Source of the DNA: a bacterium
GTDB lineage: Bacteria; Bdellovibrionota; FAC87; UBA2466
Length of the DNA stretch: 64,000 nt
Assembly: GCA_009927045.1 (NCBI GenBank)
Contig: RFNT01000062.1
Span: 3,971 to 67,970 of the forward strand
Reading direction: 5' to 3'
This document shows, one piece after another, positions 1-64,000 of the stretch. The position numbers were made by a program, and so were the translations under genes. A model generated the notes under the pieces. The model had not been told where the DNA came from and did no database searches. It worked only from the letters and a program-made list of their open reading frames with translations. The first letter of the stretch is position 1. Each line of letters starts with the position of its first letter.

Positions 1-621
1 TTTAAACGTGGCTATGGAATCACACGGCTCATTGCTGGCACAAACTTCAATAAAATACCGGATACTTGTGAAGCTTCTGTAGTGCGCGAGCAAAATGAAA
101 CCACACAGATTATTTTTAAATTCGTTCAGTTTCTCGATGAACTGAAACGAGAGTTTAAGGCCCGAAAAGATCCCAGATTCTCACCTAGCTTCACCTGCCT
201 GAGTTTGAATCAAGCCAAAACCCATGACGACAGCATTGAGTTCATCTTCGACGTACGGACATTACCTGAAGTCAATCATGAACGTCTGGAAAAGAAACTT
301 CGGGATGGGATCCGACAGTTAGGTGGCAAAGTCAAAGAGGTTACTTCGGATGCCTCGTTGAAGGGTCAAAAAAACAGTCGCTTCATCGTGACAGCGACTC
401 AGGCCTTGAAGGAATGTGGAATAAAACCAATTTTAAAAACGAAGGCGACTTCCACTGAAGCAGCTATTTATCAGGCTCATGGAGCCAGCGCTGTTGTTTT
501 TGGTCCTGGAATCAGTGTAGGAAATGCTCATCGCCCGAATGAATACAACTCTATCAAACAAATGGAAGTTGCAACCCGCTTCTACAGTCAACTTTTAAAG
601 ACCCCGGTGCAAACGGCATGA
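1..621 (+). CDS. M20 family metallopeptidase (ArgE/DapE-like acetylornithine deacetylase family); 5' end outside the window, and the reading frame is open from nt 1
   Basis: The C-terminal region 'QAHGASAVVFGPGISVGNAHRPNEY' is typical of the ArgE/DapE M20 family. The frame is open back to position 1 and the listed GTG at 82 is internal. Confidence 0.6.
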   Translation, partial: FKRGYGITRLIAGTNFNKIPDTCEASVVREQNETTQIIFKFVQFLDELKREFKARKDPRFSPSFTCLSLNQAKTHDDSIEFIFDVRTLPEVNHERLEKKLRDGIRQLGGKVKEVTSDASLKGQKNSRFIVTATQALKECGIKPILKTKATSTEAAIYQAHGASAVVFGPGISVGNAHRPNEYNSIKQMEVATRFYSQLLKTPVQTA

Positions 622-1652
622 TGGAGTTTGATTTTCTCATTCGAAGTGTTCGTGAACAGGATCTGGATGAGCTGGAACGATTGAGTGAGTTAGTTTATTT
701 TATTAACCTGCCCAATAATCGCGACCTGCTCAAAGACAAGATAAAGAAGTCTGTGGACTCATTCCAGGGCAACATTGAAGACAAATTTGAACGCGAGTAC
801 ATTTTCGTCATTGAGGACTTAAACACTTCTCGAGTGATTGGCACCTCCATGATCATTGCCCGACATGGCAGCCCTGAGAGCCCACACATGTACTTTGAAC
901 TCAAAGAGAAACAGAAGTACAGCGAGACAATCCATGCTGGTTTTATTCACAAAGTCTTGAGCCTTAAGTTTGATTCGGATGGCCCAACAGAAATTGGAGG
1001 CTTAGTCATCGATCCCAGTTACCGAGGTCATAAGTTAAAGTTGGGACGGTTATTATCATTTTGTCGCTTCTCCTTCATAAAAATGAAGCGCCGTTGGTTC
1101 AAAGATCGTATTTTATCTGAGCTGATGCCGCCACTCTCAGAAAGTGGGGAAAGCCTTTTGTGGGAAGCTCTGGGGCGCCGTTTTACGAATCTTTCCTATC
1201 AAGATGCCGACTTGCTTTCGAGAAAAAACAAGGAATTCATCACTTCATTATTTCCTAAAGGTGATATCTACACAGTGCTTTTATCCGGAGAGGCTCGAGA
1301 TGCGATCGGTAAAGTGGGTCCTGATACTGAACCCGTGAAACACATGCTAGAAAAAATAGGATTCAAGTGGCGAGAACACATCGACCCCTTCGATGGTGGG
1401 CCTCACTATTGGGCAGACACCGATAGAATTTCGCTCGTGAGCCAAACCAAGAAGTACCATGTGCATCGAGACCTACTCAAAAGCAGATCCCCAGAAAGAG
1501 CCCTGGTGAGCGTTTTCAGAAATGGGGAGTATCGCTGCATGCAAAGTCCCTTCGAACTTTTTCGAGGAAAAGTACTGTTACCCAAGTCTGTTGCGGATTT
1601 GCTAGAATTGGGAGCAAGCGATGATATTTACCTACTTCCCTTAGAAACTTAA
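618..1652 (+). CDS. astA: Arginine N-succinyltransferase (AstA/AruF family)
   Basis: The 344-aa product aligns along its whole length with E. coli AstA (FLIRSVRE.., YIFVIEDLNTSRVIG, IDPFDGGP) and has the same length. It overlaps the upstream stop by 4 nt (ATGA). Confidence 0.8.
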   Translation: MMEFDFLIRSVREQDLDELERLSELVYFINLPNNRDLLKDKIKKSVDSFQGNIEDKFEREYIFVIEDLNTSRVIGTSMIIARHGSPESPHMYFELKEKQKYSETIHAGFIHKVLSLKFDSDGPTEIGGLVIDPSYRGHKLKLGRLLSFCRFSFIKMKRRWFKDRILSELMPPLSESGESLLWEALGRRFTNLSYQDADLLSRKNKEFITSLFPKGDIYTVLLSGEARDAIGKVGPDTEPVKHMLEKIGFKWREHIDPFDGGPHYWADTDRISLVSQTKKYHVHRDLLKSRSPERALVSVFRNGEYRCMQSPFELFRGKVLLPKSVADLLELGASDDIYLLPLET

Positions 1653-1662
1653 TGCTAGGAAC

Positions 1663-3192
1663 ATGACACCTATGATGGAAAGAAAATATTTAGGAAGTTA
1701 CTTGGGGGGTCATTTTGTCCCGGTCACGGACCCTCATGGAGTTCTTTTTAGTCTCAATCCCGGCAACCTGGATGAAAAACCGGTGGAGTTTCCATTCAGC
1801 AATCCACATGTGGATGCGGCAGTACAACATGCTCGGCGTGGTTTTAAAATTTGGAAACGTATCTCTGTTCAGGAAAGATTTTCAGCTCTAAAGAAATATC
1901 GGGAAGTGCTTGCGCAAAAGAGGGAGTTTCTGGCTTTTTGTGACAGTTTTGAAATTGGCAAACCTCTTTGGGAATCTCGGCAGGAGGTAACTGATTGTTT
2001 GGCCTTGATTGATCATTTCCTTCAAACAGGAAGCCACACTAGCCTTGAAACCACAGTCTCTGAAGCCAAAGCTGGAATTGATGGAAAAATTCGTTACTTT
2101 CCTATCGGCGTTATTGCCGTAGTTTCACAATCGGTTTTGCCGCTAGTTTCGTCCCACAGCTTGTTCATTCCAGCTTTATTGAATGGCAATAGTGTGATCT
2201 TGAAAACATCAAAACATGCCCCGGCTCTAGGCCAAGCGATTGCCCAATGTATCCACGAAGCTGGTTTGCCCGCAGGATGCTTTAATTTTATTCAGGGGCC
2301 CGGAGATATCAGTCGGAGGCTTACAGGACACTCAGAAGTTGATGGAGTTCTTTTTACCGGCACTCCAGAAACCAGTGTAGCCATTAAAAAACAACTTCTG
2401 AATGATTATTGGAAGCTTCAAGTCATTCAAAGTGGCGGCAAAAATGCCTCTGTGGTTTGGAATGATTGCCATTACGAAAGCACACTTAAAAGCCTGTTGC
2501 TCTCTGCGCTTTCTACTTCTGGGCAACGTTATTCCACAACCAGTCGAATCTTAGTTCACAAAGACCTTTACCCCCGCCTTCTCGCTGATTTTCACCAAAT
2601 GTTTAAGAAATGTCCCATCGGAGATGCTTTAAATGAGAAGTCTCCGAATTTCATGGGACCATTGGTGTGCGAAAAGTCCGTAGATGATTACTTACGTTAC
2701 CAAGGAATAGCCGTTCGCGAGGGTTGTGAAGAAGTGATGCGAGGAAAGCCGCTTGAGCGAAGTCCGAGAGGCTACTACGTCTCGCCGTCCATTTATGCTG
2801 TCCCTCAGGCGGATCCTAAAAGCGTCTATCAAACAGCCGAGTTCTTTGGCCCCCAAGTGGCTTTTTATTCAGTCGCAGATCTTGATGAGGCCATTGAGAT
2901 CACCAATCAAACCCAATTTGGGCTGGTAGCCAGTTTTTATTCGGCTTCCGCAAGTTCTTACGAACACTTTTCGAGTGAAGCTAAAGTGGGGATTTGCCAT
3001 TGGAATGTGCCTACTACGCTCTCGAGTTATAAGTTGCCCCTAGGAGGATTACTCAAAAGTGGCAATCTCCGTCCTATGGGGAGCTTCTCGAGTTACCAGT
3101 GCACTTACCCCATGAGCAGTTTGGTGCTTCCCGTGAGTTCTGAATCCTCCGGCTTAGTATTTCCGGAAAGTTTAACCAACTGGGTGGGATAA
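1663..3192 (+). CDS. astD: Aldehyde dehydrogenase superfamily protein, AstD-like (succinylglutamate-semialdehyde dehydrogenase homolog), with catalytic Glu and Cys substituted
   Basis: It has the ALDH fold motifs (FTGTPETSVAIK NAD-binding; C-terminal ..GNLRPMGSFSSYQCTYPMSSL aligns to the AstD tail). The catalytic positions read 'VIQSGGK' (Glu->Gln) and 'GQRYSTTSR' (Cys->Tyr). Confidence 0.7.
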   Translation: MTPMMERKYLGSYLGGHFVPVTDPHGVLFSLNPGNLDEKPVEFPFSNPHVDAAVQHARRGFKIWKRISVQERFSALKKYREVLAQKREFLAFCDSFEIGKPLWESRQEVTDCLALIDHFLQTGSHTSLETTVSEAKAGIDGKIRYFPIGVIAVVSQSVLPLVSSHSLFIPALLNGNSVILKTSKHAPALGQAIAQCIHEAGLPAGCFNFIQGPGDISRRLTGHSEVDGVLFTGTPETSVAIKKQLLNDYWKLQVIQSGGKNASVVWNDCHYESTLKSLLLSALSTSGQRYSTTSRILVHKDLYPRLLADFHQMFKKCPIGDALNEKSPNFMGPLVCEKSVDDYLRYQGIAVREGCEEVMRGKPLERSPRGYYVSPSIYAVPQADPKSVYQTAEFFGPQVAFYSVADLDEAIEITNQTQFGLVASFYSASASSYEHFSSEAKVGICHWNVPTTLSSYKLPLGGLLKSGNLRPMGSFSSYQCTYPMSSLVLPVSSESSGLVFPESLTNWVG

Positions 3193-3650
3193 TGGAGAGA
3201 ACTCGTATTCTTGCTTTAGATATCGGTTCTAAAAGAACTGGAGTGGCACTTTCAGATGAGACACGCTTGATAGCAAGCCCGCTCGTTACCATAGAGGCCT
3301 CCCAGTTCAAACCTTGGCTCGCAAAAATACAGGAACTCATTGAGACCCATGAGGTGGGTGAAGTCGTGGTTGGACTTCCTCTGAATCAAGATGGAGAGGA
3401 AGGACAAGATGCACTCAATATTCGAAAATATATTGCAGCGTTACAGGAAGCACTCACCATCCCCGTGATAGAATGGGATGAAAGATTTTCAACTGTACAA
3501 GCTGAACGCACTCTCATTGAGGCAGACGTTTCTAGAAAGAACAGGAAAAAAGTCATTGATCAGCTAGCAGCCTGTATTATCCTTCAGAATTACTTAGATA
3601 GATTGCGCTTCAACCAAAATACGGAATTACCTGCGTGGGACAACGAATAA
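3192..3650 (+). CDS. ruvX: Putative pre-16S rRNA nuclease / Holliday-junction-resolvase-like YqgF (RuvX)
   Basis: N-terminal 'ILALDIGSKRTGVALSD' is the YqgF/RuvX signature; 152 aa. Confidence 0.85.
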   Translation: MERTRILALDIGSKRTGVALSDETRLIASPLVTIEASQFKPWLAKIQELIETHEVGEVVVGLPLNQDGEEGQDALNIRKYIAALQEALTIPVIEWDERFSTVQAERTLIEADVSRKNRKKVIDQLAACIILQNYLDRLRFNQNTELPAWDNE

Positions 3651-4654
3651 ATTCAACAGGATCAGTCAAGAACGTCCTTTTAGGATTGATTGGGGTTGGT
3701 GCACTTGCCACTCTCGCCCTTTTATTTATGCTGCTCAATGGACATCCTTCCGGAAAAACGAAAGATGTTCTCATTTCTAGGGGTTTATCTCTTAGAGCAG
3801 TTTCTGAGGTTCTTCACCAAGAGGGCTTGGTTAGCCGGCCACGCTTGTTCAGTATTTTGTTACGAGTCACTCAAGGAAACAAACGAGTTCGTGCAGGGGA
3901 ATTTAGATTCCAGATGGGTGCAAATTTGATGAATCATTTGCGCGTACTCTACAATTCAGATCCCATCACTTACGGAATTACAGTTCCGGAGGGTTGGAAT
4001 GTTCGACAAATAGCAAGTTTGCTAGCTGAAAAACAATTAGGAGATGCCCAAAAGTTTGTTCAAATTGCGCTGGATCCTGCTTCGGCAAAAAAACTCAAAT
4101 TGAACACCCCCCACTTAGAAGGCTTTTTGTACCCAGACACCTACTTTTTTTCTCGCATCGATGGTGAACAAAAAATATTAGATGCGATGGTGGGTCGTTT
4201 TTTTCAGGAGTATAACTCTCGATTCAAAGACTCCATTCAAGCCAGTGGTATGAGTCTAGAAAAAGTTGTGACGTTGGCTTCAATTGTAGAAAAGGAAACA
4301 GGTCAACCCAGCGAGCGTCCCTTAATTGCTTCTGTGTTTTTCAACCGATTAAAAAAGGGAATGCGGCTACAAAGCGATCCGACAACTATTTATGGCATCA
4401 ACAACTTTAATGGCAACATCACCAAAGAGGATTTAAGAAAGTTCACCCCTTACAACACCTATGTGATTTCGGGATTGCCCCCGGGTCCAATCGCTAGTCC
4501 GGGTGGAGCTGCTATCGAAGCGGTCTTAAAACCCGAGACGAGTGACTATTTGTATTTTGTGAGTAACAATAACGGAACACATTTCTTTTCCAAAACCTAC
4601 AAAGATCATTTGAAGTTTGTAAAAGAGTATCAAATGAATCGACGAAAAAAGTAA
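3635..4654 (+). CDS. mltG: Endolytic murein transglycosylase MltG (YceG family)
   Basis: N-terminal TM helix and YceG-like domain with the conserved 'GLPPGPIASPG' motif. Confidence 0.85.
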   Translation: MGQRINSTGSVKNVLLGLIGVGALATLALLFMLLNGHPSGKTKDVLISRGLSLRAVSEVLHQEGLVSRPRLFSILLRVTQGNKRVRAGEFRFQMGANLMNHLRVLYNSDPITYGITVPEGWNVRQIASLLAEKQLGDAQKFVQIALDPASAKKLKLNTPHLEGFLYPDTYFFSRIDGEQKILDAMVGRFFQEYNSRFKDSIQASGMSLEKVVTLASIVEKETGQPSERPLIASVFFNRLKKGMRLQSDPTTIYGINNFNGNITKEDLRKFTPYNTYVISGLPPGPIASPGGAAIEAVLKPETSDYLYFVSNNNGTHFFSKTYKDHLKFVKEYQMNRRKK

Positions 4655-4709
4655 AGGCCCCTATGACTCAATCAACCGCCCAAAAAATGATTCTGATTTT
4701 TCAGTAACT

Positions 4710-5142
4710 ATGACTGAGTTAGTGCTTCCTCAACACACCAATGCTTTGGGGCTATTTTTGGCGGAGTCGTGATGGGATGGATTGATATTGCTGGGCCATA
4801 GCCGCTATGCGATTTGCCCGGAGACCGGTAGTTACGGTCAGCATTGACTCACTCCATTTTATTGTTCCGATCAAAACAGGAAACACGGTGCTCACTCGGG
4901 CGCGAGTGACCTACTCCGGGAAAACATCCATTGAGGTAGAAGTCGTGGTCGAAGCTGAGAACAGCGTGACGGGAGTTACTAAGCGCGCCACTCATGCTTT
5001 CCTCACTTACGTGGCAGTGGATGATAATGGAGATCCGACTCCAGTTCCCCCGTTCAATCCCAAAAATGAAGAAGAAAAGAAACGCTATGCGGAAGCCGGA
5101 GCTCGGCGAAAAGCACGGTTAGCTCAAGCCCGTTCTGACTGA
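4710..5142 (+). pseudogene. Acyl-CoA thioester hydrolase (YciA-like hotdog fold) interrupted by two -1 frameshifts at G-runs
   Basis: 'MTELVLPQHTNALG' (frame 0, from 4710), 'IFGGVVMGWIDIAG' (frame 2) and 'AIAAMRFARRPVVTV...' (frame 1, listed ORF 4807..5142) together rebuild a YciA-like N-terminus. The breaks fall at GGGG/GGG runs around 4749-4751 and 4793-4797. Confidence 0.55.
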
Positions 5143-5206
5143 TTGCCCAGTCCTTGGATAAAACTGACAATTTCGGCGAGTGAATTTGCCGCAGTAAAGA
5201 CTTCTC

Positions 5207-5521
5207 TCACCCAAGTTTTTTGAGAGCTGAGACATCGGTTTGTGGAATGACCCCACCTCCCAGCACTTGAATATCATCTGCTTTTCGGTCCTTCAGGAGC
5301 TGCAGGATCTCAGGAAATACTCGCTGATGGGCTCCCGATAAAATACTCACGCAAATGACCTTCACATCTTCTTGAATAGCAGAATTCACAATCATCTGAG
5401 GAGTTTGATGAAGGCCCGTATAAATGACTTCCATCCCAGCGTCTCGAAGCGCATGGGCCAGCACTTTAGCACCGCGATCATGACCATCGAGTCCTGGTTT
5501 GGCTACTAAAACACGAATCAT
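5207..5521 (-). CDS. Cobalamin (B12)-binding domain protein, methylmalonyl-CoA-mutase C-terminal-domain type, stand-alone
   Basis: '[20 protein letters not shown]' is the canonical MCM B12-binding start. The upstream ORF's stop overlaps this ATG as TGATG, so I chose the internal Met (5521) over the listed 5566 start. Confidence 0.75.
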
Positions 5522-6138
5522 CAGTGCTCCGTTTGCCCCTGCTTCCACTTTTTTGGAAAAATACAAACGACTTGCTTCTTGATTTCTACAAAGTCTCGAA
5601 TGTGCTGATGGATAGCTTTGACATTTTCTTCAGTAGCCGGAGCAGCTGCCAGTTCCAAAAACTTTACAGCAAACTTGTAATTCTCGGCCATGACTTTTCG
5701 AGTGAAACTCCGCCATGGCAACGTAGGATATTTGGTGATTCGTTGATCCGTAGTTGCTGTCAGCCATTCCTTTGCCCACTTTAACTCTATCTTAGCTTCA
5801 TTTTTTAAAATTTCCTGAAACTCTTGAGGAATCCAATCTCCACAAAGCTCTAAGAAATTATGCAACGTGAGTTGATCCCAGTCCCGGAGTACTCCAAAGA
5901 CATAAAGGATTTCATCGTCCTCCAAAGGGTGTTCTTCTTTTCGGAGAGCCAATAAGGCAGACACATTAGCAGACCTCAAAGTGCAGATCGCTGTTTGAAT
6001 CTGGTCCCAATGGGCCAGCGACCCTTGAATGCCCACCAAGGGTGCTTGGGTTTCTTCCAACTTGGAAATCTCCTGCCCTAACTCCCCTTCGCTCATGACT
6101 GCATCTACATTTAACTCAGGTAACCCTTCAATAAACAT
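5521..6138 (-). CDS. Hypothetical helical protein, translationally coupled to the B12-binding domain gene
   Basis: Strong SD 'AAGAGGGGG' 4-5 nt upstream of the Met at 6138 (MFIEGLPEL...). Its stop overlaps the B12-domain start codon. No family recognised. Confidence 0.5.
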
Positions 6139-7054
6139 AGACCCCCCTCTTGGTTTTTCTACCGTTCCAACCGGCCTCCACATACTTCCGCAGTAAAGGA
6201 GCTGGTCGGTATTTTGAATCGCCCAAATCTCGATGGAGCACTTCCATCACAAATAAACAGACATCCAGTCCTACAAAATCAGCTAACTCAAGAGGACCCA
6301 TGGGAAAATTACACCCCAGTTTCATGGCTGTATCGATGTCCTTAGGTGAAGCTAGGTTTTCCTGCAATGCAAAAAATGCTTCGTTGATCATGGGCATTAA
6401 AATACGATTCACTGCAAATCCAGGAGCATCTTTGGCTTCGATGAACACTTTTCCCATCTTTTCAGCCACACTCCGTACTATCTGAAAACACTCATCACTG
6501 GTCGCAAGACCCCGAATGCCCTCTACAAGCGTCATGATGGGGACAGGATTCATAAAGTGCATCCCTGCAACCCATTCCGGGCGCCGGGTATGACTAGCAA
6601 CTTCAGTAATAGAAATAGAGGAAGTATTGGTTGCTAAAATCACCCCCGGGTCTAAGAGTTGATCGAGATCCGAGAAGAGCTTGAATTTGACTTCCCGATT
6701 TTCAGTAGCGGCTTCAATAATAAACTGGCACGGCTTTAAATCAGATAACTGGGAGGTGGTTTTTAAGCGACGTAAAATCCCTTCAGGAGACTCCTGCAGC
6801 TTTCCCTTCTCCGCCAGCTTGGACAAACTTTTTGAAATCGCCTGAACAGCTTTTTCTAACTGAAGGGAAGAGATATCGAAAAGAACGACGTCGTAGCCCG
6901 AAGCCGCAGCCACTTGAGCAATCCCATTGCCCATAGTTCCTGAGCCAATAACGCCTAAACGTTGGATGGGCCGAGCTTTGATGTCTGACACGATGTAGCA
7001 ACCTCCGACGGCTTGATCAGAGGGTAAAGTACCAATGGGAGAGAAGGTCGTCAA
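6128..7054 (-). CDS. hbd: 3-hydroxybutyryl-CoA / 3-hydroxyacyl-CoA dehydrogenase
   Basis: '[16 protein letters not shown]' Rossmann motif and a C-terminal 3HCDH domain; 308 aa, typical for Hbd. Confidence 0.85.
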
Positions 7055-7133
7055 ACGGAGGCCTTAAAAGAATTCGGCCCAGAAAAGCCGATGCTTTTCC
7101 GGGCCAAAAATTCTTAAGATTCAACGGTTGTTA

Positions 7134-8600
7134 CTATCTACGAATGAAATGATTGGGAGCGCCTGGAACAGCTCCAATCGCCGTGTTCGAATTTCGAGGA
7201 GCCCCTCGGAACGTAGAAGCGTTGTTATTTCCTGCTGCATTCGCTCCAGGAGTATTTTGTACTCGCTGGCGTAAGCTATCTCGAATGCGACTTGCAGTAT
7301 CACAGCCTTCCATTAATGGCTGGAGTGAAGGTCCAAGTTGAGCTTGCATATTTCTAACGGAGTCCATCACAGCAACTGCTTCCACCAACATCTTCGCTGG
7401 GTTTTTTGTGCTGCGTACTGCTTGCAAGCGATTCGGGAGATCCGTGTTGAAGAACCCACCAATCGTACCTTGTAGATTTGCAGAAACATCTGGGCATGAA
7501 GTGTTGTAATCTCCGCGGAAAAAGCCCATGCTGTTAGCACGTCGCTCTTGCGCTTGAGCATCTAGAGCAGCCACTCGGCTTCCTACGATAGGCACTAAAT
7601 AGTTTCTTGCTGTATCAATTTCTTGGAAAATCCCGTCTGTCTCTTGTGTACAGTTCTGCAATAACTGAGCAGTAGATTGCTGGGCAACCATCATCATGAA
7701 TTGTTGTTGCTGTTCAATACCGCGAGCAAACTCATCACCTAATTGTTGTACTCGGCTGTCGTTATCACGGATTTGAAACAACTGCTCTGTAAATGCTTGG
7801 AACTTACCAACCAAATCCGACTCAATTTGCTTGAATTGTGACTTGGCTTCCGGATTTTTTTGCTTTTTCAACTTGCTCAAGCGAGATTCAATGGCTTGAA
7901 GACTGTCTAATTTCTCCAGTTCTTCGGGCTTGGTCGCTTCAGCATCCAGTTCTTCGTTCTTGGCATTGAGTTCTTTCAAGTTAGAAATGAGGTCCAAAAT
8001 CTTTTTGCGTTCAAGAGTCTTGGCTTCTTCAGACTTCTCTTCTAATAAAGTTTGGGCTTTTCTTCGTAAATAATCGACTTTGTCTGTACCAAATGTTTGC
8101 GCCATTTGAAGTAGCGGGGAAAAATCCACACCATTCTGACAAGAGTTTGCTAAGGAACTCACATCAAAATCTGCAGGGTTGATCATAGCTGGGCTTGAGT
8201 TGAGTTGACTTGCCAATTGTTGAGCTTTGTCTAACTTCAAGCTGCGTTCTGAAACGGCTTTTTTAATAAAACCATCCATAGCGGGGCCAATGGCATGCGC
8301 CTTTTTGATTTTTTTATGCCAGTTCTGCAGCTTTTGCTCTTCCTCAAACAATTCTTTTTTTGCTCCGCTCAATTCCAATGCCTGAGCGACTTTAGCCACT
8401 TGACTAGAAACTTCAGAAGTTAAACCGGCCTCTGTAGTAGTCGGGTTAGCACCTTTCAAAGCAGCGCTCACCCGAGGCAAATCTTTATTAAAACTTGCGC
8501 TATACTCATCGTAGCTTTCAGCTGATCCAATCACTGGAAAAGCACTCACCACACCTAAGGCTACGACAAAAAATGATTTACGAACCGCTAGCTTTTTCAT
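7134..8600 (-). CDS. Hypothetical secreted coiled-coil protein
   Basis: Signal peptide 'MKKLAVRKSFFVVALGVVSAFPVIGSA' with GGAG 7 nt upstream of this Met. A long Glu/Lys/Gln-rich helical region follows. No homolog recognised. Confidence 0.5.
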   Translation of the reverse strand: MKKLAVRKSFFVVALGVVSAFPVIGSAESYDEYSASFNKDLPRVSAALKGANPTTTEAGLTSEVSSQVAKVAQALELSGAKKELFEEEQKLQNWHKKIKKAHAIGPAMDGFIKKAVSERSLKLDKAQQLASQLNSSPAMINPADFDVSSLANSCQNGVDFSPLLQMAQTFGTDKVDYLRRKAQTLLEEKSEEAKTLERKKILDLISNLKELNAKNEELDAEATKPEELEKLDSLQAIESRLSKLKKQKNPEAKSQFKQIESDLVGKFQAFTEQLFQIRDNDSRVQQLGDEFARGIEQQQQFMMMVAQQSTAQLLQNCTQETDGIFQEIDTARNYLVPIVGSRVAALDAQAQERRANSMGFFRGDYNTSCPDVSANLQGTIGGFFNTDLPNRLQAVRSTKNPAKMLVEAVAVMDSVRNMQAQLGPSLQPLMEGCDTASRIRDSLRQRVQNTPGANAAGNNNASTFRGAPRNSNTAIGAVPGAPNHFIRR

Positions 8601-9189
8601 CAGACGACTCCGCGAAAACAACATTCCACTCTCAACTTATTCAAGAGCTCATACACTCTTCAGGCTTGGGGGGTTGACCCCAAGAGTACAGAGTACAGCT
8701 CTCAACCCAGAGAGCGGCTCAGAGGCCTGATGTGCAAGCAGTCTGCCAAAAACGCCCAAACCGCTTTCATGCTCAAACTCAGACGAGAATTTTCCCCTTC
8801 ATGACAAAAAGGGCTCACCAAAAACTTGTTTTAGCGAGTAGTTTCAAGCATTTAAAATTCGACTAACTTTTTGATAGCCCGTAGACCTATTAGACACCTC
8901 AGAAAAATGGGCTTGTAGGCTTTTTAAGAGACAATCTGGGGTACGCACCTGATCACAGTTCATACAGGTGCTGAAAGCTTCTTCAAGGTCACTAACCTTC
9001 AAAACTTTGGGTTTTTTTAGTTCCCCTGTTAGGAGAATGGCAGAACCCAGTGACGGCGCCGACGAGAACCCTATTTCTTAGGATTATGAAAAAGAGCTAA
9101 CTCCTCAAAACAACGAATGAACTCTCTCGGTGTCAGAGTTGGCCGGCTTCTTGCTGTATTCTAAGAGTAGACGTTACATAAAACACAGC

Positions 9190-9245
9190 TTGAATTAGCA
9201 GCTTTGAAAACAACTTGATTCAGCAACTTGAAAACAGCTTGAGAT
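9190..9245 (+). promoter_or_regulatory. Tandem direct repeats TTGAAAACA(A/G)CTTGA upstream of the small secreted-peptide gene
   Basis: 'gctTTGAAAACAACTTGAttcagcaaCTTGAAAACAGCTTGAg' gives two near-identical 15-mers about 22 bp apart, with a third partial copy 'cagcttgaatt' upstream. Confidence 0.35.
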
Positions 9246-9275
9246 GACACCATGAAATTCATCGGAGAACACAAC

Positions 9276-9529
9276 ATGAACTACACCTCAGTACTCATTG
9301 CCTAGCTCTCTCTTTAGCTTCTGTGGGCAGCGCCCAAGTGGTGCTGCCTGCCAGCTCAGATTACAACGACCCTTATACTTATTATCGAGATTGTGTAGAT
9401 AGAAACGGCGAAGAGAACCGATCACTGTGTGAAAACCACACGGGCACGCTTTTTCCTGAAGAAGATAAAGCTCCTGTAGATGCAGAAGACGACTACGCCT
9501 CGGCAGAAACAGTCAACTCTTCCTACTAA
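9276..9529 (+). CDS. Small secreted acidic peptide (about 85 aa), apparently split by a 1-nt frameshift in the signal peptide
   Basis: 'MNYTSVLIA' (ATG 9276, frame 0) plus 'LALSLASVGSAQVVLPASSDYNDPYTYYRDCVDRNGEE...' (listed ORF 9323..9529, frame 2) join into a textbook signal peptide. The break is at a CC run near 9299-9301. Confidence 0.35.
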
Positions 9530-9541
9530 AGGTGGAAAAGA

Positions 9542-11230
9542 CTATGTTCCAGTTCGTGGAGCAATGTATTGGTTTCCGGGTTTTCCTGCCTTCAGATACT
9601 TGATATAAGACACCGCTACAAAAACCACCTGAAGAATTAAGTAAGTAATCACGTAACTCAATCCTCCGGAACCAAAGCCATAGGAATGCAGCCCCACTCC
9701 CAAAACAAAATTAACTCCATACCAGGCCATCACGACTCCCAGGAAAGATAAAACGGTAGCCGCTACAAATCCAAATCCCTTCAGCCATCCAGTAAACCGC
9801 CCATGCAGCACGGCTATATAGAACAGAAGGGCTATCAAAGCCCACACTTCCTTGGGATCCCATCCCCAAAATCTTCCCCAAGAATAGTCGGCCCAAATGC
9901 CTCCTAAGATAGTGCCTGCAGCGAGCAAGATCACCCCAATTTGCATCGCTCGGTACATGAACATGATGTTTTGTTGAATCGCTTCGGTTTGGTGCGGCTT
10001 AAAAATATAGAGTCCCAAATTGAGATTCCCCAAGCAAGTTGCGACGGCAAAGCCGGCATAACTCAAAGTAATGCACAGCACATGAATAGTGAGCCAAAAA
10101 TTACTCCTCAGCACTGGAACTAAAGGATGAATGCCCGGATCGAGAACCGAAGGCAGGTAATCCGCCAGAACCAACCCGGCGATGCTAAACACTAAGCTTG
10201 CAGTCGGAATAATGATGTTTCGATACCCCGTCCAGATCAGCAAAGAAAACAGGATACTCCCCCACGTTACCCAAACCACCGATTCATACATATTTGTCAC
10301 AGGAGGACGACCAGCGATCCAGCAGCGCAAAATAAATCCATAGGTATGCATGAGAAAGCCCGCAAATAAAAATGCGGTACCCACTTTTCTCATCAGCTCA
10401 TTTTTCCCTACGATGCTCACCACTAATGCAATTAACGCTGTTAAATAAATGACCCATGCCCAGCGGAATGGACGTGCGCGGTTATAGTGGATCTCAACAT
10501 TCAACTGTGAAGCCGCAGGATATTGCCCTTGGCCCAACTCTTTTCGCAATAACCCTTCAACTTCCAAGGCTCCAGAATTCCATTCAACCGCCTTTTTGTT
10601 TAAGAAAGCATCAACCATTTTACGGAGTGCAAAAGCAAACTGATCTCGGGCATCGGAGTTATAGGGTAAACTACCGCCATCCGTCAGCGCCGATAGGGGA
10701 AACCAGGCCGCTTCTGAACCTTGGGGGTTCGGCAAAATAACCAGTGCGCTTCCTCCGATGATAGCCTCCAATAGATTTTTCTTATTATCTAACTCGATAG
10801 CTTTTTTTTCGAGATCCGTGAGACGCTCTTTTCGATTTTGTTTCTGAACTGCATCACTCACCATTTTATCAAGGCCTTCGACACTTCTAATTTCAATAGG
10901 CCGAAAGTACTGTCGTTTAATATCTAAATGAAGTGCTTCTTTCAGGGGTTTATAATCCACTCGAACAAACTCTTCGCTATCCCAATCTTTATCAAAAGCA
11001 ACCAACCACCCAAAAGTGACTTCACTAGCTGTTAAGCCTTTCCACGAACTTTTGCCAGTGATGTATAGAACGCTCTCTCGAGCAAACGTATCATACGGTT
11101 TCACACGTCCTCGATCTTGAATGGCCCAAGACTCAACGGATTCCCACGAGAAACCATCTCGCTTTTCAACGCTGGAAAAAGTCACACACGAAAAAATGAG
11201 TCCCAACCAAATCAAAAACGACTTTTTCAT
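9542..11230 (-). CDS. ccsA: Cytochrome c biogenesis protein CcsA/ResC (system II heme lyase subunit)
   Basis: Contains the 'WGRFWGWDPKE' WWD motif, multiple TM helices and a large N-terminal periplasmic domain. Confidence 0.85.
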   Translation of the reverse strand: MKKSFLIWLGLIFSCVTFSSVEKRDGFSWESVESWAIQDRGRVKPYDTFARESVLYITGKSSWKGLTASEVTFGWLVAFDKDWDSEEFVRVDYKPLKEALHLDIKRQYFRPIEIRSVEGLDKMVSDAVQKQNRKERLTDLEKKAIELDNKKNLLEAIIGGSALVILPNPQGSEAAWFPLSALTDGGSLPYNSDARDQFAFALRKMVDAFLNKKAVEWNSGALEVEGLLRKELGQGQYPAASQLNVEIHYNRARPFRWAWVIYLTALIALVVSIVGKNELMRKVGTAFLFAGFLMHTYGFILRCWIAGRPPVTNMYESVVWVTWGSILFSLLIWTGYRNIIIPTASLVFSIAGLVLADYLPSVLDPGIHPLVPVLRSNFWLTIHVLCITLSYAGFAVATCLGNLNLGLYIFKPHQTEAIQQNIMFMYRAMQIGVILLAAGTILGGIWADYSWGRFWGWDPKEVWALIALLFYIAVLHGRFTGWLKGFGFVAATVLSFLGVVMAWYGVNFVLGVGLHSYGFGSGGLSYVITYLILQVVFVAVSYIKYLKAGKPGNQYIAPRTGT

Positions 11231-13041
11231 TGTGTCTCCTTATGGTTTCCCACCAAGATTTTCAAATAGTGCGGATTCATATAAAACATGATCGCAATTC
11301 CCAAAGTCATCAGAAGAGAACCTAAATATTTGAGCACTCTACCGGGATCGTGATTAACTGCGAAGACAGAGACTGCGGGCTGCCCGGGAGACAATTGATA
11401 ACTTGCTTGATAAAAATAGTAGCCTCCATATTTCAAGGGCTCATTCATACTAATAGTCGCTTTTTTATCCGATTGAGCCTTCGGATCTTTTACCGTGACG
11501 TCGCTGATAAAGCTGGCAGCAGTATTAGTCCCAGGATTCGTCCCCATCGTAAACTTATCTAGATAGAGCTGAAAAGGAAGGGTCATCCGGTCACGATGGT
11601 ACTGAACAATCAGATCCCCTGACGAAGCAGCAACACTTTTTCCCATTCCTTCCAAAAGCCAAAAGGCAGGCGTGTTTCCCACGCGCATTCGGACAGCCGT
11701 GAGAAAGGGCTCATCAGCTCCCTGTAAAACTTCGACTGAACGCGGCTCTTCATCCAGCACGGAACTGGGAATCCAGTCTTTGAGGGACAACTCAATGTCC
11801 ATCCAGCCAGTAGCAACTTTCTCTCCGGCTTTGAGTTGCCCTTCTCCATTCACAGCTCCCGCACTTGATAACACGCGATACAATATTTTCGACCGATCCG
11901 CTGATTGCGCTAGGAATAAATGCCCACGCGCCCTGCCCACCCCGCGCAATGACTCTTCTTTTTCAGGACCTCGATAGGATAATGTCACACCCAGAGGATT
12001 TTTCTTGTTTTTAGCCCCTTGGTGGAGCGTATTGAACTCAGGGAACAAAGCAAAGACGGTGTGCTTCTCGGGTGGTGTTGCCTGCCCCATCTCTCTCACT
12101 TCCACTTCTACGGCCGGATTCACCGGTTCCTGGCTTTTGGAAATGAGTTTTTTCCCGTCAACAACAGCGTAAGGCAAATAGCGTTTGACTTGGATTTCTA
12201 ATTTTACTTCTTCCAGTGGTCTCCACTTACCCAATAATTCAGAAACCTGGAGGGCAAAACGCTTCCCTTGAACTTCGATGAGCAAACGCCCCTGATCTTT
12301 TCCTTTTGGCTGAGGAGCCTTAGGCTTTCGCTGAAAAAAAGCCTGCTCATCAGCGCTCGTTTTCAACGCTTCAAATGTCACGATTGCAGGACCTAAATTC
12401 AGTTCTGCTCGCTCGGTTTTTGCTTCTGGCCTTAACCATTGTTCAATTTGGAACCGACTGTTGGTGAGCCCCACTTTAACAGCGGGCAACCCAATCCCTG
12501 GAGTGGGACTGGGAACCATTTTGGTCTCTGGGATCGCGCGAGGGATAAACTTTTCGATTTGGATCTGTTCTCCCCCTGCCAAATCTACTTGCATTAATTT
12601 TCCTACTTTACTCCGGTGGAACTCAGGAACAGAAAACATTTGGGTGGTACCCGTTCGCTGATCGGTTACCGTCAACTTTAAGTCATTCAGGATCACTTCT
12701 TGGCTTTGCTGCTTTTCGGGAATAGGCATATTGCCATCCAATCCGAACTGCTGAGTCACAAAAGCCCCGGCCAAAATCACAATGATTCCTAAATGGGTGA
12801 TCACAAACCCAGTTTGTCGCATTTTCCAGGGGTATCGAGACATGGCTGCGCAGAACACATTGAGCCCCAACAAGAAGAGAACCCCTCCAAACCACCAACG
12901 TTGGTACACCACGATTTGAGAACCACGCATGCCGTAATAGCTACCGACAAAAGTAGCAAAGGCCAAAACGGCAGATAACAGCAACAATGAAAACACTGCC
13001 AACTTTAAGGATGAAAAAAATTTAAAGAGTCCTTTAATCAT
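11227..13041 (-). CDS. ccsB: Cytochrome c biogenesis protein CcsB/ResB
   Basis: ResB-type N-terminus 'MIKGLFKFFSSLKLAVFSLLLLSAVLAF' and a large periplasmic domain. It lies immediately upstream of ccsA with a 4-nt overlap. The listed start (13113) overlaps the upstream gene by 80 nt, so I used the internal Met. Confidence 0.8.
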   Translation of the reverse strand: MIKGLFKFFSSLKLAVFSLLLLSAVLAFATFVGSYYGMRGSQIVVYQRWWFGGVLFLLGLNVFCAAMSRYPWKMRQTGFVITHLGIIVILAGAFVTQQFGLDGNMPIPEKQQSQEVILNDLKLTVTDQRTGTTQMFSVPEFHRSKVGKLMQVDLAGGEQIQIEKFIPRAIPETKMVPSPTPGIGLPAVKVGLTNSRFQIEQWLRPEAKTERAELNLGPAIVTFEALKTSADEQAFFQRKPKAPQPKGKDQGRLLIEVQGKRFALQVSELLGKWRPLEEVKLEIQVKRYLPYAVVDGKKLISKSQEPVNPAVEVEVREMGQATPPEKHTVFALFPEFNTLHQGAKNKKNPLGVTLSYRGPEKEESLRGVGRARGHLFLAQSADRSKILYRVLSSAGAVNGEGQLKAGEKVATGWMDIELSLKDWIPSSVLDEEPRSVEVLQGADEPFLTAVRMRVGNTPAFWLLEGMGKSVAASSGDLIVQYHRDRMTLPFQLYLDKFTMGTNPGTNTAASFISDVTVKDPKAQSDKKATISMNEPLKYGGYYFYQASYQLSPGQPAVSVFAVNHDPGRVLKYLGSLLMTLGIAIMFYMNPHYLKILVGNHKETQ

Positions 13042-13978
13042 GAGACAAAACCTCTGATGAGGAATTGTACCACCGAATACGAATGAAGGGACTGATTTGA
13101 ACCGCTTCATCATTCTCCCAAAAGCTTTTTTTGATGTAGGCCAGTCCCACCCCTCGAGAAGGTTTTTGGGGGTGAACTAAAATCGATTTAAGCTGACCCA
13201 TTTTTTCAGTCCCTTGTGAAATTTCCAAATCGGGAGCTTGGGAAACATCAGTACTGGTGAGCTCAGCTGAAACTCGCAACAGCTTCTTATTCACTTGGCC
13301 ATATGTAAAAATACGCTCAACCACTTCCTGTCCCGGGTAGCACCCCTTGTTTCGGGCCACTGCTTTTTCCAAGCCGGCTTCGAGTACTAATTCGGACTCA
13401 CTGAGCTCCCATCCCAGCCAAGGAACCCCCGCTTGCACTCGAAAAAAATGGAACAGCTGCATCCCTAAACGGGCCAACCCCCGAGCTTCCCAGTTCTGAA
13501 ATTTTTCCATTTGCTGATGACGATCAAAAAAATGCCAGTAAAGACTGGGTCTCCATGCATCCACCCAAACGTTTTGAAGATCCAGAGGTTTTTTATTCCA
13601 AAAACCCACTAAAGCATAATTCTCAGTGCAATCCTTGATGACAAGACGCTCTTGAAAATGAAACTTCTCAAAGTGCTCCAAAGAAAGCTGTCGCTGATTG
13701 GGGGCGGTCATCCACAAGTAACGTTCCGAATGGACTCGGAGCAAATTTCCGATAACTACGACTGTCCCGCGCCCAGTTAAAAAAGCACCTGGAGCGAGCT
13801 GCCCATCTTCCATTGTTTTTAAATTCACTGTGGAAAGTCGTTGCAAAAAGTCTTTGGAATCGGGGCCTTCAATTCCAATCACTCCCCAATCGCTCAGATC
13901 AAAATAACCACCGGATTGGGCCAACTCATAATCGCGCTGATAATCATTCGTCATCAACGAGTCTTGCATAACGGACAC
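13034..13978 (-). CDS. Folate-binding protein, YgfZ/GcvT aminomethyltransferase-like
   Basis: Conserved 'KGCYPGQE' motif of the YgfZ family; 314 aa. Confidence 0.65.
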   Translation of the reverse strand: MSVMQDSLMTNDYQRDYELAQSGGYFDLSDWGVIGIEGPDSKDFLQRLSTVNLKTMEDGQLAPGAFLTGRGTVVVIGNLLRVHSERYLWMTAPNQRQLSLEHFEKFHFQERLVIKDCTENYALVGFWNKKPLDLQNVWVDAWRPSLYWHFFDRHQQMEKFQNWEARGLARLGMQLFHFFRVQAGVPWLGWELSESELVLEAGLEKAVARNKGCYPGQEVVERIFTYGQVNKKLLRVSAELTSTDVSQAPDLEISQGTEKMGQLKSILVHPQKPSRGVGLAYIKKSFWENDEAVQISPFIRIRWYNSSSEVLSHD

Positions 13979-14277
13979 TCACAAAGCGCTCTCAAATGTT
14001 CAAATGTATAAAAACCGGAATCATGACCATCGCTCCACTCTACCTTCAAAGCATAGCGCCCCACCGACTCGATACGTTTCGGCTGTATGTCTGCGGGTAC
14101 CATCTCGTCTTTCAGCAACTCTTCTCGGGTCCATTCATCCACACACACTGCACACCGGCATTTCAAGCGAAGAGTGCGCACATTGAACAAACTTTGATGC
14201 CCGTCATTCCAAACAATCCCTAAATGCTTAGGTCCGACTTGCTTCAACTCTAAGGGCGCTAAACTCATCACTGCCAT
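13954..14277 (-). CDS. DUF971 family protein (gamma-butyrobetaine hydroxylase-like N-terminal domain)
   Basis: 'CRCAVCVDEWT' and 'CECPLC' Cys motifs; a small protein, commonly found next to Mrp/ApbC. Confidence 0.7.
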   Translation of the reverse strand: MAVMSLAPLELKQVGPKHLGIVWNDGHQSLFNVRTLRLKCRCAVCVDEWTREELLKDEMVPADIQPKRIESVGRYALKVEWSDGHDSGFYTFEHLRALCECPLCKTR

Positions 14278-15374
14278 TCCATCGACAAGGTTTTAAACTG
14301 TCCTTCTGTTTTCAATGTCAGAACTGAAAGATGAGCAGCCAACTTCCGAGCGATTTGCTGGTACCTTACCGAAACGCTGGACTGCGGTTGAGCTACGACA
14401 ATTGGGGTTCCGGAATCTGAAGTGTCTGCAATTTCCGGATCCAAAGGAATAGCCCCCAACAACTCGACTCCACCTTCCTGAGCCAATTTCTCACCCCCAC
14501 CTTTTTTGAAAACAGAGGTGACTTCCTGGCAATGACCACATACAAACCCGGACATATTTTCTACAATCCCAAGAATAGGAACTTTCACATTTTGGAACAT
14601 TTTGAGACCTTTACGCGCATCGATCAGACTGACCTCTTGAGGCGTTGTCACTATCACAGCACCGGACAGAGGGGCGCTTTGGCTGATCGTGAGCTGGCAT
14701 CCCAGTTCCAGGCGGCATATCAATCAAGAGATAATCAAGTTCCCCCACTCTACCTGACTCAAAAACTGAGTCAGTGCTCCATGCACCATCGGACCTCGCC
14801 AAACCACAGGTTCTCCGGGAGGAATTAAATACCCCATCGACATCATCTTCACGCCAAACTTCTCAATGGGAATGACCCGTTTTTCTCGGCTCTCAGGCTT
14901 AGCATCCAGTGTTCCCATCATGAGAGGAATGCTAGGACCATAAATATCCGCATCCAAAAGCCCAACCCGAGCACCCTCAGCTGCGAGCGCCATACAGAGA
15001 TTAATCGTTACAGTGCTTTTTCCCACTCCGCCTTTTCCACTAGCGACTGCAATCACATTGCGGACCGAAGGGAGCGCTATACGATTCGCTTGTTGAGCAC
15101 TGCTTCGCACATGAGCTGTCATAGTGACTTCGACCTGTTTTACTTCAGGTAAAGATTTAACGGCGGCTTCACACTGAGCTTTCAATTGCTCTTTCACGGG
15201 ACAAGCCGGTGTGGTCAACTCGACATCAAAGCGCACGTGATCGCCCTCAATTTTCAGATTCTTTACAAAACCTAAGCTCACAATATCTCGATGGAGATCC
15301 GGGTCCTGAACAGTTCGCAATTTTTCCAGTACTTTTTCGGGGGTTAAATCTGTGTTTTTTGATCTGAATAGCAT
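14268..15374 (-). pseudogene. mrp: Fe-S cluster carrier ATPase Mrp/ApbC, reading frame broken by frameshifts at about 14700-14770 (possibly sequencing error)
   Basis: Three listed ORFs in three frames give ..GKGGVGKST..QVEWG | ELDYLLIDMPPGTG | ..QLTISQSAPLSGAVIVTTPQEVSLIDARKG..CGHC. This order matches Mrp. The breaks sit at a G5 run and at GGG/CC runs. Confidence 0.7.
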
Positions 15375-15420
15375 GTCCCGTTTCTAGCACTTCAAAGGAG
15401 CAAAGGAAAGAGATTCAGCT

Positions 15421-16504
15421 TTATTTCAATGGCTTAGCGGAGGGAGGGAGGACTTGGGCAGTGGGTAGCGCTTTAGAGAGAAAAAAACCAAGACTTCCCC
15501 CCAGCAAAAACACCAATGCGAATGCCGCCCACAAGGGCAGCCGACCGTTTCGAGAGGGACGAATCTGGTCTTGATAAGAAACCGTCGGAGCCACTAGAGA
15601 TTCATCATCCAAAAATTTCAAAATGAGGTCGGGAGCATGGTTCGTTTTGTGAGCCCCCAAATAATGCTCCAACCAGGTCACTATTTCATCAATAGTTTCA
15701 AATCGATTTTCTGGCTTTTCTCCAACATTTCTCAATCATTTGGTCAATGCTTCGCGGAATGGCACTATTCATGGCTCGAGCAGAAATAAAGTCACAATCC
15801 CGAATGCGCTGAAACACGGTTTTACTGCCCTCTTCTTTGAAGGGACGAGTACCCGTCAGCATTTCATACAAACAAATGCCCACTAAAAATATATCGGATT
15901 GATAGGTTAAAGGATCTCCCAGCACTTGCTCAGGGGATAAATAGCAGGGAGAGCCCACCATCATTCCTGGACGAGTCAGGGTATGGTTTTCGGTATCCAT
16001 CACGATGCCAAAGTCCATGAGTTTGACTTCCCCTCGAGAAGTCAGACGAATGTTAGACGGCTTAATATCTCGATGGATTAAATGATGCTTGTGAATATAG
16101 GCAAGCCCGCGGCAGACCCCCAACAAAATAGCCAATGCGATTTCAGTGGGAATAGCCCCCACCCGCTGGATGACCTGCGAAAGATCTACTCCTTCAATAT
16201 ATTCCATGAAAATAAAAGCTTCTTTTTCTGACTCGAAAAAATCATAGACATGTGCCACGTTTTGATGGAGCACACCCGCCAAAGCTTTGGCCTCTCTTCT
16301 AAAACGCTCACGAGTTTCAGAGTTTTCCAATAGATGCGGTTTTAAACTTTTGACAGCAACAAAACGATTCAGTTTGGGTTGCTTTGCTTTAAAGACAATT
16401 GCCATTCCTCCCGTTGCCAGCGGCTGAATATCCTCTAGCCCTCCGGGCACGAGTCCTCTGCTCTGCAAGGACAGGGGAATTGCGATGTTCTTTTTATCTT
16501 CCAT
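15421..16504 (-). pseudogene. Ser/Thr protein kinase with C-terminal TM tail, frame broken at about 15700-15735
   Basis: Catalytic domain (ATGGMAIVFKAK, HRDIKPSNI, DFG, SPEQ) in ORF 15698..16504. Subdomain XI 'EKPENRFETIDEI' plus a TM helix continue in ORF 15421..15735 in another frame. The junction 'aaatgttggagaaaagcc' lies at T/A runs. Confidence 0.7.
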
Positions 16505-16574
16505 TCAAGTCCACACTCCGACACCTATGTATCGGTTGACGTGAGGACTTGTCTTAAATGTGAAGATTTTTTCA

Positions 16575-16612
16575 CAAAATAAAAAACCCGCTGCCTCCAT
16601 TATGAAGGCAGC
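16575..16612 (-). terminator. Rho-independent terminator-like hairpin on the minus strand
   Basis: Minus-strand reading 'CCCGCTGCCT tcataatgg AGGCAGCGGG TTTTTTATTTTG' has a 10-bp GC-rich stem followed by a T-run. No annotated minus-strand gene lies immediately upstream of it. Confidence 0.5.
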
Positions 16613-17137
16613 GGGCGAGAGAGGAGTAGTGGTACCACGGCCAGCTATTCACTGAACCGCGACTGCTGTTTGCTATGCAGTGTCTAGTTCTTCAGAGGAA
16701 TTTTCCTCAGAAGAAAAATGGGATCCGACTCCTCGCGGATCTAATCCCCTTTAATTTCTTTCTCCGACCCCCGAATCATTCATTACTGATTCCCTCTGGG
16801 GGTGTGCTTTTTGGGACGGATGCAAATTCAATCCGCCGCCCAAAATCAATCCCACGCAGAGAAAAAGCGCTAAACTGCTGATCACTTCTCGAAGCATTAG
16901 CATGAAGTCGTTTGCCTCCCCAGGCGTTACTTCCACCGAACGAACGAGAGTGCAACTGGATGCCAGAAGGGTTTCTGTAGACTGGCAGAATGCACCCGGG
17001 CACAGCTTAAATATTTGATATTATGCAATTTTCTTGCTCTCCGGAAAGGGCGACAGAAGAGATTCAGTAGCTCTGGCGAATCTGTCAAATTGTTAGTCAC
17101 TCAAGCAAAGAAGGGCGCTTTCCACTATAATGGGGGA

Positions 17138-18166
17138 ATGCGCATTCTCTACATCGGCTCCACCGAGTCCTCTGCGTGCGCTTCTTACTACGCCGACGCA
17201 GCGGAACAACTGGGGCATGAAGTTCACCGGTGGAATCCTCACTTATGGGCTTCGACAACCCCCTGGGAGAAACTCCACCAACGGTTCACGCATCGACCCG
17301 CTGCCCGCGCCTTAACGACTGCTCACGAACAACTGATCGACCAAGTAAAAACTCTCAAAATTGATTTGGTGATGAACATTGCTGAAAATTTCATCCCACT
17401 ACAAACACTTAAGGAAATCAAATCCCTTGCTTCGAAAGCTCCCCGGCTGATGTATCATTCCCATGACAACAATTTTGCACCTGGAATTCTCAAGCCTGAT
17501 GATTTTTTTGATTCACTGGCTGTTTACGATTGTGTTTTCACCACGAAATCTCAAAACCTGCCTCGCTATAAAATGCTTGGACAACCTTATTCTTTTTTTA
17601 TTCCCTCTGCTTTTGAACCAAAATACCACCGCCCTATTTTGTCCGGAGAAAGCCGCTTAGGAAACAAGCAATTTCCCATCAGTTTTGTGGGCACTTACGA
17701 TCGTTCCCGAGATCGTTTTCTTGAGGCTGTTCAGTGGGATCAGTTGTATGTCTGGGGAGACCGTTGGAATCGATTTTCTAAATATAGCAAATACAGAGAC
17801 CATATTGTGCCCCATGCAGTCTACTTCCCTGATTTTGCAGATATTATGAGCCACAGTGAAATTGCTTTAGGACTTCTTCGCGAGGAAGCAGAAGACCGAC
17901 ACACACAACGCACTTTTGAAATTCCAGCCTGCGGCGCTTTTCAATTGGCTCCTAGAAACGATGAGATTTTAAGTTTCTTTGATGAGGATAGAGAAATTGT
18001 CTGTTTTCAATCGCTAGAAGAATTGCAGGACAAAGTGGCTTTTTATTTGAGGCATCCAACTCTGCGGCAGCAGATTGCTCAGGCAGGGCACGTAAAAGTA
18101 ATGCAGTCCCAACACTCTTATTTAGATCGTGTTAAAACAATGTTGACCAAACTATCCCAGTGCTAG
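17138..18166 (+). CDS. Glycosyltransferase, CgeB-like (DUF3880 / glycosyltransferase group-1_2 family)
   Basis: C-terminal 'TQRTFEIPACGAF' motif typical of CgeB-like glycosyltransferases. I chose the 'MRILYIGS' start; an upstream TATAAT sits at 17125-17130. The listed ORF begins at 17015. Confidence 0.6.
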   Translation: MRILYIGSTESSACASYYADAAEQLGHEVHRWNPHLWASTTPWEKLHQRFTHRPAARALTTAHEQLIDQVKTLKIDLVMNIAENFIPLQTLKEIKSLASKAPRLMYHSHDNNFAPGILKPDDFFDSLAVYDCVFTTKSQNLPRYKMLGQPYSFFIPSAFEPKYHRPILSGESRLGNKQFPISFVGTYDRSRDRFLEAVQWDQLYVWGDRWNRFSKYSKYRDHIVPHAVYFPDFADIMSHSEIALGLLREEAEDRHTQRTFEIPACGAFQLAPRNDEILSFFDEDREIVCFQSLEELQDKVAFYLRHPTLRQQIAQAGHVKVMQSQHSYLDRVKTMLTKLSQC

Positions 18167-19390
18167 GCGCTCAGCCACTCGGGCAAGATGAATTTTGGGA
18201 TGCATTTCATAGAACAAACTTTCAAATAATGTACTCTGATCTTTTCGTAAAATTGCTTCCGCCTTAGCAAGATGACTCAGTTCTCCAAATGAATTACTCA
18301 GCGGAATCACTCCCTCCAAACTAGATGTTTTAGGGACTTGGGTAGCAACGGAAGGAACGCCAAAGTACATAGCCTCCAAGATTTTCACTGGAAAAGCCCC
18401 CGAATTAGCTCTGCAATCTCGATACAACATTAAATTAACATCCAATAACTTCCACAAACTCGACAGCTTCTCACGAGGCATCCAATCCTTATAAAAGAAA
18501 TTGGAATGCTTTTGTAACTCCCGGATGACAGCCATTCCATTTGGATTCGTTCTTCCAACAAAAACAAACCCCCAATCCGGCATTTGAGTGACGAATTGTT
18601 TGAGGAGAGTAAAGTCGAACCCCTCCGGAAAGAAGGCTCCTAAATAACCCATGATCTTTTTGGGAAAGTTCGAAGGAACAAGATTCCAAGGACTGTCTAC
18701 ATGAAATACGTGATCATGCAGTTCAACGGGGGGTAAAGCCACCAAAGATTTACCTGGATAGGAGGATTGGAAGAGGTCATCACTGAACGTGTTCTGATTG
18801 AGAATCAACTTCACTTTTTCCGTGAGGGCCTCGCCAGGTTGATGAAGAAAAGCATCATCAAAAACTGAATAGACATCAATGTTCTCACACCGCTCAGCGA
18901 CTCGTTCATCCAAACTCCCCTGCACCCAAATCAAGGGATTTGATTCCGAGCAAATTTTTTTAATTTGTTGAGACTGCCACCGGACACTCAAAGCATCTAT
19001 CGACTTGAGCCTTCGCCCTGGAGGGCACTGCAACTGTTTAACTTCGAGAAGAGGAGAAGCGAGAGAAACTAGTGGGCGGTATCGTTTCCAACTCATTCCG
19101 TCCAGCCAAGTCACACGAACCCCATAATCTACTAAGGTCTTGGCTAGACTTTGTTGAACAAAACCGAAGGTATCCCAAAATCGATAGCGATCACTTAAAA
19201 ATAAAATGTGTCCCCGTTTTCTAAAAAATGGAAGAGCTTGCTGCCAACGCTCCTCAATAGCTTGAAGCACTGACTTTGAAATGGGACTCAATTGTGCAAG
19301 TTTTGGAAGCATAAGAGTGTGAGAAAGGAATTGTTTTAATATCGTCACACTTTCATAACCTCTTAAATTGCGCTGCGCATCCTTATCCAC
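18152..19390 (-). CDS. Glycosyltransferase (GT1/GT4-like C-terminal domain)
   Basis: C-terminal 'FPVKILEAMYFGVPSVAT' resembles the group-1 glycosyltransferase nucleotide-sugar binding region. Confidence 0.5.
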   Translation of the reverse strand: MDKDAQRNLRGYESVTILKQFLSHTLMLPKLAQLSPISKSVLQAIEERWQQALPFFRKRGHILFLSDRYRFWDTFGFVQQSLAKTLVDYGVRVTWLDGMSWKRYRPLVSLASPLLEVKQLQCPPGRRLKSIDALSVRWQSQQIKKICSESNPLIWVQGSLDERVAERCENIDVYSVFDDAFLHQPGEALTEKVKLILNQNTFSDDLFQSSYPGKSLVALPPVELHDHVFHVDSPWNLVPSNFPKKIMGYLGAFFPEGFDFTLLKQFVTQMPDWGFVFVGRTNPNGMAVIRELQKHSNFFYKDWMPREKLSSLWKLLDVNLMLYRDCRANSGAFPVKILEAMYFGVPSVATQVPKTSSLEGVIPLSNSFGELSHLAKAEAILRKDQSTLFESLFYEMHPKIHLARVAERLALG

Positions 19391-19425
19391 TCCGTGTTAA
19401 TCTCAATAATTCAAAGGAGAAGCCC

Positions 19426-19833
19426 ATGAGTCAGAATTTCAGAACACATGCAATCGTCTGCTTGGCGAGCCTTTTTTTAGGGTCGGTCCAGCTGAAGGCA
19501 ACTCCAACGCAAAGTCTTTTTTGCCAACACTATGTCACACAAGAAATCCCTTTTTGTGAGGTCACTTTGTTTCTAACGGAAACTGGAATGCTCGAAAAAA
19601 AGGCCTTGATTCGACATCAAGGGAGCGAGCAAACCACGTTGATTCGAAGCACAGAGACACAGCCAGGAGAAATGTTTCATTTGTTCCTAGATGCCGACAA
19701 ACCCGGCCACGAAATTGAAATGATTGTTGAGGACGAGGAAAGTGCTGAGGGTCAATGGAAAGCTGTTCTCATCAATCACGAGGTCCCCTTTGGAAAAAAA
19801 ATGTGGGGTCACTGCGAGTTTAAATCTCCTTGA
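19426..19833 (+). CDS. Hypothetical secreted protein
   Basis: N-terminal signal peptide 'AIVCLASLFLGSVQLKA'. No family recognised. Confidence 0.4.
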   Translation: MSQNFRTHAIVCLASLFLGSVQLKATPTQSLFCQHYVTQEIPFCEVTLFLTETGMLEKKALIRHQGSEQTTLIRSTETQPGEMFHLFLDADKPGHEIEMIVEDEESAEGQWKAVLINHEVPFGKKMWGHCEFKSP

Positions 19834-20720
19834 GACAGCTTTTGGGAAATAGCATAAACAATATTTTCTGCAAAAATTTTCTGCCCAGGCTCAGCAATGT
19901 GATAACAATCCACTGCAAAATATTGAGGTTGGAGCGGCAACGGCCATTGGGCCTCTAAAGTGAAAACCCGATTACCACGTTGTGTGTTTGCATTGCGTTC
20001 TTGAGCTAACCTCTCCAAAGCTGCGTTCAAAGCTTCTCCGCGGGGTTTTAAGTAGCTTTCCAAATCGCCCTGCTTGTACCTGAAATAAAAGGACGGGCAA
20101 TACGGAAAGTATTTTGTCCAAGCATCCTGACAGGTGAAGGTTTTACTCTCGCTCCGGAACCACACATGATTTTCGAGCACGGGATATAATTGATAAATAG
20201 GACTCGTGGGTACTAGAAAAGCGATAGAGTTTTGATGATTCTTGTCCCATTCTTCCAATGACTTCCTTAAATTTTGCACGAACTGCTCCACCAGTGCAGT
20301 TGCCTCTATTTTTGAGTGGCACAGATCGTTATGCCCCACAAAAAACAAACCCCAGGTGGCATGGGGAACCGGGCCTCTGAGTTTCACTTGCTCGATAATG
20401 CCCTGGCTTCGACTCCCCGAAACTGCGCCATTATGAATGCTCACGATGTCTATTCCCTGAGTTTGGAGATTTCGAGCAACCCAATGCGGCCAGGCTTTTT
20501 CAGGAGACTCAAATTGCTGGATGAGCTTGCGATTTTTTTGAATGAAGGCAAAGGCCAAATCTTTCAATAATCGACTCAGCTCTGGGAGCTCTGGAGTTTG
20601 GGTTAAGGAAGTATGGGCCAAAAATCCCGCAGTTAAAGAGTCTCCATAAGCTTCCAGATGAATGGGCGCTCCCCAACTCACGAGTGTTCCTGCGCATAAC
20701 CAAAGGAATAACAGCTTCAT
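19809..20720 (-). CDS. Secreted SGNH/GDSL-family hydrolase
   Basis: Signal peptide 'MKLLFLWLCAGTLVSWG' followed by the 'YGDSLTAG' GDSL block. The listed ORF extends to 20810 and I took the internal Met. Confidence 0.65.
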   Translation of the reverse strand: MKLLFLWLCAGTLVSWGAPIHLEAYGDSLTAGFLAHTSLTQTPELPELSRLLKDLAFAFIQKNRKLIQQFESPEKAWPHWVARNLQTQGIDIVSIHNGAVSGSRSQGIIEQVKLRGPVPHATWGLFFVGHNDLCHSKIEATALVEQFVQNLRKSLEEWDKNHQNSIAFLVPTSPIYQLYPVLENHVWFRSESKTFTCQDAWTKYFPYCPSFYFRYKQGDLESYLKPRGEALNAALERLAQERNANTQRGNRVFTLEAQWPLPLQPQYFAVDCYHIAEPGQKIFAENIVYAISQKLSQGDLNSQ

Positions 20721-20825
20721 AATGCGCCATGTTAGATCAGGGGCAAGTTTCTGACAAGACCCCATTTGCCGTTTGGTTATAGATTCGTTAGTCTTTGCCA
20801 TATCAATCACTTAACTGAGGATTCC

Positions 20826-21083
20826 GAAATGCGCTTGCGAAACCTGGTAGTTGTTTGGATGGGGTTTTTAAGCTGTTTAGTCAGTGCCAATGAGCCGGGC
20901 TCTGCACCGGCGCCTGCCGAACCCGTCACCCCTTCGCAATCAATTGAGAACCCAACGGTTCCGCAGCTAAAAACCAAAAAAACACGGATCCCGGCAAAGA
21001 AAAAGAAAGCAGCACCAACGACTGCACAACCTGCAGCGCCCTCGGCGGAAGAAGAGGCTCCAGTAGCACCTCCCGTTTATTAG
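20826..21083 (+). CDS. Small secreted Pro/Ala/Lys-rich protein
   Basis: Signal peptide 'MRLRNLVVVWMGFLSCLVSA' followed by a low-complexity PAPAEP..KKKKAAPT region. Confidence 0.4.
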   Translation, partial: EMRLRNLVVVWMGFLSCLVSANEPGSAPAPAEPVTPSQSIENPTVPQLKTKKTRIPAKKKKAAPTTAQPAAPSAEEEAPVAPPVY

Positions 21084-21107
21084 ATTTTTAGTTTGCTCTC
21101 TGGAGCA

Positions 21108-21151
21108 ACCGGGCCCAACTTCGAAGACTTCTTCGGGTTGGGCCCTTTTTA
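21108..21151 (+). terminator. Rho-independent terminator
   Basis: 'CCGGGCCCAAC ttcgaagacttcttcg GTTGGGCCC TTTTT' immediately after the stop at 21083. Confidence 0.55.
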
Positions 21152-21222
21152 TTGCGCGGCATCATGAGCCCTCGTTTTTATTGGGTTTTTGACCGATAAG
21201 TTCTCTGGGGGAGAATCTCTCG

Positions 21223-23610
21223 GTGCAAGTATTTTGGTCAAAACTCAAGAAATGGAATGAGCTCATCCTGCAAGCCATCCAGGTTTTTGCGCGAGCCTAC
21301 GAGGGCGATACTTCTGAACTTTTGAAAGAAGGTAAAAAAAGTAGACGCCAATTAGTGGCCCGTTTTGCTTACTGTGGTGCATTTGCGTTTCTGATTGCCT
21401 TCATTGTGGGTCGTAGCCATCAAGCAGCGCTCCCTTCCCCTTTGCCACGTCTGGGTGAGTTTGCAGAAAAAAATCTAGTTTCTCCACTGACTGTTGAAAT
21501 TGAGCCCCGCGAGGCTTCACCCCAAGAACGAGAAGCTCTTGCTAAAAGAGTACCGCCTATTTTTGATTATGACGACGCAGTCACTTCCCACTGGATTGCA
21601 CAGTGGAAAAAAGCATTTAAAACTTTACGAACCGAGTACTACAAGTCGGATTCGAAAAAAACAACTCTCACGCCCTCCGAATTAGTAACTCAAACTCTGG
21701 TTGAAATCACAGGACAGCCGATTTCCGCCAAGGGCCTCATTTTCTTACATCAAAATGCCTTTAACAAAGAGGTGGAGGAAACGTTCGTCAAAACCGCCTC
21801 CTACCTCAAAGAACGTTTGATCACTGAACTGGACCTTTTTCCCCTTCACTACAGCACTGGAATTATTGTTCGACAAATCAATCACAACTTACATGAAGTC
21901 CCCATTCAGGACGTATCAAAAGTTTGGAGTTTGGAGCAAGCTCGAGATGTGATCTTGCATGTCCCTCAATTGCTAAAAGAACCCTCCAAAAAAATCTCAG
22001 TTCCGATATCGCAGCTGGTGGCAGACCTCCTTCAACCCAATTTAGTCTTCAATCATGCTCTGAGTTCCAAACGAGTTGAAGCCTTTCTGGCAAGTACGCG
22101 CCCTCCCATGGTAGCCCTCAAGGAGGGACAAATCCTTGTTGCTCGAGGAGAGCGTATCACCGAGCAAAACTTAGAAGTGCTCCGAGCCCTTCAGGAACTG
22201 AGCTCTCCAAGTTCTCGCCTGAAAAGATTTGCCCTCACTTTTGTGATCTTTTTTGTATTCCTGAGTTTGTTGTTTAACATGGGAATATCCCCTAAAACCT
22301 TCTGGACACTCCCCCTCAAAGACTCCCTGCTCTTCATGTTGTCGGTCAGTGGCTCAATGGCTTTGCTTAAATTATTTTACTTGGTAGGACAATCTCAATT
22401 CTCATCACTCATGGATGGATATGGTCTCGAATACCTCATCCCTGTTTCTAGCGGCGGGATCATCATCAGCCTGCTCATGGGAAAAACTGCTGCCTATACT
22501 TACGCGATGGCTATCAGCACGATAGTCGGCTACATGCTGGATCAGCATTTTTTCTTCAGTGTTTGGTCTTTTACTGTTAACGCCACCGCCATTGAGTCGA
22601 TCAAATCCTACAAACAACGTTCTGATCTGCTCAAAACCGGAGTCCTTTCAGGGGCTGCAGGGTCAATTGTTGTTCTAGCTTTCAGTTTAATCAACGTGAT
22701 GGGGTTTAGGAATCCCATTTGGTCCGAGATTCTCATCTGTGTCACTCTATCCTTTTTATCTGGTATTCTTTCCTCCGGTCTTTCGGGGCTCCTGATTCCT
22801 CTTTTAGAATCAGCTTTTGGTTACACAACTAGCTTAAAGTTGCTAGAGCTTTCCAACTTCAACCACCCCCTCCTACATAACCTCATGATGAAGGCACCGG
22901 GCACTTATCATCACTCCGTGATTGTGGGTAGCTTGGCGGAATTAGCAGCGGATCAAATTGGGGCTAATGCTCTTTTAGCTCGTGTATCCGCGTATTATCA
23001 CGACATTGGCAAAATGACGAAACCACTTTACTTTATTGAAAACCAAGCCCCCAACCACAATCCTCACGATCATTTGGCCCCTCACATGTCTGCCAAAATA
23101 CTTTTTGCCCATGTTAAAAATGGTGTTCGTCTTGGAAAGGAACACAAACTTGGAGATTCCATCAACAATATTATTGAACAACATCACGGTACAACACTGG
23201 CAAACTACTTTTTCAACAAGGCCAAGCATCTCGCGACTCAGTCCGAGGACTCCACAGCTCCTCACGAAGCGGACTTTAGATATCCCGGCCCAAAACCCCA
23301 ATCGCGAGAGGCCGGTATCGTGATGATGGCGGATGCTTGTGAAGCAGCTACTCGAAGTATTGCGGAGCCTACTCCAAGCAAGATTCAGGCAATGGTCCAT
23401 GGCATCATTCAAAAGCGTTTCATTGAGGAGCAATTCACAGATTGTGATTTAACTCAAAAGGAACTGAAACTGATTGAAGATACTTTCACCCGAACTCTCA
23501 CTTCGTTATACCACCATCGCATTGAATACCCGGGACAGAAAAACATGATCGACCCGATTCCAGAGGCTGCAAAAGTGAGCAGTTCCACTTCCCCTAAGCG
23601 AGTGGGATGA
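21223..23610 (+). CDS. 7TM receptor with intracellular HD/HDIG phosphohydrolase domain (YqfF / COG1480 family)
   Basis: Multiple TM helices followed by 'YHHSVIVGSLAELAA...YYHDIGKMTKPLYFIENQ...IIEQHHGTTLANYF'. Its position directly upstream of ybeY is conserved. Confidence 0.8.
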   Translation: MQVFWSKLKKWNELILQAIQVFARAYEGDTSELLKEGKKSRRQLVARFAYCGAFAFLIAFIVGRSHQAALPSPLPRLGEFAEKNLVSPLTVEIEPREASPQEREALAKRVPPIFDYDDAVTSHWIAQWKKAFKTLRTEYYKSDSKKTTLTPSELVTQTLVEITGQPISAKGLIFLHQNAFNKEVEETFVKTASYLKERLITELDLFPLHYSTGIIVRQINHNLHEVPIQDVSKVWSLEQARDVILHVPQLLKEPSKKISVPISQLVADLLQPNLVFNHALSSKRVEAFLASTRPPMVALKEGQILVARGERITEQNLEVLRALQELSSPSSRLKRFALTFVIFFVFLSLLFNMGISPKTFWTLPLKDSLLFMLSVSGSMALLKLFYLVGQSQFSSLMDGYGLEYLIPVSSGGIIISLLMGKTAAYTYAMAISTIVGYMLDQHFFFSVWSFTVNATAIESIKSYKQRSDLLKTGVLSGAAGSIVVLAFSLINVMGFRNPIWSEILICVTLSFLSGILSSGLSGLLIPLLESAFGYTTSLKLLELSNFNHPLLHNLMMKAPGTYHHSVIVGSLAELAADQIGANALLARVSAYYHDIGKMTKPLYFIENQAPNHNPHDHLAPHMSAKILFAHVKNGVRLGKEHKLGDSINNIIEQHHGTTLANYFFNKAKHLATQSEDSTAPHEADFRYPGPKPQSREAGIVMMADACEAATRSIAEPTPSKIQAMVHGIIQKRFIEEQFTDCDLTQKELKLIEDTFTRTLTSLYHHRIEYPGQKNMIDPIPEAAKVSSSTSPKRVG

Positions 23611-23611
23611 T

Positions 23612-24097
23612 ATGAAGTTCCATTTAGCTCTGAGCGCTCCCCCGTCAATCACACCCTTTTATAAAAGCCGCTTAAGAGGTGCTGTTCGCGCTACTCTCCA
23701 TCATTTTTCGGATGCGTTTTTCCTAAAAAAGTACGGAAAAATTAAAACCATTTCCATTTCAGTTGCTGTTATTGGCAATTCTCAAATGAAATCGCTCAAT
23801 CTGAAGTACCGGAAGAAAGCGGCAACCACGGATGTTCTTTCGTTTCCAGGATCTCACCTCACCAATGCATTCGCCGCTATAGAATTAGGGGATGTTGTTA
23901 TTTGCCTGCCCAAAGCACGACAACAAGCAATGGATTATGGCGAACCTCTCAGTCGCGAATTGGAACGCTTAGCTGTGCACGGCGTGCTTCACTTGTTAGG
24001 CTTCGACCATGAAAAAAACAAGCGCGAAGAGAAGAAAATGTTTTTGCTCCAGGACCGCATTCTCAGGAAGCTCTCAAAAAATCACTTAAAGACATGA
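23612..24097 (+). CDS. ybeY: Endoribonuclease YbeY (rRNA maturation factor)
   Basis: 'HGVLHLLGFDHE' metal-binding motif; 161 aa. Confidence 0.85.
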   Translation: MKFHLALSAPPSITPFYKSRLRGAVRATLHHFSDAFFLKKYGKIKTISISVAVIGNSQMKSLNLKYRKKAATTDVLSFPGSHLTNAFAAIELGDVVICLPKARQQAMDYGEPLSRELERLAVHGVLHLLGFDHEKNKREEKKMFLLQDRILRKLSKNHLKT

Positions 24098-25306
24098 TCA
24101 AGATTCTCGAATGGCTTCAATGGTGTTGAGTTGAGCTGCTCGAGAAGCAGGATAGAGAGTCGCTAAGGCGATCAGCACAGTAGCCACCCCATAAATGGTC
24201 AATAAAGATAATGGTCGAATTTCTACGGGGATAGTTCGATCGTAGTAAATTTCTGGCAATTGATAAAATGAGAAATATTTCACATACAAAACAAACAATA
24301 GCGTTAATAAAGCTCCCAAACTCAGTCCCACGGCACCCATGAAAGCGCCTTCCCATAAAAAGATTCTGTTGATTTGTTTCTGAGTAGCTCCCAAAGCTCT
24401 TAAAATACCAATGTTTTTCTTTTTGTGAGCAACATTCATCGTCAGTGTGATCACGACGTTCATCACTGCAATTAAAATTGAAAATGAAAGGATCAAAAAC
24501 ATCGAATATTGCTCAAGCTGCAAACTTTGAAACAAAGCCGAATTAAAAGTTTTCCAACTCTTAACTTCCAGTTCCCGTGGTACTAATTCTTGCATCTTTG
24601 AAGCTACGGCTTCTGCGGCATCCACCGAATGAGTCCACACTTGCCAACCTGATAAAGACTGATCCAATCCGAGCAACTCTTGAGCATCTTCTAGGGGCAT
24701 AATGAGGTATTGCTCATCAAAATCATAATGACCGGAAGAGAAGAATCCAGATATTGAGAAAACCTGACTCTGGGGAATCAATCCTAAGGCTCCCCCCCTT
24801 TCTAAAGGAGAGATCAACTGCACAGCATCTCCCACGGATAAACCCATCCGCTCCGCCAATTCACTTCCCACTACCATCTGGGGAGAATCTTCATTGAGAA
24901 CAGGCCATTGGCCCTCCTTCACCTTAAAATGAAGCTGTACCATTTCTGAAGTGGGAATGCCCCACACCACAGCCCCGACACTGCGCTTCTCCGCCTTGAG
25001 AATCATTTCATTCTGTACGTAGGGAATTACTTTTTTTACTCCAGGTACCGCTCGCAAAGCAGGCTCGATTGAAATCGAAGTCCCCGGAATGACCTTTCCA
25101 TCCCCGGAATTGATAAGGATATGAGGATAAGCATTTAAAACTTTATCTTTCAGAGCTCCCTCAAAACCATACATCACCGACAGAAGAGAACTCATAGCTC
25201 CTACGCCCACCCCAATAGCAAGCCAAGCAAAGAGGGTCATGGGGCTGAACGTGCCCCGCTCGGTACCCTTTAATAAAAAACGCCAAGCTATAAATCGAAC
25301 AGCCAC
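24098..25306 (-). CDS. Lipoprotein-releasing system permease, LolC/LolE family (FtsX-like ABC permease)
   Basis: N-terminal TM helix, a large periplasmic domain, and a C-terminal FtsX 4-TM bundle 'GILRALGATQKQINRIFLWEG'. Confidence 0.7.
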   Translation of the reverse strand: MAVRFIAWRFLLKGTERGTFSPMTLFAWLAIGVGVGAMSSLLSVMYGFEGALKDKVLNAYPHILINSGDGKVIPGTSISIEPALRAVPGVKKVIPYVQNEMILKAEKRSVGAVVWGIPTSEMVQLHFKVKEGQWPVLNEDSPQMVVGSELAERMGLSVGDAVQLISPLERGGALGLIPQSQVFSISGFFSSGHYDFDEQYLIMPLEDAQELLGLDQSLSGWQVWTHSVDAAEAVASKMQELVPRELEVKSWKTFNSALFQSLQLEQYSMFLILSFSILIAVMNVVITLTMNVAHKKKNIGILRALGATQKQINRIFLWEGAFMGAVGLSLGALLTLLFVLYVKYFSFYQLPEIYYDRTIPVEIRPLSLLTIYGVATVLIALATLYPASRAAQLNTIEAIRES

Positions 25307-25779
25307 TAAGGGGAGCCCTCAATAATCGGAGGAATCACTCCCTCACCTTCTTCTAAGGGGGGAGGCGCTTCAAAAGGCGCTGGATTCTGATCGCCCTCAA
25401 AGTATTCCGGGGGAGGTTCCGATTCTGGATAAGGATAAACCGGAGGGGGTGGAGGTGGCACACTCGTTTCAGAGGATGGAGATTCTGATGGAATGGGAGG
25501 CGGAACCAAGCTTTCCGTGGATTCAGTAGGAGACCCCATATCCATCCGAGGGGATGGTCCAGGTTCTTGAGAGGAACGGGGTCCAGGCAACCGATTTTGC
25601 TGGGGGGATTCCGGCTTTACAGGAGGCGGAACAGGTGGAGGCGGCACAGACTCAGGCGCTCCTTCTGGGCTGAAGGCTTGCATCTCACTTGAAGGCGCTT
25701 GAGGTTTAGGTTTTTTCCAAAGGTAAAAAGAACCTAAAGCAGTTAAACCAAACAGAAGAAGCCACATCCAGGGTTTCAT
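25306..25779 (-). CDS. Membrane-anchored proline-rich protein (TonB-like N-terminal architecture without a recognisable C-terminal domain)
   Basis: N-terminal TM helix followed by PPPPVPPPVKPE... low-complexity sequence. Its stop overlaps the lolE-like start. Confidence 0.4.
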   Translation of the reverse strand: MKPWMWLLLFGLTALGSFYLWKKPKPQAPSSEMQAFSPEGAPESVPPPPVPPPVKPESPQQNRLPGPRSSQEPGPSPRMDMGSPTESTESLVPPPIPSESPSSETSVPPPPPPVYPYPESEPPPEYFEGDQNPAPFEAPPPLEEGEGVIPPIIEGSP

Positions 25780-25815
25780 ACTGAAACTATAGGCGATTAG
25801 TGCTATAGATGCTAT

Positions 25816-27423
25816 ATGGAAAAATCAATGAGCACTTCAGAATTACCCACAGTCCATTGGGCAGATCATGCTGCTGACGCTTTAGTTGCCAAGCATCCTC
25901 AAAAAACGACTTTTGTGTGCGCCTCAGGAATCTCCCCCAGTGGTGTAGTTCATATTGGTAATTTTCGTGAGGTGATTACAGTTGATTTTGTGGTCCGAGC
26001 TCTCAAAAGCAAAGGTAAGGATGTGCGCTTTATTTATAGTTGGGATGACTACGATGCCTTAAGAAAAGTACCAGCGAATTTACCGAATCAAGAGCTCATT
26101 GAGAAAAATTTGAGACGCCCTCTTTCGAACATTCCGGACCCTTTTGGAACCGAAGCTTCTTATGCCCAACATTTCGAGAGAAAATTTGAAAAGGAAATTC
26201 AACAGCTAGGGATCACCCCTCATTTTATTTATCAAAATGAGCAATATCGCGCATGCAAATACCATCAGGGCATTCAAACTGCTTTACGAAACGAAAAGGC
26301 CATTGCTCAGATCTTGAATCGGTCTCGAACCGAACCTTTACCGCAGAACTGGTCTTGTTTGAGCATCTTTTGCAAAACGTGTGGTAAAGACACTACAGAA
26401 GTACTGAGTTTCCAGGAACCTTCCACGGTCCAATACGCCTGCAAGTCATGCAAACGCCAGGACCAAATCGATTTCACACGAGAAGCAGGAGTGAAACTTC
26501 TGTGGAGAGTAGATTGGCCAATGCGTTGGGCGCATGAAGGTGTCGATTTTGAACCGGGTGGCAAAGACCACTCATCGCAAGGTGGCTCATATGATACCGG
26601 GTGTGAAATCGTCCGTGAAATTTGGAAAAGAGAACCGCCTTTTTATGTTCAGTATGATTTTGTCTTAGCAAAAGGAGTGGGATCCAAACTTTCTTCCTCT
26701 TCTGGAAATTTAATTACGTTGGGACAAGCGCTCGAAATTTACGAACCCGCAATTATTCGGTACTTATTCGCAAGCAGAAAACCAAATTTAGATTTTTCTA
26801 TCGCGTTTGATCTCGACGTGATGAAAGCCTATGACGATTTCGATCGCTGCGAACGAATTGCATTCGGAGCGGAGAAGGTCGATGAGAAAAAGTTGAATTA
26901 TGAGAAGCGAATTTATGACTTCTCACGAATCGAAACTGCCGCATTAACTCAAGACATGCCCACACAATTCCCATTCCGGCATCTCTGTAATTTATTGCAA
27001 ATCCAGGAAGGCGACTTGGAAAAAACCAAGCTATTCTATCAAGCGCAGATTAAGACACCCCAAGATGAGCAGCGCTATTATTCACGCGCGCACAGAGCTT
27101 GGAAATGGATCAGTGAATATGCTCCGACTGAATTTAGATTCACTCTACAAACCAATCCTCAAGTAAAAACGGCTTTTCCCCAAGTGATGACTGGTTTAAT
27201 TGCTCTTCTGAAAGAAATGCCACCCCAAGTGAGCGAAGAAGAATTGGCCAATCGAACATGGGAAATCATGAAAGCGCACCAAATCGAAGGAAAAGTTTTC
27301 TTTAAAGATATTTATCAAATCCTGGTTTCAAAACCGAATGGACCTAAACTGGCTTCTTTTTTGTTGGCCATAGGGACCAAACGAGCAGCCGAGATACTCC
27401 AAAAAGCCCTGCCTGAATCCTAA
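25816..27423 (+). CDS. lysK: Lysyl-tRNA synthetase, class I
   Basis: 'SPSGVVHIGNFREV' HIGH-type motif, a 'KLSSSSG' KMSKS-like motif and Cys clusters typical of class-I LysRS; 535 aa. Confidence 0.8.
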   Translation: MEKSMSTSELPTVHWADHAADALVAKHPQKTTFVCASGISPSGVVHIGNFREVITVDFVVRALKSKGKDVRFIYSWDDYDALRKVPANLPNQELIEKNLRRPLSNIPDPFGTEASYAQHFERKFEKEIQQLGITPHFIYQNEQYRACKYHQGIQTALRNEKAIAQILNRSRTEPLPQNWSCLSIFCKTCGKDTTEVLSFQEPSTVQYACKSCKRQDQIDFTREAGVKLLWRVDWPMRWAHEGVDFEPGGKDHSSQGGSYDTGCEIVREIWKREPPFYVQYDFVLAKGVGSKLSSSSGNLITLGQALEIYEPAIIRYLFASRKPNLDFSIAFDLDVMKAYDDFDRCERIAFGAEKVDEKKLNYEKRIYDFSRIETAALTQDMPTQFPFRHLCNLLQIQEGDLEKTKLFYQAQIKTPQDEQRYYSRAHRAWKWISEYAPTEFRFTLQTNPQVKTAFPQVMTGLIALLKEMPPQVSEEELANRTWEIMKAHQIEGKVFFKDIYQILVSKPNGPKLASFLLAIGTKRAAEILQKALPES

Positions 27424-27433
27424 CTTTGAAAAC

Positions 27434-27721
27434 CTACCAGTAGCCTGTTGTGACCGAGCAATCCCCTTGAACGCGGGCCATACAGCTGATCCGTTCATTG
27501 GCTCCTCGGGAATCACGTCGAAGCAACTTCATCTCATGGTCACTGGGTACACTCAAATTCTGTGCGCCCTGCATTACTTTCATCACACATTTCCCACAAA
27601 CGGCCTCCGCACTGCAAGAGGAGGCTACTGGGAGACCAGCTCTACACGCAGCATCAAATAGAAGTGTGTCAAAAGGGACTTCTAGAGTAATTTGATTTGG
27701 TTCTAGCGTCACAATGGGCAT
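27434..27721 (-). CDS. 2Fe-2S ferredoxin-like protein
   Basis: 'SSCSAEAVCGKC ... ISCMARV' gives the Cys-x5-Cys-x2-Cys...Cys spacing; 95 aa. Confidence 0.5.
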   Translation of the reverse strand: MPIVTLEPNQITLEVPFDTLLFDAACRAGLPVASSCSAEAVCGKCVMKVMQGAQNLSVPSDHEMKLLRRDSRGANERISCMARVQGDCSVTTGYW

Positions 27722-27784
27722 ATCGAAAATCCTTTGAATTAGCTAAAATAAATAAAATCTTACCTCTAAACCAGAGAGCTCCCC

Positions 27785-28831
27785 ATGCAAAATTTAGAAA
27801 CTGGCTTTGCATCCACAACTCAAGGCCCTACGGATACCCAAAAGATTCAAATAGAGGAGGATGCGGCAGCGCTTAAAGCGGTCATGACTGAAGTCAGCAA
27901 AGTGATTGTGGGGCAAGAGGCTATGATCCGCTCATTGCTTCTAGGCTTGCTGACTGATGGCCACGTCTTACTTGAAGGACTCCCAGGTTTAGCAAAAACT
28001 TTAGCTGTAAAAAGTTTAGCCTCTGTACTGCAGGCCAAATTTCAGCGGATCCAATTTACCCCAGATCTACTGCCCAGTGATTTAGTGGGTACGATGATCT
28101 ACCAGCAAGAGACGCACCAGTTTATTCCTAGAAAAGGTCCCATTTTTGCCCATCTCGTTTTGGCAGATGAGATCAATAGAGCTCCTGCCAAAGTTCAAAG
28201 TGCATTGCTCGAGGCGATGGCAGAGCGACAAGTCACTATCGGAGAGACCACCTTCCCGTTGCAATCTCCATTTTTAGTTCTTGCGACGCAAAATCCCATC
28301 GAACAAGAGGGAACTTATCCCCTTCCCGAAGCCCAACTGGATCGTTTCCTGTTTAAGGTAAAAGTGGGGTATCCCAATCGACAAGAAGAAAAACTGATCA
28401 TTGAACGCATGGGCTCTGCCCAAACTCCGTCCACCCGGCAAATTCTCTCTACGGGACAAGTGCTGCAAATGAAGGAACACCTCAAATGGATATACACAGA
28501 TGCCCGAATTGAGGATTATATTCTTAGATTAGTTCTGAGTACTCGCAGAGAAATTCCACTTGAAGCTCACGAAGCCGATCTTTCGCAACTTAAAGATATT
28601 CGTGCCTCTATACGCATTGGAGCTTCTCCGCGAGCTTCTTTATTTCTTTACCGTGCAAGCCGAGCCCATGCCTTTTTGAACAACCGGCTCTTTGTGACAC
28701 CAGATGATGTCAAATCGGTTGCTTTTGAAGTTCTCAGACACCGTCTCATTCTCACTTTTGATGCAGAGGCTAGAGGCTTGAATACTGATCAAATCATTTC
28801 TCAGCTTCTTAATACGGTTACGATTCCCTAG
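27785..28831 (+). CDS. moxR: MoxR-family AAA+ ATPase
   Basis: Walker A 'GLPGLAKT', 'VLADEINRAPAKVQSALLEAMAERQVTI'. It is the first gene of a bat-type operon. Confidence 0.85.
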   Translation: MQNLETGFASTTQGPTDTQKIQIEEDAAALKAVMTEVSKVIVGQEAMIRSLLLGLLTDGHVLLEGLPGLAKTLAVKSLASVLQAKFQRIQFTPDLLPSDLVGTMIYQQETHQFIPRKGPIFAHLVLADEINRAPAKVQSALLEAMAERQVTIGETTFPLQSPFLVLATQNPIEQEGTYPLPEAQLDRFLFKVKVGYPNRQEEKLIIERMGSAQTPSTRQILSTGQVLQMKEHLKWIYTDARIEDYILRLVLSTRREIPLEAHEADLSQLKDIRASIRIGASPRASLFLYRASRAHAFLNNRLFVTPDDVKSVAFEVLRHRLILTFDAEARGLNTDQIISQLLNTVTIP

Positions 28832-28836
28832 AGCAC

Positions 28837-29715
28837 ATGAATACTCAGTTTCATTTCCGGTCCGAACTCATCCACGCTATTGATCTGCTTGAGCTCAAAC
28901 CAAAACAGCGGCTGGCATCTCCTTTTGTAGGAGAACACGAGAGTCACTCGCGTGGCGCAGGGATGCACTTCAAGGAATTCCGTCCCTATGAATTTGGGGA
29001 TGATATTCGCCACATCAGCTGGACCACCACTGCTCGCACTGGGAAACCCACATTAAAAGTTTACGATGAAGAACGAGAAATCCATGTCTTTATTATAGTG
29101 GACATCAGCGGTTCTTCTCTGTTTGGTTCTGGGAATCGACGTAAAATAGATATGTATGCCGAGGTCGTGGCACTCGTCGCAATGAGTGCCCTCAAGTATA
29201 ACTATCGATTTGGATCCGTCTTTGCTGATTCTGAGGTTCAGTCTTTTTCTCCTCCGACCAGAAAAAAGGAAGAAATTTTATCCGGAATCAATCAGCTTCA
29301 GACGCTTAACCTGCAAAAAAGACAAAGTGATCTTCGACCTGCACTTCAGCTGTGTAATCGATTACTCAAACACAAGACACTTCTGATCATCCTCTCGGAC
29401 TTCATTGTTCCTGCTTTTCAAGCTGAATTGCATGCTCTGAGCACCCGACATGAAATTATTTTAATGCAGGGATATGACGACTCTGAAAGATTCTTGTCTA
29501 GCAAAGGTATTTCAGAAATTTGCGATCCGGAGACAGGTCAGTTTTTTGTTATGGATTCAGAATCCCCCTTTTGCAGAAAAGCAGTTCAATCTTATTATGC
29601 AACTTTTTTACTAAACCTCGAAAAAGTCGCACAGCAATGCCGTGCCGACTTTCTTCCATTGAGCGTACAAGATGACTACCTTCAAAGAGTGGTTCATTTT
29701 TTTAATGAACGCTAA
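28837..29715 (+). CDS. DUF58 family protein (vWA-like partner of MoxR)
   Basis: 'FKEFRPYEFGDDIRHISWTTTARTGKPTLKVYDEERE' DUF58 signature. Confidence 0.8.
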   Translation: MNTQFHFRSELIHAIDLLELKPKQRLASPFVGEHESHSRGAGMHFKEFRPYEFGDDIRHISWTTTARTGKPTLKVYDEEREIHVFIIVDISGSSLFGSGNRRKIDMYAEVVALVAMSALKYNYRFGSVFADSEVQSFSPPTRKKEEILSGINQLQTLNLQKRQSDLRPALQLCNRLLKHKTLLIILSDFIVPAFQAELHALSTRHEIILMQGYDDSERFLSSKGISEICDPETGQFFVMDSESPFCRKAVQSYYATFLLNLEKVAQQCRADFLPLSVQDDYLQRVVHFFNER

Positions 29716-30550
29716 TTTGTTCTGGTCGTTAAGCGCCTGGAGCTTTAGCTTTGAACTCACGAAACCCAAGATCCAAGTTGGAGAATCTACTTTCCTAAAA
29801 ATCCACCTTCCTTTAAACGGAAACTCCCAACGCCCTATTATTTTCGATGATTTGCTCACGCAAAATAAGAATCTTAAACTTCTGGAGCACCAGATTGTAA
29901 AAACTGATTCAGAATATGAAATCAGTTTTGAACTCACTGCTCACAGTTCCAAAAAAGTTTCAATCCCTCCTATTCAAATCCAGTTAGGCCCCGATACATT
30001 TTCAACCGAAACACTTGCCTTAGAGGTTTGGTCCTCTCGAGATCCTAATGACACGGAAATTCGTGCGGAGTTTGAACCCCTTCAGCTTCCTATTCCATGG
30101 AAGAAACTTTTTAGTTACTTTATATGGTCAATCAGCGGACTTTGCTTTTTCTGGATTCTTCGAAGAACTTTTTCTCGCATTCCGTGGAAACGGCTATCAC
30201 TCCAACTTCATGCTGTCAAAATGCCTAATTTGGAAAGCAACCGAATGTGGCTCAAAAGACAACTCAAACGCATCCGTTCAGAAAGGCAAAATCGAGCGAA
30301 CCCCCTCGTGCTCGCAGATGACTTGAGCTTTGTGCTTAAAACATTTCTTGAACGTCAAACCCACACTCCAGCACTTTCTTGGACCGCCCAGGAAATCGTA
30401 GCGCAATTGCCTCAACTAACTGCACGCCCAGGTAGAAGAACCGTATTGGCTCATATCGATTCCGTGAGATATCAGCCCAAACAAGGAATGACTTACGAGG
30501 CTGTCATCGATGAACTGATTGATCAGGTAGAAAAGGAATTCTTGAAATGA
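29705..30550 (+). CDS. Hypothetical membrane protein in the bat operon (signal peptide, extracytoplasmic domain, one TM helix, basic tail)
   Basis: Located between DUF58 and batA. 'LFSYFIWSISGLCFFWIL' is a TM helix. I preferred the internal start 'MNANLFWSLSAWSF'. Confidence 0.4.
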   Translation: MNANLFWSLSAWSFSFELTKPKIQVGESTFLKIHLPLNGNSQRPIIFDDLLTQNKNLKLLEHQIVKTDSEYEISFELTAHSSKKVSIPPIQIQLGPDTFSTETLALEVWSSRDPNDTEIRAEFEPLQLPIPWKKLFSYFIWSISGLCFFWILRRTFSRIPWKRLSLQLHAVKMPNLESNRMWLKRQLKRIRSERQNRANPLVLADDLSFVLKTFLERQTHTPALSWTAQEIVAQLPQLTARPGRRTVLAHIDSVRYQPKQGMTYEAVIDELIDQVEKEFLK

Positions 30551-31593
30551 CTCAGTGGCTGTTTCACATGGCTTTTTGGGGATTTTTGCCCCTTCTAGGA
30601 ACTAGCCTCTACTTCGTATTCAAAAGAAAGAGTGAACAGGATTCTCTTTTGGTGCGCATGCCGGGTCCTTGGAGTGAACTCAAGCAACTGATGCGTCGGA
30701 CTCGCTGGGCATTTAGACTTTTGTTCCTTTTACAAATTCTCGCTCTTTCGCTCATGGTGATTGCTCTAGCGCGTCCGATTCGGACCAAAACGCTCATCAA
30801 CAAATCTACTGAGGGCGTTGATATCGCGATTGTTCTCGATGTATCTGAAAGCATGGATGCTGAAGACCTCACTCCCAGCCGGATCCTTGCGGCAAAACAA
30901 GTGATTCGTCAGTTCATAAATCAAAGGCCCAATGATCGTATCGGTTTGGTTGTTTTCGGAGGGGAATCTGTCATGAAGTCGCCTCTCACCCGAGATTTTC
31001 CATTTTTGCTCCAACAAGTAGATAATATTAAGCTGAGAGAACTCAAACAGGGTACAGCTATTGGTTTAGGAATCACAAATGGACTTTCCCGTCTTCGCAA
31101 AAGCCAATCAAAAAACAAACTCATCATTCTTTTGACGGATGGAGACAGCAATGTCGGTTCCGTTAATCCGATGACTGCAGCTAAACTAGCTGCTCAAGAG
31201 GGAATAAAAATTTACACAATTGGAATTGGACAGGAAGATAGAGTGGTAGTTCCTATCTATTCTTATGACTCTCAAGGACAAAAGATGCATTTGATTGCTC
31301 AAGTACCTTCCTACCTGAATCCTCAGCTACTAAAAGAGATTTCGCAACTCACGGGTGGAAAGAGCTACATGGCTCGCGATTCGGGCATGTTGTCCAGAGT
31401 GCTTCAAGAAATCGACAAACTGGAAAAAACCAAAGTGAAGATATCGGCCACGCCCGAGACAGAGGAGTTGTTTTTATATCCAGCTATTCTGGCAACAGTA
31501 CTTATGGCGATTCTCTTTTTATTATCTGAAACTCGATTTCAAAGACGGCTCAAGGAACCATTACGACATGAACTATCAGCTCGCGCAACCTGA
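30547..31593 (+). CDS. batA: BatA-type vWA domain membrane protein
   Basis: N-terminal TM helices followed by the vWA MIDAS motif 'VLDVSESMDAEDLTPSRILAAKQVI'. Confidence 0.8.
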   Translation: MTQWLFHMAFWGFLPLLGTSLYFVFKRKSEQDSLLVRMPGPWSELKQLMRRTRWAFRLLFLLQILALSLMVIALARPIRTKTLINKSTEGVDIAIVLDVSESMDAEDLTPSRILAAKQVIRQFINQRPNDRIGLVVFGGESVMKSPLTRDFPFLLQQVDNIKLRELKQGTAIGLGITNGLSRLRKSQSKNKLIILLTDGDSNVGSVNPMTAAKLAAQEGIKIYTIGIGQEDRVVVPIYSYDSQGQKMHLIAQVPSYLNPQLLKEISQLTGGKSYMARDSGMLSRVLQEIDKLEKTKVKISATPETEELFLYPAILATVLMAILFLLSETRFQRRLKEPLRHELSARAT

Positions 31594-33112
31594 GGCGCTT
31601 TGGGGGTTCATTCCCTTACTTTGCCTCATGATTTATTGGTTATGGAAGAGAAAGCATCGCCCAACTCTATTTTCATGGCGAAGATTTTGGTGTGGAACTC
31701 TGGGTTTCTTTTTTGCTATTTTAGGCCTAGCACGCCCGCAAAGTGGGTCACTTACAGGTATGCCCGAACCCGTTGCTGCCAATCTCATTCTCGCTGTCGA
31801 TATCTCAAACAGCATGCTAGCGGAGGATATTACCCCCAGTCGTTTAGGATTTGCTTCCGCCTTCATCCAACATATCACCGAATCCATGGTTAAACCCCGA
31901 GTAGCGTTGTTTCCATTTGCTGCTTCAGGCTTTCTCCAACTCCCCCTAACAACAGATATCTTTGCCCTCCAGGAATCACTTTCTGCTTTGGAACCCACTG
32001 CAACTTCACACCAAGGAACAGACTATAATGAAATGCTCACCGGCTTGATTTCCAATATCAACCAATTGGAGCAGCAGGCTCAAAATCAACTTGAGGGATG
32101 GCATACGCCCAGAGTCCTGGTCTTTTCAGATGGTGAACCCCAAACTCCTTTGGATGAAACTTTGTTGAAACCGTTCATCGCAAAAAAGATTCCCATTTTC
32201 ACCGTTGGTGTTGGAACTACCGAGGGCAGCACTATCCCAGTAGCAAGCCCCTTCGGAAAGCGAGAGACTCTGAAGGATCCTCACTCGGGACAAACTGTGA
32301 TTACTCGCTTAGATGCTCAACCCTTGCAGGCGATGGCACTTCAAACGGGAGGTGCTTATTTTTCGGCCTCCTATAAGAACATTCCAACTCTGATATCTCA
32401 ACTCAATCAATCTCTGGCTCTTGGAAGAAGAAATTCTCAATTTAAGGTTCAGCAGGAATTGTTTCCGTTCTTTTTGGCTCTGAGTATCCTTTTTTTCTTC
32501 ATCGAGTTTTGCTCCGGTCGTTGGCAGTTTGTAATCCGTGCTCTTATTTTCGTTTTGTTTTGCGGAACTTGGAATCCGGCTCATGCAGAGGACGATCAAA
32601 CCCGCGCGATTGAGGCCTATAATCAAGGGCTCAAAGAAATGTCGCAGGGCAATCTCAACAAAGCTGCTGAACTCTTCGAAGAGAGCACACTCATCTTCCA
32701 AGACAACTCAGATCGGAAGAAAGCACTCTACAATCTAGGAAATACATTTCTCAAAATGGGAGATCCTGAACAAGCTCTTGAGAGCTATCAGAAAGCCTTC
32801 AGAACAGAGGCACGCTCAACAGAATTAGAGAACACTGCTAATCAACGCATTTCAGATAATATGGCATTGGCTGCTCAATTGGTCGAAATGATGAAAAAAC
32901 AGCAGAAGAACCAACCAGGAAATGATGACAAAGACGGCACTAGCGATCCAGGTCAAGACCCCAAGGGCCCGCAACAATTTCAAGGTGAGGCTTTGAATGA
33001 GAGCCAAAAGAAAAAACTCTACGACCTGATTGCAAGCGAAGAAAAAGAAACCCTAAAGCGAATTCGAGAAAAAAACAAAGCCCCCAATTCATCTAACGGT
33101 AAGCCATGGTAA
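31568..33112 (+). CDS. batB: BatB-type vWA domain protein with C-terminal TPR region (BatB/BatC fusion-like)
   Basis: 'LAVDISNSMLAEDITPSRL' vWA motif and C-terminal TPR repeats 'AIEAYNQGLKEMSQGNLNKAAELFEES...'. Confidence 0.8.
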   Translation: MNYQLAQPEALWGFIPLLCLMIYWLWKRKHRPTLFSWRRFWCGTLGFFFAILGLARPQSGSLTGMPEPVAANLILAVDISNSMLAEDITPSRLGFASAFIQHITESMVKPRVALFPFAASGFLQLPLTTDIFALQESLSALEPTATSHQGTDYNEMLTGLISNINQLEQQAQNQLEGWHTPRVLVFSDGEPQTPLDETLLKPFIAKKIPIFTVGVGTTEGSTIPVASPFGKRETLKDPHSGQTVITRLDAQPLQAMALQTGGAYFSASYKNIPTLISQLNQSLALGRRNSQFKVQQELFPFFLALSILFFFIEFCSGRWQFVIRALIFVLFCGTWNPAHAEDDQTRAIEAYNQGLKEMSQGNLNKAAELFEESTLIFQDNSDRKKALYNLGNTFLKMGDPEQALESYQKAFRTEARSTELENTANQRISDNMALAAQLVEMMKKQQKNQPGNDDKDGTSDPGQDPKGPQQFQGEALNESQKKKLYDLIASEEKETLKRIREKNKAPNSSNGKPW

Positions 33113-34362
33113 AAAAGATCTCGATTTCATTTTCGTTTTTTTTAGCAGCTGTCTGCATGGCCGATTCTTTGGAATTTCGCCTTCAGCTTTCCAAACCCAC
33201 TTTTTTCGAGGGAGAAAAAGTGACTGCTACTTTTCTCCTTGAGGCAGATAAAGAAAATGTGATTGAAGTCGAAGTGATCAAATTCCCTGAATTTCGTGGC
33301 TTCTGGAGTGAAAACCTCATGCTCCGACAAGGGCCTATCCACCTCACACCTACCGCTCAGAAGGGGAAATTCGTAGCTGTTATTGGTTCCTATGCTATTC
33401 AGTCCATTTTGGAATACAAAAGCGCTGAAGTCCGACCGATGAAGCTTTTGATCAAAGGCCTCACTCCAGAACCATTCACGTTGGAATCTGTCAGTGTTCC
33501 TAATAGAATTTTATCTCTTCCCCCGATCCCCCCTGCTCTACAAAAAGTTCCCTTTTCAGGAGGTGTTGGTAACTTCGCTCTCTCCGTAGATAACCCGCAA
33601 GTCGTTTTTAGAAAGGGCGAACCTTTTAAGATACGAATCACATTGAGCGGGGAAGGCAACTTTTCTGAAATCAATACGCTTCCTATCCGCCCGCCTGCTG
33701 ACTTCACAACGGTCTCCCAAAATTCATTTCAAGATGCTTTTTTGGGCAGAAGCAGAAAGTTTTTTGATTGGGTTTTCAGTACAGAATCCGATACTGTTCG
33801 ATCTTGGAAAATAGGAAGCTTCTTATTTTTTGATCCCCAATCGAGCCGATATCACGAATTGGAATTACCTGAAATTCAATTTTCCCGTCTGGAGGAGCCT
33901 AGTTTACCGGAGAATCTCCTCCGGAAACAAGCCATCGCATTTGAACCAAAATCAACCTGGTCTAATGGATCCTCTCATTCAATTCTGATAAGCACTTGGA
34001 AAGTGACTTGGGCACTAGCCCTTGCAGCTCTCAGTTGGATTATCTTTTTTCAGCAGAAAATGTTTCGCATCACCCGAGCAGCCGATCCCAAGCGGTGGTG
34101 GAGGGCTCAGAAGAAAAAAGTAGAACACGCTCTCCAAAAGCAGGATTGGTCGACGTTTGTTCCTCTTGCGGCTCAGCTGGTCAGAAAGCATCTATCTGAG
34201 CGAGGATCGCTCCCTGAGAAAGGCCATTTGCTTTTGGAAGCCGATCATCAATTGCGCTTCAGTCCTGACAAAAAACTTCAGCTGTCCCCGGAAATGCTCC
34301 TTCAGATCTGGAGTGAAGTGGCACAAGACCTCGGCGCAAGTTCCCAGGATCCCTCTAAATAA
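33106..34362 (+). CDS. BatD-like oxygen-tolerance protein
   Basis: Signal peptide, a large extracytoplasmic domain, one TM helix 'WALALAALSWIIFF' and a cytoplasmic tail. Its position after batB supports the call. Confidence 0.55.
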   Translation: MVKKISISFSFFLAAVCMADSLEFRLQLSKPTFFEGEKVTATFLLEADKENVIEVEVIKFPEFRGFWSENLMLRQGPIHLTPTAQKGKFVAVIGSYAIQSILEYKSAEVRPMKLLIKGLTPEPFTLESVSVPNRILSLPPIPPALQKVPFSGGVGNFALSVDNPQVVFRKGEPFKIRITLSGEGNFSEINTLPIRPPADFTTVSQNSFQDAFLGRSRKFFDWVFSTESDTVRSWKIGSFLFFDPQSSRYHELELPEIQFSRLEEPSLPENLLRKQAIAFEPKSTWSNGSSHSILISTWKVTWALALAALSWIIFFQQKMFRITRAADPKRWWRAQKKKVEHALQKQDWSTFVPLAAQLVRKHLSERGSLPEKGHLLLEADHQLRFSPDKKLQLSPEMLLQIWSEVAQDLGASSQDPSK

Positions 34363-34482
34363 CTGTTAGTATTCATTTTTTTAATTCTTAGGCAGCTCAC
34401 GCTCTTTACTCCCGGGGGGGTTGACTTCTGTAATCATTTCCATAGGATACAGGGACTAATTTTGTAAGAAAGGGAGTTCCCA

Positions 34483-34701
34483 GTGGCCAGAATTACCGTT
34501 GAAGATTGTTTAGAAAAAATACCCAATCGATTTGAACTCATCCATATTGCTGCCAAACGCGTGAAGCAATTGGCGAAAGGGTCCAAGCCGCTGATCCAGC
34601 ATCCTCACAACAAGCCTGCTGTGATTGCATTGAGAGAGATTGCTGGTGGATCCGTGGCTAAATCTTCGGAGCAAGATATCGACGCTATTGGTGGCGAATA
34701 A
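34483..34701 (+). CDS. rpoZ: DNA-directed RNA polymerase subunit omega
   Basis: '[29 protein letters not shown]' RpoZ signature. GTG start with AAGGGAG 7 nt upstream. Confidence 0.85.
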
Positions 34702-34721
34702 TCAGTCCCCCGCCTAGGATC

Positions 34722-36059
34722 ATGAAAATCAAAGTTTCTTCTACTTCCGCTTTGGTGTTAGGCCTAGCCGCTTTGAGCACTTGGTATGCACTCTACGAGA
34801 AAAAGTATCGCGTCGACCAAGCCAATCTGGAGAAAGAAGCTAAAAATCTGGTTAGTATTTCAAAAGACAATATACAAGAACTTGAAATAACTCATTCCAG
34901 TGGAGAAAAATTCGCTCTAAAAAAAACGGGAACCACTTGGTCCCTAAATTCACCACTGCAAGATCAAGCAGATGAAGGCACTCTGAACTCGCTGCTGAGC
35001 ACCCTCACCTCAGCCCAAGAAGAACGAACGATTGAAGAAAACCCGGCTGATTTAGACGTGTATGGGTTAAAACAACCTGCTGTCACTCTTCGCATAACTC
35101 AAGATGTAAATCGCACTGAGGACTTATTCCTCGGAAACCCCACTCAAGTCGGTTCAAGCGTTTACGTTAAAACTTCAAAAAAGCCAGCAGTGGTTAAAAC
35201 CAACAAATCGCTTCTTTCCGCTTTGCAAAAATCGGCTTTTGAACTTCGGAATAAAAAACTGGTCCCTATTCCAGTTGATGCGGCCCAGGAGATTGAAATT
35301 CAGAATTCGACTGGCCACTACATCCTAAAGTTCTCAGAGAAAAAACAGTGGCTCTTGGCTCGAGATGGCTCTCCCGTCAATAGCCAAGCATGGAGCAAAA
35401 CCTTAAATGCCCTTCTAGATGCCAAGGCAACTGCTGTTGTATCAGAGCAGGCAGACTCAAAAAAATACGGTTTGGATCGCCCTCAAGTGAAAGTGTGGAT
35501 TTCCACCGGGGCAGAAGGGGTTCGCCATCAGGTTTGGTTTTCACAAGTTGCTTCAAGAACTTTTGCCAAGAGAGAGGATAAGCCGTTCATTTATGAAATC
35601 AATTCCGGTTTATTGAAAGAACTGTCTCAAAGTGCAGAGGCCTTCAGAGACACCCACATCGTTTCTTTCAATCGATTTGCAGTTCAAAAAATAAAAATTA
35701 AAAAGGGAGAAGTCGTCACTGAGTTCGTAAAGGATGGAGCGGCTTGGAAACTTGCCAATGGAAAACCAGAGGAAAAAGTAGATGCTAGCAAAGTAGAGGC
35801 CATGCTCACCCAAATTCAGGATGCTCAGCTGAAGCAATGGGTTTCTTCCGGAACCCCTGGGTTTTCCCCGCAACTGAGCGTAGAAATTTTTGAAAATCAA
35901 AACAATCAGGAAGTGCTTTCAGCTCAGTTTGATTTGGCGGCTCCTCAAGGAAATGAACTCTTAGGAAAAAGCTCGTGGCATAAACTTGCCTGGAAAGTAG
36001 GCGTTCAGGCTCTGAATTTAGTCACAACAGATAAAACCAGTTTTTTTGAAAAATCTTAA
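34722..36059 (+). CDS. DUF4340 domain-containing secreted protein
   Basis: N-terminal TM/signal helix followed by repeated DUF4340-like modules; 445 aa. Confidence 0.45.
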   Translation: MKIKVSSTSALVLGLAALSTWYALYEKKYRVDQANLEKEAKNLVSISKDNIQELEITHSSGEKFALKKTGTTWSLNSPLQDQADEGTLNSLLSTLTSAQEERTIEENPADLDVYGLKQPAVTLRITQDVNRTEDLFLGNPTQVGSSVYVKTSKKPAVVKTNKSLLSALQKSAFELRNKKLVPIPVDAAQEIEIQNSTGHYILKFSEKKQWLLARDGSPVNSQAWSKTLNALLDAKATAVVSEQADSKKYGLDRPQVKVWISTGAEGVRHQVWFSQVASRTFAKREDKPFIYEINSGLLKELSQSAEAFRDTHIVSFNRFAVQKIKIKKGEVVTEFVKDGAAWKLANGKPEEKVDASKVEAMLTQIQDAQLKQWVSSGTPGFSPQLSVEIFENQNNQEVLSAQFDLAAPQGNELLGKSSWHKLAWKVGVQALNLVTTDKTSFFEKS

Positions 36060-36073
36060 CGGAAGGAACGGGT

Positions 36074-36868
36074 ATGGCACTGTCATCAATCAAAGGGAAA
36101 TGGGCACTTGTTTTGGGTGCTTCCAGTGGTTTTGGCGAATCTATTTCTCTTCGCTTAGCGGAAGAGGGCGTCAACATTTGCGGCGTTCATCTCGACCGTA
36201 AGGGGACACTGCCTCACGCTGAAGAAGTGATCGCCAAGATCCGGGCCCATGGAGTGCAAGCAGTTTTTTTTAATGGTAACGCCGCAGATAGAGAAAAACG
36301 CCAAGAAGTGATCACTGAACTTTCTCGGGTTGCTCCCCAAGGAATTCATTGCTTAATCCATTCTCTGGCTTTTGGAAGTCTAAAGCCTTTCATCACTAAA
36401 GAAGATAAAGACCATGTCTCTCAGGATGCGTTGGAAATGACTTTAGATGTGATGGCTAACAGTCTGGTTTACTGGACACAAGATCTCTTCAAGAACAATT
36501 TATTAAGTTCCGGCGGACGGATCTTTGCGATGACTTCTTCAGGAGGCACTCGAGTGTGGCCTACTTACGGTCCCGTTTCAGCCGCCAAAGCCGCACTAGA
36601 ATCCCATTGTCGTCAATTAGCTCTGGAGCTTGCCCCCTATCAGATTACCTGCAATGCAGTGAGAGCGGGCGTCACAGATACACCTGCCCTTCGAAAAATT
36701 CCCGGAAACGATGTGATGATTGAAATGGCCCTTCAAAAGAACCCTTACAAGCGACTGACAACACCTGAAGATGTTGCCGATGCGGTGGCTCTTTTACTTC
36801 ATACGGAAGCAGCTTGGATTTCAGGGAATGTCTTGGGAGTCGATGGCGGCGAGGATATCGTAGGCTAA
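36074..36868 (+). CDS. SDR-family oxidoreductase, FabL-like enoyl-[ACP] reductase
   Basis: 'LVLGASSGFGESI' Rossmann motif, 'YGPVSAAKAALESHCRQLALEL' YxxxK, 'CNAVRAGVTDTPAL'. Aligns with B. subtilis FabL. Confidence 0.55.
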   Translation: MALSSIKGKWALVLGASSGFGESISLRLAEEGVNICGVHLDRKGTLPHAEEVIAKIRAHGVQAVFFNGNAADREKRQEVITELSRVAPQGIHCLIHSLAFGSLKPFITKEDKDHVSQDALEMTLDVMANSLVYWTQDLFKNNLLSSGGRIFAMTSSGGTRVWPTYGPVSAAKAALESHCRQLALELAPYQITCNAVRAGVTDTPALRKIPGNDVMIEMALQKNPYKRLTTPEDVADAVALLLHTEAAWISGNVLGVDGGEDIVG

Positions 36869-36874
36869 TCGTTT

Positions 36875-37282
36875 CTACCGGAGCGGCACATTTTTTTCGA
36901 TAAACTGGAGTGTTTTAAATACATTGTGGTCTTCACCCAGCGTGAGCGAAGCTTGTTCTTTGTCATAAGACAGTTGCAACCCTGTATAGACGAATTGAAT
37001 TTTGCGTCGATGGGTTTTCGTGGAAGAAAACACTTGGTAAACAAACTCTAAAGTCGAGGCATCTTCCAGTTCTAATCCAACTCCCTGGTATTCCAGAGCA
37101 GTCAACAACCCAATCACTTTCTCAGCTTGAGCCGAGAGCACAGGAGAAGGTGCCGGCGCTGAATCATCGACGGCTTCCAGAACTGGAGAAATGGAAGCTG
37201 CTTTCTTCTCAGAAGATGACGAGCTGCACCCAATAAGCACTGCCCCTATCCCCAACCCGAGAGCAAAAAGATATTGACTCAT
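36875..37282 (-). CDS. Hypothetical lipoprotein
   Basis: Lipobox 'LIGC' after the signal peptide 'MSQYLFALGLGIGAV'. Confidence 0.5.
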   Translation of the reverse strand: MSQYLFALGLGIGAVLIGCSSSSSEKKAASISPVLEAVDDSAPAPSPVLSAQAEKVIGLLTALEYQGVGLELEDASTLEFVYQVFSSTKTHRRKIQFVYTGLQLSYDKEQASLTLGEDHNVFKTLQFIEKNVPLR

Positions 37283-37383
37283 TGCGCAACCTTTTGACTC
37301 ATAAATGAGAATCTAAAATAAAGAGTTTAGCATAATTATCCGAAAACTAGAGAGTGAACCTGAACTCTTGTCGAGGTTTCGTT

Positions 37384-38514
37384 ATGGCACATTTTATGAA
37401 GCTGTTCTTTTTAATCATCAGTTTTTCTTGCATAGGCTTTGCGAAAACTGAACTCACCATCAAAAAATTTCGCTTTATACATCACAACGATTCTAAATTT
37501 GAACGAATGGTCATCGAGTTTTCAGGACCATCAGTGAATGTTCCTGTAGAAATCAAAACAAATAAAGCAACGAGTCGGGAACGCGACCTCTCCCTCAGTA
37601 TGTCCGACGTTCAACTCGTGGGAGCCATACCGGAAAGTGAGATCAATGAAAGTTTTCAAACCAAAAGAGAATGGAGTGGACCACTCTCTTTTGTAGTAGA
37701 CACGCCTAAAAATGGGTTCAGTATCCGCACTCTGCTCAAAGGGAATGAGAAAGAACTGGACGCTTTTTGGCTTTCAGAACCCACACGCTTGGTGATTGAT
37801 GTTTACCCTAAAACTTCTCCCCGAGCAGGCAATCGGGAAGCCTTGAAGGTTTCTCGTGCTGTGGCTTCTGTAAAAGATGGAAACGCAAAGATGTCCCCTA
37901 AGAAAAAAGCACACTCGCTCTCCGATTCCATTTTTTGTTTTCCAGCAAATTCTCAGCTGGATGCTGCCATTGCTTTTGAACCTTATAAGGGCACCAGCGC
38001 TGTAAAAGTGGATGTTGCAAAACCGGGTGAACCCCTCTCAGATAAGCAAAAAGAAGGCATCGTTTGTTACCCTGCTCACACTCGGGTTCATCCTCAAGTC
38101 AGTTTTGATCCCTCAATGCAAAAAGCGCCTTCTGAAATGGCAAGTCCCGAACCGGTAGCTCAAGCTCCTGTTCCAGCACCTTCTCAGTCTTTATTTGGCT
38201 CTAAGTTGCTGCCAGTGCTTCCTCCTGTGGGTCCAGTAAAATCCGAAGATCAGGAAAAAGCATCCGCACCTGCAGCTGGGGGAGCTCCCGCTGCTGTACC
38301 CAGTTTACTTCCCAGTACCCTCATCCCTGCTCTTCCCAATACTTCCGGAAACGCAGGCACGGCGGACTCTCGAGTCCCAGCGAGTGCTTCAGTGCGATCT
38401 CAGCAATTCAATCCCAAAGTGGATAATAATGCACCGGCTTCACTCGGAGCTTCATTTGATAGAGCGAATAAGGGCGCTGCAAATCCCGCACAGCTTTTAC
38501 CGCCTTTTAAATAG
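37384..38514 (+). CDS. AMIN-domain-containing secreted protein with Pro/Ala-rich C-terminus
   Basis: Signal peptide 'MAHFMKLFFLIISFSCIGFA', an N-terminal AMIN-like domain (..RMVIEFSGP...LVIDVYP) and low-complexity PVPAPS repeats. Confidence 0.45.
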   Translation: MAHFMKLFFLIISFSCIGFAKTELTIKKFRFIHHNDSKFERMVIEFSGPSVNVPVEIKTNKATSRERDLSLSMSDVQLVGAIPESEINESFQTKREWSGPLSFVVDTPKNGFSIRTLLKGNEKELDAFWLSEPTRLVIDVYPKTSPRAGNREALKVSRAVASVKDGNAKMSPKKKAHSLSDSIFCFPANSQLDAAIAFEPYKGTSAVKVDVAKPGEPLSDKQKEGIVCYPAHTRVHPQVSFDPSMQKAPSEMASPEPVAQAPVPAPSQSLFGSKLLPVLPPVGPVKSEDQEKASAPAAGGAPAAVPSLLPSTLIPALPNTSGNAGTADSRVPASASVRSQQFNPKVDNNAPASLGASFDRANKGAANPAQLLPPFK

Positions 38515-38561
38515 GAATTAGGGATTTACCCGGTCAGAAGAAGCAGGCATACTGGTTTCTC

Positions 38562-40559
38562 GTGAGTAAAAAAAAATCTCGAACGTTTCGTTCTCGTAGC
38601 CAAAAAAAGCAAAACCAGCGACGGTCTCGTCCTAGTTCTTTTTCCAAAAAGAATTCGGCCCGGCTCATAGGTCGCATACAAAAAAATCCCCGCGGATTTG
38701 CTTTTGTCATCCCTCACGATTCTCGAATCCAGGATTCATTTGTCCCTCCCCGAGAAGCACGGCTGTTAATGAGTGGCGATATTGTGGAATATCAAACGCT
38801 CCACAAAGGACGCCGCACAGAAGCTCAAATCACTCGGGTGATCGACCGTGCTTGTAAAAAAGTGTTGGGACAAGTTCAAGTCGCTCATCGACACACGTTC
38901 TTACAGACCTCTGAAGGGGACAGTTTTGACTTGGAATTTGATAAAAAGCTCCCCATCGGTACGTGGGTTATTGCGACCATCATCGAATATCCCTCTGAAC
39001 GCCTTCCAGGATTGGCCCGAGTGACTGAAGAATTGGGCATGAAGCTCACTCCCCACCATGATCATCTCATCACTATTTCACGTTTTGGAATCGAAGAACG
39101 TTTTCCAGAAAAAGTACATCAGGAAATTGCGGATCTGCGCTTATTAGCAGAGCGGGAATACCGTTCCCCCTCACCCCAACGCAAGGATCTCAGAGATCTT
39201 CCGTTTGTTACTATTGATGGAGAAGATGCTAAAGACTTCGATGACGCGATTTGCGTTCTGGAGACCTCGGGAGCCGCGTCTCACCGATTATTAGTTGCTA
39301 TTGCCGATGTGAGTTTTTTCGTCAGACCGGGTTCCTTTCTCGATGAGGAAGCCAAGAAGCGGAGTACAAGCATTTACTTTCCAGGATATTGCATCCCCAT
39401 GCTCCCGGAAGGCTTATCGAATGATTTGTGCAGTCTCAATCCTCAAACCGATAAGTTGGTTCTGGTTGCAGATGTCACGTTTGACCGCTCAGGTACCCTC
39501 CTCAGCTTTGATTTTTATGAAGGGGTGATCCGAACCATTGCTCGACTCACTTACACCCAAGTTCATGAATGGTTTCAAGGCAATCATCATGCTCTGCCAT
39601 CCAACTGCCACGCACCCTTGCTCAGGTCCCAACAACTGTTTGAACTGCTCCTTCGCAACAGAAAAGCACGGGGCGTTCTAGATTTTCAACTCCCAGAATG
39701 CCGTTTTAAGTTGGATGCATCAGGAAAGCCATTAGAGGCTGCCCCCTATCCCAACTGGGAGTCTCATCGTTTAATTGAGGAGTTCATGATTACGGCTAAT
39801 ACGGTCGTAGCCCAAGCCCTCAATGAAAAAGGAGCCCCCTCTTTATATCGCGTCCATGAGGCACCTCTGATCGAAAGCTTAGAAGAAATCAATCAACTCA
39901 TGAAAAGTTTAGGACTCAGCTTCATGCTCAAAGAAGTTTCGCCTCAAGCGTTTGCTCATATTCTAGAGAAGACTTCGGGATTGAAGGGAGCTCACACGCT
40001 GCACAAAGCAATTCTGAGAGCTCAAAAACAAGCCCGCTATGAACCCAATCCCAAAGGCCATTTTGGACTCGCCTTGAAAGATTACACTCACTTCACGTCG
40101 CCCATTCGGCGTTATCCGGATTTAATTGTGCACCGCTCCGTCAAAAGCTTCATTCTTCAGGATCAAAAAGCCGATAAGGATAATAACTACGAGGCATTAG
40201 TTCGTTTAGGTGAACTCACTTCTGAGCGGGAGCGCCGAGCAATGGAGGCCGAGCGCTTCATTTCCCGGAGAAAACAGTGCTGGTTTCTTTCGGAACGCAT
40301 CGGTGAGAATTTAAAAGGGATCATCTCGGGCGTGATTGCCAAAGGACTTTTTGTGGAAGCTACTCAATATGCCATTGAAGGATTTGTTCCCATCGAATCC
40401 CTGCCGGGTTTTTATGAGTTTGATGAACGCAAGGCCTGCTTGCGTCGCAGGCCGGGGCACAGCACTCTCAGCGTGGGCGACGCCTTCAAAGTTCAGGTGG
40501 CTTCCGTGAGCGTGGATGACAATGAAATCACTTTTTTCCCAGGGCTCTCATCGCCATGA
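38562..40559 (+). CDS. rnr: Ribonuclease R
   Basis: RNB domain 'FVTIDGEDAKDFDDAICV', a C-terminal S1 domain and a Lys/Arg-rich N-terminal tail. Confidence 0.85.
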   Translation: MSKKKSRTFRSRSQKKQNQRRSRPSSFSKKNSARLIGRIQKNPRGFAFVIPHDSRIQDSFVPPREARLLMSGDIVEYQTLHKGRRTEAQITRVIDRACKKVLGQVQVAHRHTFLQTSEGDSFDLEFDKKLPIGTWVIATIIEYPSERLPGLARVTEELGMKLTPHHDHLITISRFGIEERFPEKVHQEIADLRLLAEREYRSPSPQRKDLRDLPFVTIDGEDAKDFDDAICVLETSGAASHRLLVAIADVSFFVRPGSFLDEEAKKRSTSIYFPGYCIPMLPEGLSNDLCSLNPQTDKLVLVADVTFDRSGTLLSFDFYEGVIRTIARLTYTQVHEWFQGNHHALPSNCHAPLLRSQQLFELLLRNRKARGVLDFQLPECRFKLDASGKPLEAAPYPNWESHRLIEEFMITANTVVAQALNEKGAPSLYRVHEAPLIESLEEINQLMKSLGLSFMLKEVSPQAFAHILEKTSGLKGAHTLHKAILRAQKQARYEPNPKGHFGLALKDYTHFTSPIRRYPDLIVHRSVKSFILQDQKADKDNNYEALVRLGELTSERERRAMEAERFISRRKQCWFLSERIGENLKGIISGVIAKGLFVEATQYAIEGFVPIESLPGFYEFDERKACLRRRPGHSTLSVGDAFKVQVASVSVDDNEITFFPGLSSP

Positions 40560-42235
40560 AAGTCATCTCTACAGCCGCTAATATTTCCCAAGCCTTCAAA
40601 AACGCAGGACGGTTGCGTGAAATTTTATCGGTTTTAGTCAGCACGGGCTTCATGGATCTCATGCATCGAATGAAACTGGAACGTTTCATTCCCGACCGCT
40701 CAACAGCGAATCCCGACTATACCGATCTACCGTTAGCTGAGCGCTTGCGAATCGCTTTTGAAAAACTAGGACCCGGTTTTGTTAAGTTGGGACAGCTGAT
40801 TGCTTCACGTCCTGATTTGTTCCCAGAGAATATTGTTGAAGAGTTTTCAAAACTCCAAGATCAAGTCGCTACTCTCCCTTTTGAGTCCATCAAAAAACAA
40901 ATTGAACAGGAGTTGAACTGCTCTCTCACAGATGTTTTTTCTCAGTTTGACGAGACGCCTTTAGCTGCGGCCAGCATTGCACAAGTTCATGCAGCGACTC
41001 TGAAATCTGGGCAAAGCGTCGCAGTGAAAATTCAACGCCCTGGGATTGATAAGATTCTGCACAACGATATTTCTATCTTAAGAGGACTTGCTGGCCTTCT
41101 TGAAAATTACATTCCAGAAACTAAGCCTTTTAACCCACAAGGATTAGTGGAAGAGTTTTTTCATACCATTCTGTTTGAGTTGGATTTTAGAGTGGAAGCC
41201 AACAACATTCGAAAGATCAAAGGTCAATTGACCAATCTAACCCAAGTAGCTATTCCCGAAGTTTTCACACAGTATTCAAGTCAGAAAGTGTTAGTCCTTG
41301 AAAAGTTTGAAGGAATTCGTTTCTCTGATCGAGAACGAATCCTTGCTGAAGGTATCGATCCTAAAAAAATCATTGAAACGGGAGCCGATGCTTTTTTTCA
41401 AATGGTGATGCGCAATGGTCTATTCCATGGAGATCTCCATGCGGGCAATCTCTTTGTTCTCACCGATGGACGAATTGGTATCATTGATTTTGGAATCGTC
41501 GGAAGATTGAGTCGTCGCGTTCAGGACAGTATCATTTCCATGTTCATTGCCATCATGGACGAGGACTACGAAACGTTAGCTACTGAATATGTCACTTTAT
41601 GTAGTCCCACAGGAGATACTGATATCAGTCTCCTTCAAAAAGATCTCATGGACACCATTTCACCCTATATAGGCTTAGTTTTGGGCGAAGTGAATGTGGG
41701 AAAACTGCTACTCCAATCCACCAGTATTGCAGCTAAGCATCAACTAAAAGTACCTCGAGAGCTCATGTTGTTATTCAAGGCCATCATGACTATTGATGGA
41801 CTTGCCAAGAAATTAGATCCGGATTTCGATATCCTTCAACTGGGCAATAAGCTCGCTAAAGAAGTGGTTACTGCTCGTTATAGCAAAGAACGGATTTCCA
41901 AAGACTTGATGATTTTAGCACGCGATCTTCAAGACACATTGGAAACCTCTCCCAAACTTTTAAAACGCTTCCTGCGAAAGTGGGCTCAAAATAACTTCGC
42001 CATTGAAACTAAGTCGAAGGATTCTGCTTTGATACCGCACGCCATTCATCAATTCACTTACTACTGGGTGCTCACAGCTTTCAGCTTGAGTCTTTTAGTA
42101 GTGGGAGTCTATGCAGCTCACAAGGAATTAGAACCCCTCGTATTTGGAATCTCTGTTTGGGGAGCCTTCTGTTTTGGTGTATCCTTGCTGGTATTAGGAA
42201 CCAGTGTTTGGAAACTTTCAAAATACAAAGTTTAA
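40556..42235 (+). CDS. ubiB: UbiB/ABC1-family atypical kinase
   Basis: 'LGPGFVKLGQLIASRPDLFP', 'ASIAQVHAATLKSGQSVAVKIQRPGI', and C-terminal TM helices. Confidence 0.8.
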   Translation: MKVISTAANISQAFKNAGRLREILSVLVSTGFMDLMHRMKLERFIPDRSTANPDYTDLPLAERLRIAFEKLGPGFVKLGQLIASRPDLFPENIVEEFSKLQDQVATLPFESIKKQIEQELNCSLTDVFSQFDETPLAAASIAQVHAATLKSGQSVAVKIQRPGIDKILHNDISILRGLAGLLENYIPETKPFNPQGLVEEFFHTILFELDFRVEANNIRKIKGQLTNLTQVAIPEVFTQYSSQKVLVLEKFEGIRFSDRERILAEGIDPKKIIETGADAFFQMVMRNGLFHGDLHAGNLFVLTDGRIGIIDFGIVGRLSRRVQDSIISMFIAIMDEDYETLATEYVTLCSPTGDTDISLLQKDLMDTISPYIGLVLGEVNVGKLLLQSTSIAAKHQLKVPRELMLLFKAIMTIDGLAKKLDPDFDILQLGNKLAKEVVTARYSKERISKDLMILARDLQDTLETSPKLLKRFLRKWAQNNFAIETKSKDSALIPHAIHQFTYYWVLTAFSLSLLVVGVYAAHKELEPLVFGISVWGAFCFGVSLLVLGTSVWKLSKYKV

Positions 42236-42960
42236 TTGTCTTCTTGATCTTCGGCGCGTTTGCTTCTTTAGCCTTTGGTAAACCCGCTTGGATTCTCACC
42301 CCAGATCAAATCTATCCTCTTTTAGAATCTCATTTATCAAAAAAAAAGGAAGACTACTTTAAACGGACAGTGAGACGGGCCGGCAATCAAACCATTGAGC
42401 TGGAAGGCTTCAGCTCGCTCAGCGGCCGATTGGAAAATTTTTACTCAGTTGCGAAAGACATCCCTAACTACCGCCAGTGGGCTTTGACGGGACTGAATAA
42501 AAAGCCTGCGGGGGGCGAATATTTACTACAGATTTTGGATTTGAGAGTAGATCCCCAGAAATCTAACGTCCTACATGCATTGTTTGGATTACGATTTCCG
42601 GGTATCCACCAAGACTTGCGTCGATCGTTCCTCATTATTCCTACTCAGCAACCACGCTCTGTTACGGTCTCTTGTCAAAGTTTGGATGCCCCAGATTTGG
42701 TCTTGAGCTCTTTAGTGGGCTACATCACTGCATTCTCAGCGCCGAAGGACCCTGAACGACTCTGGGTTTATTTCAAAGGAGTAGCAAAAATCAGGTCTTG
42801 GATCCTCTATCAAGCGCTCCCCGAGCGATTGCTCACTCAGGAATCCTCGGAACGTATTCAGACCGTGCTGGACAACTTTTCCCAAGAAGAAGTGAAGCAA
42901 TACGCTTTGGTGGAGCGATCAAATAGAGTCAAACCCCCAAAGAAAAAGCGGCAGCGGTGA
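42157..42960 (+). CDS. Hypothetical secreted protein (start uncertain; overlaps the ubiB 3' end)
   Basis: Hydrophobic N-terminus 'LIVFLIFGAFASLAFG' and a basic C-terminal tail 'KPPKKKRQR'. Confidence 0.35.
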   Translation: MGSLLFWCILAGIRNQCLETFKIQSLIVFLIFGAFASLAFGKPAWILTPDQIYPLLESHLSKKKEDYFKRTVRRAGNQTIELEGFSSLSGRLENFYSVAKDIPNYRQWALTGLNKKPAGGEYLLQILDLRVDPQKSNVLHALFGLRFPGIHQDLRRSFLIIPTQQPRSVTVSCQSLDAPDLVLSSLVGYITAFSAPKDPERLWVYFKGVAKIRSWILYQALPERLLTQESSERIQTVLDNFSQEEVKQYALVERSNRVKPPKKKRQR

Positions 42961-43933
42961 TTGAGATTTCCAACCATCTTTTCCAAGCACTTGGATTAAG
43001 CATTCTTCGTCGGTTAGCTTTTGCCATTCTTTTTGTTCAGTGAGCTTATTTTTTGATTTGAGATGCTGTTCGTAAGCTGCCAAAAGTAAATTCTTATCTA
43101 GGAGTTTAATCAAGCCTAGGCTTCCCAACCAATGGTGATCCGCAAGAGGACCAAACCAATCTTCTCCAGTATCAAAAGGGGCTATGAGCGTTAAGGGGTG
43201 CTCACGGTAAGGTCCGGTCTGACAAGCGATCACATTGTTTTGGACCGCTTCTTTATCTCCAGCCCATTCGTGAATGTAGTGTGTGAAATCTTTCCCCTTG
43301 TTGATGGCCACATAAGAAGTCAGGGCGTTTCCGGATTGGGTCACGTACACCTCAGTCTGCGGGATATTCAGCAACTGTTTCATCTCTGCCAACGACCGAA
43401 CCATCTTGTAACTTTTGTTGAGAATACAAGTTCCAAAGCGCTTCGAGATCTTTGTTCCGATCGTATAAACGATTCGCTTGATTTCCTGCTCCCACGTGTT
43501 GTTGGGAAAACCGAAAATCTTTCTCGAGTCCGCACCGATAAAAACCCAGAGATTCATAAAACTCAGGTTGATCTGACCACAAAATACTGAGAGCACAAGC
43601 TTCCTGATTAAAAAAATGAAGCGCTTCTTGGATGAGTTGAGTAGCTAATCCCTTTTTTCTAAAACTACTGTGAGTCGTGACCGTTCCAATCAGTCCCAAA
43701 GAGAGTTCCCAATCAGGTCCCTGATATTTTTTTATGAGAGTCCCCACATGGGCAACGATTCGGCCTTCAAAAGTAAAATAAAACGACCGTCCGCCGGGGT
43801 AAGGTCTAAAAACCGTTGGGTATTCCTCTTCTATCTTAAAATTGACGGAGGCTTGCAGTTCTTGGTTCAAAAAATCAAGGACACGCTGGTGATCTCGGGA
43901 TGGGTTTTGGGAGTGATCGAGAGTTCCTATCAC
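42919..43933 (-). pseudogene. GNAT-family N-acetyltransferase with a C-terminal extension; two ORFs overlap by 245 nt in different frames (probable frameshift)
   Basis: The N-terminal ORF (43352..43933) has the acetyl-CoA motif 'GTVTTHSSFRKKGLATQLI'. The second ORF (42919..43596) continues in another frame. The likely junction is near the A-run 'caacaaaagttacaagatgg'. Confidence 0.45.
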
Positions 43934-44003
43934 AAAGGAAGCACCTGAAAATAGAAAAAAGCCGAGTGTTGATCTGTTGAAGACTCACACTCGGCACTTT
44001 CAA

Positions 44004-44192
44004 TTATAAATCAGCAGCTCGTAGAGTTTTTCTGCCGTTTGCTTTTGCCCGCTCCACACCGCGATTCACAGCGTGGTGGATCAAAACATTGACTGCTTCC
44101 ACAACATCTGAAGAGCATTTCATTTTTGATTTTTTAACCAGCGCTTTCACTTTGGATTGCACAATGTAGGATTCTTTTACTTTGGTTGCCAT
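44004..44192 (-). CDS. DUF1931-family small histone-fold-like protein
   Basis: 'MATKVKESYIVQSKVKALVKK...VERAKANGRKTLRAADL' matches the DUF1931 pattern as I remember it. I chose the internal Met as start. Confidence 0.5.
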   Translation of the reverse strand: MATKVKESYIVQSKVKALVKKSKMKCSSDVVEAVNVLIHHAVNRGVERAKANGRKTLRAADL

Positions 44193-44255
44193 AGGTGTTT
44201 TCCTCCAATGAATGTTGATAAGCAACGTTTGAGCCTTAATATAGTCTCAAGTAGC

Positions 44256-44957
44256 TCAGTTGAAAAGCGGAAGCGCAAACCACGAGAGGAGAATGGCAGA
44301 ACCCACTGGGATTGTGAAATTGTCATCGATAGGACTGGGGATCAGTTCCACCACTGTGCTGACAGCTCCCCCGAGAAGCCCCAAAACAAGCGCTTGAGGG
44401 AGTTCCAAAGAGAGATATCCCAGAGCAAAGCTCACTGAAATCAGAGCAGTTGTTACAAAATTAGCAGCGGCCCCTTCTAACGTTTTTCGTGAAGTGAGTC
44501 GAATGCGACCCCAGTGAGTCCCCACAACAGCAGCTACTGGGTCCCCAACAGCTAAAAATAAAGCACTTAATAAAACAATCGGCTTTGGAAAAAAATAAAC
44601 TAACACCAGGAGCCCTAAAATATAGAAGGAATTACCAGAGACACTCTGCAGCTCTTCACGCCGCATGAGACTTCCAAAGGCTTTCAAAATGAGTCCGTTC
44701 AATCGAGGAGACTTCAATCGCACAATGTCTAAAAGCATGAAGATGCCTCCCACGGTTCCTAATAATACGAGGGCGGCTTCTCGAGAGAGAAAGAAGGCAT
44801 ACAGGGAGACACAAAGAATCCCCATCATAAAATGGTAAAATTTACGTCCTAAATGAGGCGTGGAACGCCCCACATTCAACACTTCTTGTTTGAGTGCAGA
44901 AATCTCAGCTGCCGATACGAAAGAAAGAGTTTTGAACATGATCCTTAGATACAGCAA
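44256..44957 (-). CDS. Polyprenol/phytol/dolichol-kinase-like CTP-dependent membrane protein (COG0170 / DUF92-like)
   Basis: Six or more TM helices and a 'SRKTLEGAAANFV' CTP-transferase-like motif. Confidence 0.5.
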   Translation of the reverse strand: MLYLRIMFKTLSFVSAAEISALKQEVLNVGRSTPHLGRKFYHFMMGILCVSLYAFFLSREAALVLLGTVGGIFMLLDIVRLKSPRLNGLILKAFGSLMRREELQSVSGNSFYILGLLVLVYFFPKPIVLLSALFLAVGDPVAAVVGTHWGRIRLTSRKTLEGAAANFVTTALISVSFALGYLSLELPQALVLGLLGGAVSTVVELIPSPIDDNFTIPVGSAILLSWFALPLFN

Positions 44958-45108
44958 ATTCGATACCTGTTCCTAACCAAAAACAAATAAATCATATTAA
45001 ACGAATGATATTATTAATTTACCAGCTGACTTTTCGCGTTATATGCCGAGACAAACAGACTCAAAAATGCGTAGAATCATACGCACCCAGAACTTTTATT
45101 ACGCAGTC

Positions 45109-45834
45109 TTACTTTTTTATATCGTTCTTTGCTCGTTGACCCATGGGGTGGGAAGGATACCGTTCGATGAGATCTTGAAAGAACAATCGGGATTCTTTCT
45201 GTTGTCCCAAATGTTTGAAAGCCCAAGCCTGGCGATAAATCGCTGTCGGGACCAAACTATCTTTAGGATATTTTTTTCGAAATTGAGCAAATTCTAAAGC
45301 CGCCGAAGCGTACTCTTTTGATGAGAAGAGCACTTCTCCAATCAGAAAATTAACTTTCTTGGCTTGCTCACTGTTTTTAGAGGAGCGTTTCTCAACTTCT
45401 CGAAGGACTTCTAATGCTTCTTCAAATTTGCCTTCGTCATACAATAATTTTCCTTGCTCGTAAGATACCGCGGAATTGGATTCGACTGACGGACTGGGTT
45501 GCTTCAGTGCCAGCTCTTCAGCCACTGCTCGTTGCTCCAGCGCTTGAATCCGAGTTTGAAGGGTCAGAACTTGATTTCGTAAATCCTCAGCAATTGACCG
45601 ATGCGATTCGGTTTGTTCCTCATTTACGCTTTTTAAACGAGCTACTTCAGTTTTGAGCTCCTCAACGGTCGTATCTACGTCCGCTTTGAGATCTCGCGCT
45701 TCTTTCACTTCTGTTTTCAAACGTTCCATTTCTTGTTCGCGTCGAATTTCACCTTTGGTCTTACATCCGCTGAGAAATCCTCCACAGATGACTAACGATA
45801 AAACTACTAAATTTTTCTTGTTGAGGTTTCTCAT
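45109..45834 (-). CDS. ybgF: Tol-Pal system protein YbgF/CpoB (coiled-coil + TPR lipoprotein)
   Basis: Lipobox 'LSGC', a long coiled-coil, and C-terminal TPR repeats 'YRQAWAFKHLGQQKESRLFFQDLIERYP'. It lies downstream of pal. Confidence 0.7.
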   Translation of the reverse strand: MRNLNKKNLVVLSLVICGGFLSGCKTKGEIRREQEMERLKTEVKEARDLKADVDTTVEELKTEVARLKSVNEEQTESHRSIAEDLRNQVLTLQTRIQALEQRAVAEELALKQPSPSVESNSAVSYEQGKLLYDEGKFEEALEVLREVEKRSSKNSEQAKKVNFLIGEVLFSSKEYASAALEFAQFRKKYPKDSLVPTAIYRQAWAFKHLGQQKESRLFFQDLIERYPSHPMGQRAKNDIKK

Positions 45835-46190
45835 GGATTAGCCTCCTCCTCTGGGATAGGTGCAGAAAAGCTCGGTGCCGATTCCGGCTCTACGAATCCA
45901 CCTTTGAGCTCAGTTTGTTTAGCCACTGATTGATACTCCGCTTGTTCCGCAATCTGTCTGGCTTCGTGAGCAAATTTCTTGGCTGATTCATAGTACCCCT
46001 CGGTGAAGTCCTTTTTTGCTCTGAGATACAAGTTTTCAGCTCTTCGGTAGGTATCCGGGGCAAGTACTTCTGCTTTAACTTTTTGCGCTGCTTTCAACGC
46101 AACATCTGCCAAAATCATGTCTTCGATGGGTCGGGGGTGACAAGCACTGATCACCCCCACGAACAATAAAATGATTCCAACAGAACGCAT
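45831..46190 (-). CDS. DUF4398-like lipoprotein
   Basis: Lipobox 'ISAC' and a helical domain 'YRRAENLYLRAKKDFTEGYYESAKKFAHEA'. Confidence 0.5.
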   Translation of the reverse strand: MRSVGIILLFVGVISACHPRPIEDMILADVALKAAQKVKAEVLAPDTYRRAENLYLRAKKDFTEGYYESAKKFAHEARQIAEQAEYQSVAKQTELKGGFVEPESAPSFSAPIPEEEANP

Positions 46191-46193
46191 TCC

Positions 46194-46730
46194 TTATTTG
46201 GAGAGCAATACAAACACAGCTCGGCGATTTTTTGCCCAAGCTGCTTCGTTATGTCCTAAATCTGCAGGACGCTCTTTGCCGTAACTGAGCGTTTCAATAC
46301 GGGAGGCGGCTACTCCCAAGCGAACTAAGTAGGCTTTCGCAGCATTGGCCCGTCGATCTCCAAGGGCCATATTGTACTCAACCGTGCCCCGCTCATCGCA
46401 ATGACCTTCAATTTGAATCCGCGCATTGGCATTTGCTTTCATCCAATCCGCATTCGTCTTGAGGGCGTTTCTAGCTTGATCCGTTAAATTGTAACTGTCG
46501 TACCCATAATAAACTGTTTCCATTTCGCTGAAAGGCTGTCCAGCATCTCCAGCGCCTCCCAGAGATTCCACACCCGCTCCTGGACTAGCAACGCCCGAGG
46601 AATCCTCCGATAAATTCATAGCGGGTTCGTCAGAAACCACATCTTTTTTACTACAACTCACCATGCCGAACACGAATACCAACATGACAATTTGGCTGAG
46701 TGGGGATCGAAGACTTCTTAAAACAGACAT
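46194..46730 (-). CDS. pal: Peptidoglycan-associated lipoprotein Pal (OmpA family)
   Basis: Lipobox 'VSC' and an OmpA-like domain 'TVYYGYDSYNLTD...IEGHCDERGTVEYNMALGDRRA'. Confidence 0.85.
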   Translation of the reverse strand: MSVLRSLRSPLSQIVMLVFVFGMVSCSKKDVVSDEPAMNLSEDSSGVASPGAGVESLGGAGDAGQPFSEMETVYYGYDSYNLTDQARNALKTNADWMKANANARIQIEGHCDERGTVEYNMALGDRRANAAKAYLVRLGVAASRIETLSYGKERPADLGHNEAAWAKNRRAVFVLLSK

Positions 46731-46898
46731 AAGGCTGCTCCTTCACGATGAAATAGGTTAAAAACACCTATACGGTAGCGAAATTCAACGTAAGATACAA
46801 TTATTTTTCAGCTTTATCCGAAGCAGGCCCCTCACCCTGACGGGGCGCGCCAACCGCTTTTCAATCCCGTTCAAACTTCTCATTGATACAATATCTCC

Positions 46899-49742
46899 AT
46901 GCGAATTTTCTTTTGGGGACTGTTGCTGTGCAGTTGGCTTCACGCAGAACCCACTTACTTATCTTTTCCCTCTGATGTTTCCTGGAAAACTCAAACGAGT
47001 TCTCATTTCCAAATTGTTTACCGAGAGGGACAAATTGACCTCGCATCACGCGCTCTGAAAGCCGCAGAGAAAGCCTTCGCCCTTTTAACTCCTATTTTTC
47101 CGGAACGCCCTCCCCTCACTTTTATCGTGTTGGCTGATTTTCAGGATTCTCTCAACGGTTACTCTTTGAATTTTCCTTATCCCCACTTTGTCGTTTTTGC
47201 AGCGCCACCCAACAGCACCGGAGAGCTTGCAGCTCTGGATCATTGGTTAGATTCAGTTGTTTTACACGAATACGTTCACACCCTGCACATGTATCCAGCA
47301 ACTGGTGCTTGGAAATGGATTCGCACCATTTTTGGAAGCTGGGTCGTGCCAAACGGTATGCAGCCTCAGCATCTGCACGAGGGACTGGCCACATTTTTAG
47401 AAACTGAATTCAGTCGAGGGGGCCGTGGGCGCAGCTCCTTTTTCCAAATGCTCAGTCGCAAAGCTGTGGAAAACCAAGTCTGGGGTGATGATTTTGTTCC
47501 TTTGGATTTAATTGATGGCTCTGCTAGTCGGTGGCCTCACGGCACCAGTGCTTATTTTTTTGGTTACTACTTCTACCGCCACCTATGGAGCGAAAAACAA
47601 CATCAGGGGATCACGAATCTTGTCCAGAGCGGGAGTAGCAATTGGCCTTATTGGATCAATATTCCCTTCCAAGAGGTCTATCAGCAATCTGCGCCTACTC
47701 TTTGGAAAGCAATGTTTGATTCTGTGAGAGCGGAAAAAAAAGAGGAATTGAAAAAGATTCAAGCAGAACCTCTTTCTCAGTTGACTTACTTCACTCAATC
47801 TCGGTTTCAAAAGAAAGACTTGGCGTTATCTCCAGAAAAAAAGCGAGTGGCTTTCCTGAGCCATTCTCCAACGGCCGGAACCCAATTAGAAATTTTTAAC
47901 CTAGGGTCCAAAACCTATGAAAAGAAACTCCGGGTTGACGCCAGTGATGCCGGTGGCTTGTGTTGGATTGATTCCAAATCCAAGGGAGAATATTTTTTAT
48001 TTTCGGTTCGGAAGTTTGAACGGTTTCAATCTCGCAATCGGCTCGCTCTTGTTAAATCAGACTCCGAAGACCCCAATTTTCTCAAAACATCCGATGGCTG
48101 GCTCGACCACGTTCACGAAATCAGCTGTTCTCCCGATGGAAAAAACCTTCTGCTGTATCAAGAAGTAGGGGGGAAAGGTCGGCTCGGTGTTTTTGAGGGT
48201 GATGCTCTCAGCGAGAACAGCAACTTTCGACTTCAAACCTTTTGGGATTTGCCTCCAGGCACCTGGATCAGCGCTTTATCCTGGGGAAGCCCCGCCTATT
48301 TTTTACTCCGCTCCGGGCATCAGACCGTTTTTTATCGATGGGATTTCGCGAGCGCACCAGAAGCCATGGGACAAATTGACGGACATGCCTACCGTCTCAA
48401 GAGAGGAGATAAAGACACTAGCTACTTGATCAGTGGCCTTTCGGGTCGAGACGAAATCTGGCAATGGGATCTCAGCAAGAAACAACTTTCGAAAGCGGTG
48501 AGTGCAACGGGAGGGTTCAATAGCTTTGAAGTGCTGCCAGAAACTGCCCTTGTTTCCTCCTACGAGCATGGGGGTTACGATTTAGCGTCAGCCACTTTTG
48601 TGGTGTCCAAGCAGAACCGGCTTTTAGCTCCCCCCACAGCGATCCAGAATTTCCCCAAAGCTGAAGCTGAGAATACAAAAGAAGAAGACTACTCCCCTTG
48701 GAGCACGCTCATCCCTAGAACTTGGATTCCTTCGGCTCTGATTGTCCCTTTTGGGCTTCAGGTAGGCGCTTGGATCCCCATGTTCGATCTGACCCAACGC
48801 CACTTTTACGACATCAACTTGGGATTTGACCGAAGAGACAGCAATACAGGAACCCGAGTTCTGCCATTTTTTTCACTGTTGTACGGGTATCGTTTTGGGC
48901 AAAGCTCAGTAGCGCAATTGAATACTTATTTTTTACCCGGTTTTTTAACCTTCAACCGGAGTTTCTTTCAGCGGTGGGGGACTTCTTTCAGCTATGGAAG
49001 AGAAATTCCAGGTTCGCCAATTCAAGGACGGCTTTCGAGTATTTTTCGTCGAGTTGAGCAGTCTACGCTAGGGCCTGCGAATCAATCCATGGGACTCGGG
49101 CTCGAATTGGCTTGGGCCAACCAACAGACCACAGGTGTTTTGGATGCTCCTCTCAATCGAGGCATTCGTTTGAGTGCAAGTCATCAGCAATTTATGAAAG
49201 CTTTAGGAAGCCAAGATAACTTCTTTAGCTCGCTCGCAAGTTTTGAAGGAATGGCGAAGTCACCGATCTGGGAAAAGGCTTCATGGCACTTAACCCTGCG
49301 GCAGGGGTATACCGAAGGCACCCCGCTCTACAATTCATTTTTCGAGGGTGGAGGGGAGTTGATTTTTTCTCAAGGACGAGGATTTTTTCTCAATAGAGGT
49401 TATTTACAGGGCTCTTTTGCAGCACGCCGAATTTTCGGAGGAAATTTAGAGTTTCAGTTTCCGATTTCCCGACTGGATCGAGGTTGGAATTTATGGCCGG
49501 TTTTTTTGCAAACGCTTTCAGGAGCCTTGGTCTTGGACACTACCAGTTACGACTTTGGACCTCTGAGCCGAGCATCGAAACTCTGGATGAAAGAATTTTT
49601 GTGGAGCACCGGCTTCGAAATAAAATCTCAATGGCGCTTTTTTTATTATTTACCCACAGAAGTTCGCTTGGGGTTTTACCGGGGTTTAAGCCGCGGAGGC
49701 GAACCTTTTTACTTCACGCTGGGTGTAGAAGCAGCTCTCTAA
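46899..49742 (+). CDS. Large secreted/outer-membrane protein with an N-terminal HExxH zincin-like module, TolB-like beta-propeller repeats and a C-terminal beta-barrel-like region
   Basis: Signal peptide, then 'VVLHEYVHTLHM...HLHEGLATFLE' (HExxH plus a downstream Glu), then PD40-like 'SPDGKNLLLYQ'. The C-terminal approximately 330 aa show alternating hydrophobicity. Confidence 0.45.
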   Translation: MRIFFWGLLLCSWLHAEPTYLSFPSDVSWKTQTSSHFQIVYREGQIDLASRALKAAEKAFALLTPIFPERPPLTFIVLADFQDSLNGYSLNFPYPHFVVFAAPPNSTGELAALDHWLDSVVLHEYVHTLHMYPATGAWKWIRTIFGSWVVPNGMQPQHLHEGLATFLETEFSRGGRGRSSFFQMLSRKAVENQVWGDDFVPLDLIDGSASRWPHGTSAYFFGYYFYRHLWSEKQHQGITNLVQSGSSNWPYWINIPFQEVYQQSAPTLWKAMFDSVRAEKKEELKKIQAEPLSQLTYFTQSRFQKKDLALSPEKKRVAFLSHSPTAGTQLEIFNLGSKTYEKKLRVDASDAGGLCWIDSKSKGEYFLFSVRKFERFQSRNRLALVKSDSEDPNFLKTSDGWLDHVHEISCSPDGKNLLLYQEVGGKGRLGVFEGDALSENSNFRLQTFWDLPPGTWISALSWGSPAYFLLRSGHQTVFYRWDFASAPEAMGQIDGHAYRLKRGDKDTSYLISGLSGRDEIWQWDLSKKQLSKAVSATGGFNSFEVLPETALVSSYEHGGYDLASATFVVSKQNRLLAPPTAIQNFPKAEAENTKEEDYSPWSTLIPRTWIPSALIVPFGLQVGAWIPMFDLTQRHFYDINLGFDRRDSNTGTRVLPFFSLLYGYRFGQSSVAQLNTYFLPGFLTFNRSFFQRWGTSFSYGREIPGSPIQGRLSSIFRRVEQSTLGPANQSMGLGLELAWANQQTTGVLDAPLNRGIRLSASHQQFMKALGSQDNFFSSLASFEGMAKSPIWEKASWHLTLRQGYTEGTPLYNSFFEGGGELIFSQGRGFFLNRGYLQGSFAARRIFGGNLEFQFPISRLDRGWNLWPVFLQTLSGALVLDTTSYDFGPLSRASKLWMKEFLWSTGFEIKSQWRFFYYLPTEVRLGFYRGLSRGGEPFYFTLGVEAAL

Positions 49743-49743
49743 G

Positions 49744-51207
49744 CTACTCCGTTTTTGTCTCGTTGAGAGGAGCTCTGACTTCTTTGACTCCTTGAGACAC
49801 CTTCTCGAAAATGTTCCAGGCTTTCAAATAACTGAATGCTTGTTGTAGTTGGAAATCAAGTTTGATCAATTCTTTTGGATCTTCAATACGCACTTTCTTT
49901 CCATTTTTCTCTTTAATCACACCAAAAAGTCGGTCTTGATTCTTACTGTCTTTTTCGTTCTTCTCTGTGCTTTGAGGACTGCGCTCTTCGGCCTTGCTCT
50001 CATTTTCACCCACTAAGTGATTTTCTAAGTCCGCTTCTTTCAGGAACTTACCTTCCCGAGCTTTTTCAAGAAGAGCCATATCGACTCGATCCACTTCGAT
50101 ATCTGGAACGATTCCTTTACCTTGAATCGAAATTCCATTGGGAGTGTAGTACCGAGCTACAGTGAGTTTTAGAGCGGATTTGTTTTCCAAATCAATCACC
50201 GTTTGTACGGACCCTTTACCAAAAGTGGGTTTCCCTACCACCAAACCCCGCTTGTGATCTTGAAGAGCACCGGCCACAATTTCTGAGGCGCTGGCGCTGG
50301 CTTCATTGACTAAAACAACGAGTTTTAAATTCTTAAAAGGAGCAGCACCCCGAGCGTACTCTACTTCCTTCTTCGCTTTGCTTCGGCCCATCGTGGAAAC
50401 AACCGGAACCTTCTCTAAAAAGAGACTCGACACATTGATCGCTTCTTCTAAGAGTCCACCTGGATTGTTTCTAAAGTCGAGAACAGCACCCATGAGTGGC
50501 TTTCCGTTATCTTTTGCCAGCTGCTCGAGCTTCTTTTTCACATCTCGCGATGTGCTGCTTTGAAATTGAACAATTCGAATCCAAGCATAATCTTTATCCA
50601 GAAGTCCGCCTTTAACAGCTGCTACTTTAATAATGTCACGAGTGATCTCAATGGGTTTAAGGCCTTGCACGCCTTTTCTCGCGACGTGAATAGTGACTTT
50701 AGTACCTTTTTCCCCTCGCATCAGATTCACAGCTTCTTGCAAGCTTAAATTTTTTGTTTCTTTTTTGAGGTTCTTGGCTTTGTCTTCAATCAGAATAATT
50801 TTGTCGCCTGGTTCTACACCCGCTAAAAACGCCGGAGTATCTTCGATGGGGGTCACAACGGTTAAATAGCCGTCATTGACATTGATTTCGATACCCAAGC
50901 CTCCAAATTTTCCCTGAGTGTCCACTTGCATTTCTTTGAACATTTCTGGAGAAAGATAAACCGTGTGAGGATCTAAAGTAGCCAACATCCCTTTGATGGC
51001 ACCTTCCATCAGTTTCTTGGTGTCTACTTCTTCCACATAGTTGGTTTGGACGAAGTGGAGAATTTTGGTGAATAAATCTAAATACTGATAATTGGGAGCT
51101 GCTTGACTCAAACTGTAGATACCGGCTCCGACTGTGAGCCCCGCTCCAATAAATACTGCTAGGAAAAATACGATGACCGGACGTGCTTTGAATTTCATGA
51201 GACGCAA
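49744..51207 (-). CDS. ctpA: Carboxy-terminal processing protease (S41 family, CtpA/Prc)
   Basis: PDZ 'GYLTVVTPIEDTPAFLAGVEPGDKIILIE' followed by the S41 catalytic region 'GAVLDFRNNPGG...'. Confidence 0.85.
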   Translation of the reverse strand: MRLMKFKARPVIVFFLAVFIGAGLTVGAGIYSLSQAAPNYQYLDLFTKILHFVQTNYVEEVDTKKLMEGAIKGMLATLDPHTVYLSPEMFKEMQVDTQGKFGGLGIEINVNDGYLTVVTPIEDTPAFLAGVEPGDKIILIEDKAKNLKKETKNLSLQEAVNLMRGEKGTKVTIHVARKGVQGLKPIEITRDIIKVAAVKGGLLDKDYAWIRIVQFQSSTSRDVKKKLEQLAKDNGKPLMGAVLDFRNNPGGLLEEAINVSSLFLEKVPVVSTMGRSKAKKEVEYARGAAPFKNLKLVVLVNEASASASEIVAGALQDHKRGLVVGKPTFGKGSVQTVIDLENKSALKLTVARYYTPNGISIQGKGIVPDIEVDRVDMALLEKAREGKFLKEADLENHLVGENESKAEERSPQSTEKNEKDSKNQDRLFGVIKEKNGKKVRIEDPKELIKLDFQLQQAFSYLKAWNIFEKVSQGVKEVRAPLNETKTE

Positions 51208-51337
51208 CTCCTTGATACTCCCCTATCGGTACTTTGGAAGCATTTCCTAAACGGCTTGAAGGGCTGGAATTGTGAAGTTTTCTTCACATTGTTGCACAGC
51301 TCTAGCAACCCAAATTGACGCGATGTATAATATCGGA

Positions 51338-53200
51338 ATGGGGTCGCTCCAAACGGTTCGCAATACTCGAGGCCAAGTGGCCATTTTATTTGCCCTCGTG
51401 TTTACTTTTTTGTTCGTGCTCTTTGCTTTCGTCGTTGATTTCGGTCATCTCATTCAAAATAAAATGAACTTACAAATTGCGGCCGATGCAGCAGCTTATG
51501 CAGGAGCTGCTTGGCAAGCTCGAGCGCTCAATCAAATGGGTGCTGTGAACTATCACATGCGACAAGACTACAAAGAAATGGTCATGCGCATGCAAGTGAC
51601 TCACACGCGACACAACTTGAACTTTCCTAGAACACGAGGGGATCTTTCCGGACCCATTGAAAGATTGCCCCAAGGTTACTCCAGCCCCATGGTTTGCCAA
51701 CAAGCTCACGGTTTTGAAACCGTCCGCGGTAGACGGTACGCCAATAATACGAACTTGTGTCGAAATGCGGATCCTCGCAGTGGGGGTTTGCCTCCCATCG
51801 TGGTTCCCCCCGTGCTCGCTCCGTTCGACCCGTTCTCCGTTGCAATCGCTCGCCAGATTCAGGAAATTCAAAGACAAGCAGATATCGAGTGTGACCAGGG
51901 TAAAGAGGACAATGAACGCTTAGTGAATCACATGATTTCTGTTTTTGGTCGCCCCATCGGACAACCTCAGTGGGGTCTTCGTCCGGCGTTTCATCAGCAG
52001 CAAATGGAAAGTTTAGAGACTTATATTAATTCAGCGGCTCAGGAAGATGCTCAAACTAGCTCCCACCCGATGTTAGTCGCTGCACGAGAATCCGCCCGTA
52101 AAAACCTCACAGAAAGTAATAAAGGCGATTTCAAATTTGAGCTTTTAGCTCCAGAGGGTTCGGAGTTTGTGAACATCAATCCCATCATTGCTGCTAACGT
52201 AGCCCTTTATTTTGATTTTCAAAGTCGTGGCAGCGCGTGCGTTGCTTTGATTGGCCAAAAGTTTTTTGAATCTCTAGTAGGTTATGAAAAGGACCCTCGC
52301 ATTTTGACTTACTTTGGAGTGAAGCTCACTTCCAAACCCCAAATGCTCTTCATGCCACAAGCTTGGCTAGATGCCGGCTTTCCCACTTTAGAGGCTTATG
52401 CGTTAGCAAAGCCTTTTGGGAGTCGGATTGGCCCTCAGGCGACAACCGATGCTTTGATAGCAGTTCCCAGAAGCAATCAACAAAGCAGATTGCTCGATTA
52501 TAGCGTGGTTCCTTTTAATCAAACCGCCGGAGGCGGCAGAAGTGCTAAATTACTTGCCTATTTCGATTCACTCCACCCAAGAAACGAAATCGGGAATCCC
52601 CAAGGGAATCGAAATAGCGGATGGCCAGAACCTTTTAAGAATGATCAACTCAGAGCTCCTCTTCAAGCAGTGCGGGCGCCGACTATTTTTGATGCGCTTT
52701 TTTACACGGTTTTTCCAGATCCAGGGAGCAACCTCAATGATGATTACTTAGAACCTCAATTCGCCGAAGCCCTCTATCCCGATAACGTAGAGGCTGCAGG
52801 TCCTAACAATCAGATCATTTCTCAAAGCAGAAAACCAGCCACCACCAGTTATTTAGAAATGAAAGTGAACGCAGCAGACGGCCTGAATGGACCTCACTAT
52901 GATAATTACGCTTCTGAACACCCCGGCACCCATTCCACTACAGGCCCTTTGAGTTTGCCCGGACTCTCGGATCCCAACACAGCAAAAGCTTTTGGGTTTG
53001 CTACCAAAGAGGTCTATCACAGTGCCTGGGCTCCTGAGGGCGATGTAGAGTTTGGTAGGGGCCGAATTGGCTACGGAGTAAAATATTTGAGTATTGATAC
53101 TTTGATGGAGCGTTTGGAAAACCGAACGGGTTCGGGAGAACGCATTGAAATTGAAAACAAACCCCGCTTTGAGCCCAACCTAAGAGCCATTAAGCACTAG
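51338..53200 (+). CDS. TadE/TadG-like pilus-assembly (Flp/Tad pseudopilin-like) protein, large
   Basis: N-terminal 'RGQVAILFALVFTFLFVLFAFVVDFGHLIQNKMNLQIAADAAAYAGA' is the Tad-like motif. I chose the internal start 'MGSLQTV'. Confidence 0.55.
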   Translation: MGSLQTVRNTRGQVAILFALVFTFLFVLFAFVVDFGHLIQNKMNLQIAADAAAYAGAAWQARALNQMGAVNYHMRQDYKEMVMRMQVTHTRHNLNFPRTRGDLSGPIERLPQGYSSPMVCQQAHGFETVRGRRYANNTNLCRNADPRSGGLPPIVVPPVLAPFDPFSVAIARQIQEIQRQADIECDQGKEDNERLVNHMISVFGRPIGQPQWGLRPAFHQQQMESLETYINSAAQEDAQTSSHPMLVAARESARKNLTESNKGDFKFELLAPEGSEFVNINPIIAANVALYFDFQSRGSACVALIGQKFFESLVGYEKDPRILTYFGVKLTSKPQMLFMPQAWLDAGFPTLEAYALAKPFGSRIGPQATTDALIAVPRSNQQSRLLDYSVVPFNQTAGGGRSAKLLAYFDSLHPRNEIGNPQGNRNSGWPEPFKNDQLRAPLQAVRAPTIFDALFYTVFPDPGSNLNDDYLEPQFAEALYPDNVEAAGPNNQIISQSRKPATTSYLEMKVNAADGLNGPHYDNYASEHPGTHSTTGPLSLPGLSDPNTAKAFGFATKEVYHSAWAPEGDVEFGRGRIGYGVKYLSIDTLMERLENRTGSGERIEIENKPRFEPNLRAIKH

Positions 53201-53235
53201 ACACCTTTTAGATTCCGTGGGAGCTTTGGGACCTC

Positions 53236-54228
53236 ATGAAACTGCTTGCCGTTGATACGTCCTGCGATGATTCCTGTGTAGCCATCATCGATACCGAACA
53301 GTGGAAACTCCTGTCGGAGACGGTAATTTCTCATATTGAACCCATGAAAAAATTCGGAGGGATTGTTCCCGAAATTGCAAGCCGTGAACACTTAAAAGCA
53401 CTGCCCTTGGCGGTGGAAGAGTGTCTAAAAAAGGCCCACCTCCAGCTCTCGGAGATTGATTGGTTCGGAGTTACGCACCGGCCTGGCCTGATTGGAGCGC
53501 TCTTGGTGGGCGTGTCTTACGTTAAAGGACTCGCCTTTGCCACCGGGAAACCCTTCTCAGTGTTTAATCATATTGAAGCTCATTTATTTTCCCCTCTCCT
53601 CGCAACGTTAGAAGGTGAAACCGTACCGGCTTTTCCTTGGATTGCCCTAGTGGTGAGTGGAGGACATACCGAACTTTTTCATGTAACCGAGACTCTGCAA
53701 TATCACTGGCTGGGCGGCACCCTTGACGATGCTGCTGGGGAAGCTTTTGACAAAGTAGGAAAGCTGGTCGGCATGGCCTATCCCGCCGGACCTACAATTG
53801 ATCGCTGGGTGAGAGAAAGCGCCTCTGAAACCCAACGAAAAATCCCATTTCCTAGAGCTCAAGTGGAAGGCCTTCAGTTTTCTTTTTCGGGACTTAAAAC
53901 AGCCGTGGCACTGTATGTTCAAAAATCAAACTTAGAAGCAGAAAAATTAGCCATCGTAGCTTCTGCACAAGAGGCCATTGTAGATCAGCTTGTGGAAAAA
54001 ACACGCTTTGCTGCTCAGCAGTTTCCTCAGGCTAAAATAGTGGTTACTGGGGGAGTTGCTTGCAATAGTCGCCTCCGAGAAAAATTAAGCGAAGCTTATT
54101 TCCCAGCAATCCGTCACTGCACAGACAATGCCGCAATGGTGGCTGTATTGGCGGGGCTTTACAAAAGAACGGAAAAACTAACCGCGGCTCCTTGGACGGC
54201 CACCGCTCACTCCTCAGGAGATTTTTAA
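53236..54228 (+). CDS. tsaD: tRNA N6-adenosine threonylcarbamoyltransferase TsaD
   Basis: 'LAVDTSCDDSCVAI', 'LVVSGGHTEL', 'VVTGGVACNSRLRE' Kae1/TsaD signatures. Confidence 0.85.
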   Translation: MKLLAVDTSCDDSCVAIIDTEQWKLLSETVISHIEPMKKFGGIVPEIASREHLKALPLAVEECLKKAHLQLSEIDWFGVTHRPGLIGALLVGVSYVKGLAFATGKPFSVFNHIEAHLFSPLLATLEGETVPAFPWIALVVSGGHTELFHVTETLQYHWLGGTLDDAAGEAFDKVGKLVGMAYPAGPTIDRWVRESASETQRKIPFPRAQVEGLQFSFSGLKTAVALYVQKSNLEAEKLAIVASAQEAIVDQLVEKTRFAAQQFPQAKIVVTGGVACNSRLREKLSEAYFPAIRHCTDNAAMVAVLAGLYKRTEKLTAAPWTATAHSSGDF

Positions 54229-55032
54229 GTGGCTCACCCTCGAGAGATTTTAAAGCAATTAGGGGCAAGTCCGTTAAAAGCTTTGAGTCAAAACTTTCTC
54301 ACATCTCCTCACTGGGCTGAGAAATTAGTGGAAGCTCTTCTGAAGGATTCCTCAGCTGATGAACATTGGGAAGTCGGGCCCGGATTGGGAGCTCTCACCG
54401 AAGTGCTCGTGGAAACATCTAAAAAACCTGTCCGTCTTTTTGAAATCGATAGAAAACTGTCAAAATATCTGAGGGAACGATTTCCACAAGTACCCTTGCA
54501 AGAAGGTGATTTCTTAGAAAGCAATATCGCTGAAGAACTCTCCCCCTCTCGCACCTGTGCTATTTTGAGTAACCTGCCCTACCACCTTTCTTCACCCATG
54601 ATCTTCAAAATGGCGGAATACAAATCACAGGTCACTCATTTTGTGTTCACTTTTCAAAAAGAATTTGCAGACCGCCTCACCGCTGCCCCGGGCACAAAAA
54701 ATTATGGGGCTTTAACAGTCATCACGGAACTGCATTTCAATCTTGAAAATTTAGGGACACTCCCTGCGGGTGCTTTTTATCCACCGCCCAGTGTCTCCTC
54801 TCAAGCCATTCGCTTTTCGCCCAAACCGAATGTCCCGAATGAAACCGGCTTGGTGGCACTCATTAAACTGGCGTTTGCTCACCGACGAAAACAACTCGCT
54901 GGGAATCTCAGAGCCGGTTTTCCTGATGTGGATTGGGAAAAAATGCTCTTAGATCTCGGAAAACCTCCCACGTGCCGAGCCGAGAATTTGAGTCTGAACG
55001 ATTTTCAAAAATTGTATAATTATATTAAGTAG
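54229..55032 (+). CDS. rsmA: 16S rRNA (adenine1518/1519-N6)-dimethyltransferase RsmA/KsgA
   Basis: 'LSQNFL' motif near the N-terminus and an 'ILSNLPY' SAM-methyltransferase block. Confidence 0.85.
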   Translation: MAHPREILKQLGASPLKALSQNFLTSPHWAEKLVEALLKDSSADEHWEVGPGLGALTEVLVETSKKPVRLFEIDRKLSKYLRERFPQVPLQEGDFLESNIAEELSPSRTCAILSNLPYHLSSPMIFKMAEYKSQVTHFVFTFQKEFADRLTAAPGTKNYGALTVITELHFNLENLGTLPAGAFYPPPSVSSQAIRFSPKPNVPNETGLVALIKLAFAHRRKQLAGNLRAGFPDVDWEKMLLDLGKPPTCRAENLSLNDFQKLYNYIK

Positions 55033-55053
55033 ATACAGTTCAATTGGCGACCT

Positions 55054-56397
55054 TTGATACTTGTGACGCGTTGTGGTATAACCACCTCCGTGAAACTCAT
55101 TTTTTCAATAGCACTGGGCCTCTGGGGCGGAACCTTTGGTTGGGGGGCTTCACAAGCCCACACCTACGGCTTAGATGCTTCGAGTGTTGGACGGGCAGGC
55201 TCGGTTACAACTGAAGCCTCCAATCCCCATGCAGCTCTTTATAACCCGGCTTTGCTCGGTACCGTCTCCGAAAGTACCCTCGCATTCTCCACGCTCATTA
55301 CACAAGTTTCCGTGAACCCGATTGGCCCCGTTGTTTTACCAGAATCCCAAAGAAACTCAGAAGACCCCGTTTCCGGCACAGTGGCGATGCCCCGGCTTTC
55401 TCAAACTCGCTGGTCGCTGGGTCTGACGATTCCAGTCACTTTGAAAAAACTGTCCCGCAAAGTTGGCTTTGGATTTTCTGCATCTGGTCCTTACGAAAAA
55501 TTGCGTAGCTTCAATGCTTATGCCCCAGATGATTTTTATTCCGCTCGGTACGGAACTGCAGATGGCCAATTGAAGGGGACCACAAGCTTGGGAATAGAGC
55601 TCATCTCCAATCACTTGTTTTTTGGAGCTGGCTTATCTCTTTTCCTCAGTGGCGCAGGCACGGCAGAAACGACGCTTTCAGACAACCCCACTAGTCGCAT
55701 GAATTTAGATGTGGTTCTGCAAAGCGCTCCCGTAGTGGGCCTTTATGGCCAGTGGGACGCTTTCGCTTCAGCGCTGACTTATCATCAATCGATCCACCCT
55801 CAACTGGAACAAGCCATGAAAGCTCGAATTCAAATTCTAAAAAACACGAGTATTCAGCAACCCCTTTTCATGAAAGGCTCTTTGTACTACGAGCCAGAAA
55901 TGCTGGAGTGGGAAGTTCAGAATCAGTGGAATCGATGGCTTGTCTCCGCCGGGCTTTCGTATCAACTTTGGAACCGGTATCAAGCGCCGATTCTCATCAC
56001 AGAAACACAAGATGCAGAAGGCACTCGTTATCAAACTCAAGATACTCAGGTCAGTGCCCAGAACACGTGGAATCCTCGCTGTTCTTTGAGCTATGAGTTT
56101 TCCCGATCTTGGTCGACTTCTCTGGGATATCAGTTTCGCCCAACGCCTTTCACCAATCTTTCAGGTTCCTCTAATCTCTTAGATTCTAATACCCACATCC
56201 TGGGGGCTTCCATTCGCACCCAATGGGTTGAAAACGGTCTTTTTGAGGGCCCCTTGGGCTTAGGAGTCTTTGGTCAATACCATCACTTCGAGAAAAGAAC
56301 CTTCTCCAAAACGGATGCCACTCGTGCCGGCTATCCCGAAGTCCACTTCTCGGGAAATGCTTTCCTAGTGGGGGTTTCCGCAGAAGTGCCACTCTAG
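55054..56397 (+). CDS. Outer-membrane beta-barrel protein, FadL/TodX-like
   Basis: Signal peptide, then a FadL-like N-terminus 'GLDASSVGRAGSVTTEASNPHAALYNPALLG', and alternating beta-strand pattern throughout. Confidence 0.45.
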   Translation: MILVTRCGITTSVKLIFSIALGLWGGTFGWGASQAHTYGLDASSVGRAGSVTTEASNPHAALYNPALLGTVSESTLAFSTLITQVSVNPIGPVVLPESQRNSEDPVSGTVAMPRLSQTRWSLGLTIPVTLKKLSRKVGFGFSASGPYEKLRSFNAYAPDDFYSARYGTADGQLKGTTSLGIELISNHLFFGAGLSLFLSGAGTAETTLSDNPTSRMNLDVVLQSAPVVGLYGQWDAFASALTYHQSIHPQLEQAMKARIQILKNTSIQQPLFMKGSLYYEPEMLEWEVQNQWNRWLVSAGLSYQLWNRYQAPILITETQDAEGTRYQTQDTQVSAQNTWNPRCSLSYEFSRSWSTSLGYQFRPTPFTNLSGSSNLLDSNTHILGASIRTQWVENGLFEGPLGLGVFGQYHHFEKRTFSKTDATRAGYPEVHFSGNAFLVGVSAEVPL

Positions 56398-56439
56398 GAA
56401 ATTGAGGCAAACTGGGGTAGAGTCCTAGCCCATAAAGCC

Positions 56440-57264
56440 ATGCCAAAACCGACTAAAAAAACAGCTGACGGGTTTCAAAAACTGAAACACGCTTCTCAGC
56501 CATGGAACAAAATCGTATGTGTTACTGCTTACGATTACACCACGGCTAAGTGGGTCGATCCGGAAGTGGATATCGTGCTCGTGGGGGATTCTCTCGGAAT
56601 GGTCGTGCAGGGACATCCGAACACATTGTCGGTGACTTTAGAGCACATGATCTACCACAGTCAGTGTGTTGCTCGAGGCATTCAACTAGCGCATCTGTGC
56701 GTGGATATGCCATTTATGACATATCAAGTGAATCCGGAAGAAGCTTTGCGAAATGCCGGACGATTGATTGCGGAAGGCAGTGCTCATTCAGTGAAATTAG
56801 AAGGCGGAGTCACTTTTGCTCGAACGATTGAGAAAATTGTAAGTGCAGGCATTCCCGTTTTGGGTCACATTGGGCTCACTCCCCAGAGCGTCCATCAATT
56901 GGGCGGCTATAAAGTGCAAGGAAAAACCGCTTCAGAACGTGAAGCTCTCCTCCAAGACGCTCTAGCGGTAGAAGATTCCGGGGCCTACGCACTGGTTCTG
57001 GAAAGCATCCCTTCAGAACTCGCTCAAACCATTTCAGAACGAGTAAAAATTCCCACGATTGGGATTGGAGCTGGCCCTCACTGTGATGGCCAGGTTTTGG
57101 TGTTACACGATTTACTGGGACTGAATCCTGATTTTAAGCCAAAGTTTGTGAAACAGTATGCTCAGCTTTCTCATGAGCTCATTCGTGCCGTAAAAACGTT
57201 TGGAGACGAAGTGAGAAAGGCGCAGTTTCCCACTCAGGAACATTCGTTTTATGCTGGTTCTTAA
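56440..57264 (+). CDS. panB: 3-methyl-2-oxobutanoate hydroxymethyltransferase
   Basis: 'VTAYDYTTAKWVDPEVDIVLVGDSLGMVVQGH' PanB signature. Confidence 0.9.
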   Translation: MPKPTKKTADGFQKLKHASQPWNKIVCVTAYDYTTAKWVDPEVDIVLVGDSLGMVVQGHPNTLSVTLEHMIYHSQCVARGIQLAHLCVDMPFMTYQVNPEEALRNAGRLIAEGSAHSVKLEGGVTFARTIEKIVSAGIPVLGHIGLTPQSVHQLGGYKVQGKTASEREALLQDALAVEDSGAYALVLESIPSELAQTISERVKIPTIGIGAGPHCDGQVLVLHDLLGLNPDFKPKFVKQYAQLSHELIRAVKTFGDEVRKAQFPTQEHSFYAGS

Positions 57265-58108
57265 GACGGTTCGAGAAGCGCAGGAAGCACTCGGCCCTCT
57301 CAAAAACAAAAACACTCTAGCACTCGTTCCCACCATGGGATGTCTCCACCAAGGCCATTTAGCACTCGCTCATCGCGCCCGTGAAGTAGCAGACAAAGTG
57401 GTTGTCAGTATTTTTGTCAATCCGCTGCAGTTTGGTCCTCATGAGGACTTTGCTCAATACCCAAGGACTTTTGAAGCCGACAAAAAAATGCTGGAGGAAA
57501 TCGGAGTCGATTACTTATTCCATCCTGAAGCTTCAGATTTGTATCCACCGGGTTTTGCTTCCACCCTACGGACAGGAGCAATTGCAGAGATACTCTGTGG
57601 TCGTTTTCGTCCCGGTCATTTTGATGGAGTAGCAACTGTCTGCATGAAGCTCTTTCAAATCACCCACGCGGATTTTGCAGTGTTTGGAGAGAAAGATTAT
57701 CAGCAACTCCAAGTGATCCGACAAACAGTGCGAGATTTGAATGTGCCGGTAACCCTATTGCCGCATGCTACTGTTCGAGAAGCAGACGGCCTCGCTCTTT
57801 CTTCTCGGAACCGTTACCTTTCACCTGTTGAACGCAAATTAGCTAGCCAAGTACCAGAAGCTCTGCGCGCCATCCAGACTCAAGCACGAAAAAAACCAGA
57901 AACTTCTGTGCGGACACTTTTAGAGCTGGGGCACCAAGCACTCCAGTCGCTTGAAGTTCAATACTTAGAAATTACCAGTGGACCCGATCTCAAGCCAGCG
58001 GCACCCCAAATGCCCCTGAGTGCACTCAGAGAACCTCGCACTTTTTTAGCGGTAAAGATTGGCAAGACCCGTCTAATTGATAATATGAGCCTTGAGGTGC
58101 CCGTATGA
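57251..58108 (+). CDS. panC: Pantoate--beta-alanine ligase
   Basis: 'LVPTMGCLHQGHLAL', 'FVNPLQFGPHEDF' PanC signatures. Confidence 0.9.
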   Translation: MLVLKTVREAQEALGPLKNKNTLALVPTMGCLHQGHLALAHRAREVADKVVVSIFVNPLQFGPHEDFAQYPRTFEADKKMLEEIGVDYLFHPEASDLYPPGFASTLRTGAIAEILCGRFRPGHFDGVATVCMKLFQITHADFAVFGEKDYQQLQVIRQTVRDLNVPVTLLPHATVREADGLALSSRNRYLSPVERKLASQVPEALRAIQTQARKKPETSVRTLLELGHQALQSLEVQYLEITSGPDLKPAAPQMPLSALREPRTFLAVKIGKTRLIDNMSLEVPV

Positions 58109-58701
58109 TGAAAAAATTTCAACGTGCTTTTGTGACTGGGGTCCTTGTTTTGGTGCCGCTGTTCATCACCATCAACATCTTCCGCTGGTTTATCGAAGCA
58201 GTGGATGATGTCGCAAAACTTTACTTACCTGCTTTCATTTTAAAACTCGATTTTCCTGGTTTAGGGCTCGTCATTGCTGTGGTGCTCATCATGCTCATCG
58301 GGGTGCTCGCACAAAACTTTGCAGGGGAATGGCTTCTCAATGTGTTTGATAGCGCTTTGAGGCGCATCAAATTCATTGGGGGCATCTATGGAGCTATTCG
58401 AAAAGTGTTAGAGACCATTTTCACGCCTGGAAGCAATCGTTTCAGTGCGGCTGTTCTGCTCGAGTTTCCTCGTAAAGGCATGTACTCGATTGGATTCCGC
58501 ACTGGAAAACCGGATCCTAAAATTCCGGCGCAAGCAGAATCCCTAGTGAATGTCTTTGTACCTCTCACCCCCAATCCCACTTCAGGGTTTTACGTCATGG
58601 TTCCTGAAAGCGAGGTCACCCCACTCCCTATTTCTGTGCAGGAAGCTTTTAAGTTGGTCATTTCGTTAGGCATCGTCACTACGGAAGAGGCCCCCAAGTG
58701 A
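58105..58701 (+). CDS. DUF502 family membrane protein
   Basis: Two N-terminal TM helices plus a conserved DUF502 core. Stop/start overlaps on both sides place it in the panBC-smpB operon. Confidence 0.65.
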   Translation: MMKKFQRAFVTGVLVLVPLFITINIFRWFIEAVDDVAKLYLPAFILKLDFPGLGLVIAVVLIMLIGVLAQNFAGEWLLNVFDSALRRIKFIGGIYGAIRKVLETIFTPGSNRFSAAVLLEFPRKGMYSIGFRTGKPDPKIPAQAESLVNVFVPLTPNPTSGFYVMVPESEVTPLPISVQEAFKLVISLGIVTTEEAPK

Positions 58702-59180
58702 GCGAAAAAGAAACGGGCGGCGGTGGCATCAAGATCATTTGCGATAACCGAAAAGCCGGCCACCACTATTTTTTAGAAGACCGTTTTGAAGCCGGAATTG
58801 TTCTTACTGGAACTGAAGTAAAATCCTTGCGAACAGGAAAAGCGAATTTGCAAGATGCTTATGCCATTTTAAAAAATGGCGAGTTATTTTTGATCAATGC
58901 CCACATTGCACCTTATGCCCTGGGCAATCGTGCGAATCACGAACCGCTTCGAACTCGAAAGCTTTTGGTACATAAAGCTGAACTCAATAAACTCTTTGGA
59001 AAATCGGAAGTGCGCGGGTTCACTCTTATTCCCACCAAAATGTATTTCAAAAAAGGCCGTGCCAAAGTGGAAATTGCTCTCGCCAAAGGAAAAACTGGAA
59101 TCGACAAACGCAAAACCACCCAAGAACGCGAAGCGAAGCGTGAGTTAGCAAAAGTAGCTAAGCGAGCGCAACGAGGCTGA
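58698..59180 (+). CDS. smpB: SsrA-binding protein SmpB
   Basis: 'GIVLTGTEVKSLR', 'LLVHKAELNKL' SmpB signatures; 160 aa. Confidence 0.9.
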   Translation: MSEKETGGGGIKIICDNRKAGHHYFLEDRFEAGIVLTGTEVKSLRTGKANLQDAYAILKNGELFLINAHIAPYALGNRANHEPLRTRKLLVHKAELNKLFGKSEVRGFTLIPTKMYFKKGRAKVEIALAKGKTGIDKRKTTQEREAKRELAKVAKRAQRG

Positions 59181-59265
59181 GCTCCCTTTAACCCCAAGCG
59201 GCTTTCCATGTCCCTGCCCGATCCAGTAAAATAAGATGGTTTTTTACACTTCCTAAAGGAGCCCC

Positions 59266-59961
59266 ATGAAAACCTTCTTCGCACTCTCCTGTTTCATCTT
59301 CACAGGCCTTGCCCTCTCCGATGCGGGCCTCCATGAAAAAACAACTTCAAAGCTTCCTTCGAATGTCTTAAAAAAGGCATCGCGTCCCCTAGCCAATGAC
59401 GCATTTGATCTCGAAGGCATTCCACTCACTGCGGCGGAAGTGATGCAAGGCGATTGGGCCCCAGATGAAGAAGGCGGGTGTGATCTCGTAAAAGGCTGCG
59501 CCTATAAAAATAAAAAAACGGGCGAAGTTCGCTATATATCAGAAGCAGAAAAAAAGAAGCTTGCGATAAAAAAAGAGGAGGCTTCACAAGAGGAATCTCC
59601 CTCCAAGTCTTCTGGCATCAAAGAACTCAAAGACCAAGGGACTTATGAAGCAGCTTTCACCAGCAGCACCGATAAAAAAGCACTCGTGATGGTTTTCAGC
59701 GCTGAGGACTGTCCTCCTTGTCGAGCTCTCAAATCAAAGCTGCAGAATGGGTCCTTTGAAGACCTCGCCATTTATACCGCTACACGGCCCAGCTATCGCT
59801 CAGTTTCAGGTCATCCCCTCCACGAGGATAAGAAAGCAGCACTCGGAGCCGGAGTCCCCGTTGCTTTTATCTATACAAAAGATGAAAACGGGAAGTGGCA
59901 GGGCAAAACTTTTCGTGGAAGCCAAATCTTTCCAGCTATCGAAGCGGTGAATTCTCCATAA
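59266..59961 (+). CDS. Secreted thioredoxin-like protein (CPPC motif)
   Basis: Signal peptide 'MKTFFALSCFIFTGLALS' and 'LVMVFSAEDCPPCRALKSKL'. AAGGAG lies 5 nt upstream of the ATG. Confidence 0.55.
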   Translation: MKTFFALSCFIFTGLALSDAGLHEKTTSKLPSNVLKKASRPLANDAFDLEGIPLTAAEVMQGDWAPDEEGGCDLVKGCAYKNKKTGEVRYISEAEKKKLAIKKEEASQEESPSKSSGIKELKDQGTYEAAFTSSTDKKALVMVFSAEDCPPCRALKSKLQNGSFEDLAIYTATRPSYRSVSGHPLHEDKKAALGAGVPVAFIYTKDENGKWQGKTFRGSQIFPAIEAVNSP

Positions 59962-59983
59962 GCAGTATTCAGACTGTTCAATG

Positions 59984-60010
59984 AATACACACTCAAAAGG
60001 TGTATTCAAA
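59984..60010 (+). promoter_or_regulatory. Perfect 9-bp inverted repeat TGAATACAC-N9-GTGTATTCA upstream of the giant ORF
   Basis: Seen directly at 59984-59992 / 60002-60010. There is no downstream T-run, so it is more operator-like than terminator-like. Confidence 0.35.
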
Positions 60011-60118
60011 ATAGCCGATTTTCACATTCTTCAAATTTCCAACCCACTGAATTTCCTTTGATTTTGCAATGCCCTCCCTGGCCGAAGTTTTGAATACTTT
60101 CCGATCAAAGGATTCATT

Positions 60119-63100
60119 ATGCAATACGGAACTAGGGGTCCAGGGACCTTCCATCGGTGGTTTTCAAAGAGTTTATTGCTTGGGCTGACTGCTTTAGTAA
60201 GCCTTGAAGTTGGGTTTGCAGAAACTCAAGGTCAGCACAATCCAGGGTTATTCAAACGGCGGCCTCTTGCCCGTATCCGAACCTGGCTGAGGGGCACTGA
60301 TTTAACCATCAATATGAATGGTTCCAAAGCTTCGTGCCAGAGTACGCCCGTTGCAAAAAAAGAATTGGATTCTCCTGCCGGTATGTGCCGAGTTGCTTTT
60401 TTAACGGCCGCTCATTGTGTGGATAGCAAAATGAAATCGATTGATATTGCGGGCCTTGGCGAAGTGCCCATATCCAGCATGAAAATCAGTATCCCCGATG
60501 AATATTTCCGAACAGGTGGCGGTCAAAGCCGTGAATCCCACCAGGGCGATAGCGCCACACTCATTTTTGATATTTCATGTGACCGCGCTGAAAATGTGAT
60601 TCCGGTGCCTTTAGCACCCACCTTAAGAGATGGCACTACGGCCATCACGACAAATCACGTGTATCTCCAAAAACGCCAAGAAGAAACTGTTGGGAATCGG
60701 GGTGAGGGCGCTCAAATCAAAGCGGATGTGACGAGTCAGGGCGGAAACATGTTTGAGTTTTTTGCGCCCTCTCCACAAGGCTATGCAATTGTGGGAGGGG
60801 ACTCGGGCGGACCTGTTTTTAATGAAAAAGGGCAATTGATTTGTCCTATCTCTGGTTCTTCTTATGAATTCAAACGAGAAACTGGCCAACTCACTCGACC
60901 TCGCAATAGCGAAGATTCTGTTTTAGATCCCTTCACAGTGATTTGTGATAAGCGCGCGATTGCACGCTTGAAAGAAGATTTAAAACGATTTGGCTTAACA
61001 CCCGCGAGTGGTTTAGAAGCCGGTGATGCTGTGGCCGATGCAGGCTCCTCCGCGGGAGCAGGCTCTCAGCGGCCTCTTGCAGGAGCGGCAGGTACTCCAG
61101 CAACACTTCCTCAACTTGGACAGCTCCCTTCCCTGGGAGGCGAAGAAGGAGAATGTAAGGATGGTGTCTGTCGCATCCCCGACCAACACGGACCAGGGGC
61201 TTTTTTAGGGGGTACAGATGCTTTGCCGGGTCTTCAACAACGGGCTCAATCTCAGTTACCAAGTGAATCAGAAACCCCTCAGATCCCACCTCGTTCCTCG
61301 GGAGGATTTTCTGAAGTGGGTCCTGTCAGAGCAGCCGATTTAGAAAATGTGATGGCAGAAGCTAAGAAAAAGGGCTTCAAACACATTGTTGTTCGGTATG
61401 GGAACGATGCTCGCTGCAAATACTGCCGTGACTTGCGAGAAGAACTCCGTCGTCAATTTGGAAGCGACAGCGATGTGATGGTCATCAAAGTAGAAGATGC
61501 TCGTCCCATTGCAGGCGAAGGCATTCCCCAGTCCCAGCTTTTTTCCCTGGATGAAACCAAAGGCGATTTCGAGCAGCAAGGGGGAACTCGAGTCGGCGCA
61601 GGCCACGGACGAGCCTATAAAGAACAAGTGAAATCCGAACGCACGGAACAGGCACAAGAGCGTCAACAAGCAACGCGGCCCGAGACTCCTGCACCTGAAC
61701 GGTCTCAGCAACAGCAAGCGCAACCGCTTCGCGATTCACGACGCCAAGAACAAGCTCAACGACCTGCAACTCCCGCCCCCCAACAAGCTCCTCCTCAGGA
61801 GCCCAGTCGATTGCCTTCTACCGACGAAGACACTATTGCAGCTCCAGAAGCACCTCGTAATGTCTTCAATGGCTACCAGTATAAAGCAGCAGAGGAAGGC
61901 GGCGGGCTTCACTTCCTGAAAACCGGAGAAACCCCTTCTGCTGAAAATGGAATTTTCCTGAAGAGATTGCCCGATGGCACTCGTAAAGCTGCAAGAAAAG
62001 ATGCTTCTGGGAAGTTGGAATTCTTGCCTGAGGATGTTCAAGACGGACTTCGTCAGTACTACACCGCTCACCAAGATAAAGTGGCTCACTTGCCAGAAAA
62101 ACAACGTGGCTATGTAGAAAATTTCATTCGTGGAACGGCTGCCGCTACACCACCTGCTGAACAACTCAGAGCAGAGGCACCTCAACAACAGCAACCCCAG
62201 CAAAAGCCCGAGAATCACCAATCTCCGCAAAAAGAAGAAAAGCCAAAAGAAAGACCCCAAGCTGAGAAACCGGCCGAGAAGCCGGAAGTCACTGCAGAGA
62301 ACGCTGTCGACTTTGAATGCGTCGCCAGTAAAGGGGGCTTCGCACCCAAGCGCAGAGGAGAGAATTTTAGACCACTCGGGGCCAGTGTATTTAAGGACAA
62401 AGCGCTGTGTGAACGCGCTGTTGCCAACTCTAAAAACGGTGCTGTGTGTAGTTTTACTGGCATTGGATTCAAACCCACTCATTTCAGTGGTTCTATTCCT
62501 AAACGAACAGATTATGGCTACTTAGGCGGATCCTCCATCACCAACTTCGAAGATTGTTTAAAAGCTACTCTCAATGCGACCGACAAAGCAATTTGCTACT
62601 ATGGCGGCGAAGGCACGCGGTGGTATTCGGGCGATATTCACGGCACGAATCAGCATCCAGCAGGAGTCCCCCGAGGTCCTTTCAATTCCGTAGATGCTTG
62701 TATTGCAGCCATCAACGGGGATGCCGAACTGAAAAAACCTTACGCCAAACTTGCCGAAAGAAAACCAGCTGAGGACAAACCCCAGCAAGAAGAAAAACCC
62801 AAAGCTGAAGTGAAACCTGTACCAGAAAGTAAACCTGCTCAAGATGAAAAGTTGGCTTCATCCCATGCTGTTTTTGGAAACCACTGTGCGGGATGCCACA
62901 GTCCCGGGTCTCAGAAAGTGAATGTGCCGGAATGGGCTACTGATGTGAAAGAATTGCAAAGCCGATTGGCCAGTGCAGACCCGAAAGTAAAAGCAGAGGC
63001 TCAAACTTGGGCTAAAAAACTCCATGCTGTTTTAGTAGAGCACAACAATATGCCCCCTACGGAAGCAGATAAAAAGCGCATGGAAAAAGATCCCCAAGTA

Positions 63101-64000
63101 CAAGCGCTCCGAGCCTTTCTCACTCAGCACCAGAGCCGAGAAGTCGCAAGTGCTCCAGCTACCAATGCAACGCAAGTGCTTCCACCTGAAAAGCTAGCTC
63201 AGTATCGTGAGATGCTTTCTCGAGTGAAAGTAGGCGACCAAGAAATCATGGCAGTATTGCAAGATCCCTCTACTTTGATTTTCGACGATAAGGCGATGCC
63301 AGCTGGGTACCAGGATACATCGCTCCCCGTGCAAGGGTTTCGCCCCAGCGGGCACACGACCTTTGCAGAGGGCGCCCCATTTCTCGATGAGAACAATCGC
63401 CTCAAACTGTTCACCAAAGGGGTTGGAATGAGCGCAGATGCTCAAACGTTCCACATGCTGTCTTTACCCAAAGACGAAAATGGCAAATTAAAACCTGTCG
63501 AATATTGGACTGAAAAAGATGCCAAGGATGGCGGCACGCTCTATCGCTGGCGTTTCCCCGAGGGTACGGTTTCAGTGGAAGCTATTGTACAAAAAGATTC
63601 GCAGGGTCAACCCTATGTAGTCGAGTTGCGCACTCGAAAGAAAGACGGTTTGAACAGTGCTGCTGAAGCAAATATTTTCTCGGCAGCGCCCAGTAAAGAA
63701 GCCCTGGAAACGCGTCTGACTCAAATAGCCCAAACAAATCCTAACTTGGCAGCAGAAGCTAAAGCCATTCAGCGCCAATTGGGTTCTCTAGAATTGCGCC
63801 CCGTAGAAGTTGATAATGGCCAATACCGCACACGCTTTGGGAGTAAAGGTGCTACAGCAACGTTGCCCAAAATGTCTGAGCCTTTGGTAAAAGAACTTTT
63901 GGGTGAACTGAGCTCTGCACGAGGCACTTCTTGGGATCAAGAGGGGGGAAGAACCGCTTTCGCTCCAACAACGGATCAGCAATTTGGTATTGTGCCTTAT
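60119..64000 (+). CDS. Giant secreted multidomain protein (>1294 aa, 3' end outside the window): S1 trypsin-like protease domain, CxxC thioredoxin-like segment, Cys-rich domain, CXXCH heme-binding motif
   Basis: The open frame from ATG 60119 (AAGGA 8 nt upstream) to the window end was checked codon-by-codon and contains no stops. Motifs present: 'LTAAHCV', 'GDSGGPVF' (S1 protease), 'ARCKYCRDL', 'FGNHCAGCHSPGS'. It is absent from the supplied ORF track. Confidence 0.7.
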   Translation, partial: MQYGTRGPGTFHRWFSKSLLLGLTALVSLEVGFAETQGQHNPGLFKRRPLARIRTWLRGTDLTINMNGSKASCQSTPVAKKELDSPAGMCRVAFLTAAHCVDSKMKSIDIAGLGEVPISSMKISIPDEYFRTGGGQSRESHQGDSATLIFDISCDRAENVIPVPLAPTLRDGTTAITTNHVYLQKRQEETVGNRGEGAQIKADVTSQGGNMFEFFAPSPQGYAIVGGDSGGPVFNEKGQLICPISGSSYEFKRETGQLTRPRNSEDSVLDPFTVICDKRAIARLKEDLKRFGLTPASGLEAGDAVADAGSSAGAGSQRPLAGAAGTPATLPQLGQLPSLGGEEGECKDGVCRIPDQHGPGAFLGGTDALPGLQQRAQSQLPSESETPQIPPRSSGGFSEVGPVRAADLENVMAEAKKKGFKHIVVRYGNDARCKYCRDLREELRRQFGSDSDVMVIKVEDARPIAGEGIPQSQLFSLDETKGDFEQQGGTRVGAGHGRAYKEQVKSERTEQAQERQQATRPETPAPERSQQQQAQPLRDSRRQEQAQRPATPAPQQAPPQEPSRLPSTDEDTIAAPEAPRNVFNGYQYKAAEEGGGLHFLKTGETPSAENGIFLKRLPDGTRKAARKDASGKLEFLPEDVQDGLRQYYTAHQDKVAHLPEKQRGYVENFIRGTAAATPPAEQLRAEAPQQQQPQQKPENHQSPQKEEKPKERPQAEKPAEKPEVTAENAVDFECVASKGGFAPKRRGENFRPLGASVFKDKALCERAVANSKNGAVCSFTGIGFKPTHFSGSIPKRTDYGYLGGSSITNFEDCLKATLNATDKAICYYGGEGTRWYSGDIHGTNQHPAGVPRGPFNSVDACIAAINGDAELKKPYAKLAERKPAEDKPQQEEKPKAEVKPVPESKPAQDEKLASSHAVFGNHCAGCHSPGSQKVNVPEWATDVKELQSRLASADPKVKAEAQTWAKKLHAVLVEHNNMPPTEADKKRMEKDPQVQALRAFLTQHQSREVASAPATNATQVLPPEKLAQYREMLSRVKVGDQEIMAVLQDPSTLIFDDKAMPAGYQDTSLPVQGFRPSGHTTFAEGAPFLDENNRLKLFTKGVGMSADAQTFHMLSLPKDENGKLKPVEYWTEKDAKDGGTLYRWRFPEGTVSVEAIVQKDSQGQPYVVELRTRKKDGLNSAAEANIFSAAPSKEALETRLTQIAQTNPNLAAEAKAIQRQLGSLELRPVEVDNGQYRTRFGSKGATATLPKMSEPLVKELLGELSSARGTSWDQEGGRTAFAPTTDQQFGIVPY

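Follow-up and report, generated by a model that had tools for sequence, protein, structure and literature searches.

In eukaryotes there is ample documentation of dead enzymes that selection has kept; in bacteria, which normally delete useless genes fast, there is much less. Within the aldehyde dehydrogenase (ALDH) fold, the taxon-specific crystallins of animals (e.g., omega-crystallin) are kept for a non-enzymatic role, as structural lens proteins of very high abundance. Human ALDH16A1 lacks the catalytic cysteine of the superfamily and is viewed as a binding protein, a ‘pseudoenzyme’ (PMC8160307); in bacteria, the GRM1 microcompartment loci carry a second aldehyde dehydrogenase (AldDH) in which this cysteine is replaced by Ser or Pro and for which a scaffolding or regulatory role has been proposed (PMC4207490). 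Our search for literature on AstD or the AST pathway in Bdellovibrio, or on an inactive AstD, found nothing relevant. Dead ALDHs are thus already known, and the ORF described here, from an uncultured lineage of Bdellovibrionales, is a new bacterial case.

As in ALDH16A1, the ALDH fold is present without its catalytic cysteine; unlike ALDH16A1, a eukaryotic protein of another ALDH family and another architecture, the protein is a bacterial, operon-encoded ortholog with three catalytic residues lost and many independent substitutions across its clade. The GRM1 protein is likewise bacterial, operon-encoded and devoid of the cysteine, but as a paralog it accompanies an active AldDH within a microcompartment locus, whereas our ORF replaces the ortholog and is the sole AstD-like gene seen in each genome across the best 80 GTDB loci. 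No bacterial microcompartment genes were found in the loci examined. The crystallins offer the general precedent of an ALDH fold kept for a non-enzymatic role, but we see no sign here of structural use at very high abundance.

The best match in both sequence and fold is AstD, the N-succinylglutamate 5-semialdehyde dehydrogenase of arginine/ornithine degradation (TIGR03240 / PRK09457; structures 3ju8, 4kna and 5u0l). The protein keeps the AstD-type GQR, SGNxRP and C-terminal C..P features, and its gene occupies the same slot as canonical Bdellovibrionota astD, after M20-astA and before (ruvX-)yceG. However, Asn169, Glu268 and Cys302 are replaced and Glu195 is reversed in charge (Cys302 being the ALDH2 nucleophile), the scores are roughly half the curated cut-offs, and no astC lies nearby. 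The relevant features of the window, that is, the whole stretch of 64,000 nt that was analysed, are as follows.

1..621, + strand: M20 (ArgE/DapE-type) deacylase gene, only its 3' portion lying inside the window
618..1652, + strand: AstA-like N-succinyltransferase-family gene (PF04958, E=1.5e-99), directly upstream of the ALDH-fold ORF at a gap of 10-19 nt
1663..3192, + strand: AstD-derived aldehyde-dehydrogenase-fold ORF, 509 aa (Pfam, NCBIfam, PDB, AF2, Foldseek)
2125..2160, + strand: former Asn169 loop with the beginning of the substrate-channel helix (residues 155-166): SQSVLPLVSSHS here, GPFNFPGHLPNG in canonical sequences
2134..2136, + strand: V158 (GTT), replacing the oxyanion-hole Asn (Asn169)
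2203..2214, + strand: KTSK, canonical KPSE; K181 is the kept Lys192 equivalent and K184 (AAA, 2212-2214) the reversed Glu195
2359..2376, + strand: GTPETS at the GSxxxG motif for the cofactor phosphate, which reads GSYEVG in canonical sequences; Gly245 is retained, Thr replaces Ser246 and Ser replaces Gly250
2428..2430, + strand: Q256 (CAA) at the position of the general base Glu268 (structure-based phmmer and family alignment)
2530..2532, + strand: Y290 (TAT) at the position of the nucleophile Cys302, with the G-Q-R just before it kept (same alignments)
3192..4654, + strand: ruvX (3192-3650) and yceG/mltG (3635-4654), conserved downstream neighbours

The ORF, which public assemblies call as a 506-aa form from the alternative start ATG 1672, matches Pfam PF00171 (Aldedh) over the full domain (E=7e-88, 295.6 bits), with its residues 48-475 aligned to positions 29-450 of the 461 in the profile; this places it within the ALDH superfamily. 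Its best NCBIfam models are the two for AstD (TIGR03240 / NF006992), on which it scores 268.3 bits against a cut-off of 579.3 and 284.1 against 514; the canonical positional ortholog at locus L010 (9992-11476) scores 457.5 and 484 bits. The AF2 model has a pLDDT of 92.5 and a pTM of 0.90, its top Foldseek matches are the AstD structures 5u0l, 4kna and 3ju8, and TM scores of 0.86-0.90 to many ALDH structures place the predicted model in the three-domain ALDH fold. Going by this model, the product of the ORF is an ALDH-superfamily protein with a stable fold. The end-to-end alignment with AstD that an earlier note had reported from the letters is upheld over residues ~27/48-490, a range that takes in the AstD-type C-terminal SGNxRP...C..P segment. 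An Rfam scan across the 64,000-nt window gave no matches.

To map the catalytic residues, the protein was aligned by phmmer with the AstD-family structures already solved (5u0l, 4kna and 3ju8), and 44 AstD relatives served as the canonical comparison set. VIQSGGKN aligns opposite L-E-M-GGNN and GQRYSTT opposite GQRCTCA, which confirms, in codons and in mapping, the Glu-to-Gln and Cys-to-Tyr replacements first read from the sequence. The Glu268 and Cys302 columns are invariant in 44/44 canonical relatives and read Gln and Tyr in every member of a subclade of 18 sequences (55-98% identity) from independent metagenomes (ENA, JGI, Logan and NCBI assemblies), none of which carries Glu or Cys there, which rules out both chance and an artefact of alignment. 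Furthermore, the loss is not confined to these two residues, as had been supposed. Asn169, an Asn in 44/44 canonical sequences, is gone as GPFNFP becomes SQSVLP (V158 lies two base changes from any Asn codon), so that none of the nucleophile Cys, general-base Glu and oxyanion-hole Asn of AstD remains, and the 18 subclade members share the identical Q/Y/V residues. Also lost are AstD-specific substrate loops, the AstD-invariant GPFNFPGHLPNG and TGASS..PFGG. The label of candidate pseudoenzyme, in the sense of homology to an active family with essential catalytic residues missing, is in this way borne out by profile, structure and the 44-sequence comparison.

The cofactor site was only partly preserved. 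Lys192, Gly225, Gly245, Glu399 and Phe401 are kept, and to this extent the NAD-binding motifs are retained as first proposed; Glu195, however, which serves as the cofactor selector at the adenosine ribose, is Lys, and GSxxxG reads GTPETS. Nucleotide binding is uncertain because three residues of the phosphate-binding turn, Ser246, Thr247 and Gly250, are altered (to Thr and Ser at 246 and 250) and Pro193 is lost (KPSE to KTSK). Within the subclade the new pocket is fixed: Q156, S157, V158, S163, T234, P235, I255, Q256, S257 and Y290 are invariant in 17-18 of the 18 members, although overall the sequences diverge by as much as 45%, and 10 of the 16 subclade-specific invariant residues sit in the former active or cofactor site.

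The subclade forms part of a clade of 86 sequences from uncultured, Bdellovibrio-like Bdellovibrionales, monophyletic in 50/50 NJ bootstraps. The full Asn/Glu/Cys triad is present in a single clade member (1/86) versus 44/44 canonical sequences, and the nucleophile position has undergone at least 12 changes between Cys and non-Cys. It holds Y, C, R, S, F, T, V, E, H, W or D depending on the subclade, and positions 169 and 268 vary too (169/268/302 sets of V/Q/Y here and I/D/R, T/D/C, D/D/S and H/E/F elsewhere). Retained across the clade are K192 (85/86), G225 and G245 (86/86 each), GQR (85-86/86), E399 (80/86) and a conserved SGNxRP, while position 195 is K or R in 71/86 members versus E or D in 44/44 canonical sequences. 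Mean column conservation is equal in the clade and canonical AstD (0.632 vs 0.630), with relaxation confined to active-site and substrate loops. Specifically, two AstD-specific substrate loops are without their former constraint, and the columns of the Asn169 loop, invariant in the 44 canonical sequences, are the most relaxed in the clade, Q156, S157, V158 and S163 being fixed in the Q/Y subclade.

In the locus, the M20 stop overlaps the astA start (ATGA) and the ruvX ATG overlaps the stop of the ALDH-fold ORF by 1 nt. The full-length M20 ortholog in the close relative L001 has 431 aa and best matches acetylornithine deacetylase/DapE models, below cut-off. The clade order of M20-AstA-(ALDH-fold ORF)-RuvX-YceG compares with a canonical AstC-M20-AstA-AstD-YceG (e.g., L010), and in Bdellovibrionota the ancestral operon runs aminotransferase(AstC)-M20 deacylase-AstA-AstD. 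An ast-type cluster adjoining astA, as expected of descent from astD, is found at the locus; because the ruvX/yceG neighbours are conserved downstream, the ORF is by synteny the positional ortholog of astD in this operon. The alternative of a paralog beside a surviving AstD is disfavoured by this synteny and, weakly, by the best 80 GTDB loci, which show a single AstD-like locus per genome, the MAGs being incomplete. At the clade loci, astC was present in 0/16 examined. This loss is only suggestive of pathway loss, and no proof of it, because the canonical M20-AstA-AstD loci L160, L162 and L171 are also without an adjacent astC. The ORF is itself kept in loci without AstA (L009, L088) or without M20 (L086, L096), and 1-6 kb is inserted between AstA and the ORF in L089, L090, L091 and L095; in many such AstA-less, M20-less or insert-bearing loci it is coupled to a downstream Glyco_transf_9 gene instead. 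Its persistence where astA or M20 is lost makes dependence on astA doubtful and weakens the idea of an obligate partner of AstA. Most clade loci were found through the ORF itself, an ascertainment bias that restricts the independent test to four AstA-anchored loci.

Several explanations could account for such a gene. Sequencing errors, or a dying pseudogene left after collapse of the AST pathway, might be suspected from the operon without astC and from indel-type defects elsewhere in the window, where the 4HBT thioesterase gene (~4663-5145) needs two frameshifts relative to L001. However, the same substitutions occur in 18 sequences from independent assemblies, the ORF runs without indels or stops over 1.5 kb, and Asn to Val takes two base changes. 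Comparison with L001 gives a dN/dS of 0.015 (135 synonymous and 10 non-synonymous differences) for the ORF and 0.025-0.052 for astA, M20, ruvX and yceG; a second pair of ALDH-fold genes, L005 and L094, gives 0.025. These ratios indicate retention across species under purifying selection as strong as that on the housekeeping neighbours. Substitution rather than read error, as the earlier note had argued, is thus borne out by ortholog concordance, dN/dS and the clean ORF; its alternative of decay fails for this gene on the dN/dS of 0.015 and the confident, complete predicted fold, even though the operon has lost astC. We give artefact and decay together practically no weight. Nearly as hard to sustain is a conventional aldehyde dehydrogenase using another Cys/Glu pair in the active site. 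The protein has 10 cysteines, with C480 and C355 conserved in the subclade; but canonical AstD conserves C480 just as well (43/44), the C355 segment is conserved there too, and neither lies in an active-site loop, while C445 is limited to the subclade (15/18) and missing from the remaining clade, leaving no cysteine specifically conserved across the clade. Three independent alignments (PDB phmmer, and MAFFT of 121 and of 138 sequences) agree on the mapping, and the oxyanion-hole Asn and general base are lost as well; another pair is therefore very improbable.

On balance, we lean towards a selected pseudoenzyme that probably binds rather than oxidises. With Cys302 to Tyr, Glu268 to Gln and Asn169 to Val, the residues that each step of ALDH chemistry requires have been replaced, so that the protein should be unable to oxidise N-succinylglutamate semialdehyde or other aldehydes via the thiohemiacetal mechanism, and NAD+-dependent oxidation of N-succinylglutamate semialdehyde is predicted to be absent. 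Ligand binding without turnover would be the most likely mode of action, since Lys192, Gly225, Gly245, Glu399, Phe401, the GQR Arg and the SGNxRP loop are invariant or nearly so, Glu195 has become Lys/Arg and the pocket is frozen in the subclade. As candidate ligands we consider an acidic N-acyl amino acid, an adenine nucleotide that carries an additional phosphate (resembling NADP(H) or perhaps CoA), or both. The role first proposed, binding or regulation without catalysis, is plausible, and regulation or scaffolding may be tied to the products of two presumably co-transcribed genes, the M20 deacylase and the AstA-like acyltransferase; this tie is weakened by the loci lacking AstA or M20 or bearing the 1-6 kb insert. 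Pocket fixation in the subclade, for its part, is equally expected from a new catalytic activity, which runs against a binding-only reading. The ALDH fold may accordingly have been re-tooled for a cysteine-independent reaction in a remodelled pocket, of a kind not known from PF00171 proteins; this we regard as possible but distinctly less probable. It might reduce carbonyls directly with NADPH, Tyr290 serving as general acid, or carry out a non-redox step on an N-succinylated intermediate that AstA makes and the M20 deacylase releases. Indeed, a succinylation/desuccinylation pair of AstA and M20 would be metabolically sensible only with an intermediate step, and the ORF is the sole other conserved gene of the cluster. 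The change of Glu195 to Lys/Arg in 71/86 members fits a switch to a phosphorylated cofactor, considering the role of the acidic residue (PMC8160307), and the near-invariance of the new pocket residues in the diverged subclade is joined by the clade-gained invariant polar residues H165, H311, E357, R345 and Q479; Y79, H299, K315 and M472 are likewise invariant and specific to the clade. Against this stand the differing residues at the nucleophile, 169 and 268 positions, which leave the clade no common catalytic set, the loci without AstA or M20, and the want of known cysteine-independent chemistry in PF00171 (PMC8160307). A wider and similarly tentative proposal is that the 86-member clade represents a radiation of the ALDH scaffold in which each subclade rebuilt the pocket in its own way before it became fixed, along with the clade-wide Glu195 to Lys/Arg change; the family may have gained cysteine-independent NADP(H)- or CoA-linked chemistry or metabolite-sensing specificities, replacing the AstD step of the succinyltransferase pathway in predatory Bdellovibrionales.

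Beyond the choice between a binding pseudoenzyme and a new enzyme, what sets this case apart is that an operon-encoded ortholog, and not a spare paralog, has been kept after losing its whole catalytic apparatus. That an ortholog should be retained under selection as tight as that on ruvX or mltG, with its nucleophile replaced many times across a well-supported clade, suggests that the AstD scaffold has a second function, predating or replacing catalysis. Because the clade proteins are labelled ‘succinylglutamic semialdehyde dehydrogenase’ or ‘aldehyde dehydrogenase family protein’ in public annotation, metabolism reconstructed from Bdellovibrionales MAGs would be credited with an AST or aldehyde-oxidation step that these proteins probably do not perform.

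The neighbouring astA, described earlier as intact, is an intact and constrained ORF (dN/dS 0.025) but encodes a divergent AstA-like protein that falls below the NCBIfam cut-offs. This protein has Gly in place of the His of GQVHP in proteobacterial AstA/AruG, which might suggest that AstA is dead as well. The same Gly is common to all Bdellovibrionota and Myxococcota AstA-like proteins, including those beside canonical AstD, so it is not specific to the lineage that carries the altered ALDH-fold protein.

The AstD-derived aldehyde dehydrogenase (ALDH)-fold ORF has two AstD models as its top NCBIfam matches, scoring 284 bits where the curated cut-off is 514 and 268 bits where it is 579. In a phmmer search of all PDB chains, the AstD-family structures 5u0l, 4kna and 3ju8 came first, aligning over residues ~27/48 to ~490, with VIQSGGKN opposite L-E-M-GGNN and GQRYSTT opposite GQRCTCA. 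The Glu-to-Gln and Cys-to-Tyr codons claimed in the earlier note proved exact, and mapping onto these structures places them on the general base and the nucleophile. The relevant features are as follows (Asn169, Glu195, Ser246, Gly250, Glu268 and Cys302 in ALDH2 numbering):

1663-3192, + strand: uninterrupted ORF of 509 aa, Pfam Aldedh (E=7e-88)
2134-2136: GTT, V158 at Asn169 (oxyanion hole), canonical GPFNFP replaced by SQSVLP; two changes from any Asn codon
2212-2214: AAA, K184 at Glu195, canonical KPSE replaced by KTSK
2359-2376: GTPETS for canonical GSxxxG (Ser246/Gly250)
2428-2430, + strand: CAA, Q256 at Glu268 (general base), by phmmer alignment and codon check
2530-2532, + strand: TAT, Y290 at Cys302 (nucleophile), by phmmer alignment and codon check

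Public assemblies call a 506-aa form, which starts from a second ATG at 1672. The earlier statement that NAD-binding motifs are retained is only half right: equivalents of Lys192, Gly225, Gly245, Glu399 and Phe401 are kept in the alignments, but Glu195 and the GSxxxG motif are changed.

Homologs found among 5.8 billion proteins form a graded series, and a 121-sequence alignment was used for motif comparison. All 16 closest matches (55-98% identity; ENA, JGI, Logan and NCBI assemblies) share the Gln/Tyr pattern, reading SQS[VI].P / [IL]QS.G[KR]N / GQRY / GT[PS]E[TS], and matches at ~40% identity are canonical (GPFNFP / KPSE / LEMGGKN / GQRC). The gene is under strong selection: compared with L001, its nearest relative (89% nucleotide identity), it differs by 135 synonymous and 10 non-synonymous changes, a dN/dS of 0.015, alongside 0.025 for astA, 0.035 for M20, 0.039 for ruvX and 0.052 for yceG. 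A second informative pair of loci, L005 and L094, gave 0.025; every deeper pair has saturated synonymous sites, with pN of 0.05-0.20. An AlphaFold2 model built with a 47-sequence alignment (pLDDT 92.5, pTM 0.90) has AstD structures as its top Foldseek matches and predicts a folded, expressed-looking protein. Sequencing artefact or gene decay is thus effectively excluded, with almost no chance of being right; the suggestion of decay, made for the AST (succinyltransferase) pathway, fails for this gene on both dN/dS values, on the residues shared by relatives and on the complete predicted fold. The 4HBT thioesterase gene that follows yceG (4663-5145, + strand) occupies three frames relative to its 160-aa ortholog in L001 (DSDFSVTMTELVLPQHTNALG in the first, AIFGGVVMGWIDIAG in the second, AIAAMRFARRP onward in the third), and its two frameshifts within ~100 nt reflect sequencing errors of the indel type or else a genuine pseudogene. 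As the earlier note had held, the substitutions studied here are distinct from such indels, this frameshift defect being absent from the AstD-like gene.

In a neighbour-joining tree of 138 sequences, 86 non-canonical AstD-like sequences form one clade (50/50 bootstraps), sister to canonical Bdellovibrionota AstD, and 18 of them form a Gln/Tyr (Q/Y) subclade, also at 50/50. Asn169 is kept in 8/86, Glu268 in 32/86, Cys302 in 24/86 and the full triad in 1/86, against 44/44 canonical relatives in each case; at the Cys302 column, parsimony counts no fewer than 12 switches between Cys and non-Cys and 23 residue changes. Mean column conservation is nonetheless equal (0.632 in the clade vs 0.630 in canonical AstD), and the canonical-invariant columns relaxed in the clade cluster at five places: the Asn loop and following helix (155-166); Pro193, Ser246 and Gly250; L-E-M (255-257); Cys302; and the TGASS..PF loop (453-460). 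Lys192 (85/86), Gly225 and Gly245 (both 86/86), Glu399 (80/86) and the G-Q-R ahead of the Cys position (85-86/86) persist, GGKN, HWN..T and SGNxRP are conserved in both groups, and the Glu195 position is Lys/Arg in 71/86 clade members vs Glu/Asp in 44/44 canonical sequences. Sixteen residues are invariant in and specific to the Q/Y subclade, ten of them at the former active or cofactor site (Q156, S157, V158, S163, T234, P235, I255, Q256, S257 and Y290); the pocket was first remodelled and afterwards frozen rather than being left to drift.

Neighbourhoods were collected by exact-protein look-ups, a scan across GTDB species (one genome each) and an AstA-anchored scan of JGI metagenomes. Canonical Bdellovibrionota astD lies in the order AstC (class-III aminotransferase)-M20 deacylase-AstA-AstD, with yceG directly following in the canonical locus L010; the window and its relatives read rnc-era-der (divergent) and M20-AstA-AstD-like-RuvX-YceG-4HBT. 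The ORF shares the operon slot of canonical astD and is therefore its positional ortholog. Among 16 distinct clade loci, M20 and AstA each occur in 14 and an AstC homolog in none, and no second ALDH or AstC homolog was found within the 64-kb window (1-64000), which likewise has no Rfam family (tRNA, rRNA or riboswitch) at gathering score. Within the best 80 GTDB loci, and subject to MAG incompleteness, no two AstD-like loci came from a single genome, a pattern more consistent with replacement than with duplication. Of the named genomes, the MAG 'Bdellovibrio sp. ZAP7' is nearest (70% identity, with identical key residues), and no cultured organisms were seen among clade members.

The functional link to AstA/M20 is not secure. 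The ORF is present where AstA is absent (L009, and L088, where it is deleted) and where M20 is absent (L086 and L096), insertions separate it from AstA in L089-L091 and L095, and many clade members instead have a Glyco_transf_9 gene directly 3' of it. The locus is under rearrangement in other clade members: L086 (12721-14139) has a DDE transposase between Glyco_transf_9 and ruvX, has lost M20 and has an AstA shortened to 304 aa, and L089 (1921-7969) has a 6-kb block (GT2, methyltransferases, epimerase) between AstA and the ORF.

ALDH catalysis requires the Asn169 side chain, which with the Cys backbone amide stabilises the oxyanion. It also requires the Cys thiolate, which forms the thiohemiacetal and thioester, and Glu268, which activates the thiol and the hydrolytic water, while Glu195 forms a hydrogen bond with the adenosine ribose and selects against a 2'-phosphate; the same source treats the roles of Lys192 and Glu399 (PMC8160307). 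As Cys, Glu268 and Asn169 are all lost, we strongly infer that aldehyde oxidation is not credible, and residual ALDH activity is effectively excluded, at a very low probability. The nucleotide-binding scaffold and AstD-type basic residues are still constrained and the Glu195 charge is reversed, which favours ligand binding without catalysis; the candidate ligands would be a nucleotide resembling NADP(H) or CoA, an acidic N-acyl amino acid, or both. We lean, with modest confidence, towards a non-catalytic regulator or scaffold of a remnant M20/AstA module, with which it is translationally coupled; the gap after astA is 10-19 nt, and the stop overlaps the ruvX start. The main rival, a new cysteine-independent activity, draws on the frozen Q/Y pocket and on the logical need of an acylation/deacylation pair (AstA and M20) for an intermediate step; it is weakened by the lack of a residue set common to the subclades, and we rate it less likely.

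The candidate-pseudoenzyme label of the earlier note suits a protein with a replaced triad, conserved changes and a strongly selected gene, and its residues would place it broadly among the ALDH pseudoenzymes. It resembles AstD, from which it descends, in fold and genomic position, but fails four defining features (score cut-off, Cys, Glu and Asn). As precedents there are human ALDH16 (PMC8160307) and, in GRM1 microcompartment loci, a second AldDH whose Cys is replaced by Ser/Pro (PMC4207490); unlike both, it is an ortholog replacement in a catabolic operon and has lost the complete triad, and its clade shows a clade-wide cofactor-selector reversal and pocket residues re-fixed repeatedly, by subclade. 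In full-text literature searches, no account of either an inactive AstD or the AST genes of Bdellovibrio came up. The case is robust, family-level and mis-annotated, and is no new category of biology.

The AstD nucleophile seems to have been lost several times outside this clade. In the cultured alphaproteobacterium Novosphingobium aerophilum strain 4Y4 (L074 10001-11290, NZ_JACLAU010000007.1), an independent case, an AstD-like protein has Ser/Asp/Ser at Asn/Glu/Cys (LTPYSSPAQ, ISLDMGGNN, GQRS) and could offer an experimentally tractable parallel. Four MAGs of Alphaproteobacteria, 'Deltaproteobacteria' or Pseudomonadota (L051, L060, L068, L081) have GQRH, YQCGGKG (Glu to Gln) and KPSK; two further loci have GQRF with LNISGKN (L042) and GQRQ (L046).

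In the window's AstA-like protein (618-1652), G234 (IGKVGPDTEP) aligns with the His of GQVHP, annotated as the proton donor, in P. aeruginosa AruF (1yle) and proteobacterial AstA. Gly also fills this position in each Bdellovibrionota/Myxococcota AstA-like protein examined, neighbours of canonical AstD among them, and all fall under the NCBIfam AstA cut-offs; given this Gly throughout, the group may use another catalytic residue or substrate. The catalytically intact AstD (by residues) of L010 (9992-11476) likewise scores 484 vs 514 and 457 vs 579 on the NCBIfam AstD models, as other canonical Bdellovibrionota AstD also fall under cut-off, and the canonical operon has an M20 deacylase in place of AstE, with AstB not nearby; on this basis textbook AST may not be the ancestral pathway, which may instead be a succinyltransferase route of ornithine type or some other variant.

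Follow-up and report, generated by a model that had tools for sequence, protein, structure and literature searches.

The ApbC/Mrp family, examples of which are E. coli Mrp, Salmonella ApbC, and the eukaryotic Nbp35/Cfd1/Ind1, is recognized by a deviant Walker A motif (GKGGVGKS/T in Mrp) and by a CXXC pair that ligates a bridging cluster. When a gene of this kind is found interrupted by small indels, two types of precedent can be consulted. Genuine frameshift pseudogenes, in which a conserved housekeeping gene is hit by small indels, are known from decaying genomes such as those of host-restricted bacteria. Indel artefacts from consensus calling, on the other hand, classically occur at homopolymers in 454, Ion Torrent, and nanopore data, and the frameshift artefacts of draft genomes and metagenome-assembled genomes (MAGs) are single-base events, mostly deletions, that are enriched at runs and affect several genes while sister assemblies remain intact. 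Here, we examine a broken mrp/apbC gene in a 64,000-nt stretch of DNA (hereafter, the window). Comparison of the window with related sequences leads us to regard the mrp frameshifts as almost certainly artefactual rather than biological, whatever their exact cause.

The gene lies in pieces on the minus strand at 14268..15374, where three overlapping or abutting ORFs occur. The N-terminal ORF (14724..15374, minus strand, 216 aa) carries DUF59 and the P-loop and matches PF10609 positions 2-112 (E=1e-46), the middle ORF (14611..14802, minus strand, 63 aa) contains ELDYLLIDMPPGTG and matches positions 107-124 (E=8e-5), and the C-terminal ORF (14268..14723, minus strand, 151 aa; LTISQSAPL...CGHC) matches positions 127-245 (E=1e-40). 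Because the three ORFs cover abutting parts of one PF10609 domain, they make up a single split Mrp/ApbC gene, as a first-pass annotation of this DNA had proposed. The same annotation placed the three segments each in a different frame, which proved incorrect: the P-loop and CGHC halves share one frame, and the gene measures 1107 nt as assembled (a multiple of 3) and 1110 nt when repaired. The shift is confined to a middle part of about 44 nt, and the third frame serves 4 nt only, between the second and third missing bases. As the net change is -3 nt, the main frame is regained after 15 codons, and its defect consists of 15 wrong residues and one TGA, with nothing else. This TGA (14724-14726, minus strand) stems from the shifted middle segment and terminates the N-terminal ORF, leaving an as-written product of 216 aa that contains neither DYLLIDMPPGTGD nor CGHC.

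Insertion of one G into the G5 run at 14742-14746 and of a G and a C into ACTGGGATGCCAGCTC (14691-14706) produces a continuous ORF of 369 aa. The repaired protein is matched by Pfam models PF10609 (E=1.4e-106) and PF01883 (E=2.6e-25), and it scores 369.5 bits against the ApbC equivalog NCBIfam NF008669 (cut-off 348), with residues 5-350 of 369 aligned and a total length equal to that of the model. Besides the N-terminal DUF59/FeS_assembly_P domain, the product has Walker A GKGGVGKS at aa 113-120, already inside the N-terminal ORF as assembled, and the C-terminal CXXC pair CGHC at aa 280-283. The DxLLIDxPPGTGD segment of the Walker B/switch region, DYLLIDMPPGTGD, is out of frame in ORF 14611..14802 as assembled and takes its place at aa 214-226 only once the three bases are restored. 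The repaired gene thereby has the full architecture of its family (NF008669; PF10609 plus PF01883), from DUF59 to CGHC, although the ORF is interrupted as assembled and residue 127 (14994-14996, minus strand) is Cys (TINLCMALAA), unlike the Ser of the closest relatives compared (P0001, P0002, P0004, and P0006). Judged by these matches, this is a typical ApbC/Mrp gene, and its product is a predicted Fe-S carrier ATPase.

Intact versions of the gene are readily found. The best database match to the repaired Mrp, P0001, is 99% identical, uninterrupted, and also 369 aa long, and the contig that encodes it (L001; 98.4-99.6% DNA identity to the window) carries exactly three extra bases in mrp, namely the G, G, and C whose restoration had been suggested in the first-pass annotation. 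Further near-identical contigs (L082-L111) were found via exact matches to neighbouring proteins; when looked up in the same way, neither the truncated 216-aa fragment nor ORF 7134..8624 had an exact match. In a scan of genome contigs with the repaired protein, the matches listed had at most 55% identity. In all contigs that span the junction (L001, L083, L104/L109, L105/L110, L108, and L106/L107), mrp is uninterrupted. These six are independent assemblies with 89-99% nucleotide identity to the window, three of them from Lake Lanier samples, and all have the continuous frame that the window lacks. The mrp lesions were seen in none of the contigs from the 2010, 2011, and 2015 Lake Lanier samples or from other runs. 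The Lake Lanier samples SAMN10254613, SAMN10254618, and SAMN10254649 date from 2010, 2011, and 2015, respectively, and were sequenced on Illumina (Table S1, bioRxiv 10.1101/826941).

These relatives allow an assessment of whether mrp might be expressed as written, by programmed ribosomal frameshifting or stop-codon recoding. Such a reading would draw on the net change of -3 nt, the return of the main frame after 15 codons, and the presence of one TGA only. However, none of the relatives, whose identities range from 89% to 99%, has the shift sites, and read-through in the main frame would put NLIIS*LICRLELGC in place of the conserved ELDYLLIDMPPGTGDA, a motif shared by the eight closest relatives compared (proteins P0001, P0002, P0004, and P0006; DNA of L001, L104-L107, and L083) with a single difference, an E-to-D change at the first residue in P0006. 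Lesions of the same type in four unrelated genes, described below, count against it as well. Because no relative shows the shifts, we regard programmed frameshifting as excluded for practical purposes and give it a negligible probability. Decoding of the TGA as an amino acid was also considered and rejected, as the shifted segment would destroy the conserved motif anyway.

A true and very recent pseudogenisation, in which this strain would have lost three mrp bases together with single bases in four other genes, is a further reading. In its given form, the sequence has frameshifts and would encode the 216-aa product, and a search of the 64-kb window for a second mrp copy found none; both points are in keeping with gene loss. 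However, the pN/pS of the repaired mrp against five relatives is 0.03-0.05, far from relaxed selection, with about 90% of the substitutions synonymous (27 synonymous and 3 non-synonymous differences from L001), and mrp holds no stops or indels beyond the three missing bases. A low pN/pS without any further lesion is the pattern of a working gene, and the substitutions indicate that mrp is under strong purifying selection.

The position of the missing bases is informative in its own right. They lie between 14697 and 14743, within 46 nt, so that the indel zone first given as 14700-14770 is real, with a slightly narrower span. At each of them two haplotypes differ, A (L001 and L104) and B (L083 and L105). 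At the first (14742..14746, minus strand), the window has G5 where haplotype A has GGGGGG and B has GGGGTG; at the second (14701..14703, minus strand), it reads CTGGGAT where A has CTGGGGAT and B has CTGGAGAT; and at the third (14696..14697, minus strand), it reads GCCAG where A has GCCCAG and B has GCTCAG. The first missing base is the third position of a Gly codon, and the A/B difference there is therefore synonymous; the other two are likewise third positions, of a Gly and an Ala codon, and all three lost positions are synonymous. Restoring T, A, T or G, G, C gives an identical protein. Haplotypes A and B are about 2.4% apart within mrp and have six differing positions within 85 nt. Over 14676-14760, taking in order 14760, the first missing base, 14737, the second and third missing bases, and 14676, the bases are A, G, A, G, C, T in haplotype A, G, T, T, A, T, C in haplotype B, and G, -, T, -, -, C in the window. 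That is, the window equals haplotype B at each retained SNP and has a gap at the other three sites. The probability that all three mrp deletions fall on polymorphic sites is about 6e-5 when gap sliding within runs is allowed for. The three deletions, all within 46 nt, coincide exactly with SNPs of the population, which also speaks against pseudogenisation; no mutational process is known to remove polymorphic bases selectively.

The same columns bear on homopolymer under-calling by read chemistry, the cause favored in the first-pass annotation, under which the true sequence would resemble haplotype A (G6, G4, and C3) with each run called one short. Compared with L001, each of the three mrp sites could indeed be a shortened run. 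However, the window carries haplotype B alleles at 14760, 14737, and 14676, and an A origin would need a mosaic that is absent from the six contigs. If the lost bases were those of haplotype B (GGGG[T]G, GG[A]GAT, and GC[T]CAG), then the T, A, and T would each lie outside runs, with none inside a homopolymer, and even in the A reading two of the mrp 'runs' are merely 3-4 bases long.

The comparison was extended to the 63,394 of 64,000 nt that are covered by near-identical contigs, over which the window shows 16 single-base indels, comprising 15 missing bases and one extra. All 15 missing bases fall within 4687-15725, and an extra C at 43412 is the only insertion. Runs of 4 or more contain or adjoin 9-11 of the 16 indels, as compared with a background of 15% (P<=2e-4). 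Homopolymer under-calling would account for this enrichment and for the dominance of deletions (15 of 16 events), and to this extent the earlier proposal stands. Nevertheless, only 4-7 of the 16 are inside such runs, while 5-7 neither lie in nor adjoin one (for example, GTCTGG reduced to GT-TGG and CTGGAGCC to CTGG-GCC), and the indels are thus not confined to runs. Moreover, no single-base indel occurs in about 48 kb of the window, a part that has many longer homopolymer runs; 29 kb of it shows 99.9% identity to a single contig of 2010. Illumina was the only platform used for the metagenomes in which this population occurs, and 454 and Ion Torrent are limited to outside comparison sets. Taken together, we consider homopolymer under-calling by read chemistry a rather doubtful explanation for the mrp lesions.

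Strain variation offers a better account of where the bases were lost. Five of the 15 deleted positions are polymorphic as compared with a background of 3.9% (P=2e-4), and with a third of the indels on strain-variable sites, the evidence points to a mixed-haplotype consensus rather than to read chemistry. A further deleted site, 15725, varies at greater distance: close relatives have C there, and L106, at 89% identity, has T. The events are also clustered, as for 16 random events in 64 kb the probability is 8e-4 for three within 46 nt and 0.02 for two within 5 nt. Three observations weigh against a mixed-haplotype model: at 10 of the 15 deleted positions the few haplotypes available at the <=4% divergence used in the test do not vary, the SNP-rich stretches at 46 kb and 53-55 kb contain no indels, and the enrichment at homopolymers is not predicted by a model of pure haplotype mixing. 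When the 16 sites were inspected by eye for a shared sequence motif, such as a methylation motif, none was apparent.

Two longer length differences were also noted. At 20904, L087 and L108 have 6 nt (GCACCG) that the window lacks, and this in-frame difference may reflect real variation in tandem-repeat length. A 24-nt difference between L001 and the window at 16281-16314 was set aside, being merely an N run in that scaffold. As for overall similarity, the window is a mosaic: over 15.3-44.5 kb its identity to a single Lake Lanier contig of 2010 is 99.9%, but SNPs amount to about 1% at 4-16 kb, 46 kb, and 53-55 kb. This pattern suggests that the window is a consensus or recombinant of several strains.

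In addition to mrp, four genes are broken by the same kind of event. A Ser/Thr protein kinase gene (15421..16504, minus strand) is split into 268 and 104 aa by missing bases at 15720 and 15725, and it is intact, at 361 aa, in L087, L104, and L108. The two deletions are only 5 nt apart and the surrounding sequence is otherwise identical to that of L087, a contig from the same lake, which is difficult to reconcile with pseudogenisation. A scan of metagenome contigs for the kinase junction with N at both sites found no match. A 4HBT thioesterase gene (4660..5142, plus strand) has missing bases at 4687, 4748, and 4795, within 108 nt and with a net change of -3 as in mrp, and is intact in L084, L085, and L108. 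In a gene for a B12-binding-domain protein (5130..5566, minus strand), the missing base 5211 shifts the last 28 or so codons; this site is polymorphic, with T in L084/L085 and C in L108. Finally, a GNAT acetyltransferase gene (42919..43933, minus strand) is split into 193 and 225 aa by the extra C at 43412 and is intact, at 337 aa, in L096.

Thus, five of approximately 60 genes in the window are broken, each by 1-nt events without other decay and each intact in near-identical contigs. As mrp is one of five genes broken alike, its state is very probably due to assembly error and not to gene decay. The first-pass annotation had likewise preferred an assembly error over a true pseudogene, and the intact gene in six contigs, the purifying selection, and the four other broken genes bear this preference out. 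In contrast to genuine frameshift pseudogenes, the window shows no relaxed selection and no other lesions, its events cluster within tens of bases, and contigs of up to 99.9% identity lack them; for mrp, no independent assembly compared reproduces them. We therefore hold true pseudogenisation to be very improbable.

The six remaining missing bases (8907, 8998, 9012, 9069, 9090, and 9302) fall in a SNP-rich, poorly coding stretch, with 9302 being A/C polymorphic. Scans of the whole 64 kb for tRNA genes and Rfam families found none, and these six deletions at 8.9-9.3 kb are therefore outside any known RNA gene. The 0.9 kb at 8624-9542 is without a long ORF and has many SNPs found in the window only; its counterpart in L082 holds only ORFs of 100 and 66 aa without Pfam matches. 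Elsewhere in the window, a row of genes for a MoxR AAA ATPase, DUF58, VWA, and VWA-TPR proteins (27785-33112) resembles a Bat-like aerotolerance operon and adjoins a class I lysyl-tRNA synthetase gene (25816-27423). A very large ORF on the plus strand, from about 60119 to 64000, runs past the end of the window; it is 1389 aa long in L099 and L102 and has a weak trypsin-domain match.

The mrp gene also recurs as a breakpoint in other assemblies of the same population. Contigs of three other assemblies start inside it, L082 and L111 at 14675 and L083 at 14900, and in the NCBI MAG GCA_009924675.1 mrp is present as two partial proteins (NBV49742.1 and NBV50459.1) on two contig ends. Such breaks inside the gene mean that the spot is hard to assemble, with strain variation disturbing assembly. 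The ENA contig L100 (2011 sample, scaffold_762) has broken genes of its own: TsaD, RsmA, and one gene of 444 aa are called as fragments. At position 55518 of the window, L100 is also missing a T that the window shares with five other contigs. Indel errors thus occur outside the window's assembly as well.

With regard to origin, proteins identical to those of the window exist at NCBI (NBX81740.1, NBX81749.1, and NBX81760.1) on a contig of 69,402 nt, from which the window probably derives, and these, together with near-identical contigs from its samples, tie the window to a study of Lake Lanier. For one MAG set of that study, each sample was assembled with IDBA-UD, the contigs were cut, and the fragments of all samples were re-assembled (bioRxiv 10.1101/826941). 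We infer that the window belongs to this cross-sample MAG set.

The features described above (intact independent assemblies, clustered and nearly one-way errors, polymorphic sites, and purifying selection) fit an artefact, and its specific mechanism is probably a consensus error in mixed-strain co-assembly at positions where haplotypes differ. The source would be a freshwater Lake Lanier bacterium, known only from metagenomes, in which mrp/apbC is presumably intact and functional in vivo. Two coexisting strains with haplotypes A and B may have been merged in the consensus, with bases dropped at three of the six differing positions. The same process could have produced all 15 missing bases and the extra one, mostly in the SNP-rich stretch at 4.7-15.7 kb, and thereby have broken the four other genes; bases in or adjoining short runs would in addition have been prone to loss. 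A candidate step for the loss is the cross-sample re-assembly of contig fragments, which would mix alleles of different years; alternatively, ambiguity codes or N at heterogeneous positions may have been removed later.

Compared with the known frameshift artefacts of draft genomes and MAGs, the window agrees in its single-base and mostly deleted events, their enrichment at runs, the number of genes hit, and the intact sister assemblies, but differs in its likely Illumina input and in its many events away from runs. The frameshifts belong to a well-known class of draft-assembly indel artefact, and nothing biologically new is indicated. What appears slightly unusual is the link of indels to polymorphic sites in an apparently Illumina-based co-assembly.

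For users of this MAG, the practical consequence is that at least five genes in 64 kb are falsely frameshifted and would be annotated as pseudogenes or lost from the proteome. From the overlap of errors with strain variation, false frameshifts seem to arise through cross-sample co-assembly or the treatment of ambiguous bases, even with Illumina data. If the three deletions were real, which we think most improbable, a free-living freshwater bacterium, perhaps a hypermutator sub-lineage, would have just lost its sole Mrp/ApbC along with a kinase, a thioesterase, and an acetyltransferase, and ApbC would be dispensable in this lineage. As it stands, the biological weight of the finding is small: what the population carries is an intact, ordinary ApbC/Mrp gene.

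Follow-up and report, generated by a model that had tools for sequence, protein, structure and literature searches.

A pal-adjoining member of the WD40-like Omp85 family, predicted to be an outer-membrane-anchored zinc peptidase

The 64-kb stretch of DNA analysed here (the window) carries a long gene divergent from pal, in whose product a preliminary description saw an HExxH zincin motif, TolB-type repeats and a beta-barrel-like C-terminus. This arrangement raises the question of what kind of protein is encoded next to pal and whether it takes the place of TolB. The open reading frame lies exactly where it had been placed, at 46899..49742 on the forward strand, starting with ATG, ending with a stop codon at 49740-49742 and encoding 947 aa; NBV50002.1, annotated as 'hypothetical protein [bacterium]', is 100% identical to it. 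Scans of the protein with Pfam and NCBIfam gave no match at E<=1, phmmer against PDB sequences returned noise only (TPP1/STN1 at E=0.5), and profiling its own clade brought no match among PDB sequences. Because the protein lacks a significant Pfam, NCBIfam or PDB sequence match, the argument below rests on remote homology and predicted structure. Homologues amount to 3042 representatives at E<=1e-3, and the distant ones are homologous over the full length at 22-28% identity, with E-values down to 1e-57. The domain identities become visible only through these distant relatives (PD40, Omp85 and a weak Peptidase_MA_2) and through structure.

A full-length AlphaFold model (AF2; pLDDT 90, pTM 0.90) predicts with high confidence a single polypeptide with a signal peptide, a gluzincin domain, a six-bladed propeller and, lacking POTRA, a 16-stranded Omp85 barrel. 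The preliminary description was right about the three parts, a zincin, a propeller of the TolB type and a barrel for the outer membrane, as judged from an invariant motif, the AF2 model and fold evidence. The predicted Sec signal peptide, deduced from the sequence (MRIFFWGLLLCSWLHA, then EP; aa 1-16, 46899..46946), has no lipobox. The homologues do not all share the sequence of this hydrophobic N-terminus, and residues 1-19 of the model have a pLDDT below 50.

The candidate peptidase domain (clan MA gluzincin) spans aa 28-290 (46980..47768, forward strand) and shows the thermolysin-like arrangement of an N-terminal beta-sheet subdomain followed by a helical subdomain. Its HEYVH motif, the putative zinc-binding and catalytic site formed by H123, E124 and H127 (aa 123-127, 47265..47279), sits on a modelled helix at 116-131, and the glutamate helix EGLATFLE (E161 to E168, 47379..47402) on another at 157-170. 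An alignment of 42 sequences, reaching down to 21% identity, shows no variation at HEYVH, E161, G162 or E168, and HEYVH is also invariant in a second alignment. Of the two glutamates, the first (E161) probably serves as third zinc ligand; the HExxH-to-Glu spacing is about 33 residues. Across the family, all 233 full-length proteins fetched contain HExxH, and an xEG motif follows at nearly fixed spacing, a single value being common to 178 of the 211 regular-expression matches. As sequence patterns go, such conservation and spacing are far beyond chance. The HExxH block is the family's most conserved stretch and was picked automatically for a genome scan, in which a collection with one genome per GTDB species yielded 530 or more matching stretches. 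A conserved upstream block, D80-x-x-D-x-x-N86-G, also lies in the peptidase domain. Membership in the M1 aminopeptidases was ruled out by the motif spacing and by the absent GxMEN-type Glu: no conserved Glu adjoins N86, the residue at the GxMEN Glu position varies in the alignment, and the domain is M1-like in fold only. Peptidase_MA_2 (PF13485) does not match the 947-aa protein, and distant relatives score 18-27 bits (best 27.1) where the threshold is 32.4. As far as could be tested, the domain belongs to no named MEROPS family. Judging by the alignments, the zincin is the family's most constrained module, with its putative catalytic set fully conserved and the barrel less conserved than it, and would be the functional core of the family.

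The zincin is followed by a six-bladed beta-propeller of strongly diverged PD40/TolB-type repeats (aa 295-575, 47781..48623, forward strand), modelled as 24 strands in six blades. The propeller is fast-evolving. That the repeats are PD40/TolB-like, as initially claimed, is borne out by the fold and by the distant full-length relatives, which carry PF07676 together with PF01103, but not by the protein itself, which has no HMM match (Pfam/NCBIfam, E<=1). PD40 models match 1 of 44 members of its clade, and the 947-aa protein is not that one. The family profile matches TolB at E=1e-22 and an S9 peptidase propeller at 2e-23. Of the 86 fetched loci, 63 have a match to a TolB fragment within the family gene, but none of the 15 loci of the pal-adjoining clade does; in fold, other six-bladed propellers come closer to this one than TolB. 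A pair of cysteines, C355 and C410, is invariant in the clade.

Between propeller and barrel, we found a 34-residue linker with one short modelled helix (aa 576-609, 48624..48725, forward strand) and no POTRA domain; POTRA (PF07244) was not detected in the protein or its relatives. The C-terminal region suspected of being a beta-barrel is modelled at aa 610-947 (48726..49739, forward strand) as a 16-stranded barrel of the Omp85 type. PF01103 does not match the 947-aa protein at E<=1, matches 10 of 44 close relatives and matches most distant relatives, and the family profile matches BamA sequences at E=2e-5. The Omp85 lid-lock has been defined as (L/M)RG(W/Y) in extracellular loop 6 plus the Asp of an FxDxG motif (PMC11358297). 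An N-R-G-Y stretch at aa 832-835 (49392..49403, forward strand) lies in loop 6 between modelled beta11 and beta12, and its R833 and G834 are invariant in the alignment. D880, in modelled beta13 ('VLDTT', 49536..49538, forward strand), is the counterpart of the FxDxG Asp; it is invariant in the clade alignment, and distant relatives show FVDAG or FADAG at this position. The Omp85/TpsB lid-lock, taken as (L/M/V)RG(W/Y/F) in loop 6 together with a beta13 Asp, is therefore present.

The preliminary description did not recognise the fusion as a known family. It is in fact the 'WD40-like' subfamily of Omp85 proteins of Heinz & Lithgow 2014 (PMC4104836, Tables S2 and S3), and the 947-aa protein is a diverged Bdellovibrionota-type member of it. 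In Table S2 the subfamily appears with PF01103 plus PF07676 repeats; in Table S3, TolB structures are the best WD40 match and M1 or collagenase the 'best aminopeptidase hit' (PMC4104836). Our protein has the TolB-like propeller before the barrel, as seen via homology and fold, and an N-terminal aminopeptidase/collagenase-like domain, so that the TolB plus M1/collagenase picture of Table S3 is reproduced independently here. Another Omp85 subfamily of the same authors, 'Metallo', was considered and set aside, being defined by the metallophosphoesterase PF00149 and not by a zincin. In a 2025 MBE paper, TolB is suggested to descend from an 'OMP-TolB-like' clade whose exemplar, A0A1F3SUA3, comes from Bdellovibrionales (PMC12204202). 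The WD40-like subfamily is most probably the same as this clade, to which our protein would then belong as well.

We consider it probable that the protein is an outer-membrane-anchored, periplasm-facing zinc peptidase of the WD40-like Omp85 family. For the entire family, whatever is said of peptidase activity, zinc binding, topology or substrate is a prediction from sequence and modelling. In the proposed mechanism, the barrel would insert into the outer membrane and serve mainly as an anchor, although the conserved lid-lock motifs suggest that it may do more. Since both ends of a 16-stranded Omp85 barrel are expected to face the periplasm, the peptidase-propeller unit would hang from the outer membrane on its periplasmic side. 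Such an orientation of the N-terminal domains would match that of every Omp85 protein studied, PlpD among them; the C355/C410 pair fits an oxidising compartment and was counted in favour of it. The zincin domain would be an active zinc peptidase, either an endo- or an exopeptidase, and we infer a gating role for the propeller, which might restrict or select access to the active site as in S9 and tricorn peptidases or else dock a partner. Its likely role would be to maintain or process proteins of the cell envelope by proteolysis at the outer membrane, and in Bdellovibrionota the protein could share regulation with Pal and CpoB or work jointly with them.

The neighbourhood bears on this last step. 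On the minus strand, pal (46194..46730; TIGR02802 at 142.8 bits against a cut-off of 125.35, OmpA domain at E=1e-21) is followed by a gene for a DUF4398 lipoprotein (45831..46190; PF14346, E=5.8e-6) and one for a ybgF/cpoB-like lipoprotein with coiled coil and TPR (45109..45834; TIGR02795 at E=7.5e-17 and NF053852, the Bd0635-type CpoB-like model, at E=5e-13, both below the curated cut-offs). The neighbours named in the preliminary description, all three divergent from the 947-aa gene, are as stated there. The intergenic region measures 168 bp (46731..46898), and the gap to pal is comparably short (122-223 bp) in loci L001, L002 and L004; a scan of the region for promoter and terminator consensus sequences found nothing, no sigma-70 consensus included. 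The divergent pal-DUF4398-cpoB pairing occurs in all 13 informative Bdellovibrionota-type loci, spanning 22-57% identity; one of them holds an orthologue from Bdellovibrio sp. that is 22% identical and has a rearranged neighbourhood. In these loci the DUF4398 lipoprotein is conserved together with pal, and cpoB is conserved in 12 of the 13 by tblastn, the thirteenth, L004, having a TPR gene at that position. None of 71 loci from other lineages shows the pairing. The wider family has no recurrent neighbour and nothing outside the lineage that points to a pathway; neighbours recur at the level of single lineages only, namely an alpha/beta hydrolase in Myxococcota, DapB in Gallionellaceae and an epimerase in Nitrospirota. 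The pairing, specific to the Bdellovibrionota-type lineage, may be a fresh detail, and it may also be inherited synteny without functional meaning.

The locus had been read as a tol-pal remnant in which the gene stands in for tolB. In the window, Pfam on most ORFs of at least 130 aa revealed no tolB or tolQRA elsewhere, and when a propeller fragment from a genuine TolB was searched by tblastn, the best match had E=5.7. A pair of ORFs of 216 and 151 aa at 14.3-15.4 kb, guessed to be tolQ/tolR, is a split Mrp/NUBPL ParA-type ATPase. B. bacteriovorus is listed as a 'split system' whose tol locus lies apart, pal and cpoB being distal to it (PMC12204202 supplement). On this listing, pal-cpoB without tolB is the lineage's normal layout and not a remnant. 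The N-terminal domain is a peptidase and not the N-domain of TolB, and the stand-in reading is not supported. A rival reading would make the protein a TolB analogue or 'proto-TolB', whose propeller binds the adjoining Pal in Bdellovibrionota as TolB does, modulating the peptidoglycan binding or mobility of Pal and possibly cleaving Pal or the tether in a lineage-specific Pal-CpoB module. The persistence of the pal pairing through sequence divergence and rearrangement (13/13 loci; L004 against the window) speaks for such a role, as do the homology of the wider family's propeller to that of TolB, the published proposal that TolB arose from this clade, whose exemplar is from Bdellovibrionales (PMC12204202), and the failure to find tolB in the 64-kb window. 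Yet the link to pal is confined to this lineage, and precisely the clade that adjoins pal has lost all detectable TolB similarity in its propeller, which by fold has closer six-bladed relatives than TolB. A peptidase occupies the N-terminus, so that both the N-domain of TolB and the TolA box are absent, and B. bacteriovorus is listed with a split tol system whose tol locus is elsewhere, a separate 'TolB homologue' being discussed for it. We therefore regard a proto-TolB as unlikely. Equally improbable is that in Bdellovibrionota the protein works with Pal-DUF4398-CpoB, for example with the propeller docking Pal and the zincin processing Pal or an outer-membrane-peptidoglycan tether. If true, the protein would be a present-day 'proto-TolB' that has kept its functional tie to Pal, giving the first genomic and functional support for an origin of TolB from an OMP-TolB-like ancestor (PMC12204202), and CpoB of B. 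bacteriovorus (Bd0635), which is essential and vesicle-forming (PMC10769870), would belong to the same module.

An alternative along the lines suggested by Heinz & Lithgow is that the protein assembles or inserts outer-membrane proteins, with a BamA/TamA-like barrel and the propeller as a BamB-like scaffold, the zincin being either a non-catalytic substrate-binding module or a built-in, BepA-like quality-control protease. We find this doubtful as well. Every characterised insertase or translocase of the superfamily has the POTRA domain that is absent here, and the propeller has six PD40-type blades where BamB has eight. The fully conserved catalytic residues argue against a purely non-catalytic zincin, and that the barrel is less conserved than the zincin also counts against this reading.

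More doubtful again is a self-exported surface protease, in which the barrel would translocate the peptidase-propeller unit in a type V-like manner for the degradation of external proteins, such as those of the prey envelope in the case of predatory Bdellovibrionota. PlpD has its enzyme domain in the periplasm, and it has been judged implausible that a folded barrel could export a folded domain of 30 kDa (PMC11116518); the cargo here would be about 560 aa and include a rigid propeller. POTRA is missing, the barrel retains the conserved lid-lock residues by which Omp85 barrels stay closed, and the family is widespread in non-predators (Nitrospirota, Geobacterales, Gallionellaceae, Zetaproteobacteria). 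Finally, an ordinary single-domain or single-family protein with an incidental HExxH, which the absence of Pfam/NCBIfam domains from the protein itself might suggest, has virtually no chance of being correct given the invariance of the motif, its presence in 233/233 proteins, the three-domain AF2 model and the gluzincin fold.

Taken together, our results favour a periplasm-facing zinc peptidase and do not overturn current knowledge. With more than 3000 representative clusters, the WD40-like/OMP-TolB-like Omp85 proteins are a widespread group, and in 2024 it was still listed among the uncharacterised Omp85 subfamilies (PMC11116518). The family is worth studying as an outer-membrane-tethered zinc peptidase, beyond the labels 'TolB-like' or 'BamA/BamB-like'. 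Its whole Bdellovibrionota-type clade is invisible to Pfam/NCBIfam and labelled 'hypothetical', an annotation gap that can be improved. Searches of the literature on Bd0632 to Bd0638 identified Pal as Bd0633 and CpoB as Bd0635 and turned up nothing on the peptidase-propeller-barrel family member itself. The gene divergent from bd0633 in B. bacteriovorus HD100 offers a genetically tractable handle on a Pal interaction, which in this lineage bears on the proposed origin of TolB.

Among known systems, the protein resembles the WD40-like Omp85 proteins most, in which a barrel (PF01103) is preceded by PD40 (PF07676) and the absence of POTRA is characteristic. It differs from the rest of that family in that its own clade is too diverged for most PD40 and Omp85 models and, unlike members from other lineages, adjoins pal-DUF4398-cpoB. 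The module beside the propeller, named 'Rossmann-fold' in PMC12204202, is clearly a gluzincin domain here. With TolB it shares the six-bladed propeller of the PD40 type. However, TolB is soluble and of about 430 aa, is encoded in the tolQRAB-pal operon and has its own N-terminal domain, whereas this protein is membrane-embedded, of 947 aa, encoded divergently from pal and fitted with a gluzincin in that place (no TolB_N match in it or its relatives), in a clade that has no detectable sequence similarity to TolB. Compared with BamA and TamA, the peptidase and propeller replace the POTRA domains, and PF01103 does not match the protein itself. [quoted passage not shown] Propeller-gated peptidases are known in S9 (prolyl oligopeptidase, DPP-IV, acylaminoacyl peptidase) and in tricorn with its M1 factor F3. 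Unlike in these, the candidate peptidase is a gluzincin and not a serine hydrolase, lies N-terminal to the propeller and is tethered to an outer-membrane barrel. Set against the clan MA gluzincins (M30 hyicolysin/lugdulysin, M1, M9 collagenases), its HExxH-Glu spacing is about 33, compared with 18 in M1. BepA, a soluble M48 zinc protease with TPR, docks onto BAM, whereas this zincin is of a different type and is covalently fused to an Omp85 barrel of its own.

The gene at 46899–49742 on the plus strand, already called in the preliminary description, starts with ATG and encodes a protein of 947 aa that is 100% identical to NBV50002.1, a public entry named 'hypothetical protein [bacterium]'. Against Pfam-A and NCBIfam the protein matches no family, even at E ≤ 1, and PDB sequences searched with it directly returned only noise. 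Its domain content therefore cannot be confirmed by simple HMM annotation, and relatives and structure are needed. A word-indexed search recovered 162 homologs, including an own clade of about 67 clusters at 36–58% identity, nearly all un-annotated. Below this clade identity drops sharply, and full-length relatives follow at 22–28%. These carry PD40 repeats at residues ~300–570 and an Omp85 barrel at ~660–946 (Pfam, precomputed and re-computed), along with a sub-threshold Pfam match to Peptidase_MA_2 at ~163–253, so that HMM annotation, silent on the protein itself, is informative through its relatives.

The family is large. Of 1.84 billion representatives searched exhaustively with HMMER, 3042 match at E ≤ 1e-3 and 524 still do so at E ≤ 1e-30; almost all are 930–1000 aa long. 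When one genome per GTDB species was scanned, relatives turned up in at least 530 stretches, distributed over Bdellovibrionota, Zetaproteobacteria, Geobacterales, Desulfuromonadales, Myxococcota, Bradymonadales, Nitrospirota, Gallionellaceae, Nitrosomonadales, Acidiferrobacterales, other Gammaproteobacteria, Acidobacteriota and Aminicenantes. Loci closest to the 947-aa protein are labelled Pseudobdellovibrionaceae, Bdellovibrionota or just 'bacterium', so the window very probably belongs to a Bdellovibrionota-type organism. Public names are inconsistent (P0066 from JGI, P0078 and P0110 from NCBI): they include 'TolB family protein', 'Tol biopolymer transport system component', 'BamA/TamA family outer membrane protein' and, for P0066, 'predicted Fe-Mo cluster-binding NifX family protein', which looks wrong. 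The own clade goes by 'hypothetical protein'.

AlphaFold2, run on a 42-sequence alignment, returned a model with mean pLDDT 90.0 and pTM 0.90. After a disordered signal peptide (aa 1–19) come an alpha/beta domain (aa 28–290) with HExxH on helix 116–131 and E161/E168 on helix 157–170, a six-bladed propeller of 24 strands (aa 295–575), a 34-residue linker without POTRA, and a barrel of 16 long strands (aa 610–945). Together with the relatives, the model bears out the zincin, TolB-like propeller and barrel that had been read from the sequence alone. We consider it rather probable that the protein is an outer-membrane-anchored, periplasm-facing, active zinc peptidase, with a propeller for substrate selection, gating or docking.

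With a profile of the whole family, the matches include an S9 peptidase propeller (E = 2e-23) and crystal structures of TolB (E = 1e-20 to 1e-22), and a TolB propeller fragment matches inside the family gene in 63/86 fetched loci. Homology therefore links the family propeller with the PD40 propellers found in TolB and in the S9 and tricorn peptidases. Within the own clade, the TolB/PD40 signal is lost at the level of sequence: a profile restricted to this clade has no match in the PDB, PD40 gives a weak match in one of 44 members, and the TolB fragment matches none of 15 own-clade loci and nothing in the window (tblastn, six frames). Two cysteines on adjacent blades, C355 and C410 (codons 47961–47963 and 48126–48128), are invariant in 44/44 own-clade members and absent from distant relatives. 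Their invariance suggests a clade-specific disulfide, and such a pair would be compatible with an oxidising compartment. The rapidly evolving propeller may select or gate substrates, or dock a partner.

Upstream and divergent, across a gap of 168 bp, lies a minus-strand trio consisting of pal (46194–46730; TIGR02802, 142.8 bits against a cut-off of 125.35), a DUF4398 lipoprotein gene (45831–46190; Pfam scan) and a ybgF/cpoB-like gene for a coiled-coil plus TPR protein (45109–45834; NCBIfam scan). Along its entire length, the product of the last also matches NF053852, 'CpoB-like predatory vesicle lipoprotein (Bd0635)', at E = 5e-13, with a score below the cut-off. The same divergent trio occurs in all 13 loci that group with the window's protein and have enough upstream flank (L001–L004, L007–L012, L015–L017). 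In one of these, L004 from Bdellovibrio sp., the family protein is just 22% identical and the surrounding genes tsaD, ksgA and smpB have been relocated to the opposite flank, without loss of the pairing with pal. This stable pairing in Bdellovibrionota may be a new detail. Neither tolQ, tolR, tolA nor tolB was found in the window by Pfam scans of most larger ORFs and six-frame tblastn with a TolB fragment, and the preliminary description took the trio for a tol-pal remnant. However, B. bacteriovorus is listed as a 'split system', with its tol locus at 164672–171334 and pal and cpoB distal (PMC12204202 supplement); a pal-cpoB locus without tolB is thus normal in this lineage and not a decayed operon. 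There, Pal is Bd0633 and CpoB is Bd0635, a protein reported to be probably essential and to relocate into a predatory vesicle left in prey (PMC10769870).

The pairing with pal and the homology of the propeller to that of TolB raise the possibility that the protein acts as a TolB-like partner of Pal. In the 71 loci of other lineages, the fetched flanks contain no pal-like gene, even at E ≤ 1, and no canonical tolB; nor was any other neighbor found to be shared by the family as a whole. We regard such a role as unlikely.

Other genes around the family gene were also recorded. An S41 C-terminal-processing peptidase with CtpB_N-like, PDZ and Peptidase_S41 domains (49744–51207, minus) converges on the 947-aa gene, the two stop codons lying just 1 bp apart. 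The closest relatives share this tail-to-tail arrangement (7 loci; median gap, 11 bp). In L001 the S41 gene lies ~8 kb further downstream, and none was detected in L004 or L012. Such a back-to-back pair of envelope proteases may or may not have meaning. Likewise kept downstream in the closest relatives is the gene for a 642-aa protein (51272–53200, plus), of which only an N-terminal, TadE/TadG-like pseudopilin segment of ~45 residues is recognizable, the large remainder being un-annotated. In six loci of Myxococcota and Bradymonadales (L026, L030, L031, L063, L081, L086), the family gene has a nearby same-strand gene for an alpha/beta-hydrolase (Abhydrolase_1; S33 'serine aminopeptidase'-like), placed directly upstream in four loci and downstream in the other two (median gap ~72 bp). 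The hydrolase gene is a possible lineage-specific operon partner, likewise a hydrolase. Elsewhere in the window, a Mrp/NUBPL-type ParA ATPase is split over two adjacent minus-strand ORFs (14271–15374): 14727–15374 carries FeS_assembly_P plus ParA profile positions 2–112, and 14271–14723 carries positions 127–245. The break points to a frameshift or an in-frame stop close to 14723, from either a pseudogene or an assembly error. A Bat/MoxR-type operon (27785–34362, plus) comprises, by Pfam, an AAA_3 MoxR ATPase (27785–28828), a VWA protein (30547–31590), a VWA plus TPR protein (31568–33109) and a 418-aa protein with no match (33106–34359). Six further ORFs of 220–496 aa have no Pfam match at the thresholds used: 7137–8624, 5524–6183 and 44256–44957 on the minus strand, and 37354–38511, 55054–56394 and 59266–59958 on the plus strand. 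Synteny of the 447-aa ORF at 55054–56394 is conserved (L002, 18299–19606), where precomputed domains are absent too.

In Omp85 barrels, the (L/M)RG(W/Y) motif of extracellular loop 6 pairs with the Asp of FxDxG in beta13, forming a 'lid-lock' (PMC11358297). In the 947-aa protein, N-R833-G834-Y (R and G being invariant) occupies the loop that joins beta11 to beta12 in the model, and D880 lies in modelled beta13; by sequence and model, the lid-lock signature is present. With an Omp85 barrel joined to a propeller, the protein could be an assembly factor of the BamA/BamB type whose protease is either built in or inactive. The linker carries no POTRA, the catalytic residues are conserved throughout the family, and we consider this improbable, to the same degree as a partnership with Pal. 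A protease that exports itself to the cell surface would make use of the same barrel and peptidase, and seems slightly less probable still: the periplasmic location of the enzyme domain has been demonstrated for PlpD (PMC11116518), and because a 16-stranded Omp85 barrel has its two ends in the periplasm, the peptidase-propeller unit would face that side. In the periplasmic-peptidase reading that we favor, the modelled barrel would serve as the outer-membrane anchor.

That the HExxH motif is incidental, a concern left by the first reading, is refuted, since it lies within the N-terminal third of all 233 full-length family proteins fetched and in invariant alignment columns. The stretch that a genome scan automatically selected as most conserved in the family is the HExxH block. 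The spacing from HExxH to the following xEG is nearly fixed, one value being common to 178/211 strict-regex matches; the 22 sequences that the strict regex missed differ solely in the residue following 'EG'. Residues invariant across the 42-sequence alignment, which reaches down to 21% identity, include H123, E124, H127, E161, G162, E168, G175 and R176, and likewise D80, N86, P104, P213, Y219 and G222. The N-terminal zincin domain is the family's most conserved module: identity to distant members is 31% in the zincin domain (aa 28–290; 15 of the 26 invariant columns), 16% in the propeller (aa 295–575; 1/26), 25% in the linker (aa 576–609; 2/26) and 20% in the barrel (aa 610–947; 8/26). The domain is predicted to be an active zinc peptidase, and full conservation of the gluzincin catalytic set across the family may be a new detail.

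The preliminary description did not recognise the fusion as a described family. However, Heinz and Lithgow (2014, PMC4104836) divided Omp85/TpsB proteins into ten subfamilies, one of them 'WD40-like', with PF01103 plus one to five PF07676 repeats (Table S2) and the TolB structures 2ivz and 2w8b as best WD40 template (Table S3). The subfamily has since been summed up as 'divergent WD40 and peptidase domains' (PMC11358297), and such subfamilies remain uncharacterised as of 2024 (PMC11116518). A Bdellovibrionales example from an 'OMP-TolB-like' clade, to which the 947-aa protein most probably belongs, was recently proposed as a model of the ancestor of TolB, the module beside the propeller being termed 'Rossmann-fold'; the main text of that paper mentions neither the zincin motif nor the adjacency to pal (PMC12204202). 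Taken together, these studies describe the fusion as a family that is experimentally unstudied, and the 947-aa protein is a new, strongly diverged member of it. As 'best aminopeptidase hit' of the subfamily, Table S3 gives the M1 or collagenase structures 1z5h, 4kxd, 4fgm and 4ar1 (PMC4104836). The 947-aa protein differs from M1 aminopeptidases in lacking their hallmarks, GxMEN and the x18 spacing; in structure, its zincin domain is best matched by the endopeptidase family M30.

Follow-up and report, generated by a model that had tools for sequence, protein, structure and literature searches.

A large unannotated gene at the end of the window

The window, i.e. the whole 64,000-nucleotide stretch of contig RFNT01000062.1 that was analysed, ends inside a long open reading frame on the forward strand (60119..64000). 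A first-pass annotation had described this frame as uninterrupted over more than 1294 codons, and this is what we find: none of the 1294 codons of frame +1 from 60119 is a stop, and each of the five remaining frames of the stretch contains 27-65 stops. The ATG at 60119 is the first start codon after an in-frame TGA at 60059, and an AAGGA motif is positioned 8-12 nt 5' of it. The frame is absent from the ORF list because it runs past the window end. The antisense ORFs in this region, previously called spurious, reach up to 248 aa, have a Leu/Phe/Ser/Arg-rich shadow composition and have no Pfam matches, in agreement with that view.

The protein had been expected to extend beyond the window, and a 99%-identical metagenome copy (P0001), which is present on three independent assemblies, shows that the full product comprises 1389 aa. 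The window contains the 5' 93% of the 1389 codons and the stop codon lies 288 nt past its end; the 95 residues past the window end carry a second CxxCH motif (aa 1308-1312) in the full-length copy. Moreover, the intact 1389-aa product recurs in JGI, ENA and three NCBI MAG assemblies, and orthologues with 88% and 55% identity are collinear from end to end. A search of NCBIfam with the whole protein returned only noise, and an Rfam search of the window returned no RNA genes. We conclude that the frame 60119-64000 is a real, previously unannotated gene.

The N terminus encodes a putative exported serine protease

All motifs quoted in the first-pass annotation were found, i.e. TAAHC (aa 96-100), Asp144, GDSGGP (aa 227-232), CKYC (aa 433-436) and CAGCH (aa 923-927). 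Its signal-like N terminus corresponds to a predicted Sec-type signal peptide (aa 1-34; 60119..60220, + strand) whose n-region is basic and whose hydrophobic core (SLLLGLTALVSL) reaches a Kyte-Doolittle hydropathy of 2.45, and we infer that cleavage occurs after Gly-Phe-Ala34. A conserved basic motif, RRPLARI (aa 47-53), precedes the protease domain.

The region aa 45-295 (60251..61003, + strand) contains a divergent S1 (chymotrypsin-fold) serine protease domain. Pfam Trypsin (PF00089) matched aa 94-247 with 27.7 bits against a gathering cut-off of 20.6; it was matched by 9/9 relatives at E <= 0.1, and the cut-off was reached by seven of the eight individually tabulated relatives, with P0007 scoring 19.8 bits. 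Trypsin_2 scored 21 bits, which is under its 27.6 cut-off, and apart from the GDSG motif the domain has no sequence match in the PDB. The candidate catalytic residues His99 (60413-60415), Asp144 (60548-60550) and Ser229 (60803-60805; all + strand) as well as four Cys residues are invariant in an alignment of nine sequences, and both the order of the triad and its motif context (TAAHC ... D ... GDSGGP) are canonical, which agrees with the catalytic triad claimed earlier. Thus, the profile match and the alignment identify the N-terminal domain as a predicted serine protease of the chymotrypsin fold in which the His-Asp-Ser triad is intact. Six positions ahead of Ser229, the protein has Ala and not Asp; therefore, trypsin-like specificity is not implied. 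A scan of genome contigs with the generic pattern GDSGGP[IV]F confirmed nothing.

The protease is followed by a predicted thioredoxin-fold module

The protease domain is followed by a linker (61004..61297, + strand) that is rich in Gly/Ala/Pro/Leu/Ser/Gln, a composition that fits the Gly/Ala/Pro linker noted before. The linker contains a CxxxxC pair, ECKDGVC (aa 345-351; 61151-61171, + strand), and the EC..GVC motif is kept in every family member that bears the next module.

This module (aa 394-518; 61298..61672, + strand) carries the CKYC motif (61415-61426, + strand). In the AlphaFold2 model (m98a4f8eb5eb1), the pLDDT is 78-91 across the first 80 residues and 65-86 after these, and the elements are arranged in the order beta-alpha-beta-[CxxC]alpha-beta-beta-beta-alpha with the CxxC (segment residues 49-52) at the N terminus of a helix (residues 50-63). 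When the model was compared with the PDB using Foldseek, the best 50 matches were all thioredoxin or PDI domains, with a target-normalised TM score of ~0.5-0.64 against single thioredoxin domains. Moreover, Pro470 in GIPQS, which directly precedes strand 88-94 of the model, as expected for the cis-Pro loop of a thioredoxin fold, is invariant, and the CxxC together with this later Pro is conserved in 9/9 module-bearing members. No thioredoxin-family Pfam model matched aa 378-527 even at E <= 1. Thus, for the CxxC segment, which had been called thioredoxin-like, the predicted fold and the Foldseek matches agree with that name while a profile match is lacking. We conclude that the CxxC module is predicted to adopt a thioredoxin fold. 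The CxxC variants found across the family and its paralogues, i.e. CKYC, CPYC and CPHC, are closer in appearance to oxidising or glutaredoxin-type motifs than to the CGPC of thioredoxin. The region also gave a weak profile match to the DegP PDZ domain (E = 0.04); a PDZ identity was rejected because the region is predicted to fold differently and its CxxC and Pro are conserved.

Two small domains of disulfide or unknown type precede the heme region. A folded domain of aa 581-675 (NVFNGYQ...HLPEKQR; 61859..62143, + strand; AlphaFold2 pLDDT 77-88), referred to here as module C, is conserved in most protease-bearing relatives and has neither a Pfam nor a PDB match. The second domain (aa 729-869; 62303..62725, + strand) had been described as containing eight Cys residues, but based on the alignment it contains six (Cys734, 764, 777, 813, 826 and 861). 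They are distributed over three beta-beta-alpha repeats, in every one of which the first strand and the helix carry a single Cys each, and the AlphaFold2 pLDDT is mostly 76-93 with a single dip to 63. The six-Cys domain is also present ahead of the heme unit in the protease-less proteins P0012, P0032, P0033, P0035 and P0039.

The C terminus contains two predicted heme sites

A class I c-type cytochrome domain spans aa 910-1005 (62846..63133, + strand), with the CAGCH heme motif (62885-62899, + strand) near its N terminus. Pfam PF00034 scored 28.2 bits on the isolated segment and 21.4 bits on the full protein against a cut-off of 21.3, and matched 8/11 relatives; weak PDB profile matches were to cytochrome c6. 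Cys923, Cys926 and His927 are invariant in the alignment, consistent with the cytochrome-c-type CXXCH site annotated earlier. A candidate distal Met, which would probably be the second ligand of this heme in addition to His, is present in NMPP (aa 977-980); the window protein and its near clade have the MPP motif (aa 978-980), which is missing from P0005, P0006 and P0008.

The cytochrome is followed by a second predicted heme domain of about 370-380 residues (aa 1010-1389), the first 285 of which are encoded in the window (63146..64000, + strand) and which contains the second CxxCH (CNTCH) past the window end. This domain has no sequence match in Pfam, NCBIfam or the PDB. While a word-indexed search for homologues of the C-terminal 485 aa identified one protein only, an exhaustive HMMER search made the family visible and yielded 665 cluster representatives. 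Most of these are stand-alone proteins of ~400 aa in which only this domain is covered, and their genomic context is uninformative. Gly1101, Glu1154, Arg1171, Cys1308, Cys1311 and His1312 are invariant in 80 sequences, an alignment that is too divergent for deriving a search pattern. Profile searches of the PDB identified no homologue, whether the profile represented the whole family, only the C-terminal domain, only the middle region or a single divergent member. The spacing between the two CxxCH motifs is constant (385-425 aa) and both motifs are invariant. Altogether, the profile searches and alignments indicate that the C-terminal unit consists of a class I cytochrome c and a single-CxxCH domain of ~370 aa, with two predicted hemes.

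The domain list in the first-pass annotation was incomplete; it lacked the domain from aa 1010 onward, the second heme site and the folded domain of aa 581-675. Neither the second heme site nor the large C-terminal domain was recognised, because they are partly or wholly past the window end.

Any fold resemblance of the C-terminal domain to cytochrome P460/cytochrome c'-beta (PF16694; PDB 7s5o, 6hiu, 2je3) is weak. PF16694 scored at best 15.6 bits against a cut-off of 27, in P0005 only, and matched 1/80 members at E = 0.22; moreover, no Lys column that could correspond to the heme cross-link of P460 reaches 50% conservation in the 80-sequence alignment. With the profile under its cut-off and the conserved Lys absent, membership of the cytochrome P460 family was not accepted.

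Relatives and genomic neighbourhood

The protease plus two-heme architecture is present in about 20 distinct 50%-identity clusters, the C-terminal domains of which are down to about 20-27% identical among aligned members. This recurrence speaks for a functional coupling of the modules and against their fusion by accident. The modules are shuffled between relatives, and the thioredoxin module is absent in some members, e.g. P0004 and L005. The absence of this module from P0004 and L005 and of the distal Met from P0005, P0006 and P0008 counts against a coupled mechanism. The relatives are named hypothetical protein throughout except for two JGI entries named cytochrome c553, and no description of the protease, thioredoxin and two-heme architecture was found in the literature searched, in line with the earlier view of an unusual, uncharacterised architecture. 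We conclude that a serine protease, a thioredoxin fold and two heme modules on one chain are an undescribed combination.

The sole taxonomically labelled relative, from a species-representative genome, is a Pseudobdellovibrionaceae MAG, and the host is probably an uncultured Bdellovibrionota bacterium that is a Bdellovibrio-type predator. One branch of the family is located on IMG/VR 'viral' contigs that have a giant-virus-like look with SET, DOT1 and RCC1 genes. The same contig also encodes a DUF1559 prepilin-type protein, which we take to be typical of Planctomycetes-like bacteria; therefore, a viral origin of this branch is not supported.

Directly upstream of the gene, 59266..59961 (+ strand) encodes a secreted 231-aa protein with a CPPC motif, a CxxxxxC pair (GGCDLVKGC) and a weak Thioredoxin_2 match. 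An orthologue with 38% identity is located at the same position in L003, and this orthologue matches the thioredoxin module of the large protein (E = 3e-12). By sequence similarity, the upstream protein is a stand-alone paralogue of this module. The thioredoxin-like paralogue is directly upstream in two lineages, and a conserved HExxH lipoprotein gene is directly downstream in three lineages. These neighbours fall within a block of conserved housekeeping synteny; thus, their linkage may reflect vertical inheritance only.

The window also encodes CcsA (9542-11230, - strand; PF01578, 103 bits) and ResB/CcsB (11227-13113, - strand; PF05140, 100 bits), which by these profile matches are a System II cytochrome c maturation system (9542..13113) in the same window as the large gene. 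System II machinery is needed for heme attachment to CxxCH motifs outside the cytoplasm. The signal peptide and the CcsA and ResB genes in the window constitute a prerequisite for covalent heme and nothing further.

Discussion

The protein described here most likely functions as an extracytoplasmic, redox-linked protease, the mechanism of which we infer from its modules. We are confident in the domain architecture as such. Taken as a whole, the statement that the protein is a Sec-exported, beads-on-a-string protein with a redox-assisted protease mechanism is slightly favoured, and the coupled redox-protease mechanism on its own is rather doubtful. In such a mechanism, the CcsBA system from the same window would attach both hemes covalently after export, and the protein would act outside the cytoplasm, i.e. 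in the cell's own periplasm, in the medium or in prey. The CxxC module could make, break or shuffle disulfides in substrates cut by the tethered protease. The class I heme would relay electrons between the larger heme domain, as the catalytic or ligand-binding end, and either this thiol chemistry or an external partner, and the electrons could flow one way or the other. A class I cytochrome c is normally ~0.4-0.5 V above a thioredoxin-type dithiol; therefore, electron transfer would be possible from thiols to this heme but not in reverse. Moreover, the modules also occur apart, as in P0012, P0033, P0036 and the upstream paralogue, and joint action is therefore not required. The protein has no characterised homologue, and its functional coupling is therefore deduced from its parts.

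A more specific version, which we consider improbable, is an extracellular redox relay built on the protease, in which the CxxC module would handle the thiols or disulfides of substrates and electrons would pass through the class I heme to a new catalytic heme-c domain that reduces O2, H2O2 or another acceptor. If true, the relay would give a predator disulfide chemistry together with proteolysis without a DsbB or DsbD membrane partner, and would represent a heme-based functional analogue of QSOX as well as a new heme enzyme family of >600 sequence clusters. QSOX sulfhydryl oxidases combine a thioredoxin fold with a redox-cofactor domain that contains FAD and not heme, and they have no protease; the comparison is one by analogy. 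We assign a similarly low probability to a heme-gated protease, in which the C-terminal heme would sense the redox state or a ligand (O2, NO or H2O2) and switch the protease, with the class I heme and the thioredoxin module tuning the response. Equally small is the chance that the protein is a self-processing polyprotein, in which the protease would cut the Pro/Gln/Glu/Lys-rich linkers after export, releasing protease, thioredoxin-like, and six-Cys plus two-heme parts that act alone. The linkers are long and predicted by AlphaFold2 to be disordered, the module content of relatives is shuffled, and modules are known as separate genes, i.e. the upstream thioredoxin paralogue and the protease-less P0012, P0033 and P0036 with six-Cys, cytochrome and C-terminal domains; however, the linkers differ widely in both length and sequence and show no conserved cleavage motif, and some of the apparent stand-alone forms are encoded on short contigs and may be truncated gene calls.

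It is very unlikely that the motifs are non-functional, in which case the protein would have a structural or adhesive role at the surface, the protease-like domain would be dead and the CxxCH motifs would bind no heme. The protease is indeed very divergent, without a PDB sequence match beyond GDSG, and the hemes are predicted from sequence, but neither the triad nor either CxxCH motif varies among relatives whose identity is otherwise 20-50%, the HMM for class I cytochrome c is above its cut-off and heme-attachment genes are present in the window. An assembly chimera or a pseudogene fusing unrelated genes is suggested by the unusual architecture only and can practically be dismissed given the same 1389-aa product in JGI, ENA and three NCBI MAG assemblies and the whole-length collinearity of the orthologues with 88% and 55% identity.

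Secreted proteases are central to prey digestion by Bdellovibrio-type predators, and we know of no secreted protease of this type that carries redox cofactors. A protease tethered to a predicted thioredoxin fold and two c-type heme sites suggests that extracellular proteolysis could be coupled to disulfide or heme redox chemistry. The C-terminal CxxCH family (at least 665 clusters), which is uncovered by curated libraries or solved structures, is the larger prize; a fold and a reaction for this domain would annotate hundreds of environmental proteins, and its fusion partners, i.e. the protease, the thioredoxin module and the class I cytochrome, provide the first functional clues to the family.

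Several known systems share parts of the architecture. Like the protein described here, the secreted S1 serine proteases of Bdellovibrio, such as BspK (PMC5288813), are Sec-exported trypsin-fold proteins of a predatory lineage with TAAHC and GDSGGP motifs. They are single-domain proteins, whereas the protease accounts for ~18% of the 1389 aa here and is accompanied by the predicted thioredoxin fold and two heme sites. The di-heme cytochrome c peroxidase/MauG family (PF03150) also has two c-type heme sites per chain, of which one transfers electrons and the other is potentially catalytic, and there is a weak likeness around the second CxxCH (SCNxCH); however, PF03150 scored 12.9 bits against a cut-off of 25.6 with only the 13-residue heme motif aligned, the second domain is here ~370 aa, beta-rich and unrelated in sequence, and the domain order is reversed. 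SCO1/SenC-cytochrome c proteins (PDB 2l4d, the cytochrome part of which gave a weak profile match) likewise combine, within a single secreted chain, a thioredoxin-fold CxxC and a redox-cofactor domain, but their thioredoxin module has no sequence relationship to that of the protein described here and the family lacks a protease. Finally, HtrA/DegP is similar in that a periplasmic serine protease of the PA clan precedes a small accessory domain, which is a PDZ domain in HtrA/DegP and, in the protein described here, a predicted thioredoxin fold with a conserved CxxC.

The giant gene runs past the window end and encodes a 1389-residue protein

Translated in frame, the forward-strand stretch from 60119 to 64000 contains no stop over 1294 codons, and the remaining five frames contain 27-65 stops each. 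An in-frame TGA lies at 60059; the ATG at 60119 is the first start codon past it and is preceded by AAGGA. The first-pass annotation had described this frame as uninterrupted and missing from the ORF track, and both statements hold: the ORF lister skips any ORF running off an end, and this is the sole reason for its absence. The opposite-strand ORFs listed here, dismissed at that stage as spurious, have no Pfam match and a composition of the shadow-ORF type. Moreover, the true protein is larger than the window shows, as had been proposed. A relative with 99% identity across the entire query (P0001) has 1389 residues and, therefore, the final 95 residues of the giant protein are missing from the window. 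The 1389-residue members of the 90%-identity cluster of P0001 were deposited for three NCBI MAGs and are annotated only as 'hypothetical protein [bacterium]'.

The giant protein carries protease, thioredoxin-fold and heme modules

Pfam Trypsin matches the giant protein with 27.7 bits (cut-off 20.6) and matches all nine aligned relatives at E <= 0.1. In the nine-sequence alignment, His99 (TAAHC), Asp144 (GDSATL), Ser229 (GDSGGP) and four cysteines are invariant, supporting the earlier prediction of an S1 serine protease with a full triad. The domain is very divergent; apart from a GDSG-motif match, a search of the family profile against solved proteases found none. Directly after the signal peptide, nearly all protease-bearing relatives keep a basic motif, RRPLARI (residues 47-53; window 60257-60277), which might serve as a pro-peptide or in sorting or activation.

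No HMM recognises residues 378-527. An AlphaFold2 model of residues 385-880, built using the family alignment, predicts the order beta-alpha-beta-alpha-beta-beta-beta-alpha for the Trx module (residues 394-518), with block pLDDT of 78-91 for the first 80 residues and 65-86 after; the second helix has CKYC at its N terminus, and the fourth strand is immediately preceded by the invariant Pro470. The 50 best Foldseek PDB matches are all thioredoxins or PDI thioredoxin domains (probability about 0.75-1.0, most >= 0.9; E-values 3e-3 to 7e-2; target-normalised TM about 0.5-0.64 for single Trx domains). The thioredoxin-like CxxC segment of the first-pass annotation stands as a predicted fold but not as an HMM match, and we accept a thioredoxin fold on the basis of the model and the Foldseek matches. 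A weak profile match to a DegP PDZ domain (E = 0.04) was rejected on the predicted fold and the Foldseek matches. The model contains two further folded units: residues 581-675 (module C), of no known type, and residues 729-869, in which six conserved cysteines, rather than the eight counted initially, are arranged as three beta-beta-alpha repeats. The inter-domain linkers comprise 40-98 low-complexity residues with pLDDT < 50.

The CXXCH site noticed earlier lies in a class I cytochrome c domain (residues 910-1005): PF00034 scores 28.2 bits on the isolated C-terminal segment (cut-off 21.3), C923, C926 and H927 are invariant in the nine-sequence alignment, and PF00034 and PF13442 match 8 and 10 of 11 relatives, respectively. 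The window protein and the clade near it have an MPP motif that offers a candidate distal Met; three divergent members do not. In every relative having the C-terminal region, a second CxxCH follows 385-425 residues downstream; in the window protein, this is CNTCH (1308-1312), past the window end. System II cytochrome c maturation (CcsA/ResB) is the machinery for extracytoplasmic attachment of heme to CxxCH, and genes for CcsA (PF01578, 103 bits) and ResB/CcsB (PF05140, 100 bits) lie on the reverse strand at 9542-13113, ~47 kb upstream.

The C-terminal domain defines an uncurated family

The small domains are all of kinds already known, and the largest, the C-terminal domain (residues 1010-1389), belongs to no curated family. 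When the C-terminal profile was run exhaustively with HMMER against 1.84 billion cluster representatives, 665 proteins matched at E <= 1e-3, and 335 of them reached E <= 1e-30. Most of the 665 are stand-alone proteins of ~370-440 residues that match profile positions ~110-490 only; sequence searches of Pfam, NCBIfam and the PDB gave no match for them. Across 80 aligned sequences, Gly1101, Glu1154, Arg1171, Cys1308, Cys1311 and His1312 are invariant; Glu1169, Arg1173, Tyr1343, Asp1350 and two Trp are >= 95% conserved, and His1356 is 86% conserved. Stand-alone homologues on six contigs (L014-L018, L020) form one AT-rich branch (GC about 23-32%) beside SET, DOT1, RCC1, GT25 and GT64 genes; this branch is also on 87-101 kb contigs filed as viral in IMG/VR. 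A DUF1559/N_methyl prepilin-type protein is encoded on the same contig, so an AT-rich PVC-type bacterium is a likelier source than a giant virus.

The architecture recurs and its middle modules vary

An indexed search of 5.8 billion proteins returned only 11 relatives. A single pattern searched in 185,579 species-representative genomes gave only one, in an 'uncultured Pseudobdellovibrionaceae bacterium' MAG, and one NCBI family member is labelled 'Proteobacteria bacterium'. The nine-sequence alignment reveals a mosaic with fixed N- and C-terminal parts and variable middle modules. Among the longer representatives fetched, a GDSG-type protease, a class I CxxCH and a C-terminal CxxCH occur together in ~20 distinct 50%-identity clusters, which differ in their middle modules (Trx module, module C, six-Cys domain or a 'GGTGK[IL]I[IV]AYFG' module). 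Five proteins (P0012, P0032, P0033, P0035, P0039) have the six-Cys, cytochrome and C-terminal trio without the protease. In P0006, P0007, P0010, P0038, P0042-P0047 and P0052, the six-Cys domain is swapped for a conserved ~100-residue module of unassigned type ('GGTGK[IL]I[IV]AYFG...EVRRY..GSPEH...DGLGRK'), which also displaces the Trx module in most relatives bearing it. The giant protein of the Pseudobdellovibrionaceae MAG has no Trx module; its gene is followed by one (L005:9249-11579) for a 776-residue protein that contains two CPNGQCG motifs and, at its C terminus, a CxxC segment. This second protein may supply the thiol module in trans.

In total, the tools show that the giant protein is real, exported and modular: it combines a serine protease whose triad is intact, a CxxC module of thioredoxin fold, a class I cytochrome c domain and a second conserved CxxCH domain, which belongs to an unannotated family. 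The literature searched contained no description of the combined protease, Trx and heme architecture, in agreement with the earlier view that it is unusual and corresponds to no recognised characterised family. We propose that the protein works as a protease outside the cytoplasm and that its proteolysis is coupled to redox chemistry of thiol-disulfide and heme groups; the class I heme would be a relay and the large C-terminal domain the catalytic or ligand-binding end. Rival readings of the same modules are a heme-gated protease and a self-processing polyprotein. That the motifs are non-functional is poorly supported, and so is an assembly artefact; P0001 is present on both JGI and ENA contigs.

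Conserved neighbours of the giant gene

In the window and P0005 lineages (P0005 being a relative), the order tsaD-rsmA-(unknown)-panB-panC-DUF502-smpB is followed by a gene for a 216-231-residue secreted protein, the giant gene and, directly after it, a gene for a 302-306-residue lipoprotein with HELVH. The secreted protein (231 residues; window 59266-59961, forward strand; CPPC and GGCDLVKGC motifs) is 38% conserved between these lineages and carries CPPC or CPHC. The orthologue on contig L003 carries CPHC, a DsbA-type motif, and matches the Trx module of the giant protein at E = 3e-12. The upstream protein is a stand-alone paralogue of the CxxxxC and Trx module of the giant protein. The 306-residue lipoprotein (L001:14305-15225, just past the window end; lipobox LFFSAC) has no Pfam match. 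In three lineages, its gene comes directly after the giant gene (61%, 59% and 49% identity), as two tandem copies in the third (L009), and is more strongly conserved than the giant gene itself (61% between the window and P0005 lineages). The whole block is syntenic, so shared ancestry, and not a functional link, may explain why these neighbours are conserved.

In relatives, the locus is flanked by remnants of mobile elements: the Trx gene and the giant gene are separated by an IS200-type Y1 transposase (L003:6714-7118), and next after the lipoprotein gene comes a phage-integrase fragment (L001:15683-16225), where L001-L003 synteny stops. At Rfam gathering thresholds, no RNA gene, not even a tRNA, was detected in the 64 kb (1-64000), and no tmRNA gene adjoins smpB (58698-59180). 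Finally, a forward-strand run of MoxR-ATPase, DUF58, vWA and TPR genes at 27785-34362 resembles, by eye, a BatA-BatB aerotolerance-type operon.
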